In this document: piece after piece, positions 1-64,000 of the stretch
Position numbering within the stretch: the stretch's first letter is position 1
Layout: every line of letters begins with the position of its first letter
Source of the DNA: Candidatus Altimarinota bacterium
Lineage (GTDB): Bacteria; Patescibacteriota; Gracilibacteria; UBA1369; GCA-2718715
NCBI GenBank assembly: GCA_041242255.1
Contig: JBESAV010000001.1
Location: forward strand, 128,001 to 192,000
Length of the DNA: 64,000 nucleotides
Direction: 5' to 3'
Notes under the pieces: generated by a model
Database searches by the model: none
Told to the model about the DNA's origin: nothing
The model's input: the letters and a program-made list of their open reading frames with translations, nothing else
Made by a program: the position numbers and the translations under genes

Positions 1-206
1 ATCCCATGAATCATTGAAGAATCATGCGGGATCTCAATCGCAGGTTGAATCAGCTGATCCTCTCTAAAAATTTCTTTCAAATTTCCATTTTCAAAGTTGT
101 ACTCATAAACAATCCCAGCAAACTGAACCACATAAGGCTGCTCTTCTAAGCTAAGACTTGCAGAGGGAAATCCAGTTGTTTCAGTATCAAAGACTATAAT
201 TTTCAT
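1..206 (-). CDS. DEDDh 3'-5' exonuclease (DnaQ/Pol III epsilon-like), runs off the window edge
   Basis: Not in the ORF track; hand translation from ATG at 206 gives MKIIVFDTETTGFPSASLSLEEQPYVVQFAG...IQPAIEIPHDSSMIHG, with the ExoI DxETTG motif and IHG motif. Confidence 0.88.
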   Translation of the reverse strand, partial: MKIIVFDTETTGFPSASLSLEEQPYVVQFAGIVYEYNFENGNLKEIFREDQLIQPAIEIPHDSSMIHG

Positions 207-264
207 CTCAATTTGTTAGCAGACTGCATTATACACCGACCTACAAAAAATCAAATTGACAAAA

Positions 265-726
265 CTACCTCTGATAATACTCAAAAATGCCAGTTGCTTC
301 CATCGATTCTTCGACATCTTTTTCCAAATCACCAGCTCCTTCTCTTCCCGAAAACTCAAAGCTTTCAGAAGCTGTTTTTTCATAATTACTAAAATAAATT
401 TCAATCTCTTCATTTGAAAAACCATCCCAAAAGTCATTTTCAACTTTATCTTCAGATAAATCTTCTGCCACTATTTGCGGAAATCTTCTTTGAACATCAT
501 CATTATCTGCTTCATGAAATGAAGCTGGATTTTCAGTTCCAAACTCCGCCATATATCTTTTTCTAATTTCACTTCTTTTTATTTCTCTTTGAGTTTCTAT
601 ACATCTTTCACTAACTTCTTTTGCAAAACGAACTACTGAATTCTCCTCTAATCCTCGTTCATAGTCATCATTTGCTACTGAAGATTCCACTTCTAAAACG
701 TCATTTAGACTATCCATAGTACCCAA
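265..726 (-). CDS. hypothetical acidic protein
   Basis: 153-aa ORF, no recognisable motif. Confidence 0.6.
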   Translation of the reverse strand: MGTMDSLNDVLEVESSVANDDYERGLEENSVVRFAKEVSERCIETQREIKRSEIRKRYMAEFGTENPASFHEADNDDVQRRFPQIVAEDLSEDKVENDFWDGFSNEEIEIYFSNYEKTASESFEFSGREGAGDLEKDVEESMEATGIFEYYQR

Positions 727-793
727 ACATTAAATAACACAATCAATATATAGCAAACACTGAATGCCATAAACAAATTTCTCGGCTACACAT

Positions 794-822
794 TTGCACA
801 AATCCAATATCAGTGCTATAAT
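794..822 (+). promoter_or_regulatory. sigma70 promoter (TTGCAC-17bp-TATAAT, extended -10 TG)
   Basis: ttgcac 794-799, tgc-tataat ending 822, just upstream of ATG 844. Confidence 0.7.
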
Positions 823-843
823 AATATGATTTAATAGTAACAA

Positions 844-1209
844 ATGAATACAAAAAAATTCCTAATTGCTTTGCTTATTGCGATCATTAGCATCCCAACT
901 CTAGCAAGCGCCCAAGATCAACCACCTGGTCTTCCAGCAGTTGACTTCGGAGATGAAGAAGTTCCTGAGTTTGAAACAGATCAAACCCAAGAACCTGAAG
1001 AAGAGGAAATCGGATCCCCTCCTAGTCTAGAAATCGACACAGGAACACCAGAACCAGAACCAGACCCAACACCCGCTCCACCGGAGCCAGAGCCAGAACC
1101 TCAACCGGACCCAACACCTGCACCAGTTCTACCAGATACTGGACCAGGAGCACTACTAAGTTTGATACCAGCTCTAGGATACACAATCACAAGAAAACTA
1201 AATAAATAG
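844..1209 (+). CDS. small secreted Pro/Glu-rich protein with C-terminal LPDTG-type tail
   Basis: Signal peptide (ASA-Q), PEPEPDPTPAP repeats, LPDTGP + hydrophobic stretch + RKLNK. Confidence 0.8.
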   Translation: MNTKKFLIALLIAIISIPTLASAQDQPPGLPAVDFGDEEVPEFETDQTQEPEEEEIGSPPSLEIDTGTPEPEPDPTPAPPEPEPEPQPDPTPAPVLPDTGPGALLSLIPALGYTITRKLNK

Positions 1210-1217
1210 ACCAACAC

Positions 1218-1246
1218 AAACACCTCCAACACTGGAGGTGTTTTTT
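1218..1246 (+). terminator. intrinsic terminator
   Basis: cacctcc-aacact-ggaggtg followed by T-run. Confidence 0.8.
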
Positions 1247-1467
1247 GTATCTTAAATAAAACTCCAACCCCTCTCTCATCCAAACGCCCCAACAAACATC
1301 AATTACACAAAACCTTTATAGGACAAAGATAAGCAAGCAGAACAAGCAAAACCAAAATACATTACTTAAGTATCAAACACTAAGACCACCAGGAGTAACC
1401 ACACACAACCTCAATAAATAACTCTATAAGCTAACCAAGCAAACTCACAAATAAACTTATTAAGCAC

Positions 1468-1498
1468 TAAAAAAAGCCCTCATACGAGGGCCTTTTAG
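1468..1498 (-). terminator. intrinsic terminator of the 1521..3911 gene
   Basis: A-run + gccctc-atac-gagggc hairpin on + strand. Confidence 0.75.
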
Positions 1499-1520
1499 TA
1501 CGCACACACTGTAACATCAA

Positions 1521-3911
1521 CTACTGTCTCTTCTTAGTAGTTATACCATTAAGGTCGTTACCGTTCATCCAGAATACTCCATCAGCAATTGTAAGCTCAG
1601 GGTCATCAAACCCTCTGATAGGATTAAATCCAGACTTTTCGTCCTCCAGGCTGAAGAATACTCCAATTCGATTATCACTTCCAAGCACCATGTGAGCAGT
1701 TGCATAATTAGCAGTATTACCCTCACCAATAGCATCTCTTACAAACACCATGCTCGAATCTACCTCATATATCTTACCAACCTGCATAACTTCAATCACA
1801 TAACTACCAGTTGAATCATACGAAGCAACTTCCCATAGACCAGCACAAGTATCGATATCAACTAACAACTCCAATTCAGAGGCTCTTAACTCATTTGAAT
1901 CAGATGCATTTGCAACCTCTGAAGAAAGAGTTTCCGAACCACTTACCCACTCAACATCTGCTGAAGCAAGTTGCTTACTTAAACAAAAGTCTTCATTCGT
2001 CTGTACTTGAGTATCTCCATTATAACTTTGGAAAGTATCTGATTGCTCAAATCCTCCACTATAAAAATTTGGCTCGGTTTCAGCTGTTGCTGAATCGTAT
2101 TGAACAGTTGAACTTGAAGTCGTAGTGCTTTCTTCTGTCTGATTTGGCTCCACTAAACTCGCAGACTCCATTGCTGGGCTTTCAACTTCACCTGAAAAAG
2201 CTAATTTCTCCAAAGCTCTACCAAATGGCAAACTTTCAACTGGTACAGCTTGTACAAGTACTCCACATACCGCTACATCAACACAGGCTCCAAAACCACT
2301 TCCACATTCTGCTGGAAGATAAGGTGGTTGCTCTAAGTATGATTCTTCAAACGTAAGCTGTTCAACATATCTTCTAAGACTCTCCCAGATGCTCTCATAA
2401 GCAGCTCTTCTAGCATCATCCCCTTCTGAAGCAATCTCTGCCTCAACTTTTTCAATTACAGTATTCTTAGCTTGATCAAATAAGTTATCATTTACTCTAT
2501 ATTCCTGATACACCATTTCTTTAAGAGTGTTTTGTAAATGCTGAGCGTAAGCAATACTTACATCCACACATCTATTATTCCATTCATAAGTGATTCCAGC
2601 TTCAGAATTAGCAGTTAAATCACCATCACTCACCTGAGTACCTACCATAAACGTAACATCAGATGGATTAGTTCCACTTAAGTTTAAATCTTTATAAGTA
2701 AGACTTGTAGAATTCGCCACAACATCATTCCCACTCAAGCTTAAACTAAACTGATTGTTGTTTACAGCAGTCAAAGTCAAAGCATCGTTTTCAGCATCCA
2801 ATACTCCAAAACTTCTTTCCTGAGGAAGCATAACCACCTCATTCATAAATGTCTCAATTGGAGTAAGCCTTCCTTCAGACCTAGCAAGCTTAATAGCTTC
2901 ATCAACCCTACTATCAATGTTAACAGTTACATCATTGGGAGTAAGTTCTGGTGGAGTATTAACAGGAGCTGAATATTCATCTCCAACATACACCCATAGA
3001 TCTTGTTTTCCTCCATCGTAACTAGCATCAAAATCAAATATCTCTGCTGACTTAATTCCACCATTGTAGTAATCCACCAACCTATTTTCAGTTAGCGTAT
3101 AAAGCATCTGATTAGCATTTCTTGTCATAGCAGGATCAACAGTTCTATCAATTTGATTAATAACAGTTGTATCCCAAATCGCTTTAACCTCATCATATCC
3201 AGAGAAGAACCCTAACAATGCATCAGGAGCATCAATATCAACAGTCATCATATTCCAGCTGTTTGCCACAATACCTCTCTCATCTGTAGAACAATCTGCA
3301 GTTCCAGTATTGATACTATCAAAGAAGTTTTGATCAAAAGCAATCTTTGATCTTTCAGCAGCATCCCAACCATTGGCTGTACCAAAACCATTTGCATTGT
3401 TATGGTCGTCAGCAATCTTAATCACAAAATAAGTCTCACATGACCTTAACGTATCAGAAGCATCTAGTAGCTGAGCACCTAAATAATTTTTATTTGGATA
3501 AAGATTCCAACCACCTTCAGTCGGCCTATATGTACCCAGTACATATCCACTTAACCCATCATCTACCAATAAATCTTCAGCAACTCTATCCACTGTCACA
3601 GTCGCCACATTTCTAGGCGCCGTAAAAAGCAAGAAGTTACTCGGTGTCTTAGTCTGGTATTGTAGAAGGTAAGCCCCTTGTTCATTATCAGCAACATTAG
3701 CTGAAGCAAGAGATCCACTCTCAAAATCATTTTCAACTCTAAAGTACCTATCCCCTTCAGCAGTTAAAGTACCACTTAAAGCAGGATTTTCTTCAAGAAC
3801 CGGAGGACCAGCTTCAAAGCTAGTATCACTTCCCATTCCTAGATAAGCTATAACCCCAAGTACAACTACCATAGCTGAACCCAAAGCAATATACATTTGT
3901 TTTTTCGTCAT
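1521..3911 (-). CDS. membrane-anchored surface protein, paralog A (shared N-terminal module + cadherin/Ig-like region)
   Basis: N-terminal TM helix; GPPVL..LSG, YPNK, SWNMM, KAIW, LWVYVG motifs shared with the 7.0-16.9 kb paralogs; NTPPEL..DAENDALTL..VSDG cadherin-like segment. Confidence 0.8.
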   Translation of the reverse strand: MTKKQMYIALGSAMVVVLGVIAYLGMGSDTSFEAGPPVLEENPALSGTLTAEGDRYFRVENDFESGSLASANVADNEQGAYLLQYQTKTPSNFLLFTAPRNVATVTVDRVAEDLLVDDGLSGYVLGTYRPTEGGWNLYPNKNYLGAQLLDASDTLRSCETYFVIKIADDHNNANGFGTANGWDAAERSKIAFDQNFFDSINTGTADCSTDERGIVANSWNMMTVDIDAPDALLGFFSGYDEVKAIWDTTVINQIDRTVDPAMTRNANQMLYTLTENRLVDYYNGGIKSAEIFDFDASYDGGKQDLWVYVGDEYSAPVNTPPELTPNDVTVNIDSRVDEAIKLARSEGRLTPIETFMNEVVMLPQERSFGVLDAENDALTLTAVNNNQFSLSLSGNDVVANSTSLTYKDLNLSGTNPSDVTFMVGTQVSDGDLTANSEAGITYEWNNRCVDVSIAYAQHLQNTLKEMVYQEYRVNDNLFDQAKNTVIEKVEAEIASEGDDARRAAYESIWESLRRYVEQLTFEESYLEQPPYLPAECGSGFGACVDVAVCGVLVQAVPVESLPFGRALEKLAFSGEVESPAMESASLVEPNQTEESTTTSSSTVQYDSATAETEPNFYSGGFEQSDTFQSYNGDTQVQTNEDFCLSKQLASADVEWVSGSETLSSEVANASDSNELRASELELLVDIDTCAGLWEVASYDSTGSYVIEVMQVGKIYEVDSSMVFVRDAIGEGNTANYATAHMVLGSDNRIGVFFSLEDEKSGFNPIRGFDDPELTIADGVFWMNGNDLNGITTKKRQ

Positions 3912-3968
3912 GTGTTTTGATTAAAATTATCTAATAATCATAACACAAATCCCTCACAAAAAACAGCT

Positions 3969-4871
3969 TTAACTCTGACAAGTTTCACAAAATACGGTAG
4001 TCCTACCAGCGACTTTCTCCTTCTCCAAAACATTCCCACAAACCAAACATTCCATCCCTCCTCTATTGTAAACTTTATGCTCCTCCACAAAAGTACCTCT
4101 TGAACCATCTCCAAGCACATAATTAGCCACTGAAGACCCTCCAGCCTTTATAGCTGCAGGAATTATACGAACTATAGCTTCATACAAAAGCTCCAGCTCC
4201 TGATCATTCAAAGATTCGATCCTCCTATCAGGTCTAACCCCAGCCTCAAAACAAACCTCATCACAGTAAATATTTCCCAAACCTACCACCACTTTCTGAT
4301 TTAAAAACAAATGCTTCAAAATACCTCTTCTTTCCTTCATATCTTTTTTAAAAGCTTCCATCGTAAACTCATCATCAGTCGGCTCATAACCCAAACCATC
4401 AAAATGCCCAAGATCATGTACCACAGAAATACTCGGATAATAAAGTAAATATCCAAACATACGAGTATCATTATAATACAAGACCCCATCATTTAAACTA
4501 AAAATCACATGCGTATGCTTATTGGGCAAATCATCTTCCCCTACCGAATTCTTAATCGGATGACCTCCATACGCCAAATTATCTTCAGAATCTCTATAAA
4601 CAAGCTGACCAGTCATCTTCAAATGAATCAATACAATCTTCCCAGACTTAAACTCTATGATAATATTCTTAGCTCTTCTTGATATACCAGAAATCACCTC
4701 ACCTTCAATCTCCCCAATAAACTCATCTACTTTTTCTTGATCCTCTTCCCTCTTAGTTCCATTCCCTGACACTAACTTTGGTTTATTCACCACTACTTTT
4801 TCAACTTTCTTCCCCAACAAAAAAGGCTCTAGACTCGCACGGACACTTTCAACTTCAGGTAATTCAGGCAT
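3969..4871 (-). CDS. mutM: formamidopyrimidine-DNA glycosylase
   Basis: MPELPEVE start, HLKMTG, GLGNIYCDE H2TH motif, C-terminal CxxC..CxxCQ zinc finger. Confidence 0.96.
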   Translation of the reverse strand: MPELPEVESVRASLEPFLLGKKVEKVVVNKPKLVSGNGTKREEDQEKVDEFIGEIEGEVISGISRRAKNIIIEFKSGKIVLIHLKMTGQLVYRDSEDNLAYGGHPIKNSVGEDDLPNKHTHVIFSLNDGVLYYNDTRMFGYLLYYPSISVVHDLGHFDGLGYEPTDDEFTMEAFKKDMKERRGILKHLFLNQKVVVGLGNIYCDEVCFEAGVRPDRRIESLNDQELELLYEAIVRIIPAAIKAGGSSVANYVLGDGSRGTFVEEHKVYNRGGMECLVCGNVLEKEKVAGRTTVFCETCQS

Positions 4872-4991
4872 TTTAAACGTTACATATTACAAAATATTCA
4901 TAGCAACCTCGCAACACCATCAACTTCATTAACACCCCAATTCTTGCTAATTAATAAGATACAGTCAAGTTCAGATAATTAACTAATCAAC

Positions 4992-5657
4992 ATGAATAGA
5001 AATTACCAAATCTTCCTAATTGCCATAGTAGCCGTATTTACACTAACCAGTTGTTCAGTAGAAAGAGAAACAGTTCAAACAACAGATGCTGAAGAAAACC
5101 AAACTGAAACAAACCTAGAGTCAGCAGAATCAATCGAGCTAAACGCAGATGAAAGCTTAATCACTTGGAACGGATACAAAGCTATAATTGATACAGAACA
5201 TGAAGGAACTATCAAACTATCAGATGGAGAATTCTTAGTTGAAGACGGAGAGCTAGTTGGAGGTAACTTCACTATCGACACAACAACTGTCGACAACAAA
5301 GACCTAGATGGAGGAATGAAAGAAGGTCTTCTAAACCACCTAAACTCAGAAGAAATGCTTGATACATCAAACTTCCCTACTGGTAGCTTCGAAATCACTA
5401 AAGTTATGCCTATCCAAGAAAACGGTTTCACTCATCAAATTTCCGGAAACCTCACACTAAAAGACACAACTAAAAACATTACCTTCAAATCTAACATATC
5501 AGGCCTAGACTCTGAAGAAATCACTGCAACAGCCGACTTCAATATAGACAGACAACTCTGGAATATAGGTCACTCTGATGAACAATCAGTAGTCGACTCT
5601 CTCAAAGACAACGCACTAAAAAACGAAGTAAGAATCCGCCTAGACCTTCAATCATAA
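4992..5657 (+). CDS. YceI family lipoprotein
   Basis: Lipobox LTSC; S-x-I-x-W-x-G, HxG, L-x-x-HL-x-S, GNLTLK, FNIDR YceI motifs. Confidence 0.85.
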   Translation: MNRNYQIFLIAIVAVFTLTSCSVERETVQTTDAEENQTETNLESAESIELNADESLITWNGYKAIIDTEHEGTIKLSDGEFLVEDGELVGGNFTIDTTTVDNKDLDGGMKEGLLNHLNSEEMLDTSNFPTGSFEITKVMPIQENGFTHQISGNLTLKDTTKNITFKSNISGLDSEEITATADFNIDRQLWNIGHSDEQSVVDSLKDNALKNEVRIRLDLQS

Positions 5658-5667
5658 AAAACACTCA

Positions 5668-5697
5668 AGGCTCACTTATCCAAAGTGGGCTTTTTTA
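5668..5697. terminator. terminator between convergent genes
   Basis: gctcactt..aagtgggc hairpin followed by T-run. Confidence 0.65.
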
Positions 5698-5711
5698 GTA
5701 CAAAATTCTAA

Positions 5712-6929
5712 CTAAAACCAAAGATTTGCTAAACTCAAGAAAGCAATAAAACCAAGTACATCAGTCGCCGTCGTGATAAAGATAGTCGCCGAAGTCGCAG
5801 GATCTTTCCCAAACCTCTTCATAAAGTATGGAACCATAGTTCCAAAAAATGATGAAACAAAAAGATTAAACAAAACCGCAACACCAACAACAACACCAAT
5901 TCTAAAATCTCCATTGAACACTCCTGCAATCAAAGCCACGATCGAACCAGTCAAAAGACCATTCATCCCACCAGCAATAGCTTCATTCTTCCAAATACTA
6001 AAAAGTTTACTAGCCGTCACATTTTCAACACCTTCTATACTTAAAGTTCTAACCATCACCGCAAGGGTTTGAGTTGCTGCATTACCACCCATTCCGCTCA
6101 CTACTGGTATAAAACTAGCCAAAAGTACCTCTCTTGAAAGTACATCACCAAGTACAGCTACCACACCAGCGGCCATAAAAGTAGTACCTAGATTTATCAA
6201 TAGCCACTTATATCGTAGCCTAAATTTTTTACTAAATTTATCTTCTGCTCTCTCCTCATCATCTACCCCTGCAAAATCATACAGAGCCTCCGCAGCTTTG
6301 TTTTCCAGGATATTCAAAAGTGCGTCCACATACAAAACTCCAATCACTCTCTGCTTATCATCAATTACCACTGCCTTCTCTGACACAGATCCATCACCTT
6401 TAAACTTAGCTACAATATCTTTCTTCTTCATCCTATAATCAATCCTAGGAATATTTCTCATATAATCCATCATCACATTTCCCACAATCAGCTTTGGATC
6501 CTCCACCAATGATAAAACATGCCCAGGCAAACTCCCCAGAACCTTACCTTTTCTCATTACTAAAATAGTTGGAAACCTCCCGACTCTCTGCTCATGAATT
6601 TTCACTTTACCAATTAAACTTCCCATTTCATCAGCAATATCAACCTCCACATAGTTAAAGTCCATCAAATGCTCAACCAAAGTCATTTCCACATCATGCA
6701 AAATATCACTTTTCTTTTCTAAACTATCATTAAATCTTCGAACAATCCTAGCTCTCCTAGATATAGGAAGCAAACATAAAAGCCCCATCGCCTCATCCAA
6801 ATCCAGATATTCCAAAAACTCAACCACAGACTTATCTGTCATCTGTCCCATTTTTTCAACAATCATATCCTGACTTTTCAGCCTGAGCTCAAAAGCTTGC
6901 TCTGCCGATATATGTCTAATTTTCCCCAC
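5712..6929 (-). CDS. mgtE: magnesium transporter MgtE
   Basis: CBS-like region then TM domain with GMGGNAATQT, DPATSA and TTATDVLG motifs. Confidence 0.9.
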   Translation of the reverse strand: MGKIRHISAEQAFELRLKSQDMIVEKMGQMTDKSVVEFLEYLDLDEAMGLLCLLPISRRARIVRRFNDSLEKKSDILHDVEMTLVEHLMDFNYVEVDIADEMGSLIGKVKIHEQRVGRFPTILVMRKGKVLGSLPGHVLSLVEDPKLIVGNVMMDYMRNIPRIDYRMKKKDIVAKFKGDGSVSEKAVVIDDKQRVIGVLYVDALLNILENKAAEALYDFAGVDDEERAEDKFSKKFRLRYKWLLINLGTTFMAAGVVAVLGDVLSREVLLASFIPVVSGMGGNAATQTLAVMVRTLSIEGVENVTASKLFSIWKNEAIAGGMNGLLTGSIVALIAGVFNGDFRIGVVVGVAVLFNLFVSSFFGTMVPYFMKRFGKDPATSATIFITTATDVLGFIAFLSLANLWF

Positions 6930-7009
6930 TTCAAAGTTTTACATCATATTATTATATCAAAAAAGAGCCTCCTGATAAACCCAGAAAACTCTTTTTAAAT
7001 TAGTAAAGT

Positions 7010-9292
7010 CTACCCTTGTTCTAGAATCACAGAATCATAACTTCCTTCAGTTACAACATCTCCATTCTCGTACTCAAGAGTATCTTCCATAACCTCAATC
7101 TCAAGTCTATAACCACCATTTGGATATCCAAAGTTACTTACATCTACGCTCATTCCATCACTTGCAAGCTCAACGGTTACATTAACTTCAGCTCTTTGAT
7201 TACAAGTCTGAGTATCATATCCTAAACAACTAAATACTTTCACAGCATCAGTCAATGAAGCACCACTTCTAAGTCTAATTTCTTGTCCACTCACACCTGT
7301 TTCTAGGTTGATAACATCACTTGGATTGATTTGATCATCATCTGTATCCAAAACTAAAGCCGGACCATAAGTAGTAGCAACTACTGGACCATTAAACTGA
7401 ATATTAGAATCATTCACCCTCCACTCTTCAAGCCAGTTAGTTTCCTCAACAACTCTAACTTCATACTGTCTATTATTTTCATAAACTCGACCAATCAAAG
7501 TCAAAGTAACTTCTTTAGTTGCATCATCAAAGCTCAAGTCATACTCACTAGCATCAGTTTCTTGACCACCTTCATAAAGAGCAAAATTATCTAAAATCTC
7601 GGCTTCATCTGTTTCAGAAACCAGTCTATTTGGTTGGAATACTGCATTAGCACCATCCACTTCTTTCAACGAATAAGTAATTGAAGCAAGATCAGCTACA
7701 ACTTCAAACTGGTAACTATCACCAGTTACTGTAGTTCCATCATCATAAACAAATCCAGCATCTTCAATCTCTACTTCATAAATTCCAGCTTCAAAACCAT
7801 CTCTTTTCGAGATAACTACACTTTCATCAGCCGCAACTCTTGAGTATTGAATCTCTGAGTTATTAGTAAGCTCAGTTCTACTAGAACAATTCGCATTGTC
7901 ACACTTAAATATTCTTACAACTTGCTTATCATTCTGAAAAGTAGAGGATCTATCAAATCGACCATTATCAGATAAAAAGTCAATATCATCCCCAGGCCTA
8001 GCTTCTTCATCATCAGCACTTAGAACTAAAGCCGGACCTTCAGTAGGATCAGCAGCTTCAACCTCAAAGTCTAATTCCAATTCTTGAACTTTTTCTCTTT
8101 CAAAAGTATCAAAAATTCTCAACTGATAATCTCCAGGGCTTAGCTTATCTCCTAGATCAATCTCAATATTTTTAAGATTCAAATCAACATCAGAAGAATC
8201 AAAAGCAGTTATAAACACATAGTTAGCTCCATCCTCTCTATAAATTGCTAGATCAGAATCATTATCATCTAAATCAATCTCCGAAGCATCCATATCCAAA
8301 TCTTCAGGAGTATTATCGCTACTAGATTCAAAGAACTCTAATTCTAAAGTATCTCCAACCTGTAAAGTATCATCCTTAATCTCACCAATCAAAGCAACTC
8401 TATCTACTTTACATCTTCCTTCATAATCTACATCAACACCTTCAGCTTCAGCTTTACAAGAGTTTTGGTAAGTATTTCCATCAACTCCACATACAAAAGC
8501 ATCCACATCCGAACATGATTCAGTCACGTTTCCTTTAACATAAAACCAGTAAACTTCATCATCATCTAAATCATCAAAGAAATCCCTATCAATCGGATCA
8601 TTTAAGTCTCCAGACTCAGTTAAACGTTCAGCTTCACCAGTTACATCACCTGTCCAAAAAATAACCGCTTTACCTGATATTTCAGAAAAATCTGGTTTAG
8701 GACCATAGTTCCATCCTCTTAAGGCTTTAAAGTCCCCTACTCTATCCTCAACGTAAGTCTCATATTCGTAGGCTCTACTTGTATTAAAGATCAAAGTACC
8801 ATCAAACTCATCATCAAAAATATCTAATGTATCGATATCATAATCAGATCTAAAAATCTCATTTGGATAAACGTCCCAATCTTGCTGTTCAGCATCCCAA
8901 ATAACTGACAAAGTCAGCTGATCAGTCAAACTCGTATTTTCATTTAAAAATTCAACAATTGAATCATATTCCCCATCAAACACTATCGGAGTCCAAGTTT
9001 CTCTAGCAGAACTAAAGTTTAAATCATCTTCATCAGGTAAATCCCCCGTTCTCTCAAACTGATAGAAATTACCATCCGGTGTCAAAGCACCAGACAAACT
9101 AACCTCAGGATCTATCACCAAAGTTGGTGGAGGTCCAATCTCATCAACAGTTAACTCATCATCAGCCGACCCCATAAGTTCCTCTGTTTGAGGCTCTTCC
9201 CCAAAGTTAGAACTCACAAGTATCGCAACCACACCAAGGATCACCACCAAGGCAGCAACTCCAAGACTATACTTTTTATTTTTAATCTCCAT
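7010..9292 (-). CDS. membrane-anchored surface protein, paralog B (shared module + Kazal domain + repeated Ig-like domains)
   Basis: TM helix; GPPPTLVID..LSG, YPNEI, GWNYGPKPDFS, YWFYV; Kazal VCGVDGNTYQNSC..A......YEGRC. Confidence 0.85.
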   Translation of the reverse strand: MEIKNKKYSLGVAALVVILGVVAILVSSNFGEEPQTEELMGSADDELTVDEIGPPPTLVIDPEVSLSGALTPDGNFYQFERTGDLPDEDDLNFSSARETWTPIVFDGEYDSIVEFLNENTSLTDQLTLSVIWDAEQQDWDVYPNEIFRSDYDIDTLDIFDDEFDGTLIFNTSRAYEYETYVEDRVGDFKALRGWNYGPKPDFSEISGKAVIFWTGDVTGEAERLTESGDLNDPIDRDFFDDLDDDEVYWFYVKGNVTESCSDVDAFVCGVDGNTYQNSCKAEAEGVDVDYEGRCKVDRVALIGEIKDDTLQVGDTLELEFFESSSDNTPEDLDMDASEIDLDDNDSDLAIYREDGANYVFITAFDSSDVDLNLKNIEIDLGDKLSPGDYQLRIFDTFEREKVQELELDFEVEAADPTEGPALVLSADDEEARPGDDIDFLSDNGRFDRSSTFQNDKQVVRIFKCDNANCSSRTELTNNSEIQYSRVAADESVVISKRDGFEAGIYEVEIEDAGFVYDDGTTVTGDSYQFEVVADLASITYSLKEVDGANAVFQPNRLVSETDEAEILDNFALYEGGQETDASEYDLSFDDATKEVTLTLIGRVYENNRQYEVRVVEETNWLEEWRVNDSNIQFNGPVVATTYGPALVLDTDDDQINPSDVINLETGVSGQEIRLRSGASLTDAVKVFSCLGYDTQTCNQRAEVNVTVELASDGMSVDVSNFGYPNGGYRLEIEVMEDTLEYENGDVVTEGSYDSVILEQG

Positions 9293-9338
9293 CGCTCAAA
9301 ATTAAATTTATCATATAATTATAACACAATTCTCTACA

Positions 9339-9368
9339 CAAAAAAAGAGACCCACCTGGGTCTCTTTT
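9339..9368 (-). terminator. intrinsic terminator
   Basis: aaaagagaccca-cc-tgggtctctttt perfect hairpin. Confidence 0.8.
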
Positions 9369-9387
9369 ATAGTTTACCTAAGTCCTT

Positions 9388-11868
9388 TTACAAACTTACT
9401 TGATAAACTTTTCCTCCACCATACTCAATCTTTTTACCATCATAGATATCGTAAACCGTTCTTCCAGAAGTAGCTTTATAGTCACTACTTAAGTAGAAAT
9501 CATTCCCATCATAGAAGAAATCACGATTCAAGAAGCTTCCAAAATTATGGAACCTAACATCTAACCTACCAAAGATCATCCTTTTATATCCAGGGTCATC
9601 TACTCTATCAAACACTTCATCTTTAATGACAATTGTTCCTTTATTGTTGTATGCGAAGTATCCTTCAATTTCACTAGCCGAAGTAATTACACTTGGAGCA
9701 TATTTAGGCGAACTATAATCAAGACCGTAATTATTAGTATTAATACTCATACTTCTCATTTGGTCATCAGCTGCACATATGAAATCAGCATTTTTATCAT
9801 TATTATCACCAATCATATAAGTCACTGGTGCACCATTAGAGAATCCATCATGTACCCATACTCCGTCACCCATAGAAATCACTCTAAAGTTATCACCTAC
9901 TAGATTACTGATCTCTTTTTGTTGATTCAGACCAGAATCTCTATGAATACAAGCACTACTATACCTAGTCTTTCTCATTTTCAATGCGTTGTTAGTTTCA
10001 TAAATTTGCCCAACATAACGCTTATTATTTCCACTTAGCCTGTTTAAGTGTCTTCCTACGAAATGAATAGATCCAAGAACAGGATTGTATGACCAATGCA
10101 ACAATTCTTCAAAATCATTTTCAGAACTATCAAATGTAACCTCTTTTGAAACTCCATCTGAACCCGCATAGAACAACACTCCATCTTTAGCCTGAGAAGT
10201 CCATACAAAGTAATCATCATCCTCCATTCTCACAAGATCATAATGCTGTCTACTCTGACTATTCGACTCATTATTAACTCTAATTTTAGCAGATACCATT
10301 TTGAAATTATTTCCAATTTGCTTATACAGACAATTCCCAGTTGGAGTTTCAAAAACATTATTAAATGAAGCACAAACTCCATTGGCTCTAGTAATAAGCC
10401 AAACCTCATCATCTCTACTTACCTTCATATCCACAACACTCTCTCCAGATGATAAACCACTTAGATTAGCAATTTCTTGATTAACTCTCGACTCAAATTC
10501 CACTCTATGACTTTGTGGAGAATCAATTTCACTAAATACATATCTCAAAGTCGCATAGTCCGGATGTGAGAAACTTAAATTCACTGCACTAGACTCAAGC
10601 ACTGTATTAAAACTAGCTGAAGTTGGCCTTAAAGTTTCATCTTCCAAACTTGAATCAACATAATTAATCGACAAAGTATAACCAGTTACAAAGTCACCAT
10701 TCGTATTTAACACAGTTCCTTTATAAGCTACACGTTCAGGTTCAGATGTTTGAGTTCCAATAGTAAACCTATCTTGTAACTCAATCTGCTGAGTAGGCTG
10801 TTGAATTTGATATTGAGAAAAATCAATCTGATCAAAGAAGCTTCCAGAAATTAAATCAGGATTCATAATCATAGTCCCTTCCGTCTCATTAGTTTCCTGT
10901 GTACCCACAGTTAAATTAGGCTCCATTGCTTGAAGATTATTCTGGACTGGAGAGGTTAAATTTCCTTCTATTTGAGCCGCCACTGGATTTGGCTCTGTAG
11001 CCTCAACAGGTTCTGCATCATCTGGTTCAGATTCTACAACATTTTCGTTATCAGTTTCCTCTGGCTCAACTGACTCAGCAGGTTCTGTATTGGTAGCAAC
11101 TTCTTGCTCTGGAAGTTCTCCTCCCTGAGCAACTACTGAATTTTCCGAAGCATAAATCCAATACAAATCATTATTACTCAAAGTATCAGGATTAAAATCA
11201 CTTCCAGACTCTCTATAAAACTGCTCTAAATTTTCTCCACTAAAGTCCACCGACCAAATTGACCTATACCCTAGATCAGAGAAATCAGGCTTAGCTAAAA
11301 GATTCCAAGATGCATTCACATAGTTATCATGTCCAGCAGCCTCTCTGTAATTATTACAGAAATCAACTGAAACATTTGAATTCAAAACTACCACATCACC
11401 TTTCTGAAGTTCTTTATCAAGCTCAAGCAATGGAAGATTTCCACCATCACTACTCTTAATAATTCTGTTTGGCAAAGCTTCAAAAGTTTTATCTTCACTA
11501 TTGTAGTAAACAACTAAAATTCTATTCCCTTCAGAATAGTCAGCTTGTTCAAACACTACTTCCTCCACAGTCATACCATCTTCATAAGCAGTCACAGTAT
11601 ACCAACCATTCTGCCTATCAGATTCTCCCCCAAGTCTTTCACAAGTCTCAGGACCCGCTTCAAACATATCTGCTTCCTCTTGAGAAACAATGTAAAACGG
11701 CTCCCCAGAAAGAGTAGCATTGTATCCAGTATCAATGCTTATTCCAGGAGGCGCACTAGATACATCAAAGTTTTCCTCTTCCTGAGAAACACTTAAAAAA
11801 TAAGCTGATGATCCTATTACAAGGAGCAAAACCCCTCCAATAGCACCATACAATTTCTTTTTGTTCAT
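9388..11868 (-). CDS. membrane-anchored surface protein, paralog C (shared module + acidic linker + beta-rich C-terminus)
   Basis: TM helix; [39 protein letters not shown], LYWIY. Confidence 0.85.
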   Translation of the reverse strand: [826 protein letters not shown]

Positions 11869-11916
11869 ATAATTTTTGTTACAAATCTATATATTATAAC
11901 ATTTTAATTACAAAAT

Positions 11917-11949
11917 AAAAAGACCCACTTGTCAAACAAGTAAGTCTTC
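11917..11949 (-). terminator. probable intrinsic terminator
   Basis: aagacccacttgt..acaagtaagtctt imperfect hairpin preceded by A-run. Confidence 0.55.
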
Positions 11950-11969
11950 TAAATTTCTCTCAAACTTAT

Positions 11970-14885
11970 CTATTCTCCAATTTTCATATTTGATAGAGAA
12001 AGTCGTCCATTTTCTTCTACAAAGACAAATAGTTTCTGACCAGCAGAGATAACTTGCTTAATCTCAGCATTATCCCCATAAGCTCCACCTAAACCTTTCA
12101 CAAGTCTTAACCTTCTATCAGATGAAGTTCTTTCAATTTTATAAATGTTATCAACACTTCTATTTAAAGTCATATAAGTAGTTCCAGCAAATTGCACAGG
12201 AGAAATAGGTGTACCTGCAACATCAATCTGATGCCCAACTCCTCTTTCGTCAGACCTTCTACAATCAACTACAGTCGCCTCCTCTCCCGGAGCTTCCGGA
12301 GCTTGAACACTCGAACAATCCAGTTCAAACAATCTAAAACTTCCACCTCCATCTTCTGCTCTTACTAAAGCTTCCCCAAAGTGTTCTGCACTTGAAAGCC
12401 TATCACTTCCTTGATTTGTGGATCTAACTTCCATCCATGCCGTCTGAAGATCATTCCAGTAGAATACATTTCTAGCAGAATTAATTCCAAACACATTCGA
12501 ACCATTGAATACAATTTCAGATAAGAACGATTCTCTTCCAGAAGTATTGATTCTATCATAACCTCCGTTAGGTAATTGGTGTCTATAAATCTCCCCTTGA
12601 GGACTATTGATAGACCATAGAGCTCCAGTATCTGAAGCAAAGAATCTATCTCCAGCTGTTGGGAAGTCATTCCCATTTAGACCGATGGTATCACCAAATT
12701 CAGTCATTCGTTGGATATTACATGTATAATAAGCTTTTGGATCAGCGTTTCGACCAACTGTTCCAGTTACAGCCCTATCACAATCATATCTCACATAGAG
12801 AACATCTTTCATCTCACCATTTCCTGCATCATATTTACCTTCCACAGTATCGATTCCTGATGAACCAAATTTCTCAACTTGATCAACATTACCATCTATC
12901 AGATTAGTTCCACTGTAATCATATCTATAAAATCTTCCATCCACACCTTCCCATGCAATGAGTGAATATATACGCTGATTAGTTTCACCAGCCATCACAT
13001 AGAAATCATCATCATCATTTACAAAGTTTCTAACACAGTTGTTTGTCCCTCCATCAGCAGGCACAGTACATACTGCTCTACTCAAAGGAGTCATACCTGG
13101 AAGTAATCTCCATTCTCCATCACCTTGAGAGAAGTTTTCAAAGATCTGACCATTATTATTGATCGCCCAGAAACCTCTTCCTACTTCATCATAGTGAACA
13201 CTTCTTACAGTTCCCGGAATCTCAGCAAAATCCTGATAATTATTCATACCTTCAAACGGTTGATCTGCAATCGTATCACATTGACCATTATCATTAACTG
13301 TCACATCGAACTCTCCATCTTCTACATTTGTTCCATCTTGGAAAGTAAGTCCTGAAACAGTTACTCTAATCTGCGAACAACCAGCCCATGCATCATTAAT
13401 ATCATCTCTAGGTCTAATTCTAATAGTTCTAGCATTATCAGCACTTGGCTCCCAGAAGATTACATACTCCCTATTATCTGGCCTACTTCCAAATTGCAAA
13501 CTAATTGCAGGGTCTCTCCTGTCCACATTCTTTGGAGCTAATAGAACAATATCATCTTTATAATCAATTCTGTCATCCTTAAGTTTAAGAGCTAAACCTT
13601 CACCTTGATTACAATCAATCTGGTTAGCAACTTCAGATGGGAAAAGTAATGCTCCTTCATCTCCTTGAGCAAGACTATCCTCTCCATCCACTTCACTTAC
13701 TGTAAAGTTCTCAGAGAAATTACCACATTGTAAAGTAACTTCATCACCAGCAGATATCTCACCACTAGCTACAGTACCAGTTACAACTGTACCTCTTCCT
13801 CCAACACTGAACACATCATCAATAGAGAAAACAGGTGTTCCAGTAGCAAAATCACCAAAGTCAATTCCACCAAAACCTGGATTTAAAGTAATACCACCAG
13901 TTTCACGCTGATCAATTACAACTAAATCATCATTTCCAGATCCAAATAAATCTCCAATTCTATCAATAATCGAAGGATCAACATCAATTACAGTTCCAGT
14001 ACTACCACCTTCAGTTCCTGAACCTTCTGTCCCGGTGTTACCATCAGTCTCAGATCCAGAGTTTTCTCCACCGTTTTCATTACCAGAGTTGTTTCCTTCT
14101 GTCCCTGACCCTTCAGTTCCTGAACCTTCTGTCTCAGAACCATTATCTTCCGAAGCCAATTCACCTCCATACACCCAATATAAAATATCATCTTCTAACG
14201 AACTAGGATCAAAATTAGCATCACCTTCTCTATAAAACTGATTCAAGTTCTGACCACTAAAGTCTACAGACCAAATCGATCTGTATCCTACAGCATCGAA
14301 ATCAGGCCTACTGACAAGATTCCAAGAACCTACAGTAACAACCTCATGATCTACAGCTTCAGCATAATCTTTACAGAAATCTACACTTCTATTTGAATTA
14401 ACCACAACCACCTCACCTTCTTCTAAAACAGTATTCCAATCTAGTAACGGAAGATCCGCTCCTCCAGCAGCTTTAATAATCCTATTAGGCATTGCCTCGA
14501 AACTCTTCTCAGACGGATTATAATAAACTGCAAGCATACTATCACCTTCTTCAAGATTAGCCTGCTCAAAAACGACCTCACGCACCGTCATACCATCCTG
14601 ATGTGCCACAACACTATACCAACCTTGCTGACGATCATCTTCGCCTCCAAGTTCAGCACAGGTATCAAGACTATCATCATACATATTCTCATCATCAGAG
14701 GTGACAATGTAAAACGGAGTTCCCGACAAAGTCGCATTATAACCAGAATCGATCACGATCCCAGGTGGAACACCTATTACTTCCTCTTCACCTTGGTTGT
14801 TTGAAGTTATAACTAAACCAACAAAAACCAGAGCAAGGACACCAAAGATCCCGATAAGAACCTTCTTCATCATACTTTTACTCAT
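11970..14885 (-). CDS. membrane-anchored surface protein, paralog D (shared module + G/S/T/E linker + EF-Tu domain II-like barrel + propeller)
   Basis: TM helix; [22 protein letters not shown]...[33 protein letters not shown]-type blades. Confidence 0.85.
   Translation of the reverse strand: [971 protein letters not shown]
13995..14145 (-). repeat. low-complexity coding repeats (GSGTE units)
   Basis: ccttcagttcctgaaccttctgtc occurs twice (about 14008 and 14110); encodes [16 protein letters not shown]. Confidence 0.7.
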
Positions 14886-14910
14886 AATTTATATTTAAAC
14901 TAATCCTCAT

Positions 14911-14919
14911 ATTATAACA
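14911..14919 (-). promoter_or_regulatory. extended -10 promoter TGTTATAAT
   Basis: attataaca on + strand about 25 nt upstream of the start; same element at 9318-9326, 11893-11901 and 34458-34466, variants at 3937-3945 and 16887-16895. Confidence 0.7.
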
Positions 14920-14932
14920 CAAACCCCAAACT

Positions 14933-14960
14933 AAAAAAAGCCCCGCATCACGGGACTTTT
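14933..14960 (-). terminator. intrinsic terminator
   Basis: A-run + gccccg-catca-cgggac hairpin. Confidence 0.6.
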
Positions 14961-14979
14961 ATATCTATCTAAAACTAAC

Positions 14980-16854
14980 TTATGGTTGATCCACTTTCAG
15001 TCTATAAGCACCTACACTCGAAGCTGCTCCTTGAGCAGAACTTTCCGCAAACTCAACTTGCAGATTAATCTGACCAGATACAGCATTACTATTATATTGG
15101 ATCGAAGTTATATTCAGCACAGCTCTTCCAGAATCCGTCAGATAAACACTATACTCAACATCATTTATCTCAGATGAAAAAGTAAGCTGATCCTGCAAGA
15201 TCTGATTATAATTCTCAGCTCCGTCTGGTTTTTCCAAGTAAACAAGTAAAGAATCAACCGGACCAAATCCTACAACATCTTCACCTTCCAAAACTTCAGT
15301 CACAACTTGATCTTCAAGATAAACCTTTCTTTGTTGTGTGATCACATGACACTCATCTTTTTCTAGAGTCACATCAAAACTTTCAGATTCAACTCCGGCT
15401 TTCTCAACTCTAATGGTATATTCTCCTTCCTGCTCAGCTAGCAATTGATACACACCACCAACTCCTGCTCCATTCAACCTTTCTACTTCAACACCATCCT
15501 GAATCACAATTACCGAAGCATCAGTAATTGGATTATTAGCAATCCCTACTACCTCAAGCACCACACCATATCTCAACTCTTGAGTACAAACTACATTTCC
15601 AAGTTCATCATCAATTATCTCAACTTTGAAACTAACAGTATCCAAATTTCCAGCTGCATCAACAATTCTAAATTCTACTTCCTTTGGAAGCTCAGCCAAA
15701 TCATCATCAATCGCTTCGAGATTAAATGAAGTCAAAGTACTTTCACCATCACTAAAGTTTTTCCCAGTTGCAAATGCATTTGCACCAGCAGCTACAGATC
15801 TAGAAGCAAGTTCAGTTGCAGAAGTTAGATCAACCTGCTGCCCATCTTCATACATCTCAAATTCAAGTTCAACTTCACCATCAGCAGGTAAAGCCAATCC
15901 CACGCTATATCTCAACTCACCACCATTTTCCTCAACTTGGAAAGTCTCACCTTCGACTACATCTCTCTGACCAGCTGTATTTTCATTATCAACTTTTACA
16001 ACTATTCCTTGTTCAGTCGGATTAGGGTTTGGATTTGGGTCAGGAAGATCCCCCCCATCAGTTACTGAAGTTGCCGCACCTCCATATACCCAGTACAACT
16101 CATCTTCAGGTAAATCTTGTGGAACTACAGAGTTTGAAGGATCATCATAAGCATAAAACCTCTCAGGATCTACTCCAGAATCACCACCTTTAGCAAAAGC
16201 AACTTCCCAAATTGCTCTGTAATCAACAGCATCAAAATCAGGCTTACTAACAAGATTCCATCTCATTTCTATATTTTCATGTGAACCAACCTCTGCATAA
16301 TCAAAACAGTAATCAGCATCTCTATTTGCACTCACTGAAACAACAGTTCCTTTTTCAAGTTCTTGCTCTCTATCTAATAGAGAAACATTAGAACCGTCAG
16401 TATTTACAATTATCTTATTAGGCCAAGCTTTAAATTCTTGATCCTCAGCATCATAAATAACTGCCACCATCTTATCCCCTTCTCTTAGCTCAATTTGCTC
16501 AAAAATAATGTCTTCGACAGTCATACCATCTTCGTATGCTACTACTTGGAACCAACCATTTTGAACACTTCTTCTGTATTCAGCAGTTCCAATCTCATTA
16601 CAAGTATCTAAACCATCATCATACAAATTCTCGTCATCTTCTTCAACAATATAAAAAGGCTCTCCAGACAATGTCGCATTATAACCGGCATCAATCGTAA
16701 CCAATGGCGGTGGAGTCATACTATCAAACTCAACAACTTCAGCTGGCTCAGCTGGCTTTTGCGCGAAGTACAAACCAACTCCAAGCAATACTACAAATAT
16801 AGCAGTAACCAAACCAATTAGCTGGTTCTGGGTTAATTTCTTAGAAGATTTCAT
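14980..16854 (-). CDS. membrane-anchored surface protein, paralog E (shared module + Ig/carboxypeptidase-regulatory-like domains)
   Basis: TM helix; [23 protein letters not shown]...[26 protein letters not shown] segment bracketed by CTQE and ECHV. Confidence 0.85.
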   Translation of the reverse strand: [624 protein letters not shown]

Positions 16855-16919
16855 AACAATTACAAATTTAAAATTATTGTAAAAATATTATAGCAACTCC
16901 TTCCCGAAAACACACCTTT

Positions 16920-17378
16920 CTACAAATAAGCAGTCATATCTATACGTTTGTCATCCACAAATACAAACTCAAAACTCGAAAACCCCTCTCTCGCTCTTAT
17001 CTTAACCGAAGGCATAGCAAATAAAGAATCCTTCAGATGATTTCCTTTATATAAAAAAGATCTAAAAACCTTTAAATTATCTCCAACCAATCTACTTTTA
17101 GTCTTCTTAATATCAAAACAATTCACAACCTCACTAAACATGTATGAACCTATCCCTTTCGCTGACTTAGTTACGTTAAACTCATGAACCACCAGATACC
17201 CCATAGGATCTATCACCCCACTTAAAACCCCTTCTTCTTCATCACCTTCGTATACTGACCTTATCAGATCACCAAATCTATCAATTACAATATCAAAATC
17301 CGAATCAATCTCCCTGTAGTCATCCATTCCTTGATACCAAAAAGTCTCACCTACAAGTTCATTAAACCTCAAATCCAT
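16920..17378 (-). CDS. hypothetical protein, weak GNAT-like motif
   Basis: 152-aa ORF; VHEFNV..AKGIGSYMF resembles acetyl-CoA-binding motif A. Confidence 0.5.
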   Translation of the reverse strand: MDLRFNELVGETFWYQGMDDYREIDSDFDIVIDRFGDLIRSVYEGDEEEGVLSGVIDPMGYLVVHEFNVTKSAKGIGSYMFSEVVNCFDIKKTKSRLVGDNLKVFRSFLYKGNHLKDSLFAMPSVKIRAREGFSSFEFVFVDDKRIDMTAYL

Positions 17379-17427
17379 AAATAGTTTTATAAGAACAAAC
17401 TATATAAACCAAAACACTATATGTCAA

Positions 17428-19752
17428 CTACCCCGCCGGCAAACTCATGTAATCCACTAAAAACTCAGTAATATCCCTAAACACAGGAACAGCCGTATCA
17501 CCAGCCCACTGAGAGGTTCTTGGCTTTTCAATTCTTACAAGTATCACAAACTTAGGATCTTCAGCCGGAGCATAACCTACAAAAGTCGCCATGGTAGTAC
17601 CTGGCCCTTCCAACGGAACCCCATTCTTATAAGTCTGTGCTGTACCAGTCTTACCAGCAATACTATACCCTTCAAGCTTTCCTTGTCCTGCCTCCCCCTT
17701 CTCTACAACCGATACAAGCATAGCAGTCAAAGTATTTGCAGTCTTCTTAGAAACAACCTTCCTAAGAATCTTTGGGCTTAACTCCTCCACAAAACCATCA
17801 GAATGCTCAATCTTCTTAACCAGAGTAGGCTGCATCAAAACTCCATCATTTGCCAAAGCAGCATAAGACATAACCATCTGCAATGGCGTAACAGTTAGAC
17901 CTTGCCCAAACGAAATAGTTGCCAACTCACTATCCGCCCAACCATTTGGCTTTCTCAAGTACCCATCTTTTTCATCAGCAAACTCTATCTCTAAACTCTC
18001 TCCAAAACCAAATTTCTGAATATATTCATAAAACAAAGTTCTACCAATTTTATTAGCAATCCAAGCCATACCAATATTATTTGAAGTCTCTAAAACCTGC
18101 GTCATTGTGATTTCACCATAATGCTGTCCAAAAGCATTATTAATAGTAAACTCATCTACTTTAATTGGCCCTTCATCAAGCATAGTCGTAGTAGGAGTAA
18201 CACTACCTGTATCAATTGCAGCAGCCATAGCTATAGGTTTAAAAACTGAACCAGGCTCATAAGTATCAACAATCGGTCTATTCCTAAATACTCCTGTACC
18301 TAATTTGTTTTTAAACTGCTCATAATAAAGAACATTCGCCTCAGGATCTTCAGGATCATAAACCTTATCTTCATCTTCAACAGGTATCAAAGGAAGTTCC
18401 CTGTATATATCACCCTCCTCTTCATAAAACACCTCTTCCCCAGTCGCATATTCGTATCTAGCTACAAACCCCTTTCTTGTTCCTACCAACTCTTCAATCT
18501 CATCCTCACTTCTACCTTCTAATTCTTCCTCAGTCCACACTGGAAAAACAAACTCTTCAGTCTCACCAGCCTCCCAATATTCATTTGGATCAAAAGTTGG
18601 ATAGTTAGCCATAGAAATAATCTCTCCAGTTTCAGGCTGAACCACAATCACTTGACCAGCATTAGCATCAAAAGCTTGAACATAATAAGCTAAAGTATCC
18701 TGCACGTACTTCTGAACAGATCTATCAATTGTCAGGTACACATTTGCTCCATCCACAGCAGGCTTTATCAATGTATCACTACCGACAGTCAACTGATTAC
18801 CCAAGCCATCAACCTGCGCTTGAAATAAACCAGGCTCACCTCCTAACAACTCTTCATAATTCAACTCCATTCCATACTGACCCTCCTCACGATTCATAAA
18901 TCCAATCACCTGAGAAGCCAATGCACCTTCTGGGTAATACCTGTATGTTTCTTCTTCAAAACCAATCCCCCTAAATAACTCCTTATCTTCTTTTTTCATT
19001 TTCTTCAACTCATTAGAGACCTCATGGTCAACCGCTTGCGCCAAAACCACATACTTATTTTGACCTTGAGCTAGATTCTCCAATCTCCCAACCGATATAT
19101 CTAAAACTGTAGATAGACGTTTAGCAAAAAGTTTAGGATCACTCACTCTTGGAGGAAAAAGATAAATACCCTCTTCAACACTAGCCACAACTGAAGATAA
19201 CCCCAAAGCATTAACTTCAGCCACTAAACTAGCCGACGGATCAGAGACCAACAGTATCCTCTGCCTTACTTTCTCACCAATTTTACCTAAAATCTCAGCT
19301 TCAAATTCTACCTTAAGTTCACTCAAAGGTTTAGGTTTCAAAATATCATTCAACTCTTCTTCAGATAAATCAGCCGGTAACCTTTTACGCTCCTCCTTTA
19401 GTCTTTCCTCTTCTTGTTCTAAAGCAAGCTCATGATCAAACAACAAAGGGGCAATCAACTTAGAAAGCTTCACAGGATCCTGAATCAAAGAAGGATCTGC
19501 AAAAACAGTATCCAAAGTTATATTTGTAGCGACTCTATAATCATCTCCTGAATGCATATCTTGCAAAAATATCTCACCTCTCTTCGGCTCCAACTCTAAA
19601 TACCCCTGCTGATTAGCAAGTGCTAATGCTAAATACTCATCATGCTGAAATACTTGTAGGTAAAATAGCTTCCCCACTATCATAGAAGTAAACACCAGCA
19701 AACAAAGCATTATAACCGATAGTCTTTTCCCATAGTTATATACTTCTGACAT
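17428..19752 (-). CDS. class B penicillin-binding protein (FtsI/PBP2-type transpeptidase)
   Basis: N-terminal TM, KRGEI, RYYPEG, LTID, EPGSVFK (SxxK), TSNN (SxN), KTGTAQ. Confidence 0.93.
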   Translation of the reverse strand: MSEVYNYGKRLSVIMLCLLVFTSMIVGKLFYLQVFQHDEYLALALANQQGYLELEPKRGEIFLQDMHSGDDYRVATNITLDTVFADPSLIQDPVKLSKLIAPLLFDHELALEQEEERLKEERKRLPADLSEEELNDILKPKPLSELKVEFEAEILGKIGEKVRQRILLVSDPSASLVAEVNALGLSSVVASVEEGIYLFPPRVSDPKLFAKRLSTVLDISVGRLENLAQGQNKYVVLAQAVDHEVSNELKKMKKEDKELFRGIGFEEETYRYYPEGALASQVIGFMNREEGQYGMELNYEELLGGEPGLFQAQVDGLGNQLTVGSDTLIKPAVDGANVYLTIDRSVQKYVQDTLAYYVQAFDANAGQVIVVQPETGEIISMANYPTFDPNEYWEAGETEEFVFPVWTEEELEGRSEDEIEELVGTRKGFVARYEYATGEEVFYEEEGDIYRELPLIPVEDEDKVYDPEDPEANVLYYEQFKNKLGTGVFRNRPIVDTYEPGSVFKPIAMAAAIDTGSVTPTTTMLDEGPIKVDEFTINNAFGQHYGEITMTQVLETSNNIGMAWIANKIGRTLFYEYIQKFGFGESLEIEFADEKDGYLRKPNGWADSELATISFGQGLTVTPLQMVMSYAALANDGVLMQPTLVKKIEHSDGFVEELSPKILRKVVSKKTANTLTAMLVSVVEKGEAGQGKLEGYSIAGKTGTAQTYKNGVPLEGPGTTMATFVGYAPAEDPKFVILVRIEKPRTSQWAGDTAVPVFRDITEFLVDYMSLPAG

Positions 19753-19897
19753 TCAACAATTTAAATTTCTTAGTAGAAACATTTTATATCATCTCCCAAA
19801 CAAAACCACCCCTTCTCAGCAAAATACTTTCAAAAACTCAAAAATATTTACTTATTAAAAAATAAAACCCTATAATGCAAAAAAATTAAAACCAAAC

Positions 19898-21163
19898 ATG
19901 CATACCAAACACACACTCCCAAACGGACTAAGACTTATCACCAAACCACTCGAAGGAACCAAAGCTGTAACTATAATGGTTTTAGTAGGAGCAGGTTCAC
20001 GGTACGAAACCAAAGAAATCAACGGTATCGCCCACTTCCTAGAGCACATGTTTTTCAAAGGTGCAGAACGCTTCAAAAACACCAAAGAAGTTTCAGAAGC
20101 AATCGACGGAATCGGAGGAGACTTCAACGCATTCACAGGTAAAGAATATGCTGGTTACTACGTGAAAGTAGCAGGAACTAAGATCGAAACAGGTATAGAC
20201 GTTCTGAGCGACATGCTTCTAAATGCTAGATTTGACCAAGAAGAAATAGACAAAGAACGCGGAGTTATACTAGAAGAACTAAACATGTACCAAGATGCCC
20301 CTATGTATCAAATAGGATGGGATTTCGAACAAACCGTATTTGGAGACCAGCCGCTTGGTTGGGATCAAATTGGAACTCCAGAACTCATCAAGTCAGTAAC
20401 AAAAGAGCAATTCCAAGACTTCAAAAATAAACTCTACACACCAGACAACACAGTTATCACAATTGTTGGTGACATTAATGAAGAAAAAGCCAAACAGCTC
20501 ATCCAAAAATACTTCAACTTCACGGACTCAAAAAAAGCTTACAACTTCAAACCTTTCAAGAAACTAGAAGATAAACCACAAATAAAAGTTACCAACAAAC
20601 AAACCGAACAAGCCCACTTGTACGTTGGATTCCCTTCAATAAACTCTCTCGACAAAAGATATTGGACACAAAAAGTTCTATCTAGCATCCTCGGTGGAAA
20701 CATGAGTTCAAGAATGTTCCTAAACGTAAGAGAGGCCCAAGGATTATGCTATTACGTTAACACCAGTATAGACTCTTACCTAGACACTGGTTCATTTGCC
20801 ACAAGAGCAGGAGTTGATACCTCACGCATCAAAGATGCCATCAAAGCAATACTCAAAGAATACTCAAACATCAAAGGAGAACTCATACCAGAATCAGAAT
20901 TAACCAAAGGTAAAGAGTACCTAAAAGGTAAAATGATCCTAAGACTAGAAGACTCCGAAAACTACGCATCTTTATTAGCTGAAGAAGAACTTCTTACAAA
21001 TGAAATCAAAGACCTCAAAAACATAATCCAAGAAATAGATGCTGTAACAGCACAAGACATAGCAGATTTCACAAACGAATTCTTCAAAGAAGAAAACCTT
21101 CACCTAACAGTTATAGGACCATACCAAAAAGAAGATTTCACAGATATTCTAAAGCTAAACTAA
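19898..21163 (+). CDS. M16 family zinc peptidase
   Basis: GSRYE, HFLEH inverted zincin motif, NAFT, SSRMF..VRE..GLCY. Confidence 0.94.
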   Translation: MHTKHTLPNGLRLITKPLEGTKAVTIMVLVGAGSRYETKEINGIAHFLEHMFFKGAERFKNTKEVSEAIDGIGGDFNAFTGKEYAGYYVKVAGTKIETGIDVLSDMLLNARFDQEEIDKERGVILEELNMYQDAPMYQIGWDFEQTVFGDQPLGWDQIGTPELIKSVTKEQFQDFKNKLYTPDNTVITIVGDINEEKAKQLIQKYFNFTDSKKAYNFKPFKKLEDKPQIKVTNKQTEQAHLYVGFPSINSLDKRYWTQKVLSSILGGNMSSRMFLNVREAQGLCYYVNTSIDSYLDTGSFATRAGVDTSRIKDAIKAILKEYSNIKGELIPESELTKGKEYLKGKMILRLEDSENYASLLAEEELLTNEIKDLKNIIQEIDAVTAQDIADFTNEFFKEENLHLTVIGPYQKEDFTDILKLN

Positions 21164-21241
21164 ATCCAACTAATCAAACTAGTAGTTGCCAAAAGAAAAA
21201 CTTTCCTATAAAAATAAACCAATTAATTTAACACATCAAAC

Positions 21242-21730
21242 ATGAGATTTGACGGAGTATATGAAAAAACACTTGTCCTCATTAAACCAGACGCAATTCA
21301 AAGAGGTTTAGTTGGACAAATACTACAAAGATTTGAAAACAAAGGTTTAAAAATGGTTGGAATGAAAATGATCAGCCTAGATGAAGCAATCTTAAACGAA
21401 CACTACTCTCACATTGCCGACAAAGACTTTTTCCCAGGAGTTTCAAACTTCATGCAAAGCTCTCCAGTAATCGCCCTTTGTCTAGAAGGACTTGAGGTTG
21501 TAGAAGCAGTAAGAATTATCACTGGAATCACTAAATCAAGATCTGCAGAAGCTGGTTCAATCAGAGGTGACTTCGCAATGAGTGTTGCATGTAACGTAAT
21601 CCACGCTTCAGACTCAGTTGAAAACGCCAAAGCTGAAGTTGAAAGATTCTTTGATGAATCAGAAATCCACGAATATATGAAATCAGAATTCGAATTCGTA
21701 TACGTACAAGACGAAAGAGAAGAAGCTTAA
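21242..21730 (+). CDS. ndk: nucleoside diphosphate kinase
   Basis: TLVLIKPDA, GSIRGDFA, NVIHASDS. Confidence 0.96.
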   Translation: MRFDGVYEKTLVLIKPDAIQRGLVGQILQRFENKGLKMVGMKMISLDEAILNEHYSHIADKDFFPGVSNFMQSSPVIALCLEGLEVVEAVRIITGITKSRSAEAGSIRGDFAMSVACNVIHASDSVENAKAEVERFFDESEIHEYMKSEFEFVYVQDEREEA

Positions 21731-21750
21731 ATTCAAAACTAGTTTCAAAC

Positions 21751-21780
21751 AAAAAGCTCACAATTAACGTGGGCTTTTTT
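21751..21780 (+). terminator. intrinsic terminator after ndk
   Basis: aaaaagctcac..gtgggctttttt. Confidence 0.7.
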
Positions 21781-21810
21781 AGTAGATCAGTTCTGCTATA
21801 CTTTAGAAAA

Positions 21811-22635
21811 ATGCTACCAAACTCCATCACTCTCCAGCACGAAAACCAAACATACTCCCATCCAATTCTTTACGGTGAGTATATTCATGAAACCTTATAC
21901 CTGATACATCCAGACAAAAAAATCGCCCTAAACATACCAACTGAGCAATTCTCAAATTTTATAGAAGACCTATCAAGAAACATAATCAAAAAAACAAACC
22001 CAAAAGCAAAACTATTCCAAATAAACTCTTTCGAATTCCTAGCTAAACAATCCAATTTCAAACTCCAAAAACACAATTACTTACTCCCACACGCAATCAT
22101 TTTTGTCCCATCACAGATAAACGGAGAACAAATTTTAGAAATAGACCAACATATACAACTCACTCCTGACAACTCTCCGATATATTTCGACTACCCAAAA
22201 CCAAACAAAACAAATTTCATCAACAAAATCAAACACCTCCAAAAAAACCTATCTGACAAAAAAGAATTCATAAATTTCAAATACACACACCACTCCAAGC
22301 AACCTGATCAAATTATTTTAACAAGTAAAGAGCTTTCCAATCCTTTCCTACTAAAAACACCTGACTTCACTTTGATCTCAGAAACAAAAAACTTTAACAA
22401 ACCAAACTTCAACCAAAACATACTCTTTGCTGAAGATCACCCACGATATTATCAAAAAGGACAACTTCAGATCCACACATCCACCAAAACATTCGACTAC
22501 TCACTTGATCAATCAACATCAATAATCCAAACAAACATCCAAGAAAATCTAACACTTAAGATCAACAATAAAACCAAAGCCTTCGACCTTTTCAAAAATC
22601 TATCAAAAGCAATTAACGACAGTAAAAATGATTAA
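21811..22635 (+). CDS. hypothetical protein, possibly a degenerate chorismate-binding (TrpE/PabB-like) fold
   Basis: Start moved to ATG 21811 because the track's GTG lies in the ndk terminator and TGCTATACT sits at 21794-21802; only faint TrpE-like motifs. Confidence 0.55.
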   Translation: MLPNSITLQHENQTYSHPILYGEYIHETLYLIHPDKKIALNIPTEQFSNFIEDLSRNIIKKTNPKAKLFQINSFEFLAKQSNFKLQKHNYLLPHAIIFVPSQINGEQILEIDQHIQLTPDNSPIYFDYPKPNKTNFINKIKHLQKNLSDKKEFINFKYTHHSKQPDQIILTSKELSNPFLLKTPDFTLISETKNFNKPNFNQNILFAEDHPRYYQKGQLQIHTSTKTFDYSLDQSTSIIQTNIQENLTLKINNKTKAFDLFKNLSKAINDSKND

Positions 22636-23116
22636 AAAACTACTCATCACACTCTTTCCACTAGCCATAACCATCGGAGTCTACTCTATGGCTGATTATA
22701 TCGCCCAACAACCCTTTGATATCTCTAACTACCCTACCCTAAAAACCACCATCAACAATCAAGAAATAACCCTAGCCACAGTCTGGACACCTGAGCTTCA
22801 AGCTAAAGGATTCATGTATGTGTCTGAAATACCAGAAGATCAAGGAATGCTTTTCACCTACCCTGAAGAAAAGCCACGAAACTTCTGGATGAAAGACACA
22901 ATCGTTCCACTCGACATAATCTTCTTAGACCAAAACTACCAAATCATAAACATCCACCACAATGCTAGACCATGTAACGAAATAGATCCAACCCAGCAAA
23001 ACTGCCCAAGCTACTCCAGCCAGGCGCCAAGCCAATACATCATCGAACTCCCCTCCCCTCAGGCCAAAAACCTAAATCTCCAACCTGGCCAAACTATCAG
23101 AGTTGAATTTGAATAA
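22628..23116 (+). CDS. DUF192 family protein
   Basis: GFMY..GMLF, FWMKDT.VPLDIIF, PC..CPSY, YIIEL. Confidence 0.92.
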   Translation: MIKKLLITLFPLAITIGVYSMADYIAQQPFDISNYPTLKTTINNQEITLATVWTPELQAKGFMYVSEIPEDQGMLFTYPEEKPRNFWMKDTIVPLDIIFLDQNYQIINIHHNARPCNEIDPTQQNCPSYSSQAPSQYIIELPSPQAKNLNLQPGQTIRVEFE

Positions 23117-23142
23117 ATAAGGCAAATCCAGAACTGATAAAT

Positions 23143-23171
23143 TTGACACACCTACATAAATCACATATTAT
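23143..23171 (+). promoter_or_regulatory. sigma70 promoter TTGACA-17bp-TATTAT
   Basis: Exact -35 and 17-bp spacer upstream of the 60-aa ORF. Confidence 0.65.
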
Positions 23172-23195
23172 AAATCCAGATTTAAACAAGCAAAC

Positions 23196-23378
23196 ATGTC
23201 AGTTCAAATTCCTTACAGCGATGGACCAGAAAATCCTATCATAAGAACAGCCAAAGAGATAAAAGCTGCACAAGAAGAAATGAATGGTAAAGATAACACT
23301 CTAGCTGAAAGTACAGAAGAAACTAAACAAAGTATAAAAGATCTATTAGATAGCGATCCATACAGCAACTTCTTGTAA
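23196..23378 (+). CDS. small hypothetical protein
   Basis: 60-aa ORF with own promoter and a downstream hairpin/T-run. Confidence 0.6.
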   Translation: MSVQIPYSDGPENPIIRTAKEIKAAQEEMNGKDNTLAESTEETKQSIKDLLDSDPYSNFL

Positions 23379-23481
23379 GCTTCCAAAAAACAACAGAAAA
23401 AGAGTTTACATCTCAGTAAGCTCTTTTTTAATTTACACAAAGTAAACTTATATATAAGATATCGTCACTTAACAAACATTT

Positions 23482-24828
23482 ATGATACGAAGAGAAGTAA
23501 TTCGTAATCTATTCGACACAGAACACAGAACAATCATACACCAACAAGCAACACCAACAGATCTTCTTCGAAACCTACCAGAAAACCTTGGAGTTACCAT
23601 ATCACAAAACCATATTTTCACATTTGACCCTAGATACGATCATACTTTTCGCAGCGTTGATGATCGCCTAATCAGAATCAATCAACACGGTAGAGCAGAT
23701 ACCCCTGAAGACTATCAAATTGAAATAACAATCCAAACAATCAGAGACGAAATAGCCCACACATTCGAAATTGCTGGGCTAAACAACCAACTATACACAT
23801 GTATAAATCATGAAACAGCCCAAGAAAATATAAACGGAGTTTTCCATGGACTACTAAGCTACAACAACCACACCTTGGTTCAAGGCCACACTCCATTCAC
23901 TGTTGTAGATCAATACAACCAATACGACAACGAAAGATTTACTGCTATTCTTCCATCTAGCAGACACGACTGGTCAATGACTCATGCTTTAAATAACGTC
24001 ATATCTTTCTACAACAGACCAGAACAAATCCAACTCCAAGTAGACCAAAGATTTAGTAGCATCAGAAGATTCCCTCGACAACTTGAACCTGCCTCATTTG
24101 CAAATTCCCTTACCAACCTAAGAAGTTCCAGATTAGCAACTCTAAGTAGACTTTCCACCTACACAGAAGAGTCAACACTTGAGCCAGATGAATTCGAATT
24201 CATAAGGTATTTTCATAATCTATCAGAAGCAAACAGAAATTTCTTTAGAAGAAACACCAACCTCCAAACTCAAATCAACACTTTCTCCGAGCAAAACCCT
24301 CACATACAATTAACAGGACCAGCAACCCCATGCCTAATCCCTTTTGGTATAAGCACTCCTGTTGGAAATAAAATACACTCACAACTTACCCCTGCTGAAA
24401 ACCAAATTACAAATATTATTGCAGAGCAACAAGTAGACAGCCTATTCACCAGCTCGCTAAGCACAGGTGAAATCAACCCAGCTAGATTCATCTACCACAT
24501 CAGAAGATTATTCCAACTTTCTATAAGTTCCTTACCTGAAAATTATCGTATGGAACATCGTATAACTAAACCAACTGTCAGCTTTATTACAGCTATCAAA
24601 ATCCTGATAAAAATGTTCAACCACCCATATCTACACGAACTTGAAGAAACAGCCTTTAGCTTCAATCCAACATTATCCACTTTAGAATCTGACTTCTATC
24701 TATATTTTATCCAATATATGCTACTCCACCTAGAACTAAATCAATACACTCGTCTTCTGAAAACTATCATACAATACACCGAACACGAAAACCCAAATGA
24801 TCTATTCTTTGATACGGATATACTCTAA
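23482..24828 (+). CDS. hypothetical protein
   Basis: 448-aa ORF, no recognisable motif, no signal peptide. Confidence 0.7.
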   Translation: MIRREVIRNLFDTEHRTIIHQQATPTDLLRNLPENLGVTISQNHIFTFDPRYDHTFRSVDDRLIRINQHGRADTPEDYQIEITIQTIRDEIAHTFEIAGLNNQLYTCINHETAQENINGVFHGLLSYNNHTLVQGHTPFTVVDQYNQYDNERFTAILPSSRHDWSMTHALNNVISFYNRPEQIQLQVDQRFSSIRRFPRQLEPASFANSLTNLRSSRLATLSRLSTYTEESTLEPDEFEFIRYFHNLSEANRNFFRRNTNLQTQINTFSEQNPHIQLTGPATPCLIPFGISTPVGNKIHSQLTPAENQITNIIAEQQVDSLFTSSLSTGEINPARFIYHIRRLFQLSISSLPENYRMEHRITKPTVSFITAIKILIKMFNHPYLHELEETAFSFNPTLSTLESDFYLYFIQYMLLHLELNQYTRLLKTIIQYTEHENPNDLFFDTDIL

Positions 24829-24854
24829 TCTTTAAACAAGATTAATCCCAAAAA

Positions 24855-25400
24855 ATGGCTCACCCAAAAGCATTTACACTCTTAGAACTAATGCTAATTG
24901 TTGGTATTGTTTCCTTTATAACAGTAAGTAGCCTCACAGGCTTCCTAGTGAGTTCTGAGCGTCTTAAGTTTCAAAACGAAGTCCAAAACCTCCAATCCAC
25001 AATCTCCACTCAGAAGGCCCAAGGATTGAATAATACTGACGAAAATACAGTCTACTCATTAGACATAGACCAAGAAAAAATCATCCTAAACCAAACCAAC
25101 ACCTCAACCCAACAAGTTGACTCAAATCTATACAAAATAAACACAGAAGAAATCACTCTTTCAAACTTCAACGCAAAACAAACCACAAGCTCTTGGCAAA
25201 CAATCACCTCTCCAGAAATCAACATAACCATAAACACCGAAAACCGCACCTGCTCCATAACCAACACTTCAACCCAGGAAGAATACCTTATCCTCCACAT
25301 CCCAATCTCTCGCCCAACCGAAACAACTCCCAGCAAACACCTCTACATCCACCGCGAAAACTGCCTAATCGAATCCCTCAACAACCAAATCCAAACCTAA
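24855..25400 (+). CDS. type IV pilin-like protein (FimU/GspH-like)
   Basis: Class III signal KA|FTLLELMLIVGIV with E5. Confidence 0.8.
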   Translation: MAHPKAFTLLELMLIVGIVSFITVSSLTGFLVSSERLKFQNEVQNLQSTISTQKAQGLNNTDENTVYSLDIDQEKIILNQTNTSTQQVDSNLYKINTEEITLSNFNAKQTTSSWQTITSPEINITINTENRTCSITNTSTQEEYLILHIPISRPTETTPSKHLYIHRENCLIESLNNQIQT

Positions 25401-25432
25401 AAAAAACCCACTTTTATCAAGTGGGTCTATTT
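25399..25432. terminator. terminator between convergent genes
   Basis: A-run + acccactt-ttatc-aagtgggt. Confidence 0.65.
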
Positions 25433-25450
25433 AATTGATTTATCTATAAA

Positions 25451-27346
25451 CTATTTTTTCTTTCTTCTGATTCCAAACAATCCTAGTAAAGTCGCTACTA
25501 AAGCAGCTCCTGGTGCAGCCGGCTTTTCAGTTGGAACTGCATTACAAGTTGGATCTTGATCATCTCCTCCACCTGGAGTAACTTCACCTTGTGGGTTTCC
25601 GTGATCCACAACTGGTTTTTCGTCTTTATCCATTTCATCTGGATTCATATCAGGATCCATATCTGGATTATCTTCTGGGTCCATATCAGGTCCCATATCT
25701 GGGTTATCTTCCGGATCCATGTCAGGCCCCATATCTACAGGTTCTTCTACTTCATTAAGCCTAACCTCTAATGCTTCAACTTTATAATTTATATTATCAG
25801 CAGCATCAACAGAAATCATAACTATAACATAAGCTTCTTCTCTTGCTTCAAATCCAACTTCAGTAGCATCAAGGTCAACTTCTTTAATTGAACCCAAAGA
25901 TCCCATTTTAAATGTAACTTCACCCTCAGGAGTTTCTTCCACATTAACATTACCTTGTATCCAATCAACTTTCTCAGCTTCAGACATATTATTAAACTCA
26001 GAAACAGTCATACCCTCAACCATAGGAATAGAAGCAACCGAAACATTAGCCATCGCAAGACCATCAAGTGATCCAGCTGGCCAAGTTAAAACAACTTCAG
26101 TAGGAACCTCTTCCACATCAATCACATTAAGTCCATTTTCCTCATAAGCTCCTTCAATTTCAAAATCAATTGCTGCAGGAGCAACAACATCAATGTTTAA
26201 AGCAATCTCTTGGCTTACTTCAGCTCCATTCTCATCCAAAACAACATTTCCATCAGCATCCAAAACTTTCACATTCGCAACAGTAGTTATCTCTCCTTTA
26301 CTTGCATCTAGTAATTCTTGAACAGTAAATACTTTTTCGTAAGTTCCTCCTCCCAAATCTGAAAGATCATAGCTTACACCATCAACAAACAGAGCAATCG
26401 AACCATTCTCAACCATATCAGTAACCTGAACCTGCAAAGCCTTATTACCAGCCTCAACAACATTCAAACTAAACTCCGCCGGCACACTCAACACAGGAGT
26501 AGGCGTAGCTACCACAGCTTCCATTTTATATTGTTTATAATCACCATTATATTCAGTTCCATAAAAGATTGTTTCGTCAGGTGCAACAGCTGTTGATAAA
26601 CCAAAACCACTTTTCAAACTACCGTTTTGCTGATACAAATCTAACTTAATCAATAAAGTATTAATTTTCTGATCTGCTATACCATTAGAAGCTTCAGGAT
26701 TTGCCATTAAGTCACCAGTGAAATAACTAAACATTAGCCCATTATCAAACGCTACACCTGCTTTATCACCATTAGGTGTCATCACAAAGTACAACGGCTT
26801 AGGTGAAACAGAATTAGATAACTCACTAACAGCAAATGAGGGTGTACCTATATCAGAAATATTAAAAACGTGAGATTTAACTCCGGTTGTTACCATCACA
26901 TAACCTTCACCAATGGGAACAATACCATTGGATATATTAACAGATTCTTGAAAAGGAACACTTTCAACCACAGAACCAGAATTAACATCAATTATCTCCA
27001 TCACATCACCATTTACAGACTGTAACTTCACAGCATAATTAGAATTTAATTCTACTACCCCACCGTTATTAATACCTCTTTCTAATTGAAAGCCGTAAGA
27101 ACCTGGATTACTAAAGTCAGCATTAAAAGCACCTGCTACTGGATCTGTACTACTTAAAGAACCAATGAATCTTACATCATCAACAGTCCCCGGGTCAGCT
27201 TCAGCATTTTTTTCAACACCACCAAAAGCAGCCATTGCAGCTAAGGCAGCTATAGTATTCCTTAAAGAAGGTAGCTTCGATACCTTAATTTCTTTTTTAT
27301 TTCCCTCAACACTTGGTTTTTCTAAACCTCTTTTTCTCTCAACCAT
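25451..27346 (-). CDS. secreted protein with acidic tandem repeats and MYXO-CTERM-like C-terminal tag
   Basis: Likely start MVERKRG at 27346 (track starts at 27409); signal AALAAMAAFGG..AEA; ends DDQDPTCNAVPTEKPAAPGAALVATLLGLFGIRRKKK. Confidence 0.8.
   Translation of the reverse strand: MVERKRGLEKPSVEGNKKEIKVSKLPSLRNTIAALAAMAAFGGVEKNAEADPGTVDDVRFIGSLSSTDPVAGAFNADFSNPGSYGFQLERGINNGGVVELNSNYAVKLQSVNGDVMEIIDVNSGSVVESVPFQESVNISNGIVPIGEGYVMVTTGVKSHVFNISDIGTPSFAVSELSNSVSPKPLYFVMTPNGDKAGVAFDNGLMFSYFTGDLMANPEASNGIADQKINTLLIKLDLYQQNGSLKSGFGLSTAVAPDETIFYGTEYNGDYKQYKMEAVVATPTPVLSVPAEFSLNVVEAGNKALQVQVTDMVENGSIALFVDGVSYDLSDLGGGTYEKVFTVQELLDASKGEITTVANVKVLDADGNVVLDENGAEVSQEIALNIDVVAPAAIDFEIEGAYEENGLNVIDVEEVPTEVVLTWPAGSLDGLAMANVSVASIPMVEGMTVSEFNNMSEAEKVDWIQGNVNVEETPEGEVTFKMGSLGSIKEVDLDATEVGFEAREEAYVIVMISVDAADNINYKVEALEVRLNEVEEPVDMGPDMDPEDNPDMGPDMDPEDNPDMDPDMNPDEMDKDEKPVVDHGNPQGEVTPGGGDDQDPTCNAVPTEKPAAPGAALVATLLGLFGIRRKKK
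25630..25737 (-). repeat. coding tandem repeat (DMGPDMDPEDNP, 36-bp unit)
   Basis: Two full and partial copies visible in both DNA and protein. Confidence 0.85.
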
Positions 27347-27429
27347 AATATCTTGTGTTATATCTAGCATGAAAATACTACATATAGTGGTTGACGTCAA
27401 CCACAACACAAAATTGTCAACTCACAACC

Positions 27430-29385
27430 TTAATTAGAAACATTCACAAACCCAGTATCTACAACCCCTGAAGTTTCATATTTATTTTTCACCATTCTGT
27501 TCCCAAATCCAAAATCATAAACAATGTAACCTTCATCAATTCCAATAATCTTATCAGAAACTAGTTGATACTCTAATCTAGTAAAAGTTCGTGGCGTATA
27601 ATTCTGACCTTCATATAATTTCCTATTAACAACTTCCAGGAAATCATCAATAGACTGCAAGACAAACTCAGGATTCTTCAAATCATCCTGACCTTCAGTA
27701 TCCAACAAATACAAATGATAATAATCACTATAATCAAACCCAAACCCTTGCTCCTGATATGGGAATTCTAATTTATTAACCAACACATTTGAAATCTTAG
27801 ATTGAGGATCATATCCAAAAGAGTAATCAGATAAATTATCATTTGAAAGCTGAGACCTAGAAGATTTTGTAGCATATAACGACCTCATTGAACTTACATA
27901 ATCCCCTCTTAACTTTGCTAAACTTAATGTTGAAAAAGGTCCTGTTCGAGCATCTTCTAACAAGTCAGGACTTCTGTAATCAATTAAGGCACTATTTTTT
28001 ATCAAGAATAATCTATTCTCCCTCCCTCTCTCCAAATTATAATCCCCTCTCATCGGCAAGAACCTACCCTCATCAGAAAGACCATATCCAAACACCAACT
28101 TCGTAAAGTCAAACTCAGGGCTCTCAATGCTATGTTTCGCTAGCTGTCTATAAGTATGATTACAAATTGGATTGCCATTTGCATCAAGCTCATCACATTC
28201 AGCATGAGTATCCCCACTAAACTCATTCAAAAACTCACTATCAAAAAACTCATACCTTTCCACTGGATGACAATTACTTGATCCATCAGCACACCTCAAT
28301 CGAATTCTCAAAATCAAAGTATCATTCTGATCAAACCCATCATAGTATGATTGCTCAAAAGCTCTCTGTACATCCTGTTCAAGATTTGAGCCAGTCAAAG
28401 CCAAAGATCCAACCCATCCGACATTTCCAGCAGTCTTCTCCAAAATTTGCTCTTTGTTAAAAGAACTCAAACCAAACTTAACAGTCTCACCCTTCTCCAT
28501 CACATTCCAGTTACACGGGTGATCTAACGGATCTATGAACTCATCACTCCCATTCCATTTAGCTCCAAACTCAACCTGATGCGGAACACACTCAGTACCA
28601 GCATCACCAGTCCCTAAAGCCGGAACAGTATAGTAAAACCTTGCTTCTTCCTGTCTTTCTTTAGGGTTATTTGTAACCACCATCTGAGAAGTACTTCTGT
28701 ATGAATCAGCCACAGTCACTCTCCTTAAACCAACATTACCACATTGAAAGTTCGGCACAGCAACACTCAGAAAATTCTTCCCATCAGAAGCTCTCTTAAA
28801 GATATTATAATCCCCAGTACCTTTATCATAATTAGCAGATGGATCACACAAGGCTCCAAAGTCCCCAGTATAAAATCCTAGATCAGCCTGCTTAGTCAAA
28901 GCCACTTCTCCTGCATTAGCCCTAGCATCAGGGTCTACAATCTCAGGACCTATCAAACTATTACTATAATTTTGTTCATCAAAACTATAAGCAGTAGGAA
29001 CAGGCACAACTGAAGCACCATAAAAATCATACTCCATAACCACATCAGCATTTCCATTCCCATAAACTGGCTTCGGTAATTCTAAAGCATCTCTCAAGTC
29101 AGCTCCATTTGATGTAAAATCTAGCACTTTCCCTAACTCATAGTACCCACTCCTAAATTGCATCAATCTACTCAAAACCTTGTTAGCAATATTCACAGAA
29201 AATCTCTCCTGTATGTTCTCCTCTAAACTACTCCCAACCGCACGCTGATAATCAACCGTCTGCCTAGCAATCTGAGTTGAAACCACAACCATACCTACTG
29301 CAAACAAAACCCCAACTATCAAAACAGCATAACCTTGCTTACTTTTCCCTATAAATGATTGAAATTTCTTATCCATATGAGCCAA
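27430..29385 (-). CDS. large pilin-like protein (PilX/GspK-like)
   Basis: KSKQG|YAVLIVGVLFAV class III-like signal lacking E5, last gene of the pilin cluster. Confidence 0.65.
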   Translation of the reverse strand: MAHMDKKFQSFIGKSKQGYAVLIVGVLFAVGMVVVSTQIARQTVDYQRAVGSSLEENIQERFSVNIANKVLSRLMQFRSGYYELGKVLDFTSNGADLRDALELPKPVYGNGNADVVMEYDFYGASVVPVPTAYSFDEQNYSNSLIGPEIVDPDARANAGEVALTKQADLGFYTGDFGALCDPSANYDKGTGDYNIFKRASDGKNFLSVAVPNFQCGNVGLRRVTVADSYRSTSQMVVTNNPKERQEEARFYYTVPALGTGDAGTECVPHQVEFGAKWNGSDEFIDPLDHPCNWNVMEKGETVKFGLSSFNKEQILEKTAGNVGWVGSLALTGSNLEQDVQRAFEQSYYDGFDQNDTLILRIRLRCADGSSNCHPVERYEFFDSEFLNEFSGDTHAECDELDANGNPICNHTYRQLAKHSIESPEFDFTKLVFGYGLSDEGRFLPMRGDYNLERGRENRLFLIKNSALIDYRSPDLLEDARTGPFSTLSLAKLRGDYVSSMRSLYATKSSRSQLSNDNLSDYSFGYDPQSKISNVLVNKLEFPYQEQGFGFDYSDYYHLYLLDTEGQDDLKNPEFVLQSIDDFLEVVNRKLYEGQNYTPRTFTRLEYQLVSDKIIGIDEGYIVYDFGFGNRMVKNKYETSGVVDTGFVNVSN

Positions 29386-29443
29386 ACAATAAGTATTAAA
29401 TTTTTATTCAAAATAAGTATACAAATATATACATCAATCCCAA

Positions 29444-30547
29444 CTAATCTACACTTGCCACAACAGTCCTTTGAATCTTAAGTTCATATTCATCACTCAA
29501 TCCAAACACAAAATAATCAGGCGATGTCTTCAAAGTCATCAAAATAGTCACCCTAGGTGGCACCTGCACATTTGGATCAAACTCACCAAAAGCCTTCGAC
29601 GCATCCTCCCTTGGTTCGATCACAAATTTCAGCTCTTCAACCGAAACCTTCAGAGGCGTAACCGGAATAAAATTCTCCAATATATCTTCTCCGTCCTCCA
29701 AACTATATAAGTCAGTCCTATCAACCATCTCTCCCAGACTATTCGTACAATTATATCCTTCAGCACAGATATAGTCTTTAGTTTCAATCCCACCGCTAGT
29801 TGTCGCAGCATCAGCAATCAGCTCTAGCTTCGACACAGCATAACCATTATCAGAAACCTGCTCTCTACTATATATAGTCTTCACCGACTCATCCTCACTT
29901 ATTATATATAATTCATCAAACACATTCGACACACCCGAACTACACGAACCATTTCCAGCTCTTCCTACAGCTGGGTTTGGTGAATTCCCAGTATCATAAC
30001 TTATATCCAAATACGAACTACTACAAAATGCTGCTGAGCTAGTTCCTCCAAAAATACCTTCATTAAAATCTTCACTATAACTCAAGCTAGCAGACACACA
30101 GTCTGGATCAGGTACTCTGACCAGATCATATCCACCACTTCCATTTGGCTTCTGACACAGGGCTCCAGCAGCATCAGGCACCTCTTTTCCAGCAGAATAA
30201 TAAATCCCACCATCATAAAACTGCCAAGCATACAACCCATGATCCTGACCATATTCAGAAGAAGTTGTTACACTAGCTGATATATCAACATTTGGACATA
30301 GCCCGTTTACCACACATTGATTAAAGTACTCTTCATAATCCACACTCCCCTCACTAATTTCTCTAGCAATTGTATCCATCAAAATCTTTGAATCCTCCAA
30401 AAGCGCAGCTCTCACAGCCATCTCCTGTGAAAAAACATAAGTATCAAAAAAAGCTGTTATTAAAATTGTCATCAAAAAACCAGATATAGTCAACGCCACC
30501 AAAACCTCAATCAAAGTAAAACCAGCCTTCTTAACAATCTTAATCAT
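29444..30547 (-). CDS. prepilin-type protein (PilW/GspJ-like)
   Basis: KKAG|FTLIEVLVAL; DYEEYFN; C-terminal PRVTI..IQRTV. Confidence 0.88.
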   Translation of the reverse strand: MIKIVKKAGFTLIEVLVALTISGFLMTILITAFFDTYVFSQEMAVRAALLEDSKILMDTIAREISEGSVDYEEYFNQCVVNGLCPNVDISASVTTSSEYGQDHGLYAWQFYDGGIYYSAGKEVPDAAGALCQKPNGSGGYDLVRVPDPDCVSASLSYSEDFNEGIFGGTSSAAFCSSSYLDISYDTGNSPNPAVGRAGNGSCSSGVSNVFDELYIISEDESVKTIYSREQVSDNGYAVSKLELIADAATTSGGIETKDYICAEGYNCTNSLGEMVDRTDLYSLEDGEDILENFIPVTPLKVSVEELKFVIEPREDASKAFGEFDPNVQVPPRVTILMTLKTSPDYFVFGLSDEYELKIQRTVVASVD

Positions 30548-31172
30548 TTATCGAGATTAAATAATCCGGTTTCCTCACCTTAATATTTGAAAACTCATCT
30601 TCATATGCCACTACAACTCTAAAGTCGCCACTAGCAGAAATATCAACATACCTATAGTAACCAAGTGGTCTATAAACATCATCATCCAAACCACTAACAT
30701 CCTGAACATTAGTATAAACAACTCCTCCACCCGTCAAACTTTTCTCATAAACTTCCAAAGCCTCATATCCAGGTACAAACTGGCTAGGATTATCTAAATC
30801 ATCCACTACATCTTGAGTATCAGAAACAGAAACTAGATCCCACACCTGCCCCCCAGACTGCTCTCGGATCTCCACGATATATCTTCCATCATATTTCGCT
30901 AAATTCTCACAATCCACAGACAGATCCTCATCAATCCTAGTCAACTTACACTCATCAAAATTATCTTCCCCATACCTCAATAAATTCGCTTGATGAATAT
31001 AATTAACTTGCTCATAACCTTCAGTCAAAACAACATCAACATAATAGTTATTCCTACTTATCTCAACCTGCCTTACAGCAGAAACAACAACCTGATTAAC
31101 AACCAAAAGCACAACAGAAAGAACTCCCAATGTCACTACAACTTCAATAAATGTAAAACCCTTCTTCATCAC
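30540..31172 (-). CDS. prepilin-type protein (PilV/GspI-like)
   Basis: KKG|FTFIEVVVTL; overlaps the next gene by 8 nt. Confidence 0.85.
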   Translation of the reverse strand: MMKKGFTFIEVVVTLGVLSVVLLVVNQVVVSAVRQVEISRNNYYVDVVLTEGYEQVNYIHQANLLRYGEDNFDECKLTRIDEDLSVDCENLAKYDGRYIVEIREQSGGQVWDLVSVSDTQDVVDDLDNPSQFVPGYEALEVYEKSLTGGGVVYTNVQDVSGLDDDVYRPLGYYRYVDISASGDFRVVVAYEDEFSNIKVRKPDYLISIND

Positions 31173-31245
31173 ATAAACTTTATTTACCCAAAGTTTACAG
31201 ATCCATTCAACTACTTAAAACAAATCAAATTGACTCTTTAAGATT

Positions 31246-34200
31246 TTACTGACTTATTACACCAAACACCGGCATATCATCTTGAGTACCCAAAGACCTA
31301 ATGTTCACTGACCTTATATCTGCGTAATTAGGAAAACTCGGGTTATCAGCCAAGACTTTATCCAACTGCTTTATACCAGTAGCTCCAGTTCCTTGGAAAA
31401 GGCTCCCCGCTATAGTCTCTTCTATCAAAGAAAGCTCACGATCCCCACTTATATATCCTTCAGAATCAAAACAAGCATTCTCGATCGTAATCTTATCTTC
31501 TATATTCCTACATTCATTTTTCAAAGTACCATTTGAAGTCAACGGCTCAAACGAATTGGCATTCTCTCCACAAGGAACTAAACATGTATATGTTTCAGTT
31601 ACTGTATTACCAGTTGGCTGGCCAAAAGCATCCCTTTCCTCCACATCAACATCTTTAGTCACAAAATCAAAAGTCAAAGGAGTATACCTAAAGGCATTTA
31701 AATCATCATTCAGTGACAAAGCTCTACTTTCAGACACAGAACCATCCGCTCTCAAAGGAGGAGTATTCGAAGCACACCCGATACAATTCCCTGAATACAA
31801 TGCACCAACCAAACTAAACTGATTATACAAAGTACTTTCATCTATAATACTTCTATTCAAAATATTATCAGCATCCCCTTCAGCCGCTGCGACTGCATTC
31901 GCAGCATCAGGAGCAGACAACAACCTTCCATCAGAATAGATGTAAGAAACAACATCAGTCACATTCGCACTTACTATCACTTCACCACCTTGACCAAGAT
32001 CAGATTCGAGAACCACAAAACCAGGTACATCATTAAGCTCTGATTCCATAGCTGAAATATCTGTCCCAACTCCTAAAGCAGAAGAGAAACTACTTGGAAC
32101 AATATTTTGATCCAAAATGAAGTCAACTCCATACATTACAATAACAGGCGCTTTCCCCTCATCAGATACTTGATCATTCAGTAAACTCTGTATCTCACTC
32201 AACCTCACATATCCACCAGGTCCTTCTTTAGTTGATCTAGCACCAATAAACACCACATGACGCTCACCAGATTTACTTACCCTATTACATCCTTTCAATA
32301 AACCAATCATCTCAGAACGTTCGACCTTACTAAATTCCAAATTCCCACAGTTACCAGGCTTAGGATTCATCTGTATAATATTCCTCAAAACTCTGTAGAC
32401 TCTTTCTTTTACTTGAATACCTTGGTTTGCACCCTGAGTATCTTTCGACCCACTACTAAACGTAGTAGAACCGAACGATCTATCCACTAAACCACCTTGA
32501 ATATTTAACTCAAATATATTCTGTGAATCATTAGAGAGTTCTGGCCCAAACCTCCTTACAGTAGCACCAGTCGGCAACCTGTATGAAACACTAGAAGTAA
32601 TAGCTAGATCCAAAATAGGTTTCAAAGGCTCCATCTCATTTATAGTTACACCATCAGCTAGATCAACCGTTAACCAGAACCCTGTAGACTCATAGCCGTT
32701 TTGACTAGCCAAAAGTTGATTCTGGAAAGGACGGCTACCTTCCTGATCAATTGTTGCCGTAATCGAATCAAACTTAGAATCATACAAAGAATTCACACTC
32801 GGCTGTCCAACAATACCTACACTCAGATTTCCAATTCCACCACCTCCATAAAACTCTCCACATATACTTGCTGGCATAGGACTATCAAACTCAAGCACAA
32901 GATCACCATCTCTACAGGTTTGCCTTGTAACATTCTCACCACCCAAAATACTCAAGTCATAAGGTGGCTGAAAAGTTAATGCACCATTAACAGTTGGATC
33001 ATTGTCTTCTTTATATAATCCAGAAATATCGTTATACATAAACACCTGAACCAGATCAAACTGACCTTGCTCCACAGGTATTCTAGAAGAAATAGTCACA
33101 ATCGACTCAAAAACATTCTTAGTAGAATTATATGTAAACCTATTGGCTGACCTCCCCATTACTGTCTTACTTGGAGAGGCATCCCAACCTAATTGATTCA
33201 TCTGAACATCGTCTTCAACTGCAAACTGAGTAGAACCATCTCCACATCCATAAAATGGTATACGTCCAGTAGACGAACTAGTTACATTCACAGGAAAATT
33301 TCCAGTCGTATCAACCTTACGTCTATCCCTGTATGCCAAGCAGAAAGAATTTTGCAAATTAGTATCAGCAAATTCATCAGTCACATTCGTAGAACCATCG
33401 TAGAAACTAACCTCTATCTTATAACCATTTTCACCATTAGCCAAAACGTCTCCAGGATTAGCTTTCACATAATTCACTCTCGCATCATAAGTTGGGGTCA
33501 ACAAAGGCAAATCAACTTGAACTCCCGTAAAGTCCATATACCCTAAACTGTCAGACCAAGCGTATCCCGCAAGTACAGCCCTACTAGTAGTAGCATCAAA
33601 ACTATCAATATAAACTCCATAGTCAGCCCCACCATTTGCAGCACAATTCGCTACATCAAAACTATTTAGATTTGTATCAGCAGCACAATTAAGCTTCAAC
33701 CATCCAGTCGCATCATTCCACCAAAATCCAAACAACTCTCCTTCACCTTGGTATCCTGCCCCTACTTTAACTAAACTATCAAATTCAACTGAACCTACAC
33801 TCAACCCCCTATTCACAGGACCTGAACCTAGATCTTCAGCCATAGTTGCAAACCAACCAATATTTGTATTCCATCCCCATCCATCCACACTAAAATGAAG
33901 CTCTCCAGCAGGAACATTCGACAAATACCTGTCTAAACAAACCCTATAATCTCCATCTGGGGCAACATTATCAAAGTCAATCACACCAATCCCCTTCACT
34001 GGATTATCATTTGTAATCCCATAAAAATCTTTACAATACACTGGTGTAAAAATAGAAGTAAACCAAGAAGGATTAATTGGTGTTATCCCAACAGCAGTAT
34101 AAGCCCCCGTAAAAGTTCCTATAAATGAATTAGCAGGTGGGTTATTTAAAACCACGGAACTATTATCATTAACAACAGTTATGTTACCAGCATCTACATT

Positions 34201-34425
34201 TAAAGATGCAGCTGGAACCTCAGCATCACATCCAGCTGCACTGGTATAAGAGTAATCGGTAGGAGGACCAGCATTAAATCCTCCAGGACCAGCCTCCAAA
34301 ACATAACAACCATCCTTAGTAACCGCAAAGTCAGCACTAGCACCCTCCATATCAACACCTGCAACTAAACCAAACAACATTACGAAAGCTAGACAACCCC
34401 ATTTAAAGAAAGACAATTTATACAT
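31246..34425 (-). CDS. large secreted protein with G-x-x-W-(N/S)-x-x-x-G-(W/Y) repeats, probable pilus-associated
   Basis: Signal peptide; GWGWNTNIGW, GFWWNDATGW, GYAWSDSLGY; heads the pilin cluster. Confidence 0.75.
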   Translation of the reverse strand: MYKLSFFKWGCLAFVMLFGLVAGVDMEGASADFAVTKDGCYVLEAGPGGFNAGPPTDYSYTSAAGCDAEVPAASLNVDAGNITVVNDNSSVVLNNPPANSFIGTFTGAYTAVGITPINPSWFTSIFTPVYCKDFYGITNDNPVKGIGVIDFDNVAPDGDYRVCLDRYLSNVPAGELHFSVDGWGWNTNIGWFATMAEDLGSGPVNRGLSVGSVEFDSLVKVGAGYQGEGELFGFWWNDATGWLKLNCAADTNLNSFDVANCAANGGADYGVYIDSFDATTSRAVLAGYAWSDSLGYMDFTGVQVDLPLLTPTYDARVNYVKANPGDVLANGENGYKIEVSFYDGSTNVTDEFADTNLQNSFCLAYRDRRKVDTTGNFPVNVTSSSTGRIPFYGCGDGSTQFAVEDDVQMNQLGWDASPSKTVMGRSANRFTYNSTKNVFESIVTISSRIPVEQGQFDLVQVFMYNDISGLYKEDNDPTVNGALTFQPPYDLSILGGENVTRQTCRDGDLVLEFDSPMPASICGEFYGGGGIGNLSVGIVGQPSVNSLYDSKFDSITATIDQEGSRPFQNQLLASQNGYESTGFWLTVDLADGVTINEMEPLKPILDLAITSSVSYRLPTGATVRRFGPELSNDSQNIFELNIQGGLVDRSFGSTTFSSGSKDTQGANQGIQVKERVYRVLRNIIQMNPKPGNCGNLEFSKVERSEMIGLLKGCNRVSKSGERHVVFIGARSTKEGPGGYVRLSEIQSLLNDQVSDEGKAPVIVMYGVDFILDQNIVPSSFSSALGVGTDISAMESELNDVPGFVVLESDLGQGGEVIVSANVTDVVSYIYSDGRLLSAPDAANAVAAAEGDADNILNRSIIDESTLYNQFSLVGALYSGNCIGCASNTPPLRADGSVSESRALSLNDDLNAFRYTPLTFDFVTKDVDVEERDAFGQPTGNTVTETYTCLVPCGENANSFEPLTSNGTLKNECRNIEDKITIENACFDSEGYISGDRELSLIEETIAGSLFQGTGATGIKQLDKVLADNPSFPNYADIRSVNIRSLGTQDDMPVFGVISQ

Positions 34426-34717
34426 TTTTTCCTACAATTTTTATTTTTTATCTCAACATTATAACACAAATTCCTCAAAAATTAAACACTCTAACTCCCG
34501 CAAACAAAAGTACACTACCCCCCTTTAAATAAACCTAAATGGCACAAACTATCCAAACACAAAAAAGTATAACCAACTGTCAATATAGACATACACAACT
34601 TTACATGTCTAAAAACCCACAACTGGGAGCATTAAAAGCACTATCAACAAAAATCACCTTGATCTCCAAAACACCAATCCTATAATTACCTCGTGTTAAC
34701 CTTTAACAGAAACACTA

Positions 34718-34993
34718 ATGACTAAACAAGATCTAGTAAACGCTGCAGCTGATAAAGCTGGTGTTACTAAAAAAGACGCTCAAGCTGTACTTGACGCTCT
34801 TATCGAAGCTATCACTGGAGCTCTTCAAAAGGGTGACAGCGTAACTATCACTGGTTTCGGAACTTTCAGAGTATCTCACAGAGCTGCTAGAACTGGAGTA
34901 AATCCAAGAAACCCTGAAGAAAAAATCCAAATCCCAGCTATGAAGCTTCCAGCTTTCAAAGCAGGTAAAACTTTCAAAGACGCTCTAAGATAA
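34718..34993 (+). CDS. hup: DNA-binding protein HU
   Basis: MTKQDLV, GFGTF, RAARTGVNP, PAFKAGK. Confidence 0.96.
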   Translation: MTKQDLVNAAADKAGVTKKDAQAVLDALIEAITGALQKGDSVTITGFGTFRVSHRAARTGVNPRNPEEKIQIPAMKLPAFKAGKTFKDALR

Positions 34994-35021
34994 TCTATCT
35001 TTAAGAATTTTTGAAACAACA

Positions 35022-35048
35022 TAACCTCCTCTCAAAGGAGGTTTTTTT
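35022..35048 (+). terminator. intrinsic terminator
   Basis: aacctcct-ctcaa-aggaggtt + T-run. Confidence 0.8.
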
Positions 35049-35126
35049 ATAAATAGATATCCTAAATAAATTTTACAAAAACCAGCAAAAACATTAATCT
35101 AACTCCACAATTATTAGATACAACCA

Positions 35127-36173
35127 ATGCAATCAAAACTAGAGCAACTCCAAACAAATGCATTACAAGAAATAGAACAAACCTTCGAACTGGAAGAACT
35201 AATCCAATTAGAAAAGAAATACTTAGGTAAAAAGGGTGAACTAACTGAAATCCTTAAAGGTGTAAAAGATTTACCAAACGACCAAAAACCAATTATCGGA
35301 AAGCTTTCCAACCAAATCAAAACTCACCTCGAAGAAAAATTCCAACTCCGCCAAGAATCAATCAAACACGTTAAACTACAAGAAGAACTTCAAAGCGAAA
35401 AAGTAGACGTAACTCTACCTGGAAAGAAAAGAAAGCTTGGACACATACACCCCCTCTCTCAACTCCAAGCTGAAGTTGAAGAAATCTTCCAGCAAATGGG
35501 ATTTTCTATCCACGATGGACCACATATAGAAAGTGAATTTTACAATTTTGAAGCTCTCAACATACCTGACACTCATCCAGCCAGAGACATGCAAGACACC
35601 TTTTTCATAGATAAAGATACTGGTGAAGATAACAACAGACTGGTTCTCAGAACTCATACCTCAGGAGTACAAGTAAGATCTCTATTAAAACATGGCGCAC
35701 CACTCAAAATAATCGTACCAGGAAGAGTATTCCGATACGAAGCAACTGACGCTACTCATGACAGCACCTTTGATCAAGTAGAGGGATTAGTAATAGACAA
35801 AGACATCAACTTATCTCATCTCAAAGGCTACATGGAAGAATTCCTTACAAGACTATTCGGTAAAAAAGCAGACGTAAGGTTCCGTCCAGGATATTTTCCA
35901 TTTGTTGAACCAGGATTAGAGCTAGATTTTTCTTGTCCATTCTGCCCAGAAGATGGATCTCGATGTAAGGTTTGTAAAGATTCTGGATACATTGAATTTA
36001 TGGGATGCGGAATGGTTCATCCGAACGTCCTCAAAGCAGCCAACATCGACCCAGAAAAGTACCAAGGATTCGCCTTTGGATTTGGTCTTACTAGACTTCT
36101 TATGATGAAACACAAGATCACAGACATAAGACATATTCACTCTGGAGACCTAAGATTTTTACAACAATTCTAA
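35127..36173 (+). CDS. pheS: phenylalanine-tRNA ligase alpha subunit
   Basis: HPARDMQDTF, LRTHTS, FRPGYFPFVEP, GFAFGFG. Confidence 0.97.
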   Translation: MQSKLEQLQTNALQEIEQTFELEELIQLEKKYLGKKGELTEILKGVKDLPNDQKPIIGKLSNQIKTHLEEKFQLRQESIKHVKLQEELQSEKVDVTLPGKKRKLGHIHPLSQLQAEVEEIFQQMGFSIHDGPHIESEFYNFEALNIPDTHPARDMQDTFFIDKDTGEDNNRLVLRTHTSGVQVRSLLKHGAPLKIIVPGRVFRYEATDATHDSTFDQVEGLVIDKDINLSHLKGYMEEFLTRLFGKKADVRFRPGYFPFVEPGLELDFSCPFCPEDGSRCKVCKDSGYIEFMGCGMVHPNVLKAANIDPEKYQGFAFGFGLTRLLMMKHKITDIRHIHSGDLRFLQQF

Positions 36174-36194
36174 ACACCCTAACTCCCCTATCTA

Positions 36195-38633
36195 ATGCAT
36201 TTATCACTCAACTGGATTAAAAGATTTATCAAAGATGATTTAAAAGTTTCTGCAAACGAACTCCAAGAACTTGTTAGTACAAAAGTAGCAGAAATAGAAG
36301 GATACGAATCTCAAGCCGAGTTGCTTGAAAAAATAGTTGTAGGACAAATCACAGACATCCAAAAACACCCAAACGCCGACAAACTATCAGTTTGCCAAGT
36401 AAACGTAGGAAAAGAAACAGTTCAGATAGTATGCGGCGGAACCAACCTTAAAAAAGACATGCTAACCGCAGTTGCACTCCCAGGAAGCCAGGTCAGATGG
36501 CACGGCGAAGGTGACCTTATCACTCTAGAGGCTACGAAGCTAAGAGGAGAAAAAAGTCACGGTATGATTTGTACATCAGAAGAAATCGGTCTTGGAAAAC
36601 CTGAAGATGACAGCCACATCATGAACCTAAACCATCTATCAAAAGACACAAAACCAGGCCAACCTCTTTCCGAGGCTCTTCAAGCTAATGACGTGATTTT
36701 TGAAATTGATAATAAATCCATTACAAACAGACCAGATCTATGGGGACACATTGGCTTCGCCAGAGAAATAGCTGCCATAACTGACACTCAGTTCCAATAT
36801 CCAAAATTACCAGAGATCAAAACGGAAGACTCCCCAGCTCCATACACAATCAAAAATACTCATGAAGAAATCTGCAAAAGATTCTCAAGTCTTATAATTC
36901 AAGATATAAAAGTAGAAGAAAGCCCTGAACACATCAAACAAGATCTAGAAAAAGTAGGCCTTAAACCAATCAACAACATAGTTGATGCCCTCAACCATAC
37001 TATGCTTACAACTGGTCAACCAATGCACGCTTACGACTTTGATAAAATCAAAAAGATCGCAAACTCAGACAACCCAGAACTTTCAATCCAATACGCAAGC
37101 AAAGGTAAGTTCACCGGAATAGACGAACAAGAATACACCCTGACACCAGAAGCTCCAGTTCTTATGGTCAACCAAACCCCAGTTTGCATACTAGGAATTA
37201 TGGGAGGTCAAAACACTCAAGTTGATAAAAACACAACCACAATTCTTCTAGAATCAGCCACATTCACAGACTCTATCGTAAGAAAAGCCTCTCAAAAACT
37301 AGCTTTACGCTCAGATTCATCTCAAAGATTTGAAAAATCTCTCGACCCAAACCAAACACTTCCAGCTCTACAAATTGCAACTCAGATAATCCTTGAGCAA
37401 AACCAAAAAGCTAAACTTCCTTCTAAACTAGATGACCAATACTTCCAACCTCAAGCAGAAATAAGCGTTAAACTTGAGACAGAAAAGTTAAACTCCTACC
37501 TGGGTACCCAAATGACCACCCAGCAAATCAGTGGGATTTTACAAAAGTTAGAATTCAAAACAAAAGAAGGTGATAAAGAATTAGAAGTTACAATCCCTAG
37601 TTTTAGAGCAAGTAAAGATATATCTATTTACCAAGATCTTATTGAAGAGGTTGGTAGAATTTACGGCTACGACAAAATCAAAACAACATTACCAGAAATG
37701 TCATCTACTCCCCCAGTACCAAATCAGCTAAGAGAGCAAGAAAATAAAGTCCGCCAACTCCTAATGGCCCAAGGTCTAACCGAAACCAAAAATTATAGTT
37801 TTTATTCTGCAGACGATATCTCAAAATCTCTACTTTCCGATGAACACGTAAAAGTTAAGAACTACCTATCAGAAGAACAAACTCACATGAGAACCCATTT
37901 CCTTCCTTCACTCCTAAAAAACATTCACCAAAACTACAAAAACAACCCTTCCATTTCCCTCTACGAAATAGGAAGAACATATCACCCAACTCAAGAATTC
38001 TTCCCTGCTGAAGAAGAAAAATTAGCTCTTATTCACGCGGATTCAACTGAAAGCATTGATCATGAAACTTTCTTCGAAGTAAAAGGTTGGCTGGAAAACG
38101 TTTTCCAAGAGCTAAATCTTCCTGAAATTATTTTCCAAACAACTAAAGATCCAGCAGACTACGAACATCCTAATATCACTGCTGAGATAAAAACAACTGA
38201 CGGACAAATACTCGGAAACATCTTCAGAGTTCACCCATTAGTTATCCAAAACTATGGGATAAAAAATACTAAAGCAACCTATGCAGAAGTAAACCTTGGA
38301 CTTTTATTACATCTATCCGAAAGGACAACTCTCTTCCAAGAACTTCCAAAATTCCCAGACATGGAATTTGATGTATCAGTAATCGTTGATGACGAAACAA
38401 CCCACCAGCTACTCCTAGAAACTCTTCAAAAGAGTCACAAACTTGTATATCGCGTAGAACTATTCGACATCTTTGAAGATGAACAAAAGATCGGAAAAGG
38501 TAAAAAAGCCTGTGCCTACAGATTGACCCTTAGAAGCTTAGAAAGAACTCTGACCGACGAAGATCTATCTAACGCTCAAAAAGCTTGCTACGACGCACTT
38601 CAGAAGATTGGAGGTATAGTTAGAGGTAGCTAA
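36195..38633 (+). CDS. pheT: phenylalanine-tRNA ligase beta subunit
   Basis: HPNADKL, IVCG, NRPDL, PINNIVD, DLIEEVGRIYGYD, C-terminal FDX-ACB; follows pheS. Confidence 0.96.
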   Translation: MHLSLNWIKRFIKDDLKVSANELQELVSTKVAEIEGYESQAELLEKIVVGQITDIQKHPNADKLSVCQVNVGKETVQIVCGGTNLKKDMLTAVALPGSQVRWHGEGDLITLEATKLRGEKSHGMICTSEEIGLGKPEDDSHIMNLNHLSKDTKPGQPLSEALQANDVIFEIDNKSITNRPDLWGHIGFAREIAAITDTQFQYPKLPEIKTEDSPAPYTIKNTHEEICKRFSSLIIQDIKVEESPEHIKQDLEKVGLKPINNIVDALNHTMLTTGQPMHAYDFDKIKKIANSDNPELSIQYASKGKFTGIDEQEYTLTPEAPVLMVNQTPVCILGIMGGQNTQVDKNTTTILLESATFTDSIVRKASQKLALRSDSSQRFEKSLDPNQTLPALQIATQIILEQNQKAKLPSKLDDQYFQPQAEISVKLETEKLNSYLGTQMTTQQISGILQKLEFKTKEGDKELEVTIPSFRASKDISIYQDLIEEVGRIYGYDKIKTTLPEMSSTPPVPNQLREQENKVRQLLMAQGLTETKNYSFYSADDISKSLLSDEHVKVKNYLSEEQTHMRTHFLPSLLKNIHQNYKNNPSISLYEIGRTYHPTQEFFPAEEEKLALIHADSTESIDHETFFEVKGWLENVFQELNLPEIIFQTTKDPADYEHPNITAEIKTTDGQILGNIFRVHPLVIQNYGIKNTKATYAEVNLGLLLHLSERTTLFQELPKFPDMEFDVSVIVDDETTHQLLLETLQKSHKLVYRVELFDIFEDEQKIGKGKKACAYRLTLRSLERTLTDEDLSNAQKACYDALQKIGGIVRGS

Positions 38634-38634
38634 A

Positions 38635-39003
38635 CTATAATCCTTTCAAACTTTTCTTAACCGCACTCAAACCAAGCAAAGCACACTTCAAACGTGTAGG
38701 ACCAACATCAACCCCAATCATATCCACCACATCATCAGAAGATATTCCCAAAATATCTTCTTTTTTCATACCAATAACCTCCTCACTCAAAATAGACATA
38801 GAAGCCTGACTAATAGCACACCCCTTCCCTTCAAAACCAATCTCACTCAATACTTCCCTATCCATTTTCAACCATACAGAAATCACATCTCCACAAGAAA
38901 CATTTTTCAATTCACAACTACAATCAAACACGTCTAAAGCTCCATAATTCTCAGGATTCTTAAAATGCTCCATAATATTCTGCATATATATTTGTCGAGA
39001 CAT
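38635..39003 (-). CDS. sufU: SufU/IscU-type Fe-S scaffold or sulfur-transfer protein
   Basis: IMEHFKNPENYG, NxSCGD, GCAISQAS, RLKCALL. Confidence 0.9.
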   Translation of the reverse strand: MSRQIYMQNIMEHFKNPENYGALDVFDCSCELKNVSCGDVISVWLKMDREVLSEIGFEGKGCAISQASMSILSEEVIGMKKEDILGISSDDVVDMIGVDVGPTRLKCALLGLSAVKKSLKGL

Positions 39004-39006
39004 AAC

Positions 39007-39681
39007 TTATCTAATTAAAGTTATTGTTTGTTTCATTTCATACGTCGTACTCAATTCCCCACTTGGACTTTCAAACCTACATTTATAACCATCTAAATCC
39101 TCAATTTCCCATCCATGTACTATATCAAATAAGAACTCATCTTCAAACGCTCCAACACTAAACTTCACACCAATTAAATTCGAAACCTTATCATATTCAG
39201 CAGCGATACATTCTACTGATTCACCAGGATTATTAAGATAATAATCCTCAATCCAATCATAAGTATAAAGATCTGATATACTACAGTATGCTTCTTTAAT
39301 TCTAACAATATCATCACCAGATTCAATCCTCAAAAAATTCCTTTTAGCGTTACATAAAAATTCTCCTTCTTGATCAAATTGTATACTTGGACTAATAGTA
39401 ACTTCTGTTTCACCTTCCAGATAAATAGGCTCAAAGCCCCTATGCACAAGTATACCTACTGACTCATCAACTTTCATTATACAATCAATATCATCACTTG
39501 TTTTAGCTTTCACATCATTTATATCCCAACTCTCAACAACTTCCGTTTCTGTATCCTCAATCTCAACATTTTCTATATCATCTACACACCCCGAAATCAA
39601 CAAACCAGTCATCCCCAAACCTATCAATCTTTTATCCATATCTAATATTTTATTTCCCTCACTATACCTCATATTTGACAA
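39007..39681 (-). CDS. hypothetical lipoprotein
   Basis: LLISGC lipobox; true start may be ATG 39639 (MDKRLIG). Confidence 0.65.
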   Translation of the reverse strand: MSNMRYSEGNKILDMDKRLIGLGMTGLLISGCVDDIENVEIEDTETEVVESWDINDVKAKTSDDIDCIMKVDESVGILVHRGFEPIYLEGETEVTISPSIQFDQEGEFLCNAKRNFLRIESGDDIVRIKEAYCSISDLYTYDWIEDYYLNNPGESVECIAAEYDKVSNLIGVKFSVGAFEDEFLFDIVHGWEIEDLDGYKCRFESPSGELSTTYEMKQTITLIR

Positions 39682-39726
39682 AACTAAAGCCTAAGTGCAT
39701 AATCACATACAAATTAACTTTATGAT

Positions 39727-39912
39727 ATGAAAAAACCACAAGGAACAAACGGTACACTTAAACCTAAAAAACTCGAAAATGACCTGTACAAAGAGCTTAG
39801 AGAAAGACAAATCCAAGCTGCTTTAAGAAAAAAAGAAGGCGGAAAAAAAATATTAGGAAAAACTAGAAAATCATTTGCAGAAACAATAAAAAGAGTATCA
39901 GAAGAAGAATAA
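39727..39912 (+). CDS. small basic hypothetical protein
   Basis: 61-aa Lys-rich ORF filling the gap; catAAT element upstream. Confidence 0.45.
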   Translation: MKKPQGTNGTLKPKKLENDLYKELRERQIQAALRKKEGGKKILGKTRKSFAETIKRVSEEE

Positions 39913-39913
39913 T

Positions 39914-40501
39914 TCAACCTTCAAAATAAAAAAATCTATCAAAAGCTCCTTGATCCCCACTTAGATCTAGGAGTTTTAAATTTACAGATATCCCGCTTAC
40001 ATCCTTACCCTCATCAATCATAACTGCCAAAGCAGAAGCTCTATGATGACCATCTATTAAACAATATTTAACACCATCATACACAGCAATCAAACAAGTT
40101 TCATCTTCGAAATGATTTACAAATTCTTTCACTCTTTGATTTTCACGAATCGTTGCTTTCTCCTCAATACCTCGTGAGTTATCTAAGTTTCCCAAAAAAG
40201 TAGCATTATCTCTATCATTTTCGTAATAATCTCTCCATCCATTATAAGGTCCAATATATAAATTTTTTATAAATTCAACCAAATCATTAACTTCAACCTC
40301 AAACCAATTATCCAATCCCAACAAACCAAAATTCTCTAAGTAAGACTCCCTCCATTCTAGAACTGAATTGTATCCTCTATTTTTAGCAAATTCACCCCAA
40401 ATAGCATCCTCTCTTTCCATCCAATCAGACATAACCTCATCATATGAAATTTTTCTACCAATAGTTACTAAACCATTACCCATACTTTCTAAATTCTTCA
40501 T
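39914..40501 (-). CDS. ParB/sulfiredoxin-like N-terminal domain protein
   Basis: YCLIDGHHRASAL motif; starts 5 nt after the sufS stop. Confidence 0.6.
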   Translation of the reverse strand: MKNLESMGNGLVTIGRKISYDEVMSDWMEREDAIWGEFAKNRGYNSVLEWRESYLENFGLLGLDNWFEVEVNDLVEFIKNLYIGPYNGWRDYYENDRDNATFLGNLDNSRGIEEKATIRENQRVKEFVNHFEDETCLIAVYDGVKYCLIDGHHRASALAVMIDEGKDVSGISVNLKLLDLSGDQGAFDRFFYFEG

Positions 40502-40506
40502 ATTAT

Positions 40507-41715
40507 TTAGTTAAAAACTTTCACAACCTCCCTCAAACCCTCAATCAACTTATCTATATCTTCCATAGTATTATAAATCCCTATAGAGGCTCTTACCGAA
40601 GCCATAACACCTAACTTCTCATGTAACGGGTGAGCACAATGTTGACCTGCTCTCACAGCAATCCCCTTCTCTCCTAAAATATGTGCTACATCATGTGCGT
40701 GAACTCCTTTCACATTGAATGATACTAATCCAGATCTCACCCCAGACTTTTGTGGACCGATCAAATCAACAAATTCCAATTTCAAAAGCTCCTCTTCGAG
40801 ATATTTCACTAGTTCAATTTCAAATCCTCTATCAATAGACATCAAAAACTTACAAGCTTCTCCCAAACCAACAGAACTCTCAATTGCCGGAGTTCCTGCT
40901 TCAAATCTTTCATAATTAGATTTAAAAGTAACTTTATCCAAACTCACATTTTCAATCATATCTCCTCCACTCATAAAGGCAGGAAACTTTCCAATATCTT
41001 CCATTAATTCTTTTTTGGCGAACATTACGCCAATTCCAGATGGACCATAAAGTTTATGCCCTGAAAAAACTAAGAAATCACAACCAAGCTCTTTCACATC
41101 AATCTGTTCATGCACAACCAACTGACATGAATCTACCAAAAGTTTACAACCAACTTCCTGACATTTCCGACTAATCATTTCTATATCTAATCTTTGCCCC
41201 AAAACATTGGAGACTCCAAACAAAGACATAATCTTCACATCATCGCCCCGACTATTCAAAGTATCAACTATCTCTTCTTCATCTACAAAACCATCACTAT
41301 CTAAACCAATCCAAATAATCTCAAATCCAACTGTCTTCTGCAATTCAATCCAAGGAACCATATTCCCATGATGTTCAGCAACACTCAAGACAACCACATC
41401 ACCTTTTGAAAGATTTCTCCACCCCCAGCTCCAGGCAATAAGATTTATACCCTCAGTAGCATTCCTAACAAACACAACCTCATCATGATCAGCACCAATA
41501 AATTTAGCTACTTCTTTCCTTGCATTTTCATAAGCTAAAGTAGACTTTTCAGCTAACTCATAAAGTCCTCTATGCACATTTGCATATGAATCAATTGAAA
41601 AATCTCTTACTTTATCAACCACAACACCAAGCTTTTGAGCTGAAGCTGCAGTGTCTAAATAAACCAACTCAGGTCGTTTTCTAAAAACTGGAAAATCAGA
41701 TTTATATTTAGACAT
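40507..41715 (-). CDS. sufS: cysteine desulfurase SufS
   Basis: VYLDTAASAQK, ANVHRG, FSGHKLYGP, FEAGTP, RAGQHCA. Confidence 0.95.
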   Translation of the reverse strand: MSKYKSDFPVFRKRPELVYLDTAASAQKLGVVVDKVRDFSIDSYANVHRGLYELAEKSTLAYENARKEVAKFIGADHDEVVFVRNATEGINLIAWSWGWRNLSKGDVVVLSVAEHHGNMVPWIELQKTVGFEIIWIGLDSDGFVDEEEIVDTLNSRGDDVKIMSLFGVSNVLGQRLDIEMISRKCQEVGCKLLVDSCQLVVHEQIDVKELGCDFLVFSGHKLYGPSGIGVMFAKKELMEDIGKFPAFMSGGDMIENVSLDKVTFKSNYERFEAGTPAIESSVGLGEACKFLMSIDRGFEIELVKYLEEELLKLEFVDLIGPQKSGVRSGLVSFNVKGVHAHDVAHILGEKGIAVRAGQHCAHPLHEKLGVMASVRASIGIYNTMEDIDKLIEGLREVVKVFN

Positions 41716-41716
41716 A

Positions 41717-42709
41717 TTATTTTGTTACTAATTTATCCAACTTCTCTATCATATCCTGATTCTCAAAATTCTCATAACCAGACCTTAAAAACCCTTGTTT
41801 TATAAGTTTTTTAGCAACTTCATCACTTATCCCTCTACTCTTCAAATAAAATAATTTATCTTCAGTTATCTTTGAAATAGCAACACCATGCCCAGCCTTC
41901 ACATCATTTGTTTTTATCTCTAGAGAAGGTATAGCCTCAACATAAGCCGAATTATCCAAAATCATAACATCCTCTTTCAAATAACTATCCGTCCCACCAC
42001 CTTCTAAGCTAATATTTATCTCACCCAAGAAAGTAACTCTAGATTTATCCTCTTGGACACCCTTTACCAAAATCTGACCATTACAGTCTTTAGCCTGAAA
42101 ATAGTTAGCCACATTTGCATTCTTCTTTTCTGAACCATTATTAAGATAAACCCAATCCACGTCAGCTTTTGCAGCTCTTCCTTCTAAAAAATTCTTAATA
42201 TCAAAATAGCCATTTTCAACCCCCAAATCAGCCACTCTATAATTTAACACACCTCTCTCTTCCACTCGAATACGTGATACCAAAACAGTTTCTGAGTCAC
42301 AAACATCCACCTCCAGGTCCAACCCAGATCCTACTCCAACAACTCCTTCAATCAAACAGCAATTCAAATCTCCTCCAGTAATTTCAAGAACTCCACTCAT
42401 TCCTTCAACAACTTTTACACATAAATACCCCACGCCTGACAAATCAACCTCAACTTTTTCCACATCCTCATTAAGCTCTACAAATAAAGCTTTTCTGCCT
42501 TCTATTTTTAAAATTTCTACAGGTAAATCTCCACTTTGCACAACTTTTCCACATATTTGTTCAAAACTTTTAAGATCAGCTCCTATACAATCTATCTCAC
42601 TATTTTCACTAACAGATAAATTATCTAAAAAGCTCGTATCAATTTTCACTCCACGATTAACACCTCCATCATATTCACATAAAACTGAAACAAATTCTTT
42701 AAATTTCAT
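41717..42709 (-). CDS. sufD: Fe-S assembly protein SufD (divergent)
   Basis: PSLEIKTNDVKAGHG, LFYLKSRGI; between sufB and sufS. Confidence 0.85.
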   Translation of the reverse strand: MKFKEFVSVLCEYDGGVNRGVKIDTSFLDNLSVSENSEIDCIGADLKSFEQICGKVVQSGDLPVEILKIEGRKALFVELNEDVEKVEVDLSGVGYLCVKVVEGMSGVLEITGGDLNCCLIEGVVGVGSGLDLEVDVCDSETVLVSRIRVEERGVLNYRVADLGVENGYFDIKNFLEGRAAKADVDWVYLNNGSEKKNANVANYFQAKDCNGQILVKGVQEDKSRVTFLGEINISLEGGGTDSYLKEDVMILDNSAYVEAIPSLEIKTNDVKAGHGVAISKITEDKLFYLKSRGISDEVAKKLIKQGFLRSGYENFENQDMIEKLDKLVTK

Positions 42710-42720
42710 AAAAAAAATTA

Positions 42721-44136
42721 TTATCCAACAGAACCTTCCATCTCTAACTCAATCAACCTATTCATCTCCACCGCATACTCCATAGGTAGCTCCTTCACAA
42801 TTGGCTCAATAAATCCATTTACGATCATAGCCTTAGCTTCTTCCTCCTCAATCCCACGACTAGTCAGATAAAAAATATCCTCATCATTCAATTTTCCAGC
42901 TGAAGCTTCATGAGCTATTGTTACGTCATTATTCATTATTTTCATTTCAGGAAATGTATCAGACCTTGAATAATCATCTAAAATCAACGCATCACATTCT
43001 ACTCTCGCAGTAACATTCTTAGCCTGAGGTAAAACATGAAGCAATCCTCTATAAACAGATGTCCCACCACCTTTAGACAAACTCTTCATCACAACATTAC
43101 AAGAAGTATCAGAGGCCGAACATATAACTTTAGCCCCAGTATCCTGAATCTGCCCTTCATTTGCAAATGCAATCCCCAAGTGATCTGCATGAGCTCCTCT
43201 CCCTTTTAAAATCGAACATGGATAAAGCATAGTCACTCCACTTCCCATATTACCACCAACCCACTCCATCACAGCATTTTCTTCAACTATAGCTCTTTTA
43301 GTATTTAGGTTATAAGTATCTTTACTCCAGTTCTCAACACTAGAGTACCTAACCCTTGATCCTTTCCCAGCATATATCTCTACACATCCAGCATGCAAAG
43401 CATTTGAACCATACTTAGGGGCTGAACAACCTTCAATGTAATGAACTTCAGCACCCTCCTCCACAATTATCAAAGTATGCTCAAATTGTCCTTGAGAAGG
43501 AGCATTCATTCTAAAGTAAGCCTGTAAAGGCATATCAAGTTTCACTCCAGCTGGAACATACAAAAATGTTCCACCACTCCAAACTGCCCCATGCAAAGCT
43601 GCAAATTTATGATCTGAATTAGGCACACACTTCATAAAGTATTTCTTGAAAAGTTCAGGATGCTTCTGAATAGCCACATCACAATCTTCAAAAATCACTC
43701 CCTTCTCCGCCCACTCTTCTTTCAACGAGTGATAAACAACCTCCGATTCATACTGAGCTCCAACACCTGCCAACACAGCTCTCTCAGCCTCAGGGATTCC
43801 AAGCTTCTCAAAAGTATTTTTTATATCATCGGGAACATCATCCCAAGTCTTCCCATTTTTCCCCATTGAATCTGCCTTTGCATAGTAAGTAATCTCTTCC
43901 AGATTCAACTTTGCCAAATCTGGCCCCCATTTCGGCAATTCAATCTCATAAAACTTTTTCAGCGACTCCAATCTAAACTCAAGCATCCATTCTGGCTCAC
44001 CTTTATCTTTCCAAATCATCTTAATCAATTCCTCACTCAAACCTTTTGGAAAAGCCTTCTGATATGAAGCATCATTTTTATGATCAAAAGTATCTCTATT
44101 TAAACCGGCAAAAATCGCATCTTTTTCCAAAGCCAT
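42721..44136 (-). CDS. sufB: Fe-S assembly protein SufB
   Basis: GVGAQYESE, AVWSGG, GQFEHTLI, HYIEGCSAP, HEASAG, EMEGSVG. Confidence 0.97.
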   Translation of the reverse strand: MALEKDAIFAGLNRDTFDHKNDASYQKAFPKGLSEELIKMIWKDKGEPEWMLEFRLESLKKFYEIELPKWGPDLAKLNLEEITYYAKADSMGKNGKTWDDVPDDIKNTFEKLGIPEAERAVLAGVGAQYESEVVYHSLKEEWAEKGVIFEDCDVAIQKHPELFKKYFMKCVPNSDHKFAALHGAVWSGGTFLYVPAGVKLDMPLQAYFRMNAPSQGQFEHTLIIVEEGAEVHYIEGCSAPKYGSNALHAGCVEIYAGKGSRVRYSSVENWSKDTYNLNTKRAIVEENAVMEWVGGNMGSGVTMLYPCSILKGRGAHADHLGIAFANEGQIQDTGAKVICSASDTSCNVVMKSLSKGGGTSVYRGLLHVLPQAKNVTARVECDALILDDYSRSDTFPEMKIMNNDVTIAHEASAGKLNDEDIFYLTSRGIEEEEAKAMIVNGFIEPIVKELPMEYAVEMNRLIELEMEGSVG

Positions 44137-44193
44137 ATTTGTTTATAAATCAGCAAAAAACTAACAAATTACCCCCAAAAACTCAACTCCAAT

Positions 44194-44670
44194 CTACTCA
44201 CATGAAGTAGATCCACCCAAAAACCTTTGAGCAGATACCAAATCAGCTCTCTTCTCATACTCTCTACTTGGATCTATTCTCAAATTTGTAATTGTATAAC
44301 GATTACCAACTTCTGAATATTTACAATCTCCCAAATTATCAAAAGTTTCTCTTAAACCAATTTTATCTTTATCTTCATCATTCAAACAAATATCAGCAAA
44401 TTCACCAGTATCAGGAGTATAAAACTCTGCCGGAAGCAATCCAGCACTCATATTAGTTATCATAATACACATTTCATTATCCCCTCTACTCGCCAAAGGC
44501 TCAGACAAAGTATATTCACCTTCATAAAAAACTACTTCACCTGAAGCATCTTCTATATCTTGATCTTCTACGTTTGTTTCCCCATCATTCATATCAATGT
44601 TCTCCACCCCAGCATTACTACAACCAACTATAAACACAGACATAACCACACACACAATAAACTTTTTCAT
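44194..44670 (-). CDS. hypothetical lipoprotein
   Basis: MKKFIVCVVMSVFIVGC lipobox from ATG 44670 (track start 44691). Confidence 0.7.
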   Translation of the reverse strand: MKKFIVCVVMSVFIVGCSNAGVENIDMNDGETNVEDQDIEDASGEVVFYEGEYTLSEPLASRGDNEMCIMITNMSAGLLPAEFYTPDTGEFADICLNDEDKDKIGLRETFDNLGDCKYSEVGNRYTITNLRIDPSREYEKRADLVSAQRFLGGSTSCE

Positions 44671-44705
44671 AATACAAATTAATTTGATCAAACTTTATCA
44701 AACTA

Positions 44706-45254
44706 TCACTCATCTGCCAATTCAAGAGACCTACACAAATCAACAAATTCTTCTAAAACCATATGACCCGATTCATCAATCTCAACTTCCAAATCCTCAT
44801 TAACTACATAATCAAACTCCAGCAAAAAGTAGTCTGATCTTCTATCATCACAAATCTTAAAATAAATCTCTCCAAAGATATGCCCCTCCAATTCATCAAA
44901 TTCTACAAAATCATAAACTCTCACATCACGATCCTCATACACCACATCAAAAGCATCTAAATCATTCCTATTTTCTGGAGTAAAAAAATAATAAGCTCCA
45001 CTTTCATCACCTCCTCGATTTTGAAACAAATCACACTCCATTTCATCAAATACATAATCGTCCCTCACTTTATATCTCAATTCAGGACATTCATAAGCAA
45101 CACCCAAATCAATAGCTCCTACCTCAAACACCTCTGTTTCTAAAAGCTCTCCATCATTTCTTAAATCCAATCTACTCTCAACAACTAAACCATCATCAAC
45201 ACCACACATACCAATCAAACCACCCAAAATTAAACACAAAAAAATTACCAACAT
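44706..45254 (-). CDS. hypothetical acidic exported protein
   Basis: Hydrophobic N-terminus, D/E-rich body. Confidence 0.55.
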   Translation of the reverse strand: MLVIFLCLILGGLIGMCGVDDGLVVESRLDLRNDGELLETEVFEVGAIDLGVAYECPELRYKVRDDYVFDEMECDLFQNRGGDESGAYYFFTPENRNDLDAFDVVYEDRDVRVYDFVEFDELEGHIFGEIYFKICDDRRSDYFLLEFDYVVNEDLEVEIDESGHMVLEEFVDLCRSLELADE

Positions 45255-45307
45255 ACCCCAAAATTAAACAAATAAATTTTAACACAATAAGTTTACCTAA
45301 ACTTAAA

Positions 45308-45341
45308 ATACAGGTCATAGTCCGAAAACTATAACCTGTAT
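45308..45341 (-). terminator. hairpin/terminator downstream of the M23 gene
   Basis: atacaggtcatagt-ccgaaa-actataacctgtat near-perfect stem. Confidence 0.55.
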
Positions 45342-45401
45342 CCTCAACCACCTCCGAAGTCTTAGCTAGTTCTTACGCTGTGAGCATTCTTCACGGAGGG
45401 T

Positions 45402-46556
45402 TTAGCTAGGATTTTTATACAACACCAAAGAGTCAACACACATCGGCTTGCCATCCTGCGACTTATTTTGAGCGTACAGAATCGACTCCGTCTGCCCATA
45501 ATAGTCATCATAGAACACAGGCTCGTAGAAACCAACGTAGTTGATTCCATCAGTCTGACTCAAGGTTCTTGAACGATTACCAGTAGGCTTTGACCACAGG
45601 TAAAACACCTCATCACTCATCTGCTCATCTTCATAGCAGTTCATATCAACCACCATCCAATGATTCCCAGAATCCAAGTGCTTCACCTTCCACGCAAACC
45701 ATCCACCATACTCAAAGTTATAGTAGAAATCTTTGCCATGGATATTCGACCCAAGGTAGTGCAGCGCATAGTAATCATAACTATACGATGTATACTTTGG
45801 AGTCGTATACCTATACCAGTTAGTAGTATTGGAATACGTTCCCAACACTTCCAACTCAGCCCCAAGGTTGACTCGTCCAGTGTTATCCAGGATCGCCTTG
45901 TCCTCCTCCAGCTCAGAGTAAAGCCAAGCATACTGATCAGCGCGACCTTCTACAAAGTCAAACTCAATTGACTCATAGTCACCCACGTTATAATCAGTAA
46001 CCAAACTCATATCCAAGTGAGGATGAGAAGAGATTCCAGTATGGCCAACTTCACCTACCTTCTCTCCCTGTCTCACACGCACAGCCGTCACACCTTTCGG
46101 TCGACCTACCTGAAACTTCTGAGGAATCGAATCATACTTTAGATGATTCAACCGCAGGTAGTAATCAACACCATCAGGCTTGATCACAACAGTGTTTCCC
46201 CAGCCTCCATTGCATCCTCCACCCATACAGATGAAGTCAACTTTATCATGGACTGCAGAAACAACCCATCCATTCACAGGCGACACAACATCAACTCCAA
46301 ACACCTTATTCGAAGTACTAGCTGAAGTATCCCCCATATCGAAGTCATAGGCATACGCATAACGTCCTTTATGCGTGTACGTACCATTGTTCCCCTGCGG
46401 TATTCTCACCACAGTACCTTTCTTGAAAGGAAGAAAAACCATCGGCTTTTCATCCACTCCATAGCTGTAGACAGTGCTGGCCTCAGCCAGATCACCACAA
46501 GCAATAAAGGCCACCATGACCCCAATTGCCATCAGCAATTTCTTCCAGACATGCAT
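45402..46556 (-). CDS. M23 family metallopeptidase (secreted)
   Basis: THKG..AYD, SPVNGWV, GWGNTVVI, NHL, VRQGE.VG.VGHTG.SSHPHL; AAGGAGG RBS upstream. Confidence 0.88.
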   Translation of the reverse strand: MHVWKKLLMAIGVMVAFIACGDLAEASTVYSYGVDEKPMVFLPFKKGTVVRIPQGNNGTYTHKGRYAYAYDFDMGDTSASTSNKVFGVDVVSPVNGWVVSAVHDKVDFICMGGGCNGGWGNTVVIKPDGVDYYLRLNHLKYDSIPQKFQVGRPKGVTAVRVRQGEKVGEVGHTGISSHPHLDMSLVTDYNVGDYESIEFDFVEGRADQYAWLYSELEEDKAILDNTGRVNLGAELEVLGTYSNTTNWYRYTTPKYTSYSYDYYALHYLGSNIHGKDFYYNFEYGGWFAWKVKHLDSGNHWMVVDMNCYEDEQMSDEVFYLWSKPTGNRSRTLSQTDGINYVGFYEPVFYDDYYGQTESILYAQNKSQDGKPMCVDSLVLYKNPS

Positions 46557-46672
46557 TGCTGCCTCCTTGTTGTTGTTTTCCTAGCTAAAACTTTTTCAAA
46601 GAACACCACACTAGCGTATCAACAACTTACAAAAGCAACCTTTCACAAAATCAAAAAACTTCTCCACAAAAC

Positions 46673-46700
46673 TTGACATATCCAAAAAGAATGATAGCAT
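46673..46700 (+). promoter_or_regulatory. sigma70 promoter TTGACA-16bp-TAGCAT (extended TG)
   Basis: Upstream of the 73-aa ORF. Confidence 0.5.
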
Positions 46701-46724
46701 TAAACCTTAATTTAAAAAGTCACC

Positions 46725-46946
46725 ATGAAATTAACAAAACTAATAAACAACTTGTTCCAAAAACCACAAGAGGAACAACAAGTTGAGGGTTATTCTAGAG
46801 AAACGGATTACAGAATCTTCTCAGACCAGGAGTTGCCTGCTTACCTAAGAAAAAAACATACAAACCCAGAAACAGGAAAAGTTGACATTAAATCTGCAAG
46901 AGAAGAATACGCTAGAAGTTGTGCTGAAATACTAGAGTTAGTTTAA
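46725..46946 (+). CDS. small hypothetical protein
   Basis: 73-aa ORF with own promoter; stop overlaps the sufC stop. Confidence 0.55.
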   Translation: MKLTKLINNLFQKPQEEQQVEGYSRETDYRIFSDQELPAYLRKKHTNPETGKVDIKSAREEYARSCAEILELV

Positions 46947-47695
46947 ATCCAACCAAACCCTTTCTCTTCAATTTCTTTAGCAAAATCACTACCACCAGAC
47001 TTTACGATGACACCATCCTTCATCACATGTACAAAATCTGGTTTTATGTATTCTAAAATTCTCTGATAATGTGTCACAATCATAATTCCCATATCAGAGT
47101 TTTCAGTATGCACTTGATTAACTCCCTTACTCACTATCTTCAAAGCATCCACATCTAAACCAGAATCAGTTTCATCAAGCATTGCTAAACTAGGTTTTAA
47201 AAGTTTCAACTGCAAAATCTCCATCTTTTTCTTTTCTCCACCTGAAAAACCTTGATTTACATATCTATCCAAAAAATCTTCCTCCATATCCAACTCTTCC
47301 AAAACTGGCTTAAGCATTTTCTTAAACCTAAAGGCTTTTACAGTTTTAGCATCAGGATCATTACCCAACAAATGAGCATTATACGAAGCCATTAAGAAAT
47401 TTAGCATAGAAACACCAGCTATCTCTTTTGGGTATTGAAAAGCCAAAAACAGACCAGCCAGGGATCTTTCATGGGCCTCCATTTCAACTAAATCATTCCC
47501 ATTCAAAGAAACCTCACCAGCATCTATCTCATAAGACGGATGCCCCATTAATGAATTAACTAAAGTACTTTTTCCTGAACCATTTGGACCCATTACACAG
47601 TGAATTTCACCCTTCTTTACATCCAAATTCACTCCTTTCAAAATACCCTCACCTTCTACTGAAACCTTTAAATCTTTAACACTCAATAAAGTCAT
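46943..47695 (-). CDS. sufC: Fe-S assembly ATPase SufC
   Basis: GPNGSGKST, FLAFQYP, GFSGGEKKK, LDETDSGLDVDAL, THYQRIL. Confidence 0.97.
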   Translation of the reverse strand: MTLLSVKDLKVSVEGEGILKGVNLDVKKGEIHCVMGPNGSGKSTLVNSLMGHPSYEIDAGEVSLNGNDLVEMEAHERSLAGLFLAFQYPKEIAGVSMLNFLMASYNAHLLGNDPDAKTVKAFRFKKMLKPVLEELDMEEDFLDRYVNQGFSGGEKKKMEILQLKLLKPSLAMLDETDSGLDVDALKIVSKGVNQVHTENSDMGIMIVTHYQRILEYIKPDFVHVMKDGVIVKSGGSDFAKEIEEKGFGWI

Positions 47696-47792
47696 TGAAC
47701 CTTTTTAAATCAAGCAAAATATAACTAATTCAAAAAAAATCTCAACCTCCATACCAATTTAGGCTAGAATACATTCACCTATAAAAACAAAC

Positions 47793-48878
47793 ATGCATCA
47801 ACACTTACCAAGCCCAAAAAGAAAAATCTGGCCAGCAATCCTCGGCCTTTTAGTTCTTCTAATTTTCTCATCATTCCATTTATCGTTCAATTCAAATGAA
47901 TTTCAAATCCAAACTGTTACTAATACAGAAACAATATCTGAAGATAGTAACGATTTCTTCCAACTCAGAACTCAGGAAGTAACTTTAGAAAACAATCAAA
48001 AAGTCCAATATTCCATCTCTGGTGACGACAACAGCCTAGAATCACAAGCTCTCAAAGAAGGAGAAAAAGTTATAACCTTTCAAGACCCATCATTAGATCA
48101 ACCAAACATACTAGAAAAATACCGTTTAACTCCCCTTCTTCTTTTACTACTAACTTTTATGGGAGTTACAATTCTCTTTACCGGTAAAGAAACCCTCTAT
48201 TCTTTCTTAAGTCTTTCCCTGACAATCATAGTCCTATTATTCATTCTACAAGCAATTATAAATGGAACTTCTCCACTCTTAGCAACTATAATCGGATGTT
48301 TCACTATAGGTACTCTTTCTATATATATTGCACACGGATTCAATACAAAAACACACCTATCAACAATCTCAATAATAAGCACCCTTTCCGTAACTCTCAT
48401 CTCCTCTCTCCTCGTCACAAACCTAGCAAAACTCACAGGAACTGGATCAGAGAGCAGCTTCTACCTAGCAAACTCAAACTTAATCATTGACCTTAGAAGC
48501 CTACTTTTAGCAGGTATACTAGTTGGGACACTTGGTGTCCTAGATGACATAACGACTAGTCAAATCGCCACCATACACGAACTTCACCACACAGACGACA
48601 AGCAGTCATTCAAAACTCTTTACCAAAAAGGTCTCAACGTAGGAAAAACTCACATTTCATCACTCATAAACACTCTTGTTTTAGCTTATGCAGGTGGAAG
48701 CCTTCCGCTACTCCTTCTACTTTTTACAGACCCAAGCATTCCATTTTGGGTAACCATAAACCAAGAATTCTTCGCTGAAGAAATAATTAGAACTATCATA
48801 GGTAGTATCTCGCTTGTATTAGCAGTACCTATTAGTACAGCTCTAGCTGCCAAATATTACACTCAACATAAACATTAA
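47793..48878 (+). CDS. YibE/F family membrane protein
   Basis: Multi-TM; GTLGVLDDIT, HISSLINTLVLAYAGGSLP, EEIIRTIIGSI. Confidence 0.9.
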   Translation: MHQHLPSPKRKIWPAILGLLVLLIFSSFHLSFNSNEFQIQTVTNTETISEDSNDFFQLRTQEVTLENNQKVQYSISGDDNSLESQALKEGEKVITFQDPSLDQPNILEKYRLTPLLLLLLTFMGVTILFTGKETLYSFLSLSLTIIVLLFILQAIINGTSPLLATIIGCFTIGTLSIYIAHGFNTKTHLSTISIISTLSVTLISSLLVTNLAKLTGTGSESSFYLANSNLIIDLRSLLLAGILVGTLGVLDDITTSQIATIHELHHTDDKQSFKTLYQKGLNVGKTHISSLINTLVLAYAGGSLPLLLLLFTDPSIPFWVTINQEFFAEEIIRTIIGSISLVLAVPISTALAAKYYTQHKH

Positions 48879-48879
48879 A

Positions 48880-49689
48880 ATGAAACTACATCTACTCAAA
48901 CCTAAAGCTAGCTTCAGCCATATTTTAGGGATAAAATACTTTGAAGATCATTACCAAGACAACTCACTAGACATTGAATTTTACGACTACCCAATGGAGA
49001 TCATAAACATTCTTAAAAACGACAAAAAATCCTTTGGTCTAGTCCCTTTCAGCAACTTCCAAAACCAAATAGACAACCAACTTTTAAATGAATTAGAAAA
49101 TAACCCTCAGCTCCAAATCTGGGACCTAATCCAACTCCCAACATATGAGTTTATTTGCAACCAAGAAAAAGAATTCCACTCACTTAGCCTTACCCCTGAG
49201 CAATTCCAAAAACACTTCAACCACCTCTCCAAAAAATACACTCGCCTAAACCTCATCCAAGTACCAACCCTTGAACACAGCTTAGAATTAGCCAAATCAT
49301 CAGCCAAAAATGCATGCATCGCCAACCAATACCAAGCTGACCTCCACAACCTTACGATTTTCTCGGAAGAACTCTCCCCTCAAATACCAGACCAAAAATT
49401 CATAATTATCTCACAACAACCCAACAAAAAGAAAATCCAAACTAGCTCTGCTATCTTAACTCCAACCAACTTCCAAACCTATTACTCCCTTCTACCAATA
49501 CTACACATTTTCCGAGAAAACAAAGTAGAAATAAACTACCTCCAAGAATTCACAGATCAAGAAAATAAAAAATTATTCTACATAGAATTAGACGGCAATC
49601 CAAAACAAGCTCGCTACATTAAATCCAAATTCGAACTAGAAAAAGACATGCAAGCCATCCACTTAAGATTCCTCGGCGGAAGAAGATAA
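48880..49689 (+). CDS. prephenate dehydratase-like protein with ACT domain (degenerate)
   Basis: GLVPFSN, ACIAN..ADLHNL.I..E, QKFIII (in place of TRF), FYIELDG, LRFLG. Confidence 0.6.
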   Translation: MKLHLLKPKASFSHILGIKYFEDHYQDNSLDIEFYDYPMEIINILKNDKKSFGLVPFSNFQNQIDNQLLNELENNPQLQIWDLIQLPTYEFICNQEKEFHSLSLTPEQFQKHFNHLSKKYTRLNLIQVPTLEHSLELAKSSAKNACIANQYQADLHNLTIFSEELSPQIPDQKFIIISQQPNKKKIQTSSAILTPTNFQTYYSLLPILHIFRENKVEINYLQEFTDQENKKLFYIELDGNPKQARYIKSKFELEKDMQAIHLRFLGGRR

Positions 49690-49781
49690 AACAACTCCAA
49701 TAAAACCCAGAACCATTTAACATAAAAATTTAAAATTCTGGTAAACTCAAAATACTACTATCAAACAAATAAAGTAAAAAC

Positions 49782-50870
49782 ATGAAAGAAACTCTAATAA
49801 AAACCACTTTTGACCTTATAAAATTTCCATCTGAGCCCGAAAACCTACAAGCAAAACTAGACATCATCAACTTCATAAAAGACAAATTTAAAGATAAGCC
49901 AGTTTTCATAAGAGAGTTCACCTCAAATCACCAACCATCCATCCTTATTACGCTCGAGGAGACGTTAAATCCTCAAATCCTACTCTATGCTCATCTAGAT
50001 GTTGTACCCGCCCCAGAAACGGAATTTAACCCTCAAATTAAAAACGGGAAAATATATGGTAGAGGTGCAGGAGACATGAAAAGTTCTGCAGCTGTCATTT
50101 TAGAATTATTTTTAAGCTATCTCGACCAAGACAAAAAACCATCCATTGGACTTATGTTCACATGCGATGAAGAAGTAGGAGGATTTGATGGAACTAAACA
50201 CATGCTTGAAGAGGGAGTATCATGCGAGCTCTGCATTATGCCCGATTCTTCAAAAGGCACTGACACACTTATAACTTACCAAAAAGGTGTTTCCATTATA
50301 AAAGTTTGGGCTCATGGTCGCTCAGCACATGGGTCTCGCCCTCACCTTGGTTCTAACGCAATTGAAAAAGTCATAAAAGATCTAACCAAGATAAGAAAAC
50401 TTTTCAAAAGAAAACAAAAGAAAAATACCCGCACTACCCTAAACATAGGAACCATTAAAGGCGGAGAACAAACAAATCAAATCCCAGAATACGCCGAAGC
50501 AACCCTTGATATAAGATACGAAGATCCAACCCATTTCTATAAAATATTTAAAAAGATCAAAAAGTACACAATTCAAAACTCTGAAATTATGTTTTCAGGA
50601 TCACCTTTCATATGTGACCTCAAAAACCCCCTTATCCAAAACTATATTTCTTCAACCAAAAAAGTCTTAGATAAAAATCCATTCTTCGAAAAAGAATCAG
50701 GTACATCAGATGCAAGATTTTTCTCTGAAAAAAACATACCAGTTATAGTAACAGGTATAGAAAAAGAAAACAGCCATTCACTAAACGAAAACTGTTCCAT
50801 CGATGACATGGTAAATTTCTATAACATCCTTAAAGATTTCATAGATACACACGTAGATACAATCAACTAA
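49782..50870 (+). CDS. M20/DapE-ArgE family metallopeptidase
   Basis: HLDVVP, GRGAGDMK, DEEVGG, GRSAHGS, GTSDARF, SHSLNE. Confidence 0.92.
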   Translation: MKETLIKTTFDLIKFPSEPENLQAKLDIINFIKDKFKDKPVFIREFTSNHQPSILITLEETLNPQILLYAHLDVVPAPETEFNPQIKNGKIYGRGAGDMKSSAAVILELFLSYLDQDKKPSIGLMFTCDEEVGGFDGTKHMLEEGVSCELCIMPDSSKGTDTLITYQKGVSIIKVWAHGRSAHGSRPHLGSNAIEKVIKDLTKIRKLFKRKQKKNTRTTLNIGTIKGGEQTNQIPEYAEATLDIRYEDPTHFYKIFKKIKKYTIQNSEIMFSGSPFICDLKNPLIQNYISSTKKVLDKNPFFEKESGTSDARFFSEKNIPVIVTGIEKENSHSLNENCSIDDMVNFYNILKDFIDTHVDTIN

Positions 50871-51355
50871 TCCAATATAAAGACCATCACTTGCTCACCT
50901 GCGCTTTCATATGATCTACGAAAATCTCTCCTTGAAAACATAAAGGCATCACCTACTTTCATTCCAAATTTAGAAGCATAAAAAAACTCACCATCATAAT
51001 CTTCAACTTTGATCATTTTCAAAGTATTAAAATTATACCTACTCTGATCCAAAATACTTCCATCTAAAAGAACCAAAACATCATAACCCTGGTCCATAAT
51101 CACCTCTAGTTCATCAATCTCCAAACCATCATAGACCCTAAGCTCACTGCTGCCTGCAAAAAAACCGTATTCAAAATCCTGAACTTCCTCACTCACTACA
51201 ACCTGCTCAAAAGAAGGTTCATTTCCAATATCATCTCCTTCATTAGATTCTACAATCTCCTCCAAAACTTGGGTTTCCATAAATTGATCCTCAGCCCAAA
51301 AAGCAACTGAAGAAAGAAATATTAAAATAAAAAGTAGAAATAAAACTCTAGCCAT
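50867..51355 (-). CDS. hypothetical exported protein
   Basis: Hydrophobic N-terminus; overlaps murJ end. Confidence 0.6.
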   Translation of the reverse strand: MARVLFLLFILIFLSSVAFWAEDQFMETQVLEEIVESNEGDDIGNEPSFEQVVVSEEVQDFEYGFFAGSSELRVYDGLEIDELEVIMDQGYDVLVLLDGSILDQSRYNFNTLKMIKVEDYDGEFFYASKFGMKVGDAFMFSRRDFRRSYESAGEQVMVFILD

Positions 51356-52892
51356 TTTTCAAAAACCTTTTTACATGATGCTCAAACCCAGTGTACTTGA
51401 AAACACCCAACACCCAAATAGCAACCATATAAACCATAGCTCCAGCTCCAACAGCAATTAAAAATTCCAAAACTCCCAAATATTCACCACCAATTACAAA
51501 CTTCAATGCATACACCACACCTCCCATCATTAAAACCGCTAAACTCATCTTACTAAAGTCACTTCCAAGCCTTAACCAATCCAAACTCACAAACTTTCTC
51601 AACAAGCCAAACAAAATCAAAACCTGAACCACAAAACCTAATGCATAGGCCCATCCAAACATACTTACCCCATACTCATAGGCAAAACCATAAACTATTC
51701 CAATATTAACCAATACAAACATTACTCCTCCTAAAAGAGGTAAAACCGTATTTTCAAATGCATTAAAAACTCTCACTAATAAGTGATTTAAACTCTCAAA
51801 ACTAATCGACAACGCAAAAACCATCAAAACCATAGAGGTCATTCTCAAATCATTCTCATCAAAAGCTCCCCTATTAAATAGAACATTTACGGCATCAGAA
51901 GCCAAAATCAAAAGCCCAACCGAAGCCGGCAACGTAAACACAAGTATCCTCAAAATTGAATCTTCAATTTTCAACCTAACTTTCTGCATATCACCTTCAG
52001 ACCTAAGATCAACCAAAAACGGGAAAACTGCAGTTGCCAGAGCAACTCCAAACATACTCACAGCAAAACCCTGCACATTCCTTGCATAATTAAAAGCAGT
52101 CACACTCCCATCAACCAGCCCAACACCCACAATATTGTAAACCAACAAAGAAATTTGCAAAGTAAACAAACTCAACATCTTAGGCAATGAAAGCTTAACA
52201 ACCTTCCAAATCTCAGGATGCCAAAACTCAAACTTCATCTCAAACCCATCTATAAATAAGTAATCCACAAACCGGATCAAAAAGTGCAAAACCAAACCAA
52301 TCACCGTCCCATACACAACCGAATAAACCTCATAACTTTCACTAAACAAAATCAAACCAATAATTATTCCAACATTATAAAACGAAGACGACAACGCAAA
52401 CGCCAAATAATGCTTAAAACTATGAAGCACAACCCCCAAACTGTTACTCAAAGTAAACAATATCGGTGACAACAAAAGCCATCTCGACATACTAACCAAC
52501 ATCTCCACCTCACCTACCTGAAGATCTTTATAAAGCCCAGTTACAAGCTGAGGCATAAACAAAAACGCCAACAAAGAAACACCCAAAACTAACATTTGCG
52601 ACAAAAACATCCAAGCTCCCATCAACTTCTGCCCCTCTCTTTCATCCTTAAGATATACTCTCCTAAAAATAGGCAACAAAACTCCCATCAAAGCCCCAGC
52701 AGTAGTCAAAGTATAGATATTATCCACCAAAGCTATAGAGGCATAATAAGCATCGGTTTCTCCACTAGCTCCAAAATATCCTGACATTATTACATCTCGA
52801 AAAAATCCAGCAACATAACTCACCAACGTTGCCACCGCCACAATCAGGGAGGCCATACCAAAACTCGATGGCTTGAAAACTCTACTCAGCAA
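51348..52892 (-). CDS. murJ: lipid II flippase MurJ (MviN)
   Basis: GFFRDVIM..FGAS.ETDAY, many TM helices, ALATAVFP, FNRGAFD. Confidence 0.93.
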   Translation of the reverse strand: MLSRVFKPSSFGMASLIVAVATLVSYVAGFFRDVIMSGYFGASGETDAYYASIALVDNIYTLTTAGALMGVLLPIFRRVYLKDEREGQKLMGAWMFLSQMLVLGVSLLAFLFMPQLVTGLYKDLQVGEVEMLVSMSRWLLLSPILFTLSNSLGVVLHSFKHYLAFALSSSFYNVGIIIGLILFSESYEVYSVVYGTVIGLVLHFLIRFVDYLFIDGFEMKFEFWHPEIWKVVKLSLPKMLSLFTLQISLLVYNIVGVGLVDGSVTAFNYARNVQGFAVSMFGVALATAVFPFLVDLRSEGDMQKVRLKIEDSILRILVFTLPASVGLLILASDAVNVLFNRGAFDENDLRMTSMVLMVFALSISFESLNHLLVRVFNAFENTVLPLLGGVMFVLVNIGIVYGFAYEYGVSMFGWAYALGFVVQVLILFGLLRKFVSLDWLRLGSDFSKMSLAVLMMGGVVYALKFVIGGEYLGVLEFLIAVGAGAMVYMVAIWVLGVFKYTGFEHHVKRFLKNG

Positions 52893-52951
52893 ATCAAAAA
52901 ATTATTTACTCAATCATACCAACTCAACTCAAATAAACAACTTCAAAGCCA

Positions 52952-55447
52952 CTACTTAACCTTAGTCCCCTTATCCTCAATCATCTTCACACACTCCTCT
53001 AGAGTCAGGTCTTCTGGCTTAGTCCCCTTTGGCACAGAAACATTAGTTTTTCCATAATTCACATAAGGACCATATCTTCCATCCAAAACTTTAACTTTCG
53101 AATCCTTAAACTCTTTCAAAACTTTTTTCGAAGCACCTCTAGATGGCTTTCCTTCTTTTAACAGTTTCTTAGCTTTCTTCAAATCCATATCCCAAATCTC
53201 CTCAACCGCAACAGTGGCAGTCTTCCCTTCTCCACGGAGATAAGGACCATATCTTCCCACGTCAAACTTAACCTCGTCGCCAAGATCCAAAGGTAAAGAC
53301 AACAAGAACAAAGCTTTCTCCAAATCCACCGAACTAGGATCAACACCTTTCGGAATAGATTTCATCTTCCGATCTTTTTCTTCAGTCTCACCAAGCTGAA
53401 CATAAGGACCATAACGCCCTACTTTTGCATATACAGGCTTACCTGTTTCAGGGTCTTCTCCCATTGCTTCATCTTGATTTTCACCAGCTTCCAAAAGCTC
53501 TTCAACTTTAGTCATATCAAGCTCATCTGGTCTCAGATCTTCAGGCACAGAAGCCTTCACCTCTCCCTTCTCAATATAAGGCCCATACCTTCCAACTCTT
53601 AACTCTACACCAGATTCATCTAACTCCTCAATCGGAATAGTACAAACAGCCTTGGCATCAATATCCTGCTCAAGCATCTCAGAAAGCCCCTTATACTTTT
53701 TCCCTCCATAGTAAAAATCTTTCAAGTACTCTACTCTCTTTCTTTCACCTCTTGATATCTCATCCAAGAATTCTTCCATCTCAGCTGTAAACTCCATATC
53801 TACCAAGTGTGCAAAATGTTGCTCCAAAAGTTGAATCACACCAAATGCCATAAACGTAGGCACCAAAGCTTTTCCAGATTTTTGGACATAATTCCTCCTC
53901 AAAATTGTATCAATAATAGAAGCATACGTACTCGGTCTACCTACACCACGGGCCTCCAGCTCTTTCACTAAAGAAGCTTCATTATATCTTGCTGGTGGTT
54001 TCGTAGAGTGATCATTCAAAGTCAATTTCTCAAGATCAACCACATCTCCAACCTTCATCTTAGGCAAAATCACCTCATCACTAGCCTTCTTCACAACTCC
54101 TTCAGCATATACTTTCCTAAAACCATCAAACTTAATCACCTTACCATTAGCCTGCAAAGTGTACTTTTCATCCTTATCATGAATCACCACAGCAGTACTC
54201 AAAAGCTCAGCTTCAGCCATCTGACTAGCCAAAGTCCTTCTAAAGATAAGATCATAGACCTTAGCCTGATCTGCCGGAACTTTCTTAGCTACAGCTGAAG
54301 GCATTTGAAAACTCTTCCCAGCTGGACGAATAGCCTCATGCGCCTCTTGAGCATTCTTAACTTTAGATTTATAAACTCGAGCCTTAGGTGACAAATACTC
54401 TTTACCGTATTCTTTTTCCACCAATCCCCTAGCTGCACTCAAAGCTTCTTTAGATAAGTTAATCGAGTCAGTTCTCATATAAGTAATATAACCATTTTCA
54501 TATAATCTCTGCGCCAACTGCATTGTCTGTCTTGAAGAAAAACCAAGTTTTCTGTTGGCCTCTTGTTGCAATGTACTAGTTATAAATGGTGCTGCAGGAT
54601 ACTGTTTAGTCGGCTTCTCATTAATATCAGTAACTTTATACTCAAGCTTCTTCATCTCTTTTAAAACTTCTTTCCATTCCTTCTCACTTTTCACCACTAC
54701 CTTCCCTTCTTTACCTTTCAAAAGCTCTCCAGTATTTGGATCAAAATCCTTAGTCGAAACCAATGAAACACCTTCAACCTCCTTCAACATTGCTTTAAAA
54801 GACTCTTTTTTCTTCATATCAGCCTCCACACTAAAATACTGAGCAGACTTAAATTTAATTCTTTCCCTTTCTCTCTCAACTATAAGTCTCAAAGCTGCAC
54901 TTTGTACTCTCCCAGCTGACAATTTTGGAGCAACTTTTCTCCACAAAATCGGAGAAACCTCATATCCATACAGTCTATCTAATACTCTTCTAGCCTCCTG
55001 AGCATGCACTAAATCATCATCAATATCTCTCGGGTTTTTCAAAGCGCTTTCGATCGCATCTTTTGTAATCTCATGAAAAGCCAATCTCTTCACCGGAACC
55101 TTTGGCTTCAGAATCTCAAGCAAATGCCAACTAATCGACTCCCCTTCACGATCCTCATCCGTTGCAAGATACAGTTCATCTGCATCTTTCAGTAAAGTCT
55201 TAAGCTTTTTGATCTGCTTTTTCTTATCTGGAGCAACCACATATAAAGGCTCAAATCCATTCTCAATATCAACTCCCAACCTAGACCATTTCTCTTTCTT
55301 ATATTTAGCAGGAATGTCCCCCGCCTTTCTAGGAAGGTCTCTTACATGACCAATACTCGACTCTACCACGTAATCTTTCCCAAGTATTTTACCAATAGTT
55401 TTTGCCTTTGCTGGCGACTCCACAATTACTAATTTCACAGATCTCAA
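52952..55447 (-). CDS. topA: DNA topoisomerase I with C-terminal GRYGPY repeats
   Basis: IVESPAKAK, ATDEDREGE, SAGRVQ, ITYMRTDS, GRPSTYA. Confidence 0.97.
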   Translation of the reverse strand: MRSVKLVIVESPAKAKTIGKILGKDYVVESSIGHVRDLPRKAGDIPAKYKKEKWSRLGVDIENGFEPLYVVAPDKKKQIKKLKTLLKDADELYLATDEDREGESISWHLLEILKPKVPVKRLAFHEITKDAIESALKNPRDIDDDLVHAQEARRVLDRLYGYEVSPILWRKVAPKLSAGRVQSAALRLIVERERERIKFKSAQYFSVEADMKKKESFKAMLKEVEGVSLVSTKDFDPNTGELLKGKEGKVVVKSEKEWKEVLKEMKKLEYKVTDINEKPTKQYPAAPFITSTLQQEANRKLGFSSRQTMQLAQRLYENGYITYMRTDSINLSKEALSAARGLVEKEYGKEYLSPKARVYKSKVKNAQEAHEAIRPAGKSFQMPSAVAKKVPADQAKVYDLIFRRTLASQMAEAELLSTAVVIHDKDEKYTLQANGKVIKFDGFRKVYAEGVVKKASDEVILPKMKVGDVVDLEKLTLNDHSTKPPARYNEASLVKELEARGVGRPSTYASIIDTILRRNYVQKSGKALVPTFMAFGVIQLLEQHFAHLVDMEFTAEMEEFLDEISRGERKRVEYLKDFYYGGKKYKGLSEMLEQDIDAKAVCTIPIEELDESGVELRVGRYGPYIEKGEVKASVPEDLRPDELDMTKVEELLEAGENQDEAMGEDPETGKPVYAKVGRYGPYVQLGETEEKDRKMKSIPKGVDPSSVDLEKALFLLSLPLDLGDEVKFDVGRYGPYLRGEGKTATVAVEEIWDMDLKKAKKLLKEGKPSRGASKKVLKEFKDSKVKVLDGRYGPYVNYGKTNVSVPKGTKPEDLTLEECVKMIEDKGTKVK

Positions 55448-55588
55448 TTAATTCCACTTTAGCTTACATATTATCCACACAAACTCAAAATAAAATCAAC
55501 TCATTAAAATCCACACCTCATTTTTTGCAACAAAAAAGCCCTAACAATAAAGTTAGAGCAAAATCTGAAACAAATAAAAAAATTAAAT

Positions 55589-56281
55589 CTAAAACCCCTT
55601 CTCTACATTAGGGATCTCACACTTACCACCATCTAAACCATAACACGCAATATTACCCTTAAAGCCTTTACCAGACTCTACAAGCAAATCATGTTGTTTA
55701 CGTACAAGCTCCATAGCCTCATCACAATCTTTAACTACATGGATATAATCCGTATCACCTTCACTGATCAAACCATCACGAAGCATAGTGTCATCAATCC
55801 AATCCAATAATCCTTGCCACATCTCACCGACACAAACAATTGGCATCTTATAAATATGACCAACTTGTATCAATTGCCAAGTATAAGCAAACTCCAAAAG
55901 AGTCCCTGCTCCACCTGGCGCCACAACTACAATATTAGAAAGCCTCATAAAAGCATCCAACCTAGTTGAAAAATACTTATGCTCCTCTTTTATATCTAAA
56001 TGCTTATTCATAGACTCCTCAAAAGGCAACTCAATCCCAATACCTATCGACTTCCCTTCTTCATTACCTTTACTTCCATCAAAATGACCACTATTGGCAG
56101 CCTCCATTATTCCAGGACCACCACCTGTCACCACATCTGCACCCATCTTCCCTATCTCAAAACCAAGCCTATAAATATCATCATAATATTCATTCCCAGG
56201 CTTCAATCTTGCAGAACCAAAAACCACAACTCTAAAATCCTCTCCTTTAAGCACAGAACTATCCGGCAACTTCTTCTTCAT
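55589..56281 (-). CDS. LOG family protein
   Basis: VFGSAR, TGGGPGIMEA, PGGAGTLLE. Confidence 0.92.
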   Translation of the reverse strand: MKKKLPDSSVLKGEDFRVVVFGSARLKPGNEYYDDIYRLGFEIGKMGADVVTGGGPGIMEAANSGHFDGSKGNEEGKSIGIGIELPFEESMNKHLDIKEEHKYFSTRLDAFMRLSNIVVVAPGGAGTLLEFAYTWQLIQVGHIYKMPIVCVGEMWQGLLDWIDDTMLRDGLISEGDTDYIHVVKDCDEAMELVRKQHDLLVESGKGFKGNIACYGLDGGKCEIPNVEKGF

Positions 56282-56327
56282 AAGTTAAATTTATTTATCT
56301 AACCATTATACCAGAAATATACTATTC

Positions 56328-56993
56328 CTAAAACTCAAACCTTCTAACTTCCCCATCTTCATAAGAAACCAAACAAGCATCAACCTGATCCATAAATATA
56401 CCAGTATCCACGACCCCTTCATGATCCATCAAAGCTTCTTCAAATTCATACAGATTCATATCCAAAGCATCCGGTCTGAACTGAACATCTACCAACATAT
56501 TACCAGCATCAGAAAACTTATCCCTCACACTAAAGTTAAGGTCCATCTTCTCAAACGACTTTACCAAAGCTCCAAGACCTTTCTCTTCAACTTCAACGGG
56601 TATCATTAAACCATCAAAATGATCTACCAATTTACTCATATCAACAATCACAACATACTCCTCACATTTCTCAGAAACTTTCTTTTCAAGAGTGTGAGCT
56701 CCTCCACCCCCTTTTATAGCCACACCACTATCAAGCTCCATATGGTCAGCTCCATCTACACCCAGATCACATGACTCAACCTCTTCAACCTCCTTCACAT
56801 TCATTTTTTTCTTTTTCAGAAAATCACGCACAACTTCAGAAGTAGGAACACATATAAAAGTCTCCGCATGCTCATGCTTAACTAAAAGCCTCAAAAACTC
56901 CATGGCAGTAGAACCACTCCCACATCCAATAGTCATCCCTTCTTCTACAAACTCCATTGCTGCTTTGGCCACGATTTTCTTAAGATTAATCAA
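56328..56993 (-). CDS. rpiA: ribose-5-phosphate isomerase A
   Basis: GCGSGST, VPTS, DGAD, IKGGGGA..EK, GVVDTGIF; start uncertain (TTG at 56993 chosen; the track start overlaps the tRNA terminator). Confidence 0.9.
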   Translation of the reverse strand: MINLKKIVAKAAMEFVEEGMTIGCGSGSTAMEFLRLLVKHEHAETFICVPTSEVVRDFLKKKKMNVKEVEEVESCDLGVDGADHMELDSGVAIKGGGGAHTLEKKVSEKCEEYVVIVDMSKLVDHFDGLMIPVEVEEKGLGALVKSFEKMDLNFSVRDKFSDAGNMLVDVQFRPDALDMNLYEFEEALMDHEGVVDTGIFMDQVDACLVSYEDGEVRRFEF

Positions 56994-57053
56994 ATCAATA
57001 AAATTAATAACAAAAACAGAATAACAAAAAAATCTCCTCAAAGGGAGATAAAA

Positions 57054-57130
57054 TGGCGGGATCGACGAGACTCGAACTCGCGACCTCCTGCGTGACAGGC
57101 AGGCGTTCTAACCAACTGAACTACGACCCC
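57054..57130 (-). tRNA. tRNA-Asp (GTC)
   Basis: Reverse complement GGGGTCGTAGTTCAGTTGGTTAGAACGCCTGCCTGTCACGCAGGAGGTCGCGAGTTCGAGTCTCGTCGATCCCGCCA; cloverleaf, GTC anticodon, encoded CCA. Confidence 0.97.
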
Positions 57131-57252
57131 ATCTCTGTAAGAGCAAAGAGATTCTATCCAATTACCTCGAAAAGTCAAACCTAAATTCAATCACAAACCA
57201 AAACATTTCCCTTACACATGGACATCAAAATTATTTATGCTTAAATCATATT

Positions 57253-58371
57253 ATGAAAAAGACAAAACCTATCAAAATCGGAATCGACTGCAGAATGTAT
57301 TCCAAAAAATTCACTGGAATAGGAAGGTATATCAACCAACTAATCTTTCACCTATCCAAAATCGATAATACCAATCAATACTACCTCTTCTTAAACAAAG
57401 ATGATTTTCACGAACTCAAATCTCCATCCCCAAACTTTCACAAAATCCTAGTCAACGCACCTCACTATAGCTTCAGAGAACAAACAACTTTTCTTTACCA
57501 TTTATATAGACAAAACCTAGACCTAGTCCATTTTACAAATTTCAATCACCCACTCCTCTACCTAAAGTCACAAGTCACAACTATCCACGACCTAACCCTA
57601 AACTTCTACCCAGGTAAAAAGTTTCAATCCCCTATCTACAAGTTAGCCTACAAACTTATACTTTGGGCAGCCACCATCAAATCCAAAGCCATTATTACAA
57701 TCTCCAAAAACACCCAAAAAGACCTCCAGCAATTCTACCCTAAATCAAAAAACAAAACTCACATCATCTATAACGGTGTAGACCAAACATTTCTTAAAAA
57801 CACTCAAAAATCATCATTAAAACTTCCATCAGAATACCTCCTATATACAGGTAATTGGCGAGTACACAAAAACCTCATCAACCTAGTAAAAGGCTTTAAA
57901 CTACTCAAAGAAAAACACAACTACCAAGGCCAACTCCTCCTCACAGGAAAACCAAACCCCCTATATCCAGAAACCTTAAACTTCATTCAATCCCAAAAGC
58001 TACAAAACGATGTTCAGCTCCTAGGTCTCGTTGAGGAAGAAGAACTCCCTCACCTATACAAAAACGCCACAGCGTATATTTTCCCATCACTATATGAAGG
58101 TTTCGGACTCCCAATTTTAGAAGCATACGCATCCAAAACTCCTGTTTGCTGCTCAAACACATCTTGTCTTCCAGAAATAGCCGGTCAAGGAGCATTATTC
58201 TTCAACCCAAATTCTCCTCAGGATATAGCTAAAACCATCAACACACTCCTCACAAGCCCCCAACTACAAAAAGACTTAATCAACAAAAGCCAAAAACAAC
58301 TCAAAAAATTCAGCTTTGCAACTATGGCACAAAAGACCCATAATCTATATATAAGTTCAACCCACAAATAA
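57253..58371 (+). CDS. GT4 (family 1) glycosyltransferase
   Basis: IGIDCR..TGIGRY, TIHDL, HKNL, FPSLYEGFGLPILEA. Confidence 0.94.
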   Translation: MKKTKPIKIGIDCRMYSKKFTGIGRYINQLIFHLSKIDNTNQYYLFLNKDDFHELKSPSPNFHKILVNAPHYSFREQTTFLYHLYRQNLDLVHFTNFNHPLLYLKSQVTTIHDLTLNFYPGKKFQSPIYKLAYKLILWAATIKSKAIITISKNTQKDLQQFYPKSKNKTHIIYNGVDQTFLKNTQKSSLKLPSEYLLYTGNWRVHKNLINLVKGFKLLKEKHNYQGQLLLTGKPNPLYPETLNFIQSQKLQNDVQLLGLVEEEELPHLYKNATAYIFPSLYEGFGLPILEAYASKTPVCCSNTSCLPEIAGQGALFFNPNSPQDIAKTINTLLTSPQLQKDLINKSQKQLKKFSFATMAQKTHNLYISSTHK

Positions 58372-58688
58372 TGTTTCAAGATCTCCATGACCTATTACCT
58401 AAAGCAATCAAATCCTTAAATCTTGAAAAACAAACTGACGCCGCTCACGCTATTCACCTAGCCAACACTTTCCTAGATGAAAAATTCCCGTCAGACCAAA
58501 AACCTTACAAAATTATTTCTTTCCAAAAAAACATTCTAAAAATCTACTGCCACCACCCAATCGTAGCTCAAGAAATAATGTATTTAGGTAAACCCTTAAT
58601 TCAGTTCATAAAAAGAAAAGCCCCAAACCTGACCATTTCCCATATTCAAACTACAACCCAAACCCCAGGTAGTGAAAATATTAATTGA
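58371..58688 (+). CDS. DUF721/DciA-like protein
   Basis: L.DLLP start, LKI.C.HP..AQE pattern and size. Confidence 0.55.
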   Translation: MFQDLHDLLPKAIKSLNLEKQTDAAHAIHLANTFLDEKFPSDQKPYKIISFQKNILKIYCHHPIVAQEIMYLGKPLIQFIKRKAPNLTISHIQTTTQTPGSENIN

Positions 58689-58712
58689 CAATCAAGGTTA
58701 AATTACTATACT
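58685..58712 (+). promoter_or_regulatory. rpsP promoter TTGACA-16bp-TATACT
   Basis: Near-consensus hexamers about 30 nt upstream of the TTG start. Confidence 0.65.
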
Positions 58713-58743
58713 TACCCCGCATTTAGCATTTAACATCAGCATT

Positions 58744-59082
58744 TTGCTAGTAATTAGACTTCAAAGAGTAGGACGCAAAAATCTAGCAGCGTACCGAGTA
58801 GTGGTAGCGGAAAAAAGCCGTGCCGTTAAGAAAAAAGTAGTAGAAGTTGTTGGACACTACCAACCGACTCGCAATCCAAAAGTAATCGAAATCGACACAG
58901 ACAAAGTTACAGATTGGATTTCTAAAGGTGCAAAACCTTCAAGTAGCGTAGCTTCACTATTAAAAAAGCTAGGAATGAAAGATATGGATCAATACCTTTC
59001 TGCACCAACTAAAAAGAAAAAGAAGAAAAAAGCAACTGAAGAACCAGAAGAAGCTCCTCAAGAAGAAGCTAAAGCTGAGTAA
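58744..59082 (+). CDS. rpsP: 30S ribosomal protein S16
   Basis: LVIRLQRVGRKN..YRVVV, WISKGAKPS. Confidence 0.95.
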   Translation: MLVIRLQRVGRKNLAAYRVVVAEKSRAVKKKVVEVVGHYQPTRNPKVIEIDTDKVTDWISKGAKPSSSVASLLKKLGMKDMDQYLSAPTKKKKKKKATEEPEEAPQEEAKAE

Positions 59083-59148
59083 TTCTTTCATTTTTCGAAC
59101 TGCTGCTGTACAGTATTACAGCATGATATTTAAAATATAAAAGTAAAG

Positions 59149-59454
59149 ATGACACAATTCAGAGACCAAGATTTTATAGAATTTATTGTAAAGAGTATCG
59201 TAGATCATCCAGAAGAAGTTGACATCGAAAGAAACGTTGACGAACTTGGTGTTCTTATCACTCTTAAAGTGAACAAAGAAGATATGGGTAAAATCATCGG
59301 TAAAGATGGTAAAACAGCCAAAGCAATGAGAGTTCTACTAAGACTAATCGGTTCTAAAAACGAAGAAAGAGTAAACCTCAAAATTCTAGAACCAGAAGGA
59401 AACGAAAACAACGACCTTCCAAATTCAGGACTAGATGACGACCTAGACCTATAA
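59149..59454 (+). CDS. khpA: KH-domain RNA-binding protein KhpA
   Basis: IVDHPEEV, DMGKIIGKDGKTA; follows rpsP. Confidence 0.92.
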   Translation: MTQFRDQDFIEFIVKSIVDHPEEVDIERNVDELGVLITLKVNKEDMGKIIGKDGKTAKAMRVLLRLIGSKNEERVNLKILEPEGNENNDLPNSGLDDDLDL

Positions 59455-59459
59455 AACAT

Positions 59460-59482
59460 AAGCCCCTCACCGGGGCTTTTTT
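59460..59482 (+). terminator. intrinsic terminator
   Basis: aagcccc-tcacc-ggggctt + T-run. Confidence 0.8.
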
Positions 59483-59534
59483 ATTTGCAGAAATTTTCCC
59501 AAATTGCTAAATTAACCTCAGTCTAAAAACAATC

Positions 59535-59945
59535 ATGATAGATAAAAGCCTTTTAGCTCAAGTGTACGTAAGCCAAGTTAGAGAAGGCTCACTTCTTGAT
59601 ACAGCTCAGACTCTTAGTCTTAAAGATATTATTAATAGAGGTATCGCCTACGCACTCCTAGCAGCAGGTTTCTTATCTATAGTCTTTATCTTCATCGGAG
59701 GTATTTCATTTATCACATCTGGAGGTAACGAAGATAAGATCAAACAAGCTGTAAGCACAATTCGTTACGCAATCGTGGGGCTTATCATAACAATCCTAGC
59801 AGTACTTATTGTAAACATACTTGGAAGAACAATAGGCCTAGATGTAACTTCCTACATTAGCTTCGACGAAATTGCCCGAATTATTCAAACTATTGCAGAC
59901 GAGATTAGAACAGGAGGATCTAGCAGCCCAAACACTTTACGATAA
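59535..59945 (+). CDS. TrbC/VirB2-like pilin (CPR type)
   Basis: Two hydrophobic helices around GGISFITSGGNEDKIKQAVSTIRYAIVGLII. Confidence 0.82.
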   Translation: MIDKSLLAQVYVSQVREGSLLDTAQTLSLKDIINRGIAYALLAAGFLSIVFIFIGGISFITSGGNEDKIKQAVSTIRYAIVGLIITILAVLIVNILGRTIGLDVTSYISFDEIARIIQTIADEIRTGGSSSPNTLR

Positions 59946-60356
59946 ACTAGAATACTTAATAGTATCTAAACATGCACTCTTTACGTTGCTCCAATCGTAA
60001 GGATATTTAAAACATTCAATAGCCTTAATCAAAGCCTCTAACTGATGAAAGCTAGTGTTCTTTTTATATTTAAAACTATTCCCCTGCTCTTTTTGTGGCA
60101 CGTAGTCAGTAAACCCCTTAACACCTTTCATAAGGACTGGAACTGCCTTAACCTCAGCTACAACTTCTTTTACCTTACCCTTTTTATCCCAACCAAAAAG
60201 CACAATATCAAACCCACCTTTCACATTCTTTAAATTACTTAAGTTCGAAATCTTACAATCATACCCCAAAGTCTGAACCCCTTCTAAAAACCAATCATCA
60301 AAATTCCCATACAACAATATCTTAGGCGCCCTACTTTTTGATTTTTTACCACTCAT
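59937..60356 (-). CDS. short protein resembling the C-terminus of glycogen synthase
   Basis: AVPV, DYVPQKEQGNSF, ALIKAIECFKYPYDW resemble the GlgA tail; catalytic region absent. Confidence 0.5.
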   Translation of the reverse strand: MSGKKSKSRAPKILLYGNFDDWFLEGVQTLGYDCKISNLSNLKNVKGGFDIVLFGWDKKGKVKEVVAEVKAVPVLMKGVKGFTDYVPQKEQGNSFKYKKNTSFHQLEALIKAIECFKYPYDWSNVKSACLDTIKYSSLS

Positions 60357-60411
60357 ACACTAATCTGCTTTTAACTTATCAAATCATTATATCAAAAAAT
60401 AACTCTGAAGT

Positions 60412-61329
60412 ATGCCTAAACTCTTATTAATCGATGGAACCGCACTTGTCTTCCGAGCATTCTATGGTATACGAAACCCAATGATCAACTCACAAGGCCT
60501 ACAAACTAACGCAATATACGGTTTTTTCAATATTCTATTCAAATCTCTAAACACCTACCAGCCTGACTACTTTGCCGTATGCTTCGACCGTTCTGAACCC
60601 ACTAGAAGACATAAAGAATACAAGGAATACAAAGCAAACAGAACTAAAGCGCCTGACGAACTATATGCACAAATCCCCATCATTAAAGAAATCCTTAAAA
60701 AAGGAAAACTAAACCTTATCGAAAAAGCTGGCTACGAAGCAGATGACATTATAGCTACTATTAGCCGAGAAAATCACTCCCAAAATCTCGAGCAATACAT
60801 TTACTCAGCTGATTTTGATCTGCGTCAACTTGTAGCAGATAACATTTATATAATTAAACCTAGCTCAAAAGAAGAAGAAATAGTAGACCTCGAAAAATTC
60901 ATAGAAAAAAATCAAATCACCCCAAAACAAATCCCAGATCTTAAGGGCTTAAGTGGGGACCCTTCCGATAACTTACCTGGAGTAAAGGGAATAGGACCAA
61001 AAACAGCCACCAACCTCCTCTTAAAGTATCAAACCCTAGAAAATATTTTTGCAGAAATCGACTCTATCAAAGGAGCCACCAAAAAAAAACTAATAGAACA
61101 AAAGGAAATCTCCCTACTCTGCAAAAACTTAGCAAAGTTAAACTTCGAAACTCCAGTACCAACTGAATTATCTCACTACGACAAATTCAACATAGACACT
61201 GAAGCAATAATTCAAGAGTTCGAAAAAATAGAATTCAAAAAATTAATCAGCCGACTAAACTACTTATCTAAAAATCTAAAGCTAGATTTACAACCAAAAC
61301 TAGATCCAAAACAAACCACCCTATTTTAA
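60412..61329 (+). CDS. stand-alone 5'-3' exonuclease (PolA N-terminal/flap endonuclease-like)
   Basis: LIDG..LVFRAFY, EYKANR, GYEADD, SADFDL, GDPSDNLPGVKGIGPKTA; no polymerase domain. Confidence 0.92.
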   Translation: MPKLLLIDGTALVFRAFYGIRNPMINSQGLQTNAIYGFFNILFKSLNTYQPDYFAVCFDRSEPTRRHKEYKEYKANRTKAPDELYAQIPIIKEILKKGKLNLIEKAGYEADDIIATISRENHSQNLEQYIYSADFDLRQLVADNIYIIKPSSKEEEIVDLEKFIEKNQITPKQIPDLKGLSGDPSDNLPGVKGIGPKTATNLLLKYQTLENIFAEIDSIKGATKKKLIEQKEISLLCKNLAKLNFETPVPTELSHYDKFNIDTEAIIQEFEKIEFKKLISRLNYLSKNLKLDLQPKLDPKQTTLF

Positions 61330-61558
61330 TCTGTAAATCAACAGTAAAATATCTTAAACACATTTAAGTCTCTTTCGCAAACCATATAAAATTTGATTCA
61401 AATACAACCAACAATTTCTAAATTCCGCTTCCATAAGACCTCCAGATTGAACACAAAAAAATAACACCACAACCGATTAATCAAGTCGATTGTACAAAAT
61501 AATTTGTCACTAAAGGGACATTATAGTAGATTAATTGCACAAGTAAATTCACCTAAAA

Positions 61559-62803
61559 ATGTCAAAAAACCGAGTAATTGCCAGCTTAGATGTAGGTAGC
61601 TCTAAAGTTAGGTGTGTCATCGGATATCTAGAAGACGGACAATCCAAACCAACAATAATTGGTATAGGTGTATCCCCTGCTAGTGGAATTCGCAAAAGCA
61701 TGATTATAGATGTAGAAGAAACTATCAGATCTATTACTTCAGCTTTAGAAGACGCAGAACGAATGGCCGGAGAACCTATCCACCACATATTCCTAGGAAT
61801 GGGTGGTCACCACATTGAGTCTACTAACTCAAAAGGTGTTATAGCTATTTCGCATCCTAGCGGAGAAATAATGGAAGACGATATAGATAGAAGTTTAGAA
61901 GCCGCCCAAGCACTATCAATACCAAACAACAGAAGAATACTTAGAATCATTCCAAAAATGTTCTCAGTAGACGAACAGAAAGGAATCAAATACCCAGTTG
62001 GTATGACAGGAATAAGACTTGAAGTAGATGCTCACATTGTTACTGGTATGACACCCGCAATCAAGAACCTTGAAAAATGTGTATTCCAAGCAGGTGTAGA
62101 TATAAACGATATTATTCCAAATAACTTAGCAGCCCCAGAAAGTATCCTAAACAAAAGACAAAAAGAACTAGGAGTAGTTGTAGTAGATATAGGGTCTGGA
62201 AGTACAAACGTTGCTGTATACGAAGACGGAACTATCCTCCACTCTGCAGTTGTACCACTAGGTGGTGAAAATGTTACTAATGACGTAGCAATAGGACTTA
62301 AAACTTCAATTGAAACAGCTGAAAAAATCAAAGTTGAATACGGAACATGCCTACCAGAAGAAATTCACGAGAAAGAACAAATTGATTTATCACTCCTTTC
62401 AAACATAGATGTACAACATGTTTCAAGAAAAACACTAGCTCAAATTATTCAAGCTAGATATTACGAGATATTCAGCTTAGTAAAAGATGAACTAATCAAA
62501 ATCAATAGAGACGGAATGCTTCCAGCAGGAGTTATCATCACAGGTGGAAGTTCAAAAATCCCTGGTTGCATCGACCTAGCTAGAGAGACACTTAAATTAC
62601 CTGTTCAGATTGGATTCCCACAAAACTTTGAAAGTGTTATCGAAAAAGTAGACGACCCAAGCTTCTCTACAGCTGTAGGACTTATGGTTTGGGGATCTAA
62701 ATTCCAAGGATCAGACCTAGGTCTAAACTTAAATCTTTCAAATATCCAAATTGGTAAATCCATCGAATCGATGAAAAGCTGGTTTAAAAACCTAATGCCA
62801 TAA
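61559..62803 (+). CDS. ftsA: cell division protein FtsA
   Basis: LDVGSSKV, PVGMTGIRLEV, VDIGSGST, GVIITGG. Confidence 0.96.
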   Translation: MSKNRVIASLDVGSSKVRCVIGYLEDGQSKPTIIGIGVSPASGIRKSMIIDVEETIRSITSALEDAERMAGEPIHHIFLGMGGHHIESTNSKGVIAISHPSGEIMEDDIDRSLEAAQALSIPNNRRILRIIPKMFSVDEQKGIKYPVGMTGIRLEVDAHIVTGMTPAIKNLEKCVFQAGVDINDIIPNNLAAPESILNKRQKELGVVVVDIGSGSTNVAVYEDGTILHSAVVPLGGENVTNDVAIGLKTSIETAEKIKVEYGTCLPEEIHEKEQIDLSLLSNIDVQHVSRKTLAQIIQARYYEIFSLVKDELIKINRDGMLPAGVIITGGSSKIPGCIDLARETLKLPVQIGFPQNFESVIEKVDDPSFSTAVGLMVWGSKFQGSDLGLNLNLSNIQIGKSIESMKSWFKNLMP

Positions 62804-62805
62804 AT

Positions 62806-62835
62806 CTGACTATTCAAATAACCTGACTATTCAAA
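62806..62835 (+). repeat. 13-bp direct repeat CTGACTATTCAAA x2
   Basis: 62806-62818 and 62823-62835, between the ftsA stop and ftsZ start. Confidence 0.8.
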
Positions 62836-64000
62836 ATGAAAAAAGACGACATCATACAAACAACACATCAGAACTCTGAAACAGAAGATAGACTAAGAAA
62901 CCTATTTTCCGGAAACAAAACCTCCAACAAAACAATGGAGTTCACTCCAGACATTACTCCTGTAGCTAAAATTAAAGTTATAGGTGTAGGTGGAGGTGGA
63001 AACAACGCTATTAACCGAATGATCCGCGCCAACCTTAAAGGTGTTGACTTCATAGCTGTAAATACAGATGCTCAAGCCCTATACCATTCAGAAGCTTCTC
63101 ATAAGATCAATATTGGTAAAGGCACTACCAAAGGTCTCGGTGCTGGAAGTAATCCAGACGCAGGTAGACAAGCAGCTGAAGAGAGTTCAGAAGAAATCAA
63201 AACACTTCTTGAAGGAGCAGACATGGTATTCATTACTTGTGGATTAGGAGGAGGAACAGGAACAGGTGCAGCTCCAGTAATTGCAGAAATATCAAAAGAA
63301 CTTGGTATTCTAACAGTTGGAGTAGTCACAAAACCTTTCTCATTCGAAGGACCAAAAAGAAAAAACCAAGGTGAGGAAGGTCTAAAATCTCTTAAAGAAA
63401 AAGTAGACACTTTGATCACCATTCCAAATGATAGAATTCTATCTATCATCGATAAAAAGACACCAATGACTGACGCCTTCACAGTAGTAGATGATGTACT
63501 GAGACAAGGTGTACAAGGAATCTCTGATTTGATCACTATCCACGGTATGATCAATGTCGATTTCGCCGATGTACAAACTGTAATGGCCAATGCAGGATCT
63601 GCCCTAATGGGAATCGGTTACGGAAGCGGAGAAGAAAGAGCTGTCGAAGCTGCCAGAGCAGCCATCAGCAGTCCCCTTCTCGAAATGGATATCGAAGGTG
63701 CCAAAGGAATATTATTCAATATTACTGGTGGAACAGATCTTTCTATGTACGAAGTAGATGAAGCTGCAAGAATCATTACAGAAGCTGCAGATCCGGACGC
63801 AACAATCATCTTCGGTTCTGTTATCAACGATAACTACACAGGTGAAGTTAAGATTACAGTAGTTGCAACAGGTTTTGATGAGGTAAACAAAAAGAAAAAA
63901 CTTAGACAAAACGGATTTACACCAAACCAACTAACTCAAAATCAATCACAACCTCAAGAACAAAACACGATCAGCCATCAACAAAATGCACCTCAAACAA
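62836..64000 (+). CDS. ftsZ: cell division protein FtsZ, runs off the window edge
   Basis: Not in the ORF track; hand translation gives [49 protein letters not shown]; alternative start ATG 62935. Confidence 0.97.

Follow-up and report, generated by a model that had tools for sequence, protein, structure and literature searches.

The 'translation protein' beta-barrel of EF-Tu, SelB and EF-1alpha (domain 2, D2; PF03144) is the closest described counterpart of the domain reported here, and EF-Tu itself is also encountered outside the cell, as the moonlighting full-length EF-Tu of pathogens (Mycoplasma, Haemophilus, Leptospira, ExPEC and others), which is the complete cytoplasmic factor without a signal sequence. 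The accessible part of a review (PMC6822514) documents the binding of host molecules by surface-exposed whole EF-Tu and ascribes its moonlighting to short linear motifs that lie exposed at the surface, in regions that are not conserved, and the accessible part of a study of ExPEC (PMC9037478) reports that transferrin binding persists whichever of the three EF-Tu domains is deleted. The usual modular surface proteins (Big, CarboxypepD_reg-like, PEGA) draw their modules from extracellular Ig-like sets.

A further group of relatives consists of D2 proteins that lack a GTPase domain, found in metagenomes and MAGs as stand-alone proteins of 88-160 aa, as tandem forms and as Zn-ribbon fusions, under the source names 'EF-Tu/IF-2/RF-3 family GTPase', 'elongation factor Tu' or 'hypothetical protein'. 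Each of the eight that were scanned exceeds the Pfam cut-off across the whole model (42-104 bits). In most of the group the N-terminus is of the MGLF or Zn-ribbon type and the protein looks cytoplasmic; the survey for isolated D2 with export signals that the earlier note had proposed did recover such proteins, namely P0021 and P0027 with lipoprotein-like N-termini and P0020 with a signal-like one. Isolated D2, including signal and lipoprotein-box forms, is thus already widespread, as the earlier note had allowed, but it had also allowed that the architecture might be already described, and our literature searches found no description of GTPase-less D2 proteins or of their function.

Within the 64,000-nt stretch of DNA analysed here (the window), an open frame on the minus strand (11970..14885, stop codon included, translation table 11) encodes a 971-aa protein, P0001, and the protein collection contains an identical sequence from a later start (P0002, 966 aa). 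Hydropathy analysis identified an N-terminal hydrophobic helix, a signal anchor or signal peptide, at residues ~5-27 (about 4-31; 14805..14873, minus strand), and the 19-residue Kyte-Doolittle value exceeds 1.6 only in this stretch (windows starting at residues 3-13). Lys2, Lys7 and Lys8 precede the helix and an EEE run follows it, which by the positive-inside rule suggests an N-in/C-out topology. The protein has a pI of 4.16, a net charge of -93 and 12 Cys that fall into six domain-local pairs (76/171, 387/425, 503/536, 606/617, 702/722 and 857/875), and Cys counts are even in 13/13 family proteins. The lone N-terminal helix, flanked by Lys on its N-terminal side and by acidic residues on the other, the low pI and the six local Cys pairs together make P0001 very probably an extracytoplasmic, disulfide-bonded surface protein.

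Behind the helix lies the domain that defines the family by paralogue similarity (residues ~28-240; 14166..14804, minus strand), with the conserved Cys76-Cys171 and no Pfam family match, followed by a low-complexity Gly/Ser/Thr/Glu/Asn linker read from the translation (residues ~241-300; 13986..14165, minus strand). Comparable linkers occur in P0003 and P0141. The EF-Tu-type D2 barrel, delimited by sequence and model (residues ~345-434; 13584..13853, minus strand), is succeeded by a middle domain (residues ~445-555; 13221..13553, minus strand; Cys503-Cys536) that is present in P0141 and absent from P0003; the EF-Tu domain 3 HMM gives no match to it, and its single-sequence AF2 model was unusable. 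The repeat-rich C-terminal region (residues ~556-971; 11973..13220, minus strand) carries three Cys pairs and shares 40% identity with P0003 and 29% with P0004. It has no Pfam match; Atlas feature matches to propeller-type families at 0.86-0.90, to be taken as leads only, point to what is probably a beta-propeller-like binding domain. A terminator-like hairpin of the upstream paralogue stands just before the gene (14936..14960, minus strand; 11-pair stem, then a T run) and another, found by consensus scan only, directly after its stop codon (11918..11950, minus strand; 15-pair stem, T-rich tail). The gene has among its neighbours a type IV pilin-like gene and others that encode large proteins without known function.

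P0001 is one of four tandem paralogues in the window that have an N-terminal module in common and differ in their C-terminal modules. Its N-terminal domain is 47% identical to that of P0145 (624 aa; 14980..16854, minus strand), in which the module is followed by a CarboxypepD_reg-like region, and 52% identical to that of P0144 (826 aa; 9388..11868, minus strand), which has a different C-terminus; neither contains a D2. Similarity to the fourth, distant paralogue (760 aa; 7010..9292, minus strand), which has a sub-threshold Kazal-like match, is weak. An N-terminal anchor module, linkers and paired Cys are common to P0001 and to modular surface proteins such as P0145, P0004 and P0146-P0150, and as in such proteins the beta-modules are interchangeable among family members. 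The difference is that the module of P0001 comes from a translation-factor domain family. The P0001 N-terminal domain matches only 12 protein clusters worldwide (5.8-billion-protein collection), and 204 other genomes of the order gave no strong match and two weak ones (E 6.5e-5 and 1.7e-4), so that the family is very small, lineage-specific and confined to bacteria closely related to this one, a marine organism with a ~1 Mb genome, apparently of the Patescibacteria (CPR).

The earlier note had recognised an EF-Tu domain II-like barrel inside a predicted extracellular protein, and profile, NCBIfam and PDB searches confirm the homology. The peptide it quoted is found exactly at P0001 residues 348-432 (13590-13844, minus strand), although the start that it gave, 13845, is one base off frame. 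The resident EF-Tu aligns to the barrel with 15/34 identities (44%; pairwise BLASTP E 2e-6), and NCBIfam models for EF-Tu (E 1.1e-6) and SelB (2.6e-6) match P0001, those for EF-Tu at residues 352-396 only. A narrow EF-Tu D2 HMM made from 14 tuf genes scored 25.8 bits over residues 353-400. A phmmer search of the PDB returned 70 distinct sequences at E <= 10 (best E 1.6e-4), and the 60 of these that were listed are all EF-Tu or SelB-type chains, aligned always at the start of D2. Scored with a profile made from 47 GTPase-less D2 proteins and not from P0001, the barrel reached 54.4 bits, as against 4.1 bits for the next best of the 233 reading frames of the window, and a genome search with a second profile (A2), which includes P0001 itself among its 48 rows, placed the barrel at 13587-13847 with an E-value of 2.5e-22. 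In a search of 1.84 billion proteins, many D2 proteins were matched at whole-library E-values of 1e-4 to 1e-3, in alignments that span the whole barrel; the phmmer alignments to stand-alone D2 proteins reach P0001 residues ~421-425 (E 1.8e-4 to 8e-4).

The match had been called obvious by eye, which holds for the first half of the barrel, far beyond chance, but not for the second half when compared with EF-Tu: the proposed 'AGENVGVLL / EIERGQ' continuation is not significant against an EF-Tu-only profile, 1014 of 2000 shuffled sequences scoring at least equally. The second half is instead backed by the alignments to stand-alone D2 proteins, by a weak alignment of NCBIfam CysN models over residues 368-434 and by the predicted full-barrel fold. 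The suggested scan with GTP_EFTU_D2 (PF03144) fell short, at 15.5 bits (E 0.024) against a gathering cut-off of 30.3, with residues 365-385 covering no more than model positions 1-21 of 73; in the genome-wide scan P0001 reached 18.6 bits, and P0003 scores 19.6 bits. Homology to bona fide PF03144 members is reached through the intermediate 47-protein profile. Judged from these sequence comparisons, residues ~345-434 are a true but old and diverged homologue of the EF-Tu-type D2 barrel.

The barrel is predicted to be a closed beta-barrel superposable on EF-Tu domain 2, the same fold as in EF-Tu, SelB and EF-1alpha. An AF2 model from a 48-row alignment had a mean pLDDT of 77 (83-91 over query residues 11-80), the alignment consisting of D2 homologues so that the fold was partly given by the input, and the single-sequence model failed, at a pLDDT of 34.9. 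Foldseek found 115 PDB matches to the AF2 model at E <= 1e-3. In the 40 listed (ranks 1-50 without duplicate chains) the matched structure is in every case EF-Tu or a complex that contains it; TM is 0.63-0.70, and the rmsd over 87-96 columns ranges from 1.7 to 3.9 A, mostly 1.7-2.9 A. The best-fitting EF-Tu chains superpose at 1.7-2.4 A over 87-92 columns with a probability of 1.00. The top match is the EF-Tu/CdiA/CdiI complex (7vmc), and other top ones are antibiotic-bound EF-Tu.

The rest of EF-Tu could not be detected. As had been claimed, there is no GTPase domain: the EF-Tu domain 1 HMM has no match in P0001 even at E 1000, and the Pfam scan shows no PF00009 match; the EF-Tu domain 3 HMM is likewise without a match at E 1000, including after the barrel. 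With neither G domain nor domain 3 detectable, P0001 is not a translational GTPase of the EF-Tu, SelB, EF-1alpha or CysN kind. The GTPase-less D2 proteins are its closest sequence relatives outside the family (28-37% identity across the whole barrel) and also lack a G domain, but P0001, 971 aa long and with four or more further regions, is not of the stand-alone type (~90-160 aa, short N-terminal tail and one D2), and none of the GTPase-less D2 proteins listed lies inside a multidomain protein of ~1000 aa. Nor is it a full-length EF-Tu like the moonlighting adhesins. Like moonlighting EF-Tu, P0001 would place EF-Tu-derived sequence outside the cell, but as a single domain genetically built into an anchored protein.

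In its motifs the barrel is both conserved and altered. The D-V-F, G-R-G-T-V-V-T-G, G-D-x-V and G-x-x-x-x-L-L motifs are common to P0001 and to the D2 of EF-Tu, SelB and EF-1alpha; the core DDVF...GRGTVVTG is fully kept, and at all checked positions of the first three motifs P0001 has the commonest or second commonest residue of the 47 D2 proteins. Unlike the D2 of the translation factors, it is preceded by a membrane helix and a low-complexity linker, carries a Cys-bearing insertion and has lost the 'E-x-F-R-K' loop, which is nearly invariant in EF-Tu and stand-alone D2 and is replaced in P0001 by a four-residue gap at the FRK columns. The observation that basic residues had been replaced is borne out by 3 K+R and a net charge of -12, compared with 13 K+R and -2 in the D2 of the resident EF-Tu; GTPase-less D2 proteins keep the FRK loop and have a median net charge of 0. 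The two Cys that had been noticed are Cys387 (codon 13725..13727, minus strand), at the end of the 'EVTLQC' strand, and Cys425 (codon 13611..13613, minus strand), in a two-residue insertion, and no related surface barrel lacks either of them (the first stands in TLQC or LYC in all five, the second in IDC, INC, VNC or LIDC). The Cys387 column holds Cys in 4/47 stand-alone D2 proteins and the Cys425 column is a gap in 47/47. The two would form a putative Cys387-Cys425 disulfide. Four of the 13 family proteins have a barrel, in tandem duplicate in P0003, and all four keep the Cys pair, while their scores against the stand-alone D2 profile are 54.4, 42.4, 29.6 and 0.8 bits, the last, P0143, being barely recognisable. 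EF-Tu-specific residues drift in these orthologues (DDVF to EEMF or SDVT; GRGTVVTG to GRGTAVVG or GRGTVVQG).

That EF-Tu motifs erode while the new Cys pair is kept favours a structural or binding module valued for its fold over mimicry of EF-Tu. The best explanation of the whole, which we hold to be probable, is that an old D2 copy became a module of an anchored surface protein, as a rigid barrel and not as an EF-Tu mimic. After export a Cys pair would have arisen inside the barrel, the FRK loop and most basic residues would have disappeared, and the sequence would have drifted from the EF-Tu consensus. The barrel would most likely serve as a compact rigid element, be it a stalk, a spacer or a binding scaffold with new specificity, and would present the propeller-like C-terminal domain outside the cell; its structural or binding role is inferred. 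Of the co-option of a translation-factor D2 as a surface module proposed in the earlier note, the GTPase-less D2 in a very probably extracytoplasmic protein and the conserved Cys pair are supported; the tie to EF-Tu moonlighting and the ideas of mimicry or a decoy are not.

The alternative that fares best, though we consider it unlikely, is that the specific binding of a ligand (e.g. a host-cell surface polymer) falls to the barrel itself, as part of an adhesin and with a new specificity unrelated to EF-Tu. The two tandem barrels of P0003, the dependence on other cells suggested by the ~1 Mb genome of the host lineage, the pilin-like and other neighbours of the gene and the fact that four of five non-synonymous strain variants (1.4 kb compared) fall in the barrel are in its favour, but the sequence variability of the orthologues would be equally expected of a spacer, and the propeller-like region, itself a lead only, is the more obvious binding part.

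Somewhat less probable still is a functional co-option in which the exported barrel has kept one of the binding surfaces of EF-Tu D2 and works as an adhesin, mimic or decoy; a decoy might, for instance, sequester toxins, antibiotics or phage proteins directed at EF-Tu D2. P0001 keeps the most conserved of the D2 core motifs, so an EF-Tu-like binding surface is possible, D2 is a known docking site (7vmc and the antibiotic-bound EF-Tu among the top Foldseek matches), independent exported D2 proteins exist (P0020, P0021, P0027), and whole EF-Tu exposed on cells binds host molecules (PMC6822514, accessible part). The conserved motifs, however, are core strands and not necessarily surface, and the loop deletion, the loss of basic residues and the charge of the barrel all speak against a preserved surface. 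A decoy would be expected to keep EF-Tu-specific residues, yet the orthologous barrels do not conserve them (EEMF, SDVT, GRGTAVVG; P0143 at 0.8 bits), which makes the proposed mimicry or decoy doubtful and an EF-Tu mimic unlikely. The proposed link to surface moonlighting is likewise not supported, as moonlighting is ascribed to non-conserved short linear motifs in the part of the review available (PMC6822514) and P0001 shares the conserved core; transferrin binding in ExPEC was, in the part of that study available, not D2-specific (PMC9037478).

We give little credence to the bolder proposal that the disulfide-locked D2 is an extracellular stand-in for EF-Tu domain 2, used by an episymbiont as a decoy or receptor for D2-docking molecules or binding an aminoacyl-adenosine-like ligand, the GTPase-less D2 proteins being a general class of EF-Tu mimics and P0001 its surface-displayed branch. 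The docking molecules named for a decoy are contact-dependent inhibition toxins, thiopeptide-type antibiotics and phage proteins.

As to origin, a recent capture from the resident tuf or another translational GTPase gene, or a chimeric assembly with tuf sequence, is highly improbable. EF-Tu supplies the best NCBIfam and PDB matches, and the barrel matches tuf DNA at 22/25 nt over the GRGTVVTG codons, but this is the sole DNA match, without extended similarity, and protein identity to the resident EF-Tu is 38-44%. Mis-assembly, which the earlier note had named as a possible refutation, is contradicted by contigs of a second study (X5) that cross both barrel borders; a 5,421-nt contig of run X1, possibly the source sample, covers the stretch without a single difference, the barrel is in frame within the 971-aa ORF, and homologues from other assemblies (P0141, P0003) have the same Cys pair and loop deletion. 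The X5 contigs differ from the P0001 gene in 31 synonymous and 5 non-synonymous codons, which indicates purifying selection. Phylogenetically, the 19 EF-Tu D2 sequences group in a single clade (97/50; 98% of bootstrap trees) with P0001 and P0003 outside it and stand-alone D2 proteins nearest to them, in a tree of 92 columns in which the surface barrels lie in an unresolved polytomy with long branches and P0001 and P0003 pair at an SH-aLRT of 39. The barrel did not arise by mis-assembly or by recent copying of the resident tuf, and its source would most likely be the large pool of GTPase-less D2 domains. Convergence or chance, an unrelated small barrel carrying a GRGTVVTG-like strand, is just as improbable: only some 50 residues give a significant alignment to EF-Tu itself and the Pfam score is below cut-off, but the independent profile score, the whole-library matches across the whole barrel, the alignment of P0003 and P0141 to 80/123 profile positions and the predicted EF-Tu D2 fold oppose it.

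The architecture is a real but modest novelty around a known D2 domain, its function being inferred. Thousands of small D2-only proteins are mis-named 'GTPase' in databases, a matter that looks neglected, and a protein must not be called a GTPase or elongation factor on the strength of a D2 match alone. If the preferred reading of an anchored, rigid D2 module is true, a highly conserved translation domain has been recruited as an ordinary cell-surface building block in a reduced-genome marine bacterium, and was changed specifically in the process, with a disulfide gained, a loop lost and the charge reversed. The tandem family, with one common anchor module and swappable outer modules, would then provide candidate host- or particle-contact proteins of these CPR-like bacteria.

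The barrel lies inside a 971-aa open frame on the minus strand (P0001, window 11970..14885), and the peptide quoted in the earlier note is the exact translation of window 13590-13844, corresponding to residues 348-432 of this protein. At its N-terminus P0001 carries one hydrophobic helix with lysine residues ahead of it, which is the sole segment above hydropathy 1.6 (windows starting at residues 3-13). The helix is followed by a domain of ~210 residues, a linker of Gly, Ser, Thr, Glu and Asn, the barrel (residues ~345-434), a middle domain of ~110 residues and a repeat-rich C-terminal region of ~415 residues. Pfam gave no match for the C-terminal repeats, which by eye we take to resemble tectonin/tachylectin-type propeller blades; Atlas feature searches with the C-terminus pointed, as leads only, to propeller-type families (0.86-0.90), and those with the N-domain returned unnamed clusters only. 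The pI of P0001 is 4.16, and the net charge of its barrel is -12, against -2 for domain 2 of the resident EF-Tu. The single N-terminal helix, the acidic pI and barrel charge, and the occurrence of cysteines in even numbers and domain-local pairs (13 of 13 family proteins) suggest that P0001 is probably an exported, disulfide-bonded and anchored protein.

The likeness to EF-Tu domain 2 (D2) that had been seen by eye is real, and over the barrel's first half it is strongly supported by BLAST-type, PDB, NCBIfam and HMM matches. The resident EF-Tu (L001, 395 aa) shares 15 of 34 aligned residues with the barrel (pairwise E 2e-6), and a PDB sequence search returned 70 sequences at E <= 10 (best E 1.6e-4), and the 60 listed are without exception EF-Tu or SelB-type chains, aligned where their domain 2 begins. 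NCBIfam EF-Tu models matched P0001 at E 1.1e-6 and the SelB model at 2.6e-6, with CysN models aligning weakly over residues 368-434, and an HMM of EF-Tu D2 built from 14 tuf genes scored 25.8 bits over residues 353-400. The family and fold of the Pfam D2 model (PF03144) are textbook matter; that model stayed below its cut-off on the barrel (15.5 against 30.3 bits, 21 of 73 positions aligned), and homology was instead established through a profile of 47 GTPase-less D2 proteins (query left out), on which P0001 scored 54.4 bits (aligned 349-400, envelope 344-432) and the runner-up among 233 window reading frames 4.1 bits. When the second half of the barrel alone was scored against an EF-Tu-only profile, 1014 of 2000 shuffles did equally well or better, and therefore the continuation 'AGENVGVLL / EIERGQ' proposed by eye is unsupported by that test. 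This outcome and the low Pfam score both speak against a simple reading of the likeness. The reported lack of a GTPase domain was borne out, as an HMM of EF-Tu domain 1 had no match anywhere in P0001 at E 1000; an HMM search for EF-Tu domain 3, which included the middle domain, likewise gave no match at E 1000.

AlphaFold2 modelling of the barrel with a 48-row alignment gave a mean pLDDT of 77 (83-91 over query residues 11-80), and Foldseek with this model found 115 PDB matches at E <= 1e-3, those listed being EF-Tu or EF-Tu-containing complexes (TM 0.63-0.70; rmsd mostly 1.7-2.9 A over 87-96 columns). Because the model relies on aligned D2 homologues, and because a single-sequence model of residues 315-671 failed (pLDDT 34.9), the predicted D2 fold is taken as corroboration, not independent proof.

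A chimeric assembly, which would have joined a translation-factor fragment to an unrelated gene, was rejected by contig comparison. In run X1, possibly the source sample, a single contig covers 13000-14400 with zero differences, and in run X5, from another study, overlapping contigs (13075-13779, 13756-13884 and 13855-14180) span both barrel borders; coverage of the stretch in runs X6 and X7 was partial, and the runs holding it are labelled marine metagenome. No RNA run was among those listed, a result that carries no weight as to expression. X5 contains two variants of 13756-13884 (129 nt), one identical to the window and the other with 17 differences, and 11 of the 15 listed differences in this variant fall at third codon positions. 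When all the variant positions listed are taken together, 31 codons change synonymously and 5 non-synonymously, as in a coding region under purifying selection. The differences within 13756-13884 in X5 are strain-level polymorphism of the barrel's first half (D356E, V361I, G362S, V367A).

A recent copy of the resident tuf gene was rejected on the basis of little DNA similarity (22 of 25 nt only, at the GRGTVVTG codons) together with placement of the barrel outside the EF-Tu clade. In a maximum-likelihood tree built on 92 columns from 71 D2 sequences, SelB not among them, 19 EF-Tu D2 sequences formed a single clade (97/50; 98% of bootstrap trees), P0001 paired with the barrel of its family member P0003 (98/39) outside that clade and within an unresolved polytomy of stand-alone D2, and the D2 of EF-G and LepA fell outside all others (99/96). 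The barrel is thus separated from this genome's tuf in a tree whose alignment is short and whose branches are long, and which we read as deciding only the EF-Tu clade, the placement of P0001 with P0003 and the outgrouping of EF-G and LepA. A D2 family scan of this genome found no SelB. Searching 60 relatives' genomes with residues 335-971 of P0001 yielded tuf genes only and no orthologue, and a word-index search with residues 335-560 recovered only P0001 itself.

An exhaustive phmmer search of 1.84 billion representative proteins, with residues 335-971 as query, returned 20 hits, namely P0001 itself, P0003 and P0004 (homologues of its C-terminal part), P0005, P0009 and 15 D2 proteins without a G domain. 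P0009 is an unrelated repeat protein, and P0005 (423 aa), which resembles the EF-Tu of E. coli but has some of its segments duplicated internally, probably reflects faulty assembly in the public collection and ranked high because two D2 matches were summed. The 15 include small stand-alone forms (88-160 aa), tandem forms (P0006, P0008), two D2 fused to a Zn-ribbon (P0007), a protein that combines two D2 and a cold-shock domain with a hydrophobic segment at its N-terminus (P0012), a multi-barrel protein bearing a signal (P0020) and a lipoprotein-like D2 (P0021). Their alignments to the query cover ~80 residues, the entire barrel, and all eight GTPase-less D2 proteins scanned score above the Pfam threshold along the whole model (42-104 bits). 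GTPase-less D2 proteins are abundant: in a profile search, 7082 of 8000 candidates of 48-280 aa reached E <= 1e-3. By a crude classification, the 135 sequences retrieved comprised 29 EF-Tu fragment-like, 44 with an MGLF-type (MGLFDFFKK-like) N-terminus, 6 with a Zn-ribbon, 4 with a signal- or TM-like segment (P0021 and P0027 among these having lipoprotein-like boxes) and 52 unclassified. Some of the genes lie on contigs of great length (369 kb, 305 kb, 1.75 Mb), and source names include 'elongation factor Tu' and 'EF-Tu/IF-2/RF-3 family GTPase' despite the absent G domain. Outside the window, small D2-only proteins (~90-160 aa; P0010-P0139) form a large class. The possibility that the architecture is already widespread and described therefore holds in its first part, as to GTPase-less D2 proteins, and not in its second, since no description of such stand-alone proteins was found in the literature searched, subscription journals being mostly outside its coverage.

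The N-terminal module of P0001 is common to three tandem neighbours on the minus strand (window 7010-16854), at 9388..11868 (52% identity), 14980..16854 (47%) and 7010..9292 (weak similarity), and a Cys pair is conserved in this shared anchor module in all four paralogues. The C-terminal parts of the neighbours differ, with sub-threshold Pfam matches that are CarboxypepD_reg/Big-like and Kazal-like, so that the four outer modules comprise D2 plus propeller-like, CarboxypepD_reg/Big-like, sub-threshold Kazal-like and unknown. A terminator-like hairpin lies 3' of each of the three paralogues between 9388 and 16854. The family is tiny, with only 12 clusters in a 5.8-billion-protein collection. 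Among 205 genomes of the order, strong matches (four) occur only in this genome, and two other genomes have weak ones (E 6.5e-5 and 1.7e-4). Of the 40 pattern matches that a contig scan of GTDB species representatives produced with the N-domain alignment, none was confirmed.

A D2-type barrel is present in 4 of the 13 family proteins examined, including P0141 (972 aa), which shares the architecture of P0001 and 72% N-domain identity. On the stand-alone D2 profile the P0001 barrel scores 54.4 bits, the two of P0003 42.4 and 8.2, that of P0141 29.6 and that of P0143 0.8, the last reaching 22.1 bits on the family's own barrel profile. Every family barrel keeps two cysteines, the second within a two-residue insertion missing in 47 of 47 stand-alone D2 proteins, and has the FRK loop deleted. 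P0003 (residues ~262-356) and P0143 (residues ~402-479) contain eroded extra barrel copies, which the D2 profile picks up hardly or not at all (8.2 and 0.8 bits) but which retain the Cys pair and show quick fading of the EF-Tu signature outside the cell.

The genome consists of a single contig of 1,000,477 bp (98.5% complete). Some Gracilibacteria lineages read TGA as glycine; genetic code 25 was considered here and table 11 was kept, as it fits the ORF structure. Table 11 yields long ORFs with little space between them, and TGA, though rare as a stop codon, terminates 4 of the 47 ORFs that reach 150 aa; two of these four have the look of genuine genes (minus strand, 39914-40501 and 44706-45254). 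Across window 1-64000 the plus-strand GC skew is strongly negative (~-0.35 to -0.5) where genes lie on the minus strand and weaker where they lie on the plus strand; the pattern reflects an excess of G over C on coding strands, not replication. The minus-strand gene at 29444-30547 encodes a protein whose N-terminus bears the methylation motif of type IV pilins (PF07963, E 2.6e-7), and it lies among three large ORFs of 651-1059 aa (25451-27409, 27430-29385 and 31246-34425) for which no Pfam family was found, and the region 25451-34425 may be a pilus or surface-structure cluster.

The earlier note had seen in the barrel a surface module for adhesion, mimicry or decoy. The architecture is real and the protein probably extracytoplasmic, but the mimicry and moonlighting reading is unsupported, since EF-Tu residues drift among orthologues and published moonlighting concerns whole EF-Tu, whereas P0001 has a single D2 barrel. 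A review ascribes surface moonlighting of whole EF-Tu to non-conserved short motifs (PMC6822514), and binding by ExPEC EF-Tu is reported to persist after deletion of any single domain (PMC9037478). A retained EF-Tu-like binding surface may exist in P0001 itself, because its core motifs (DDVF, GRGTVVTG) are intact. Orthologous barrels have EEMF or SDVT in place of DDVF and GRGTAVVG or GRGTVVQG in place of GRGTVVTG, and in P0143 EF-Tu-specific residues are almost erased. The Cys pair and barrel length are kept while these residues drift, which is how a domain preserved for its fold would look, and retention for the fold, not as an EF-Tu mimic, is the most likely reading of the sequences. Retained in this way, the barrel could be a stalk element, a rigid spacer or a scaffold of new specificity, and would hold out the C-terminal region, tentatively beta-propeller-like from the Atlas feature leads. 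The domain itself is known; what is new is its architectural variant here, within a family of surface proteins specific to this lineage, and the unstudied wider class of GTPase-less D2 proteins may be a more valuable lead than the barrel itself.
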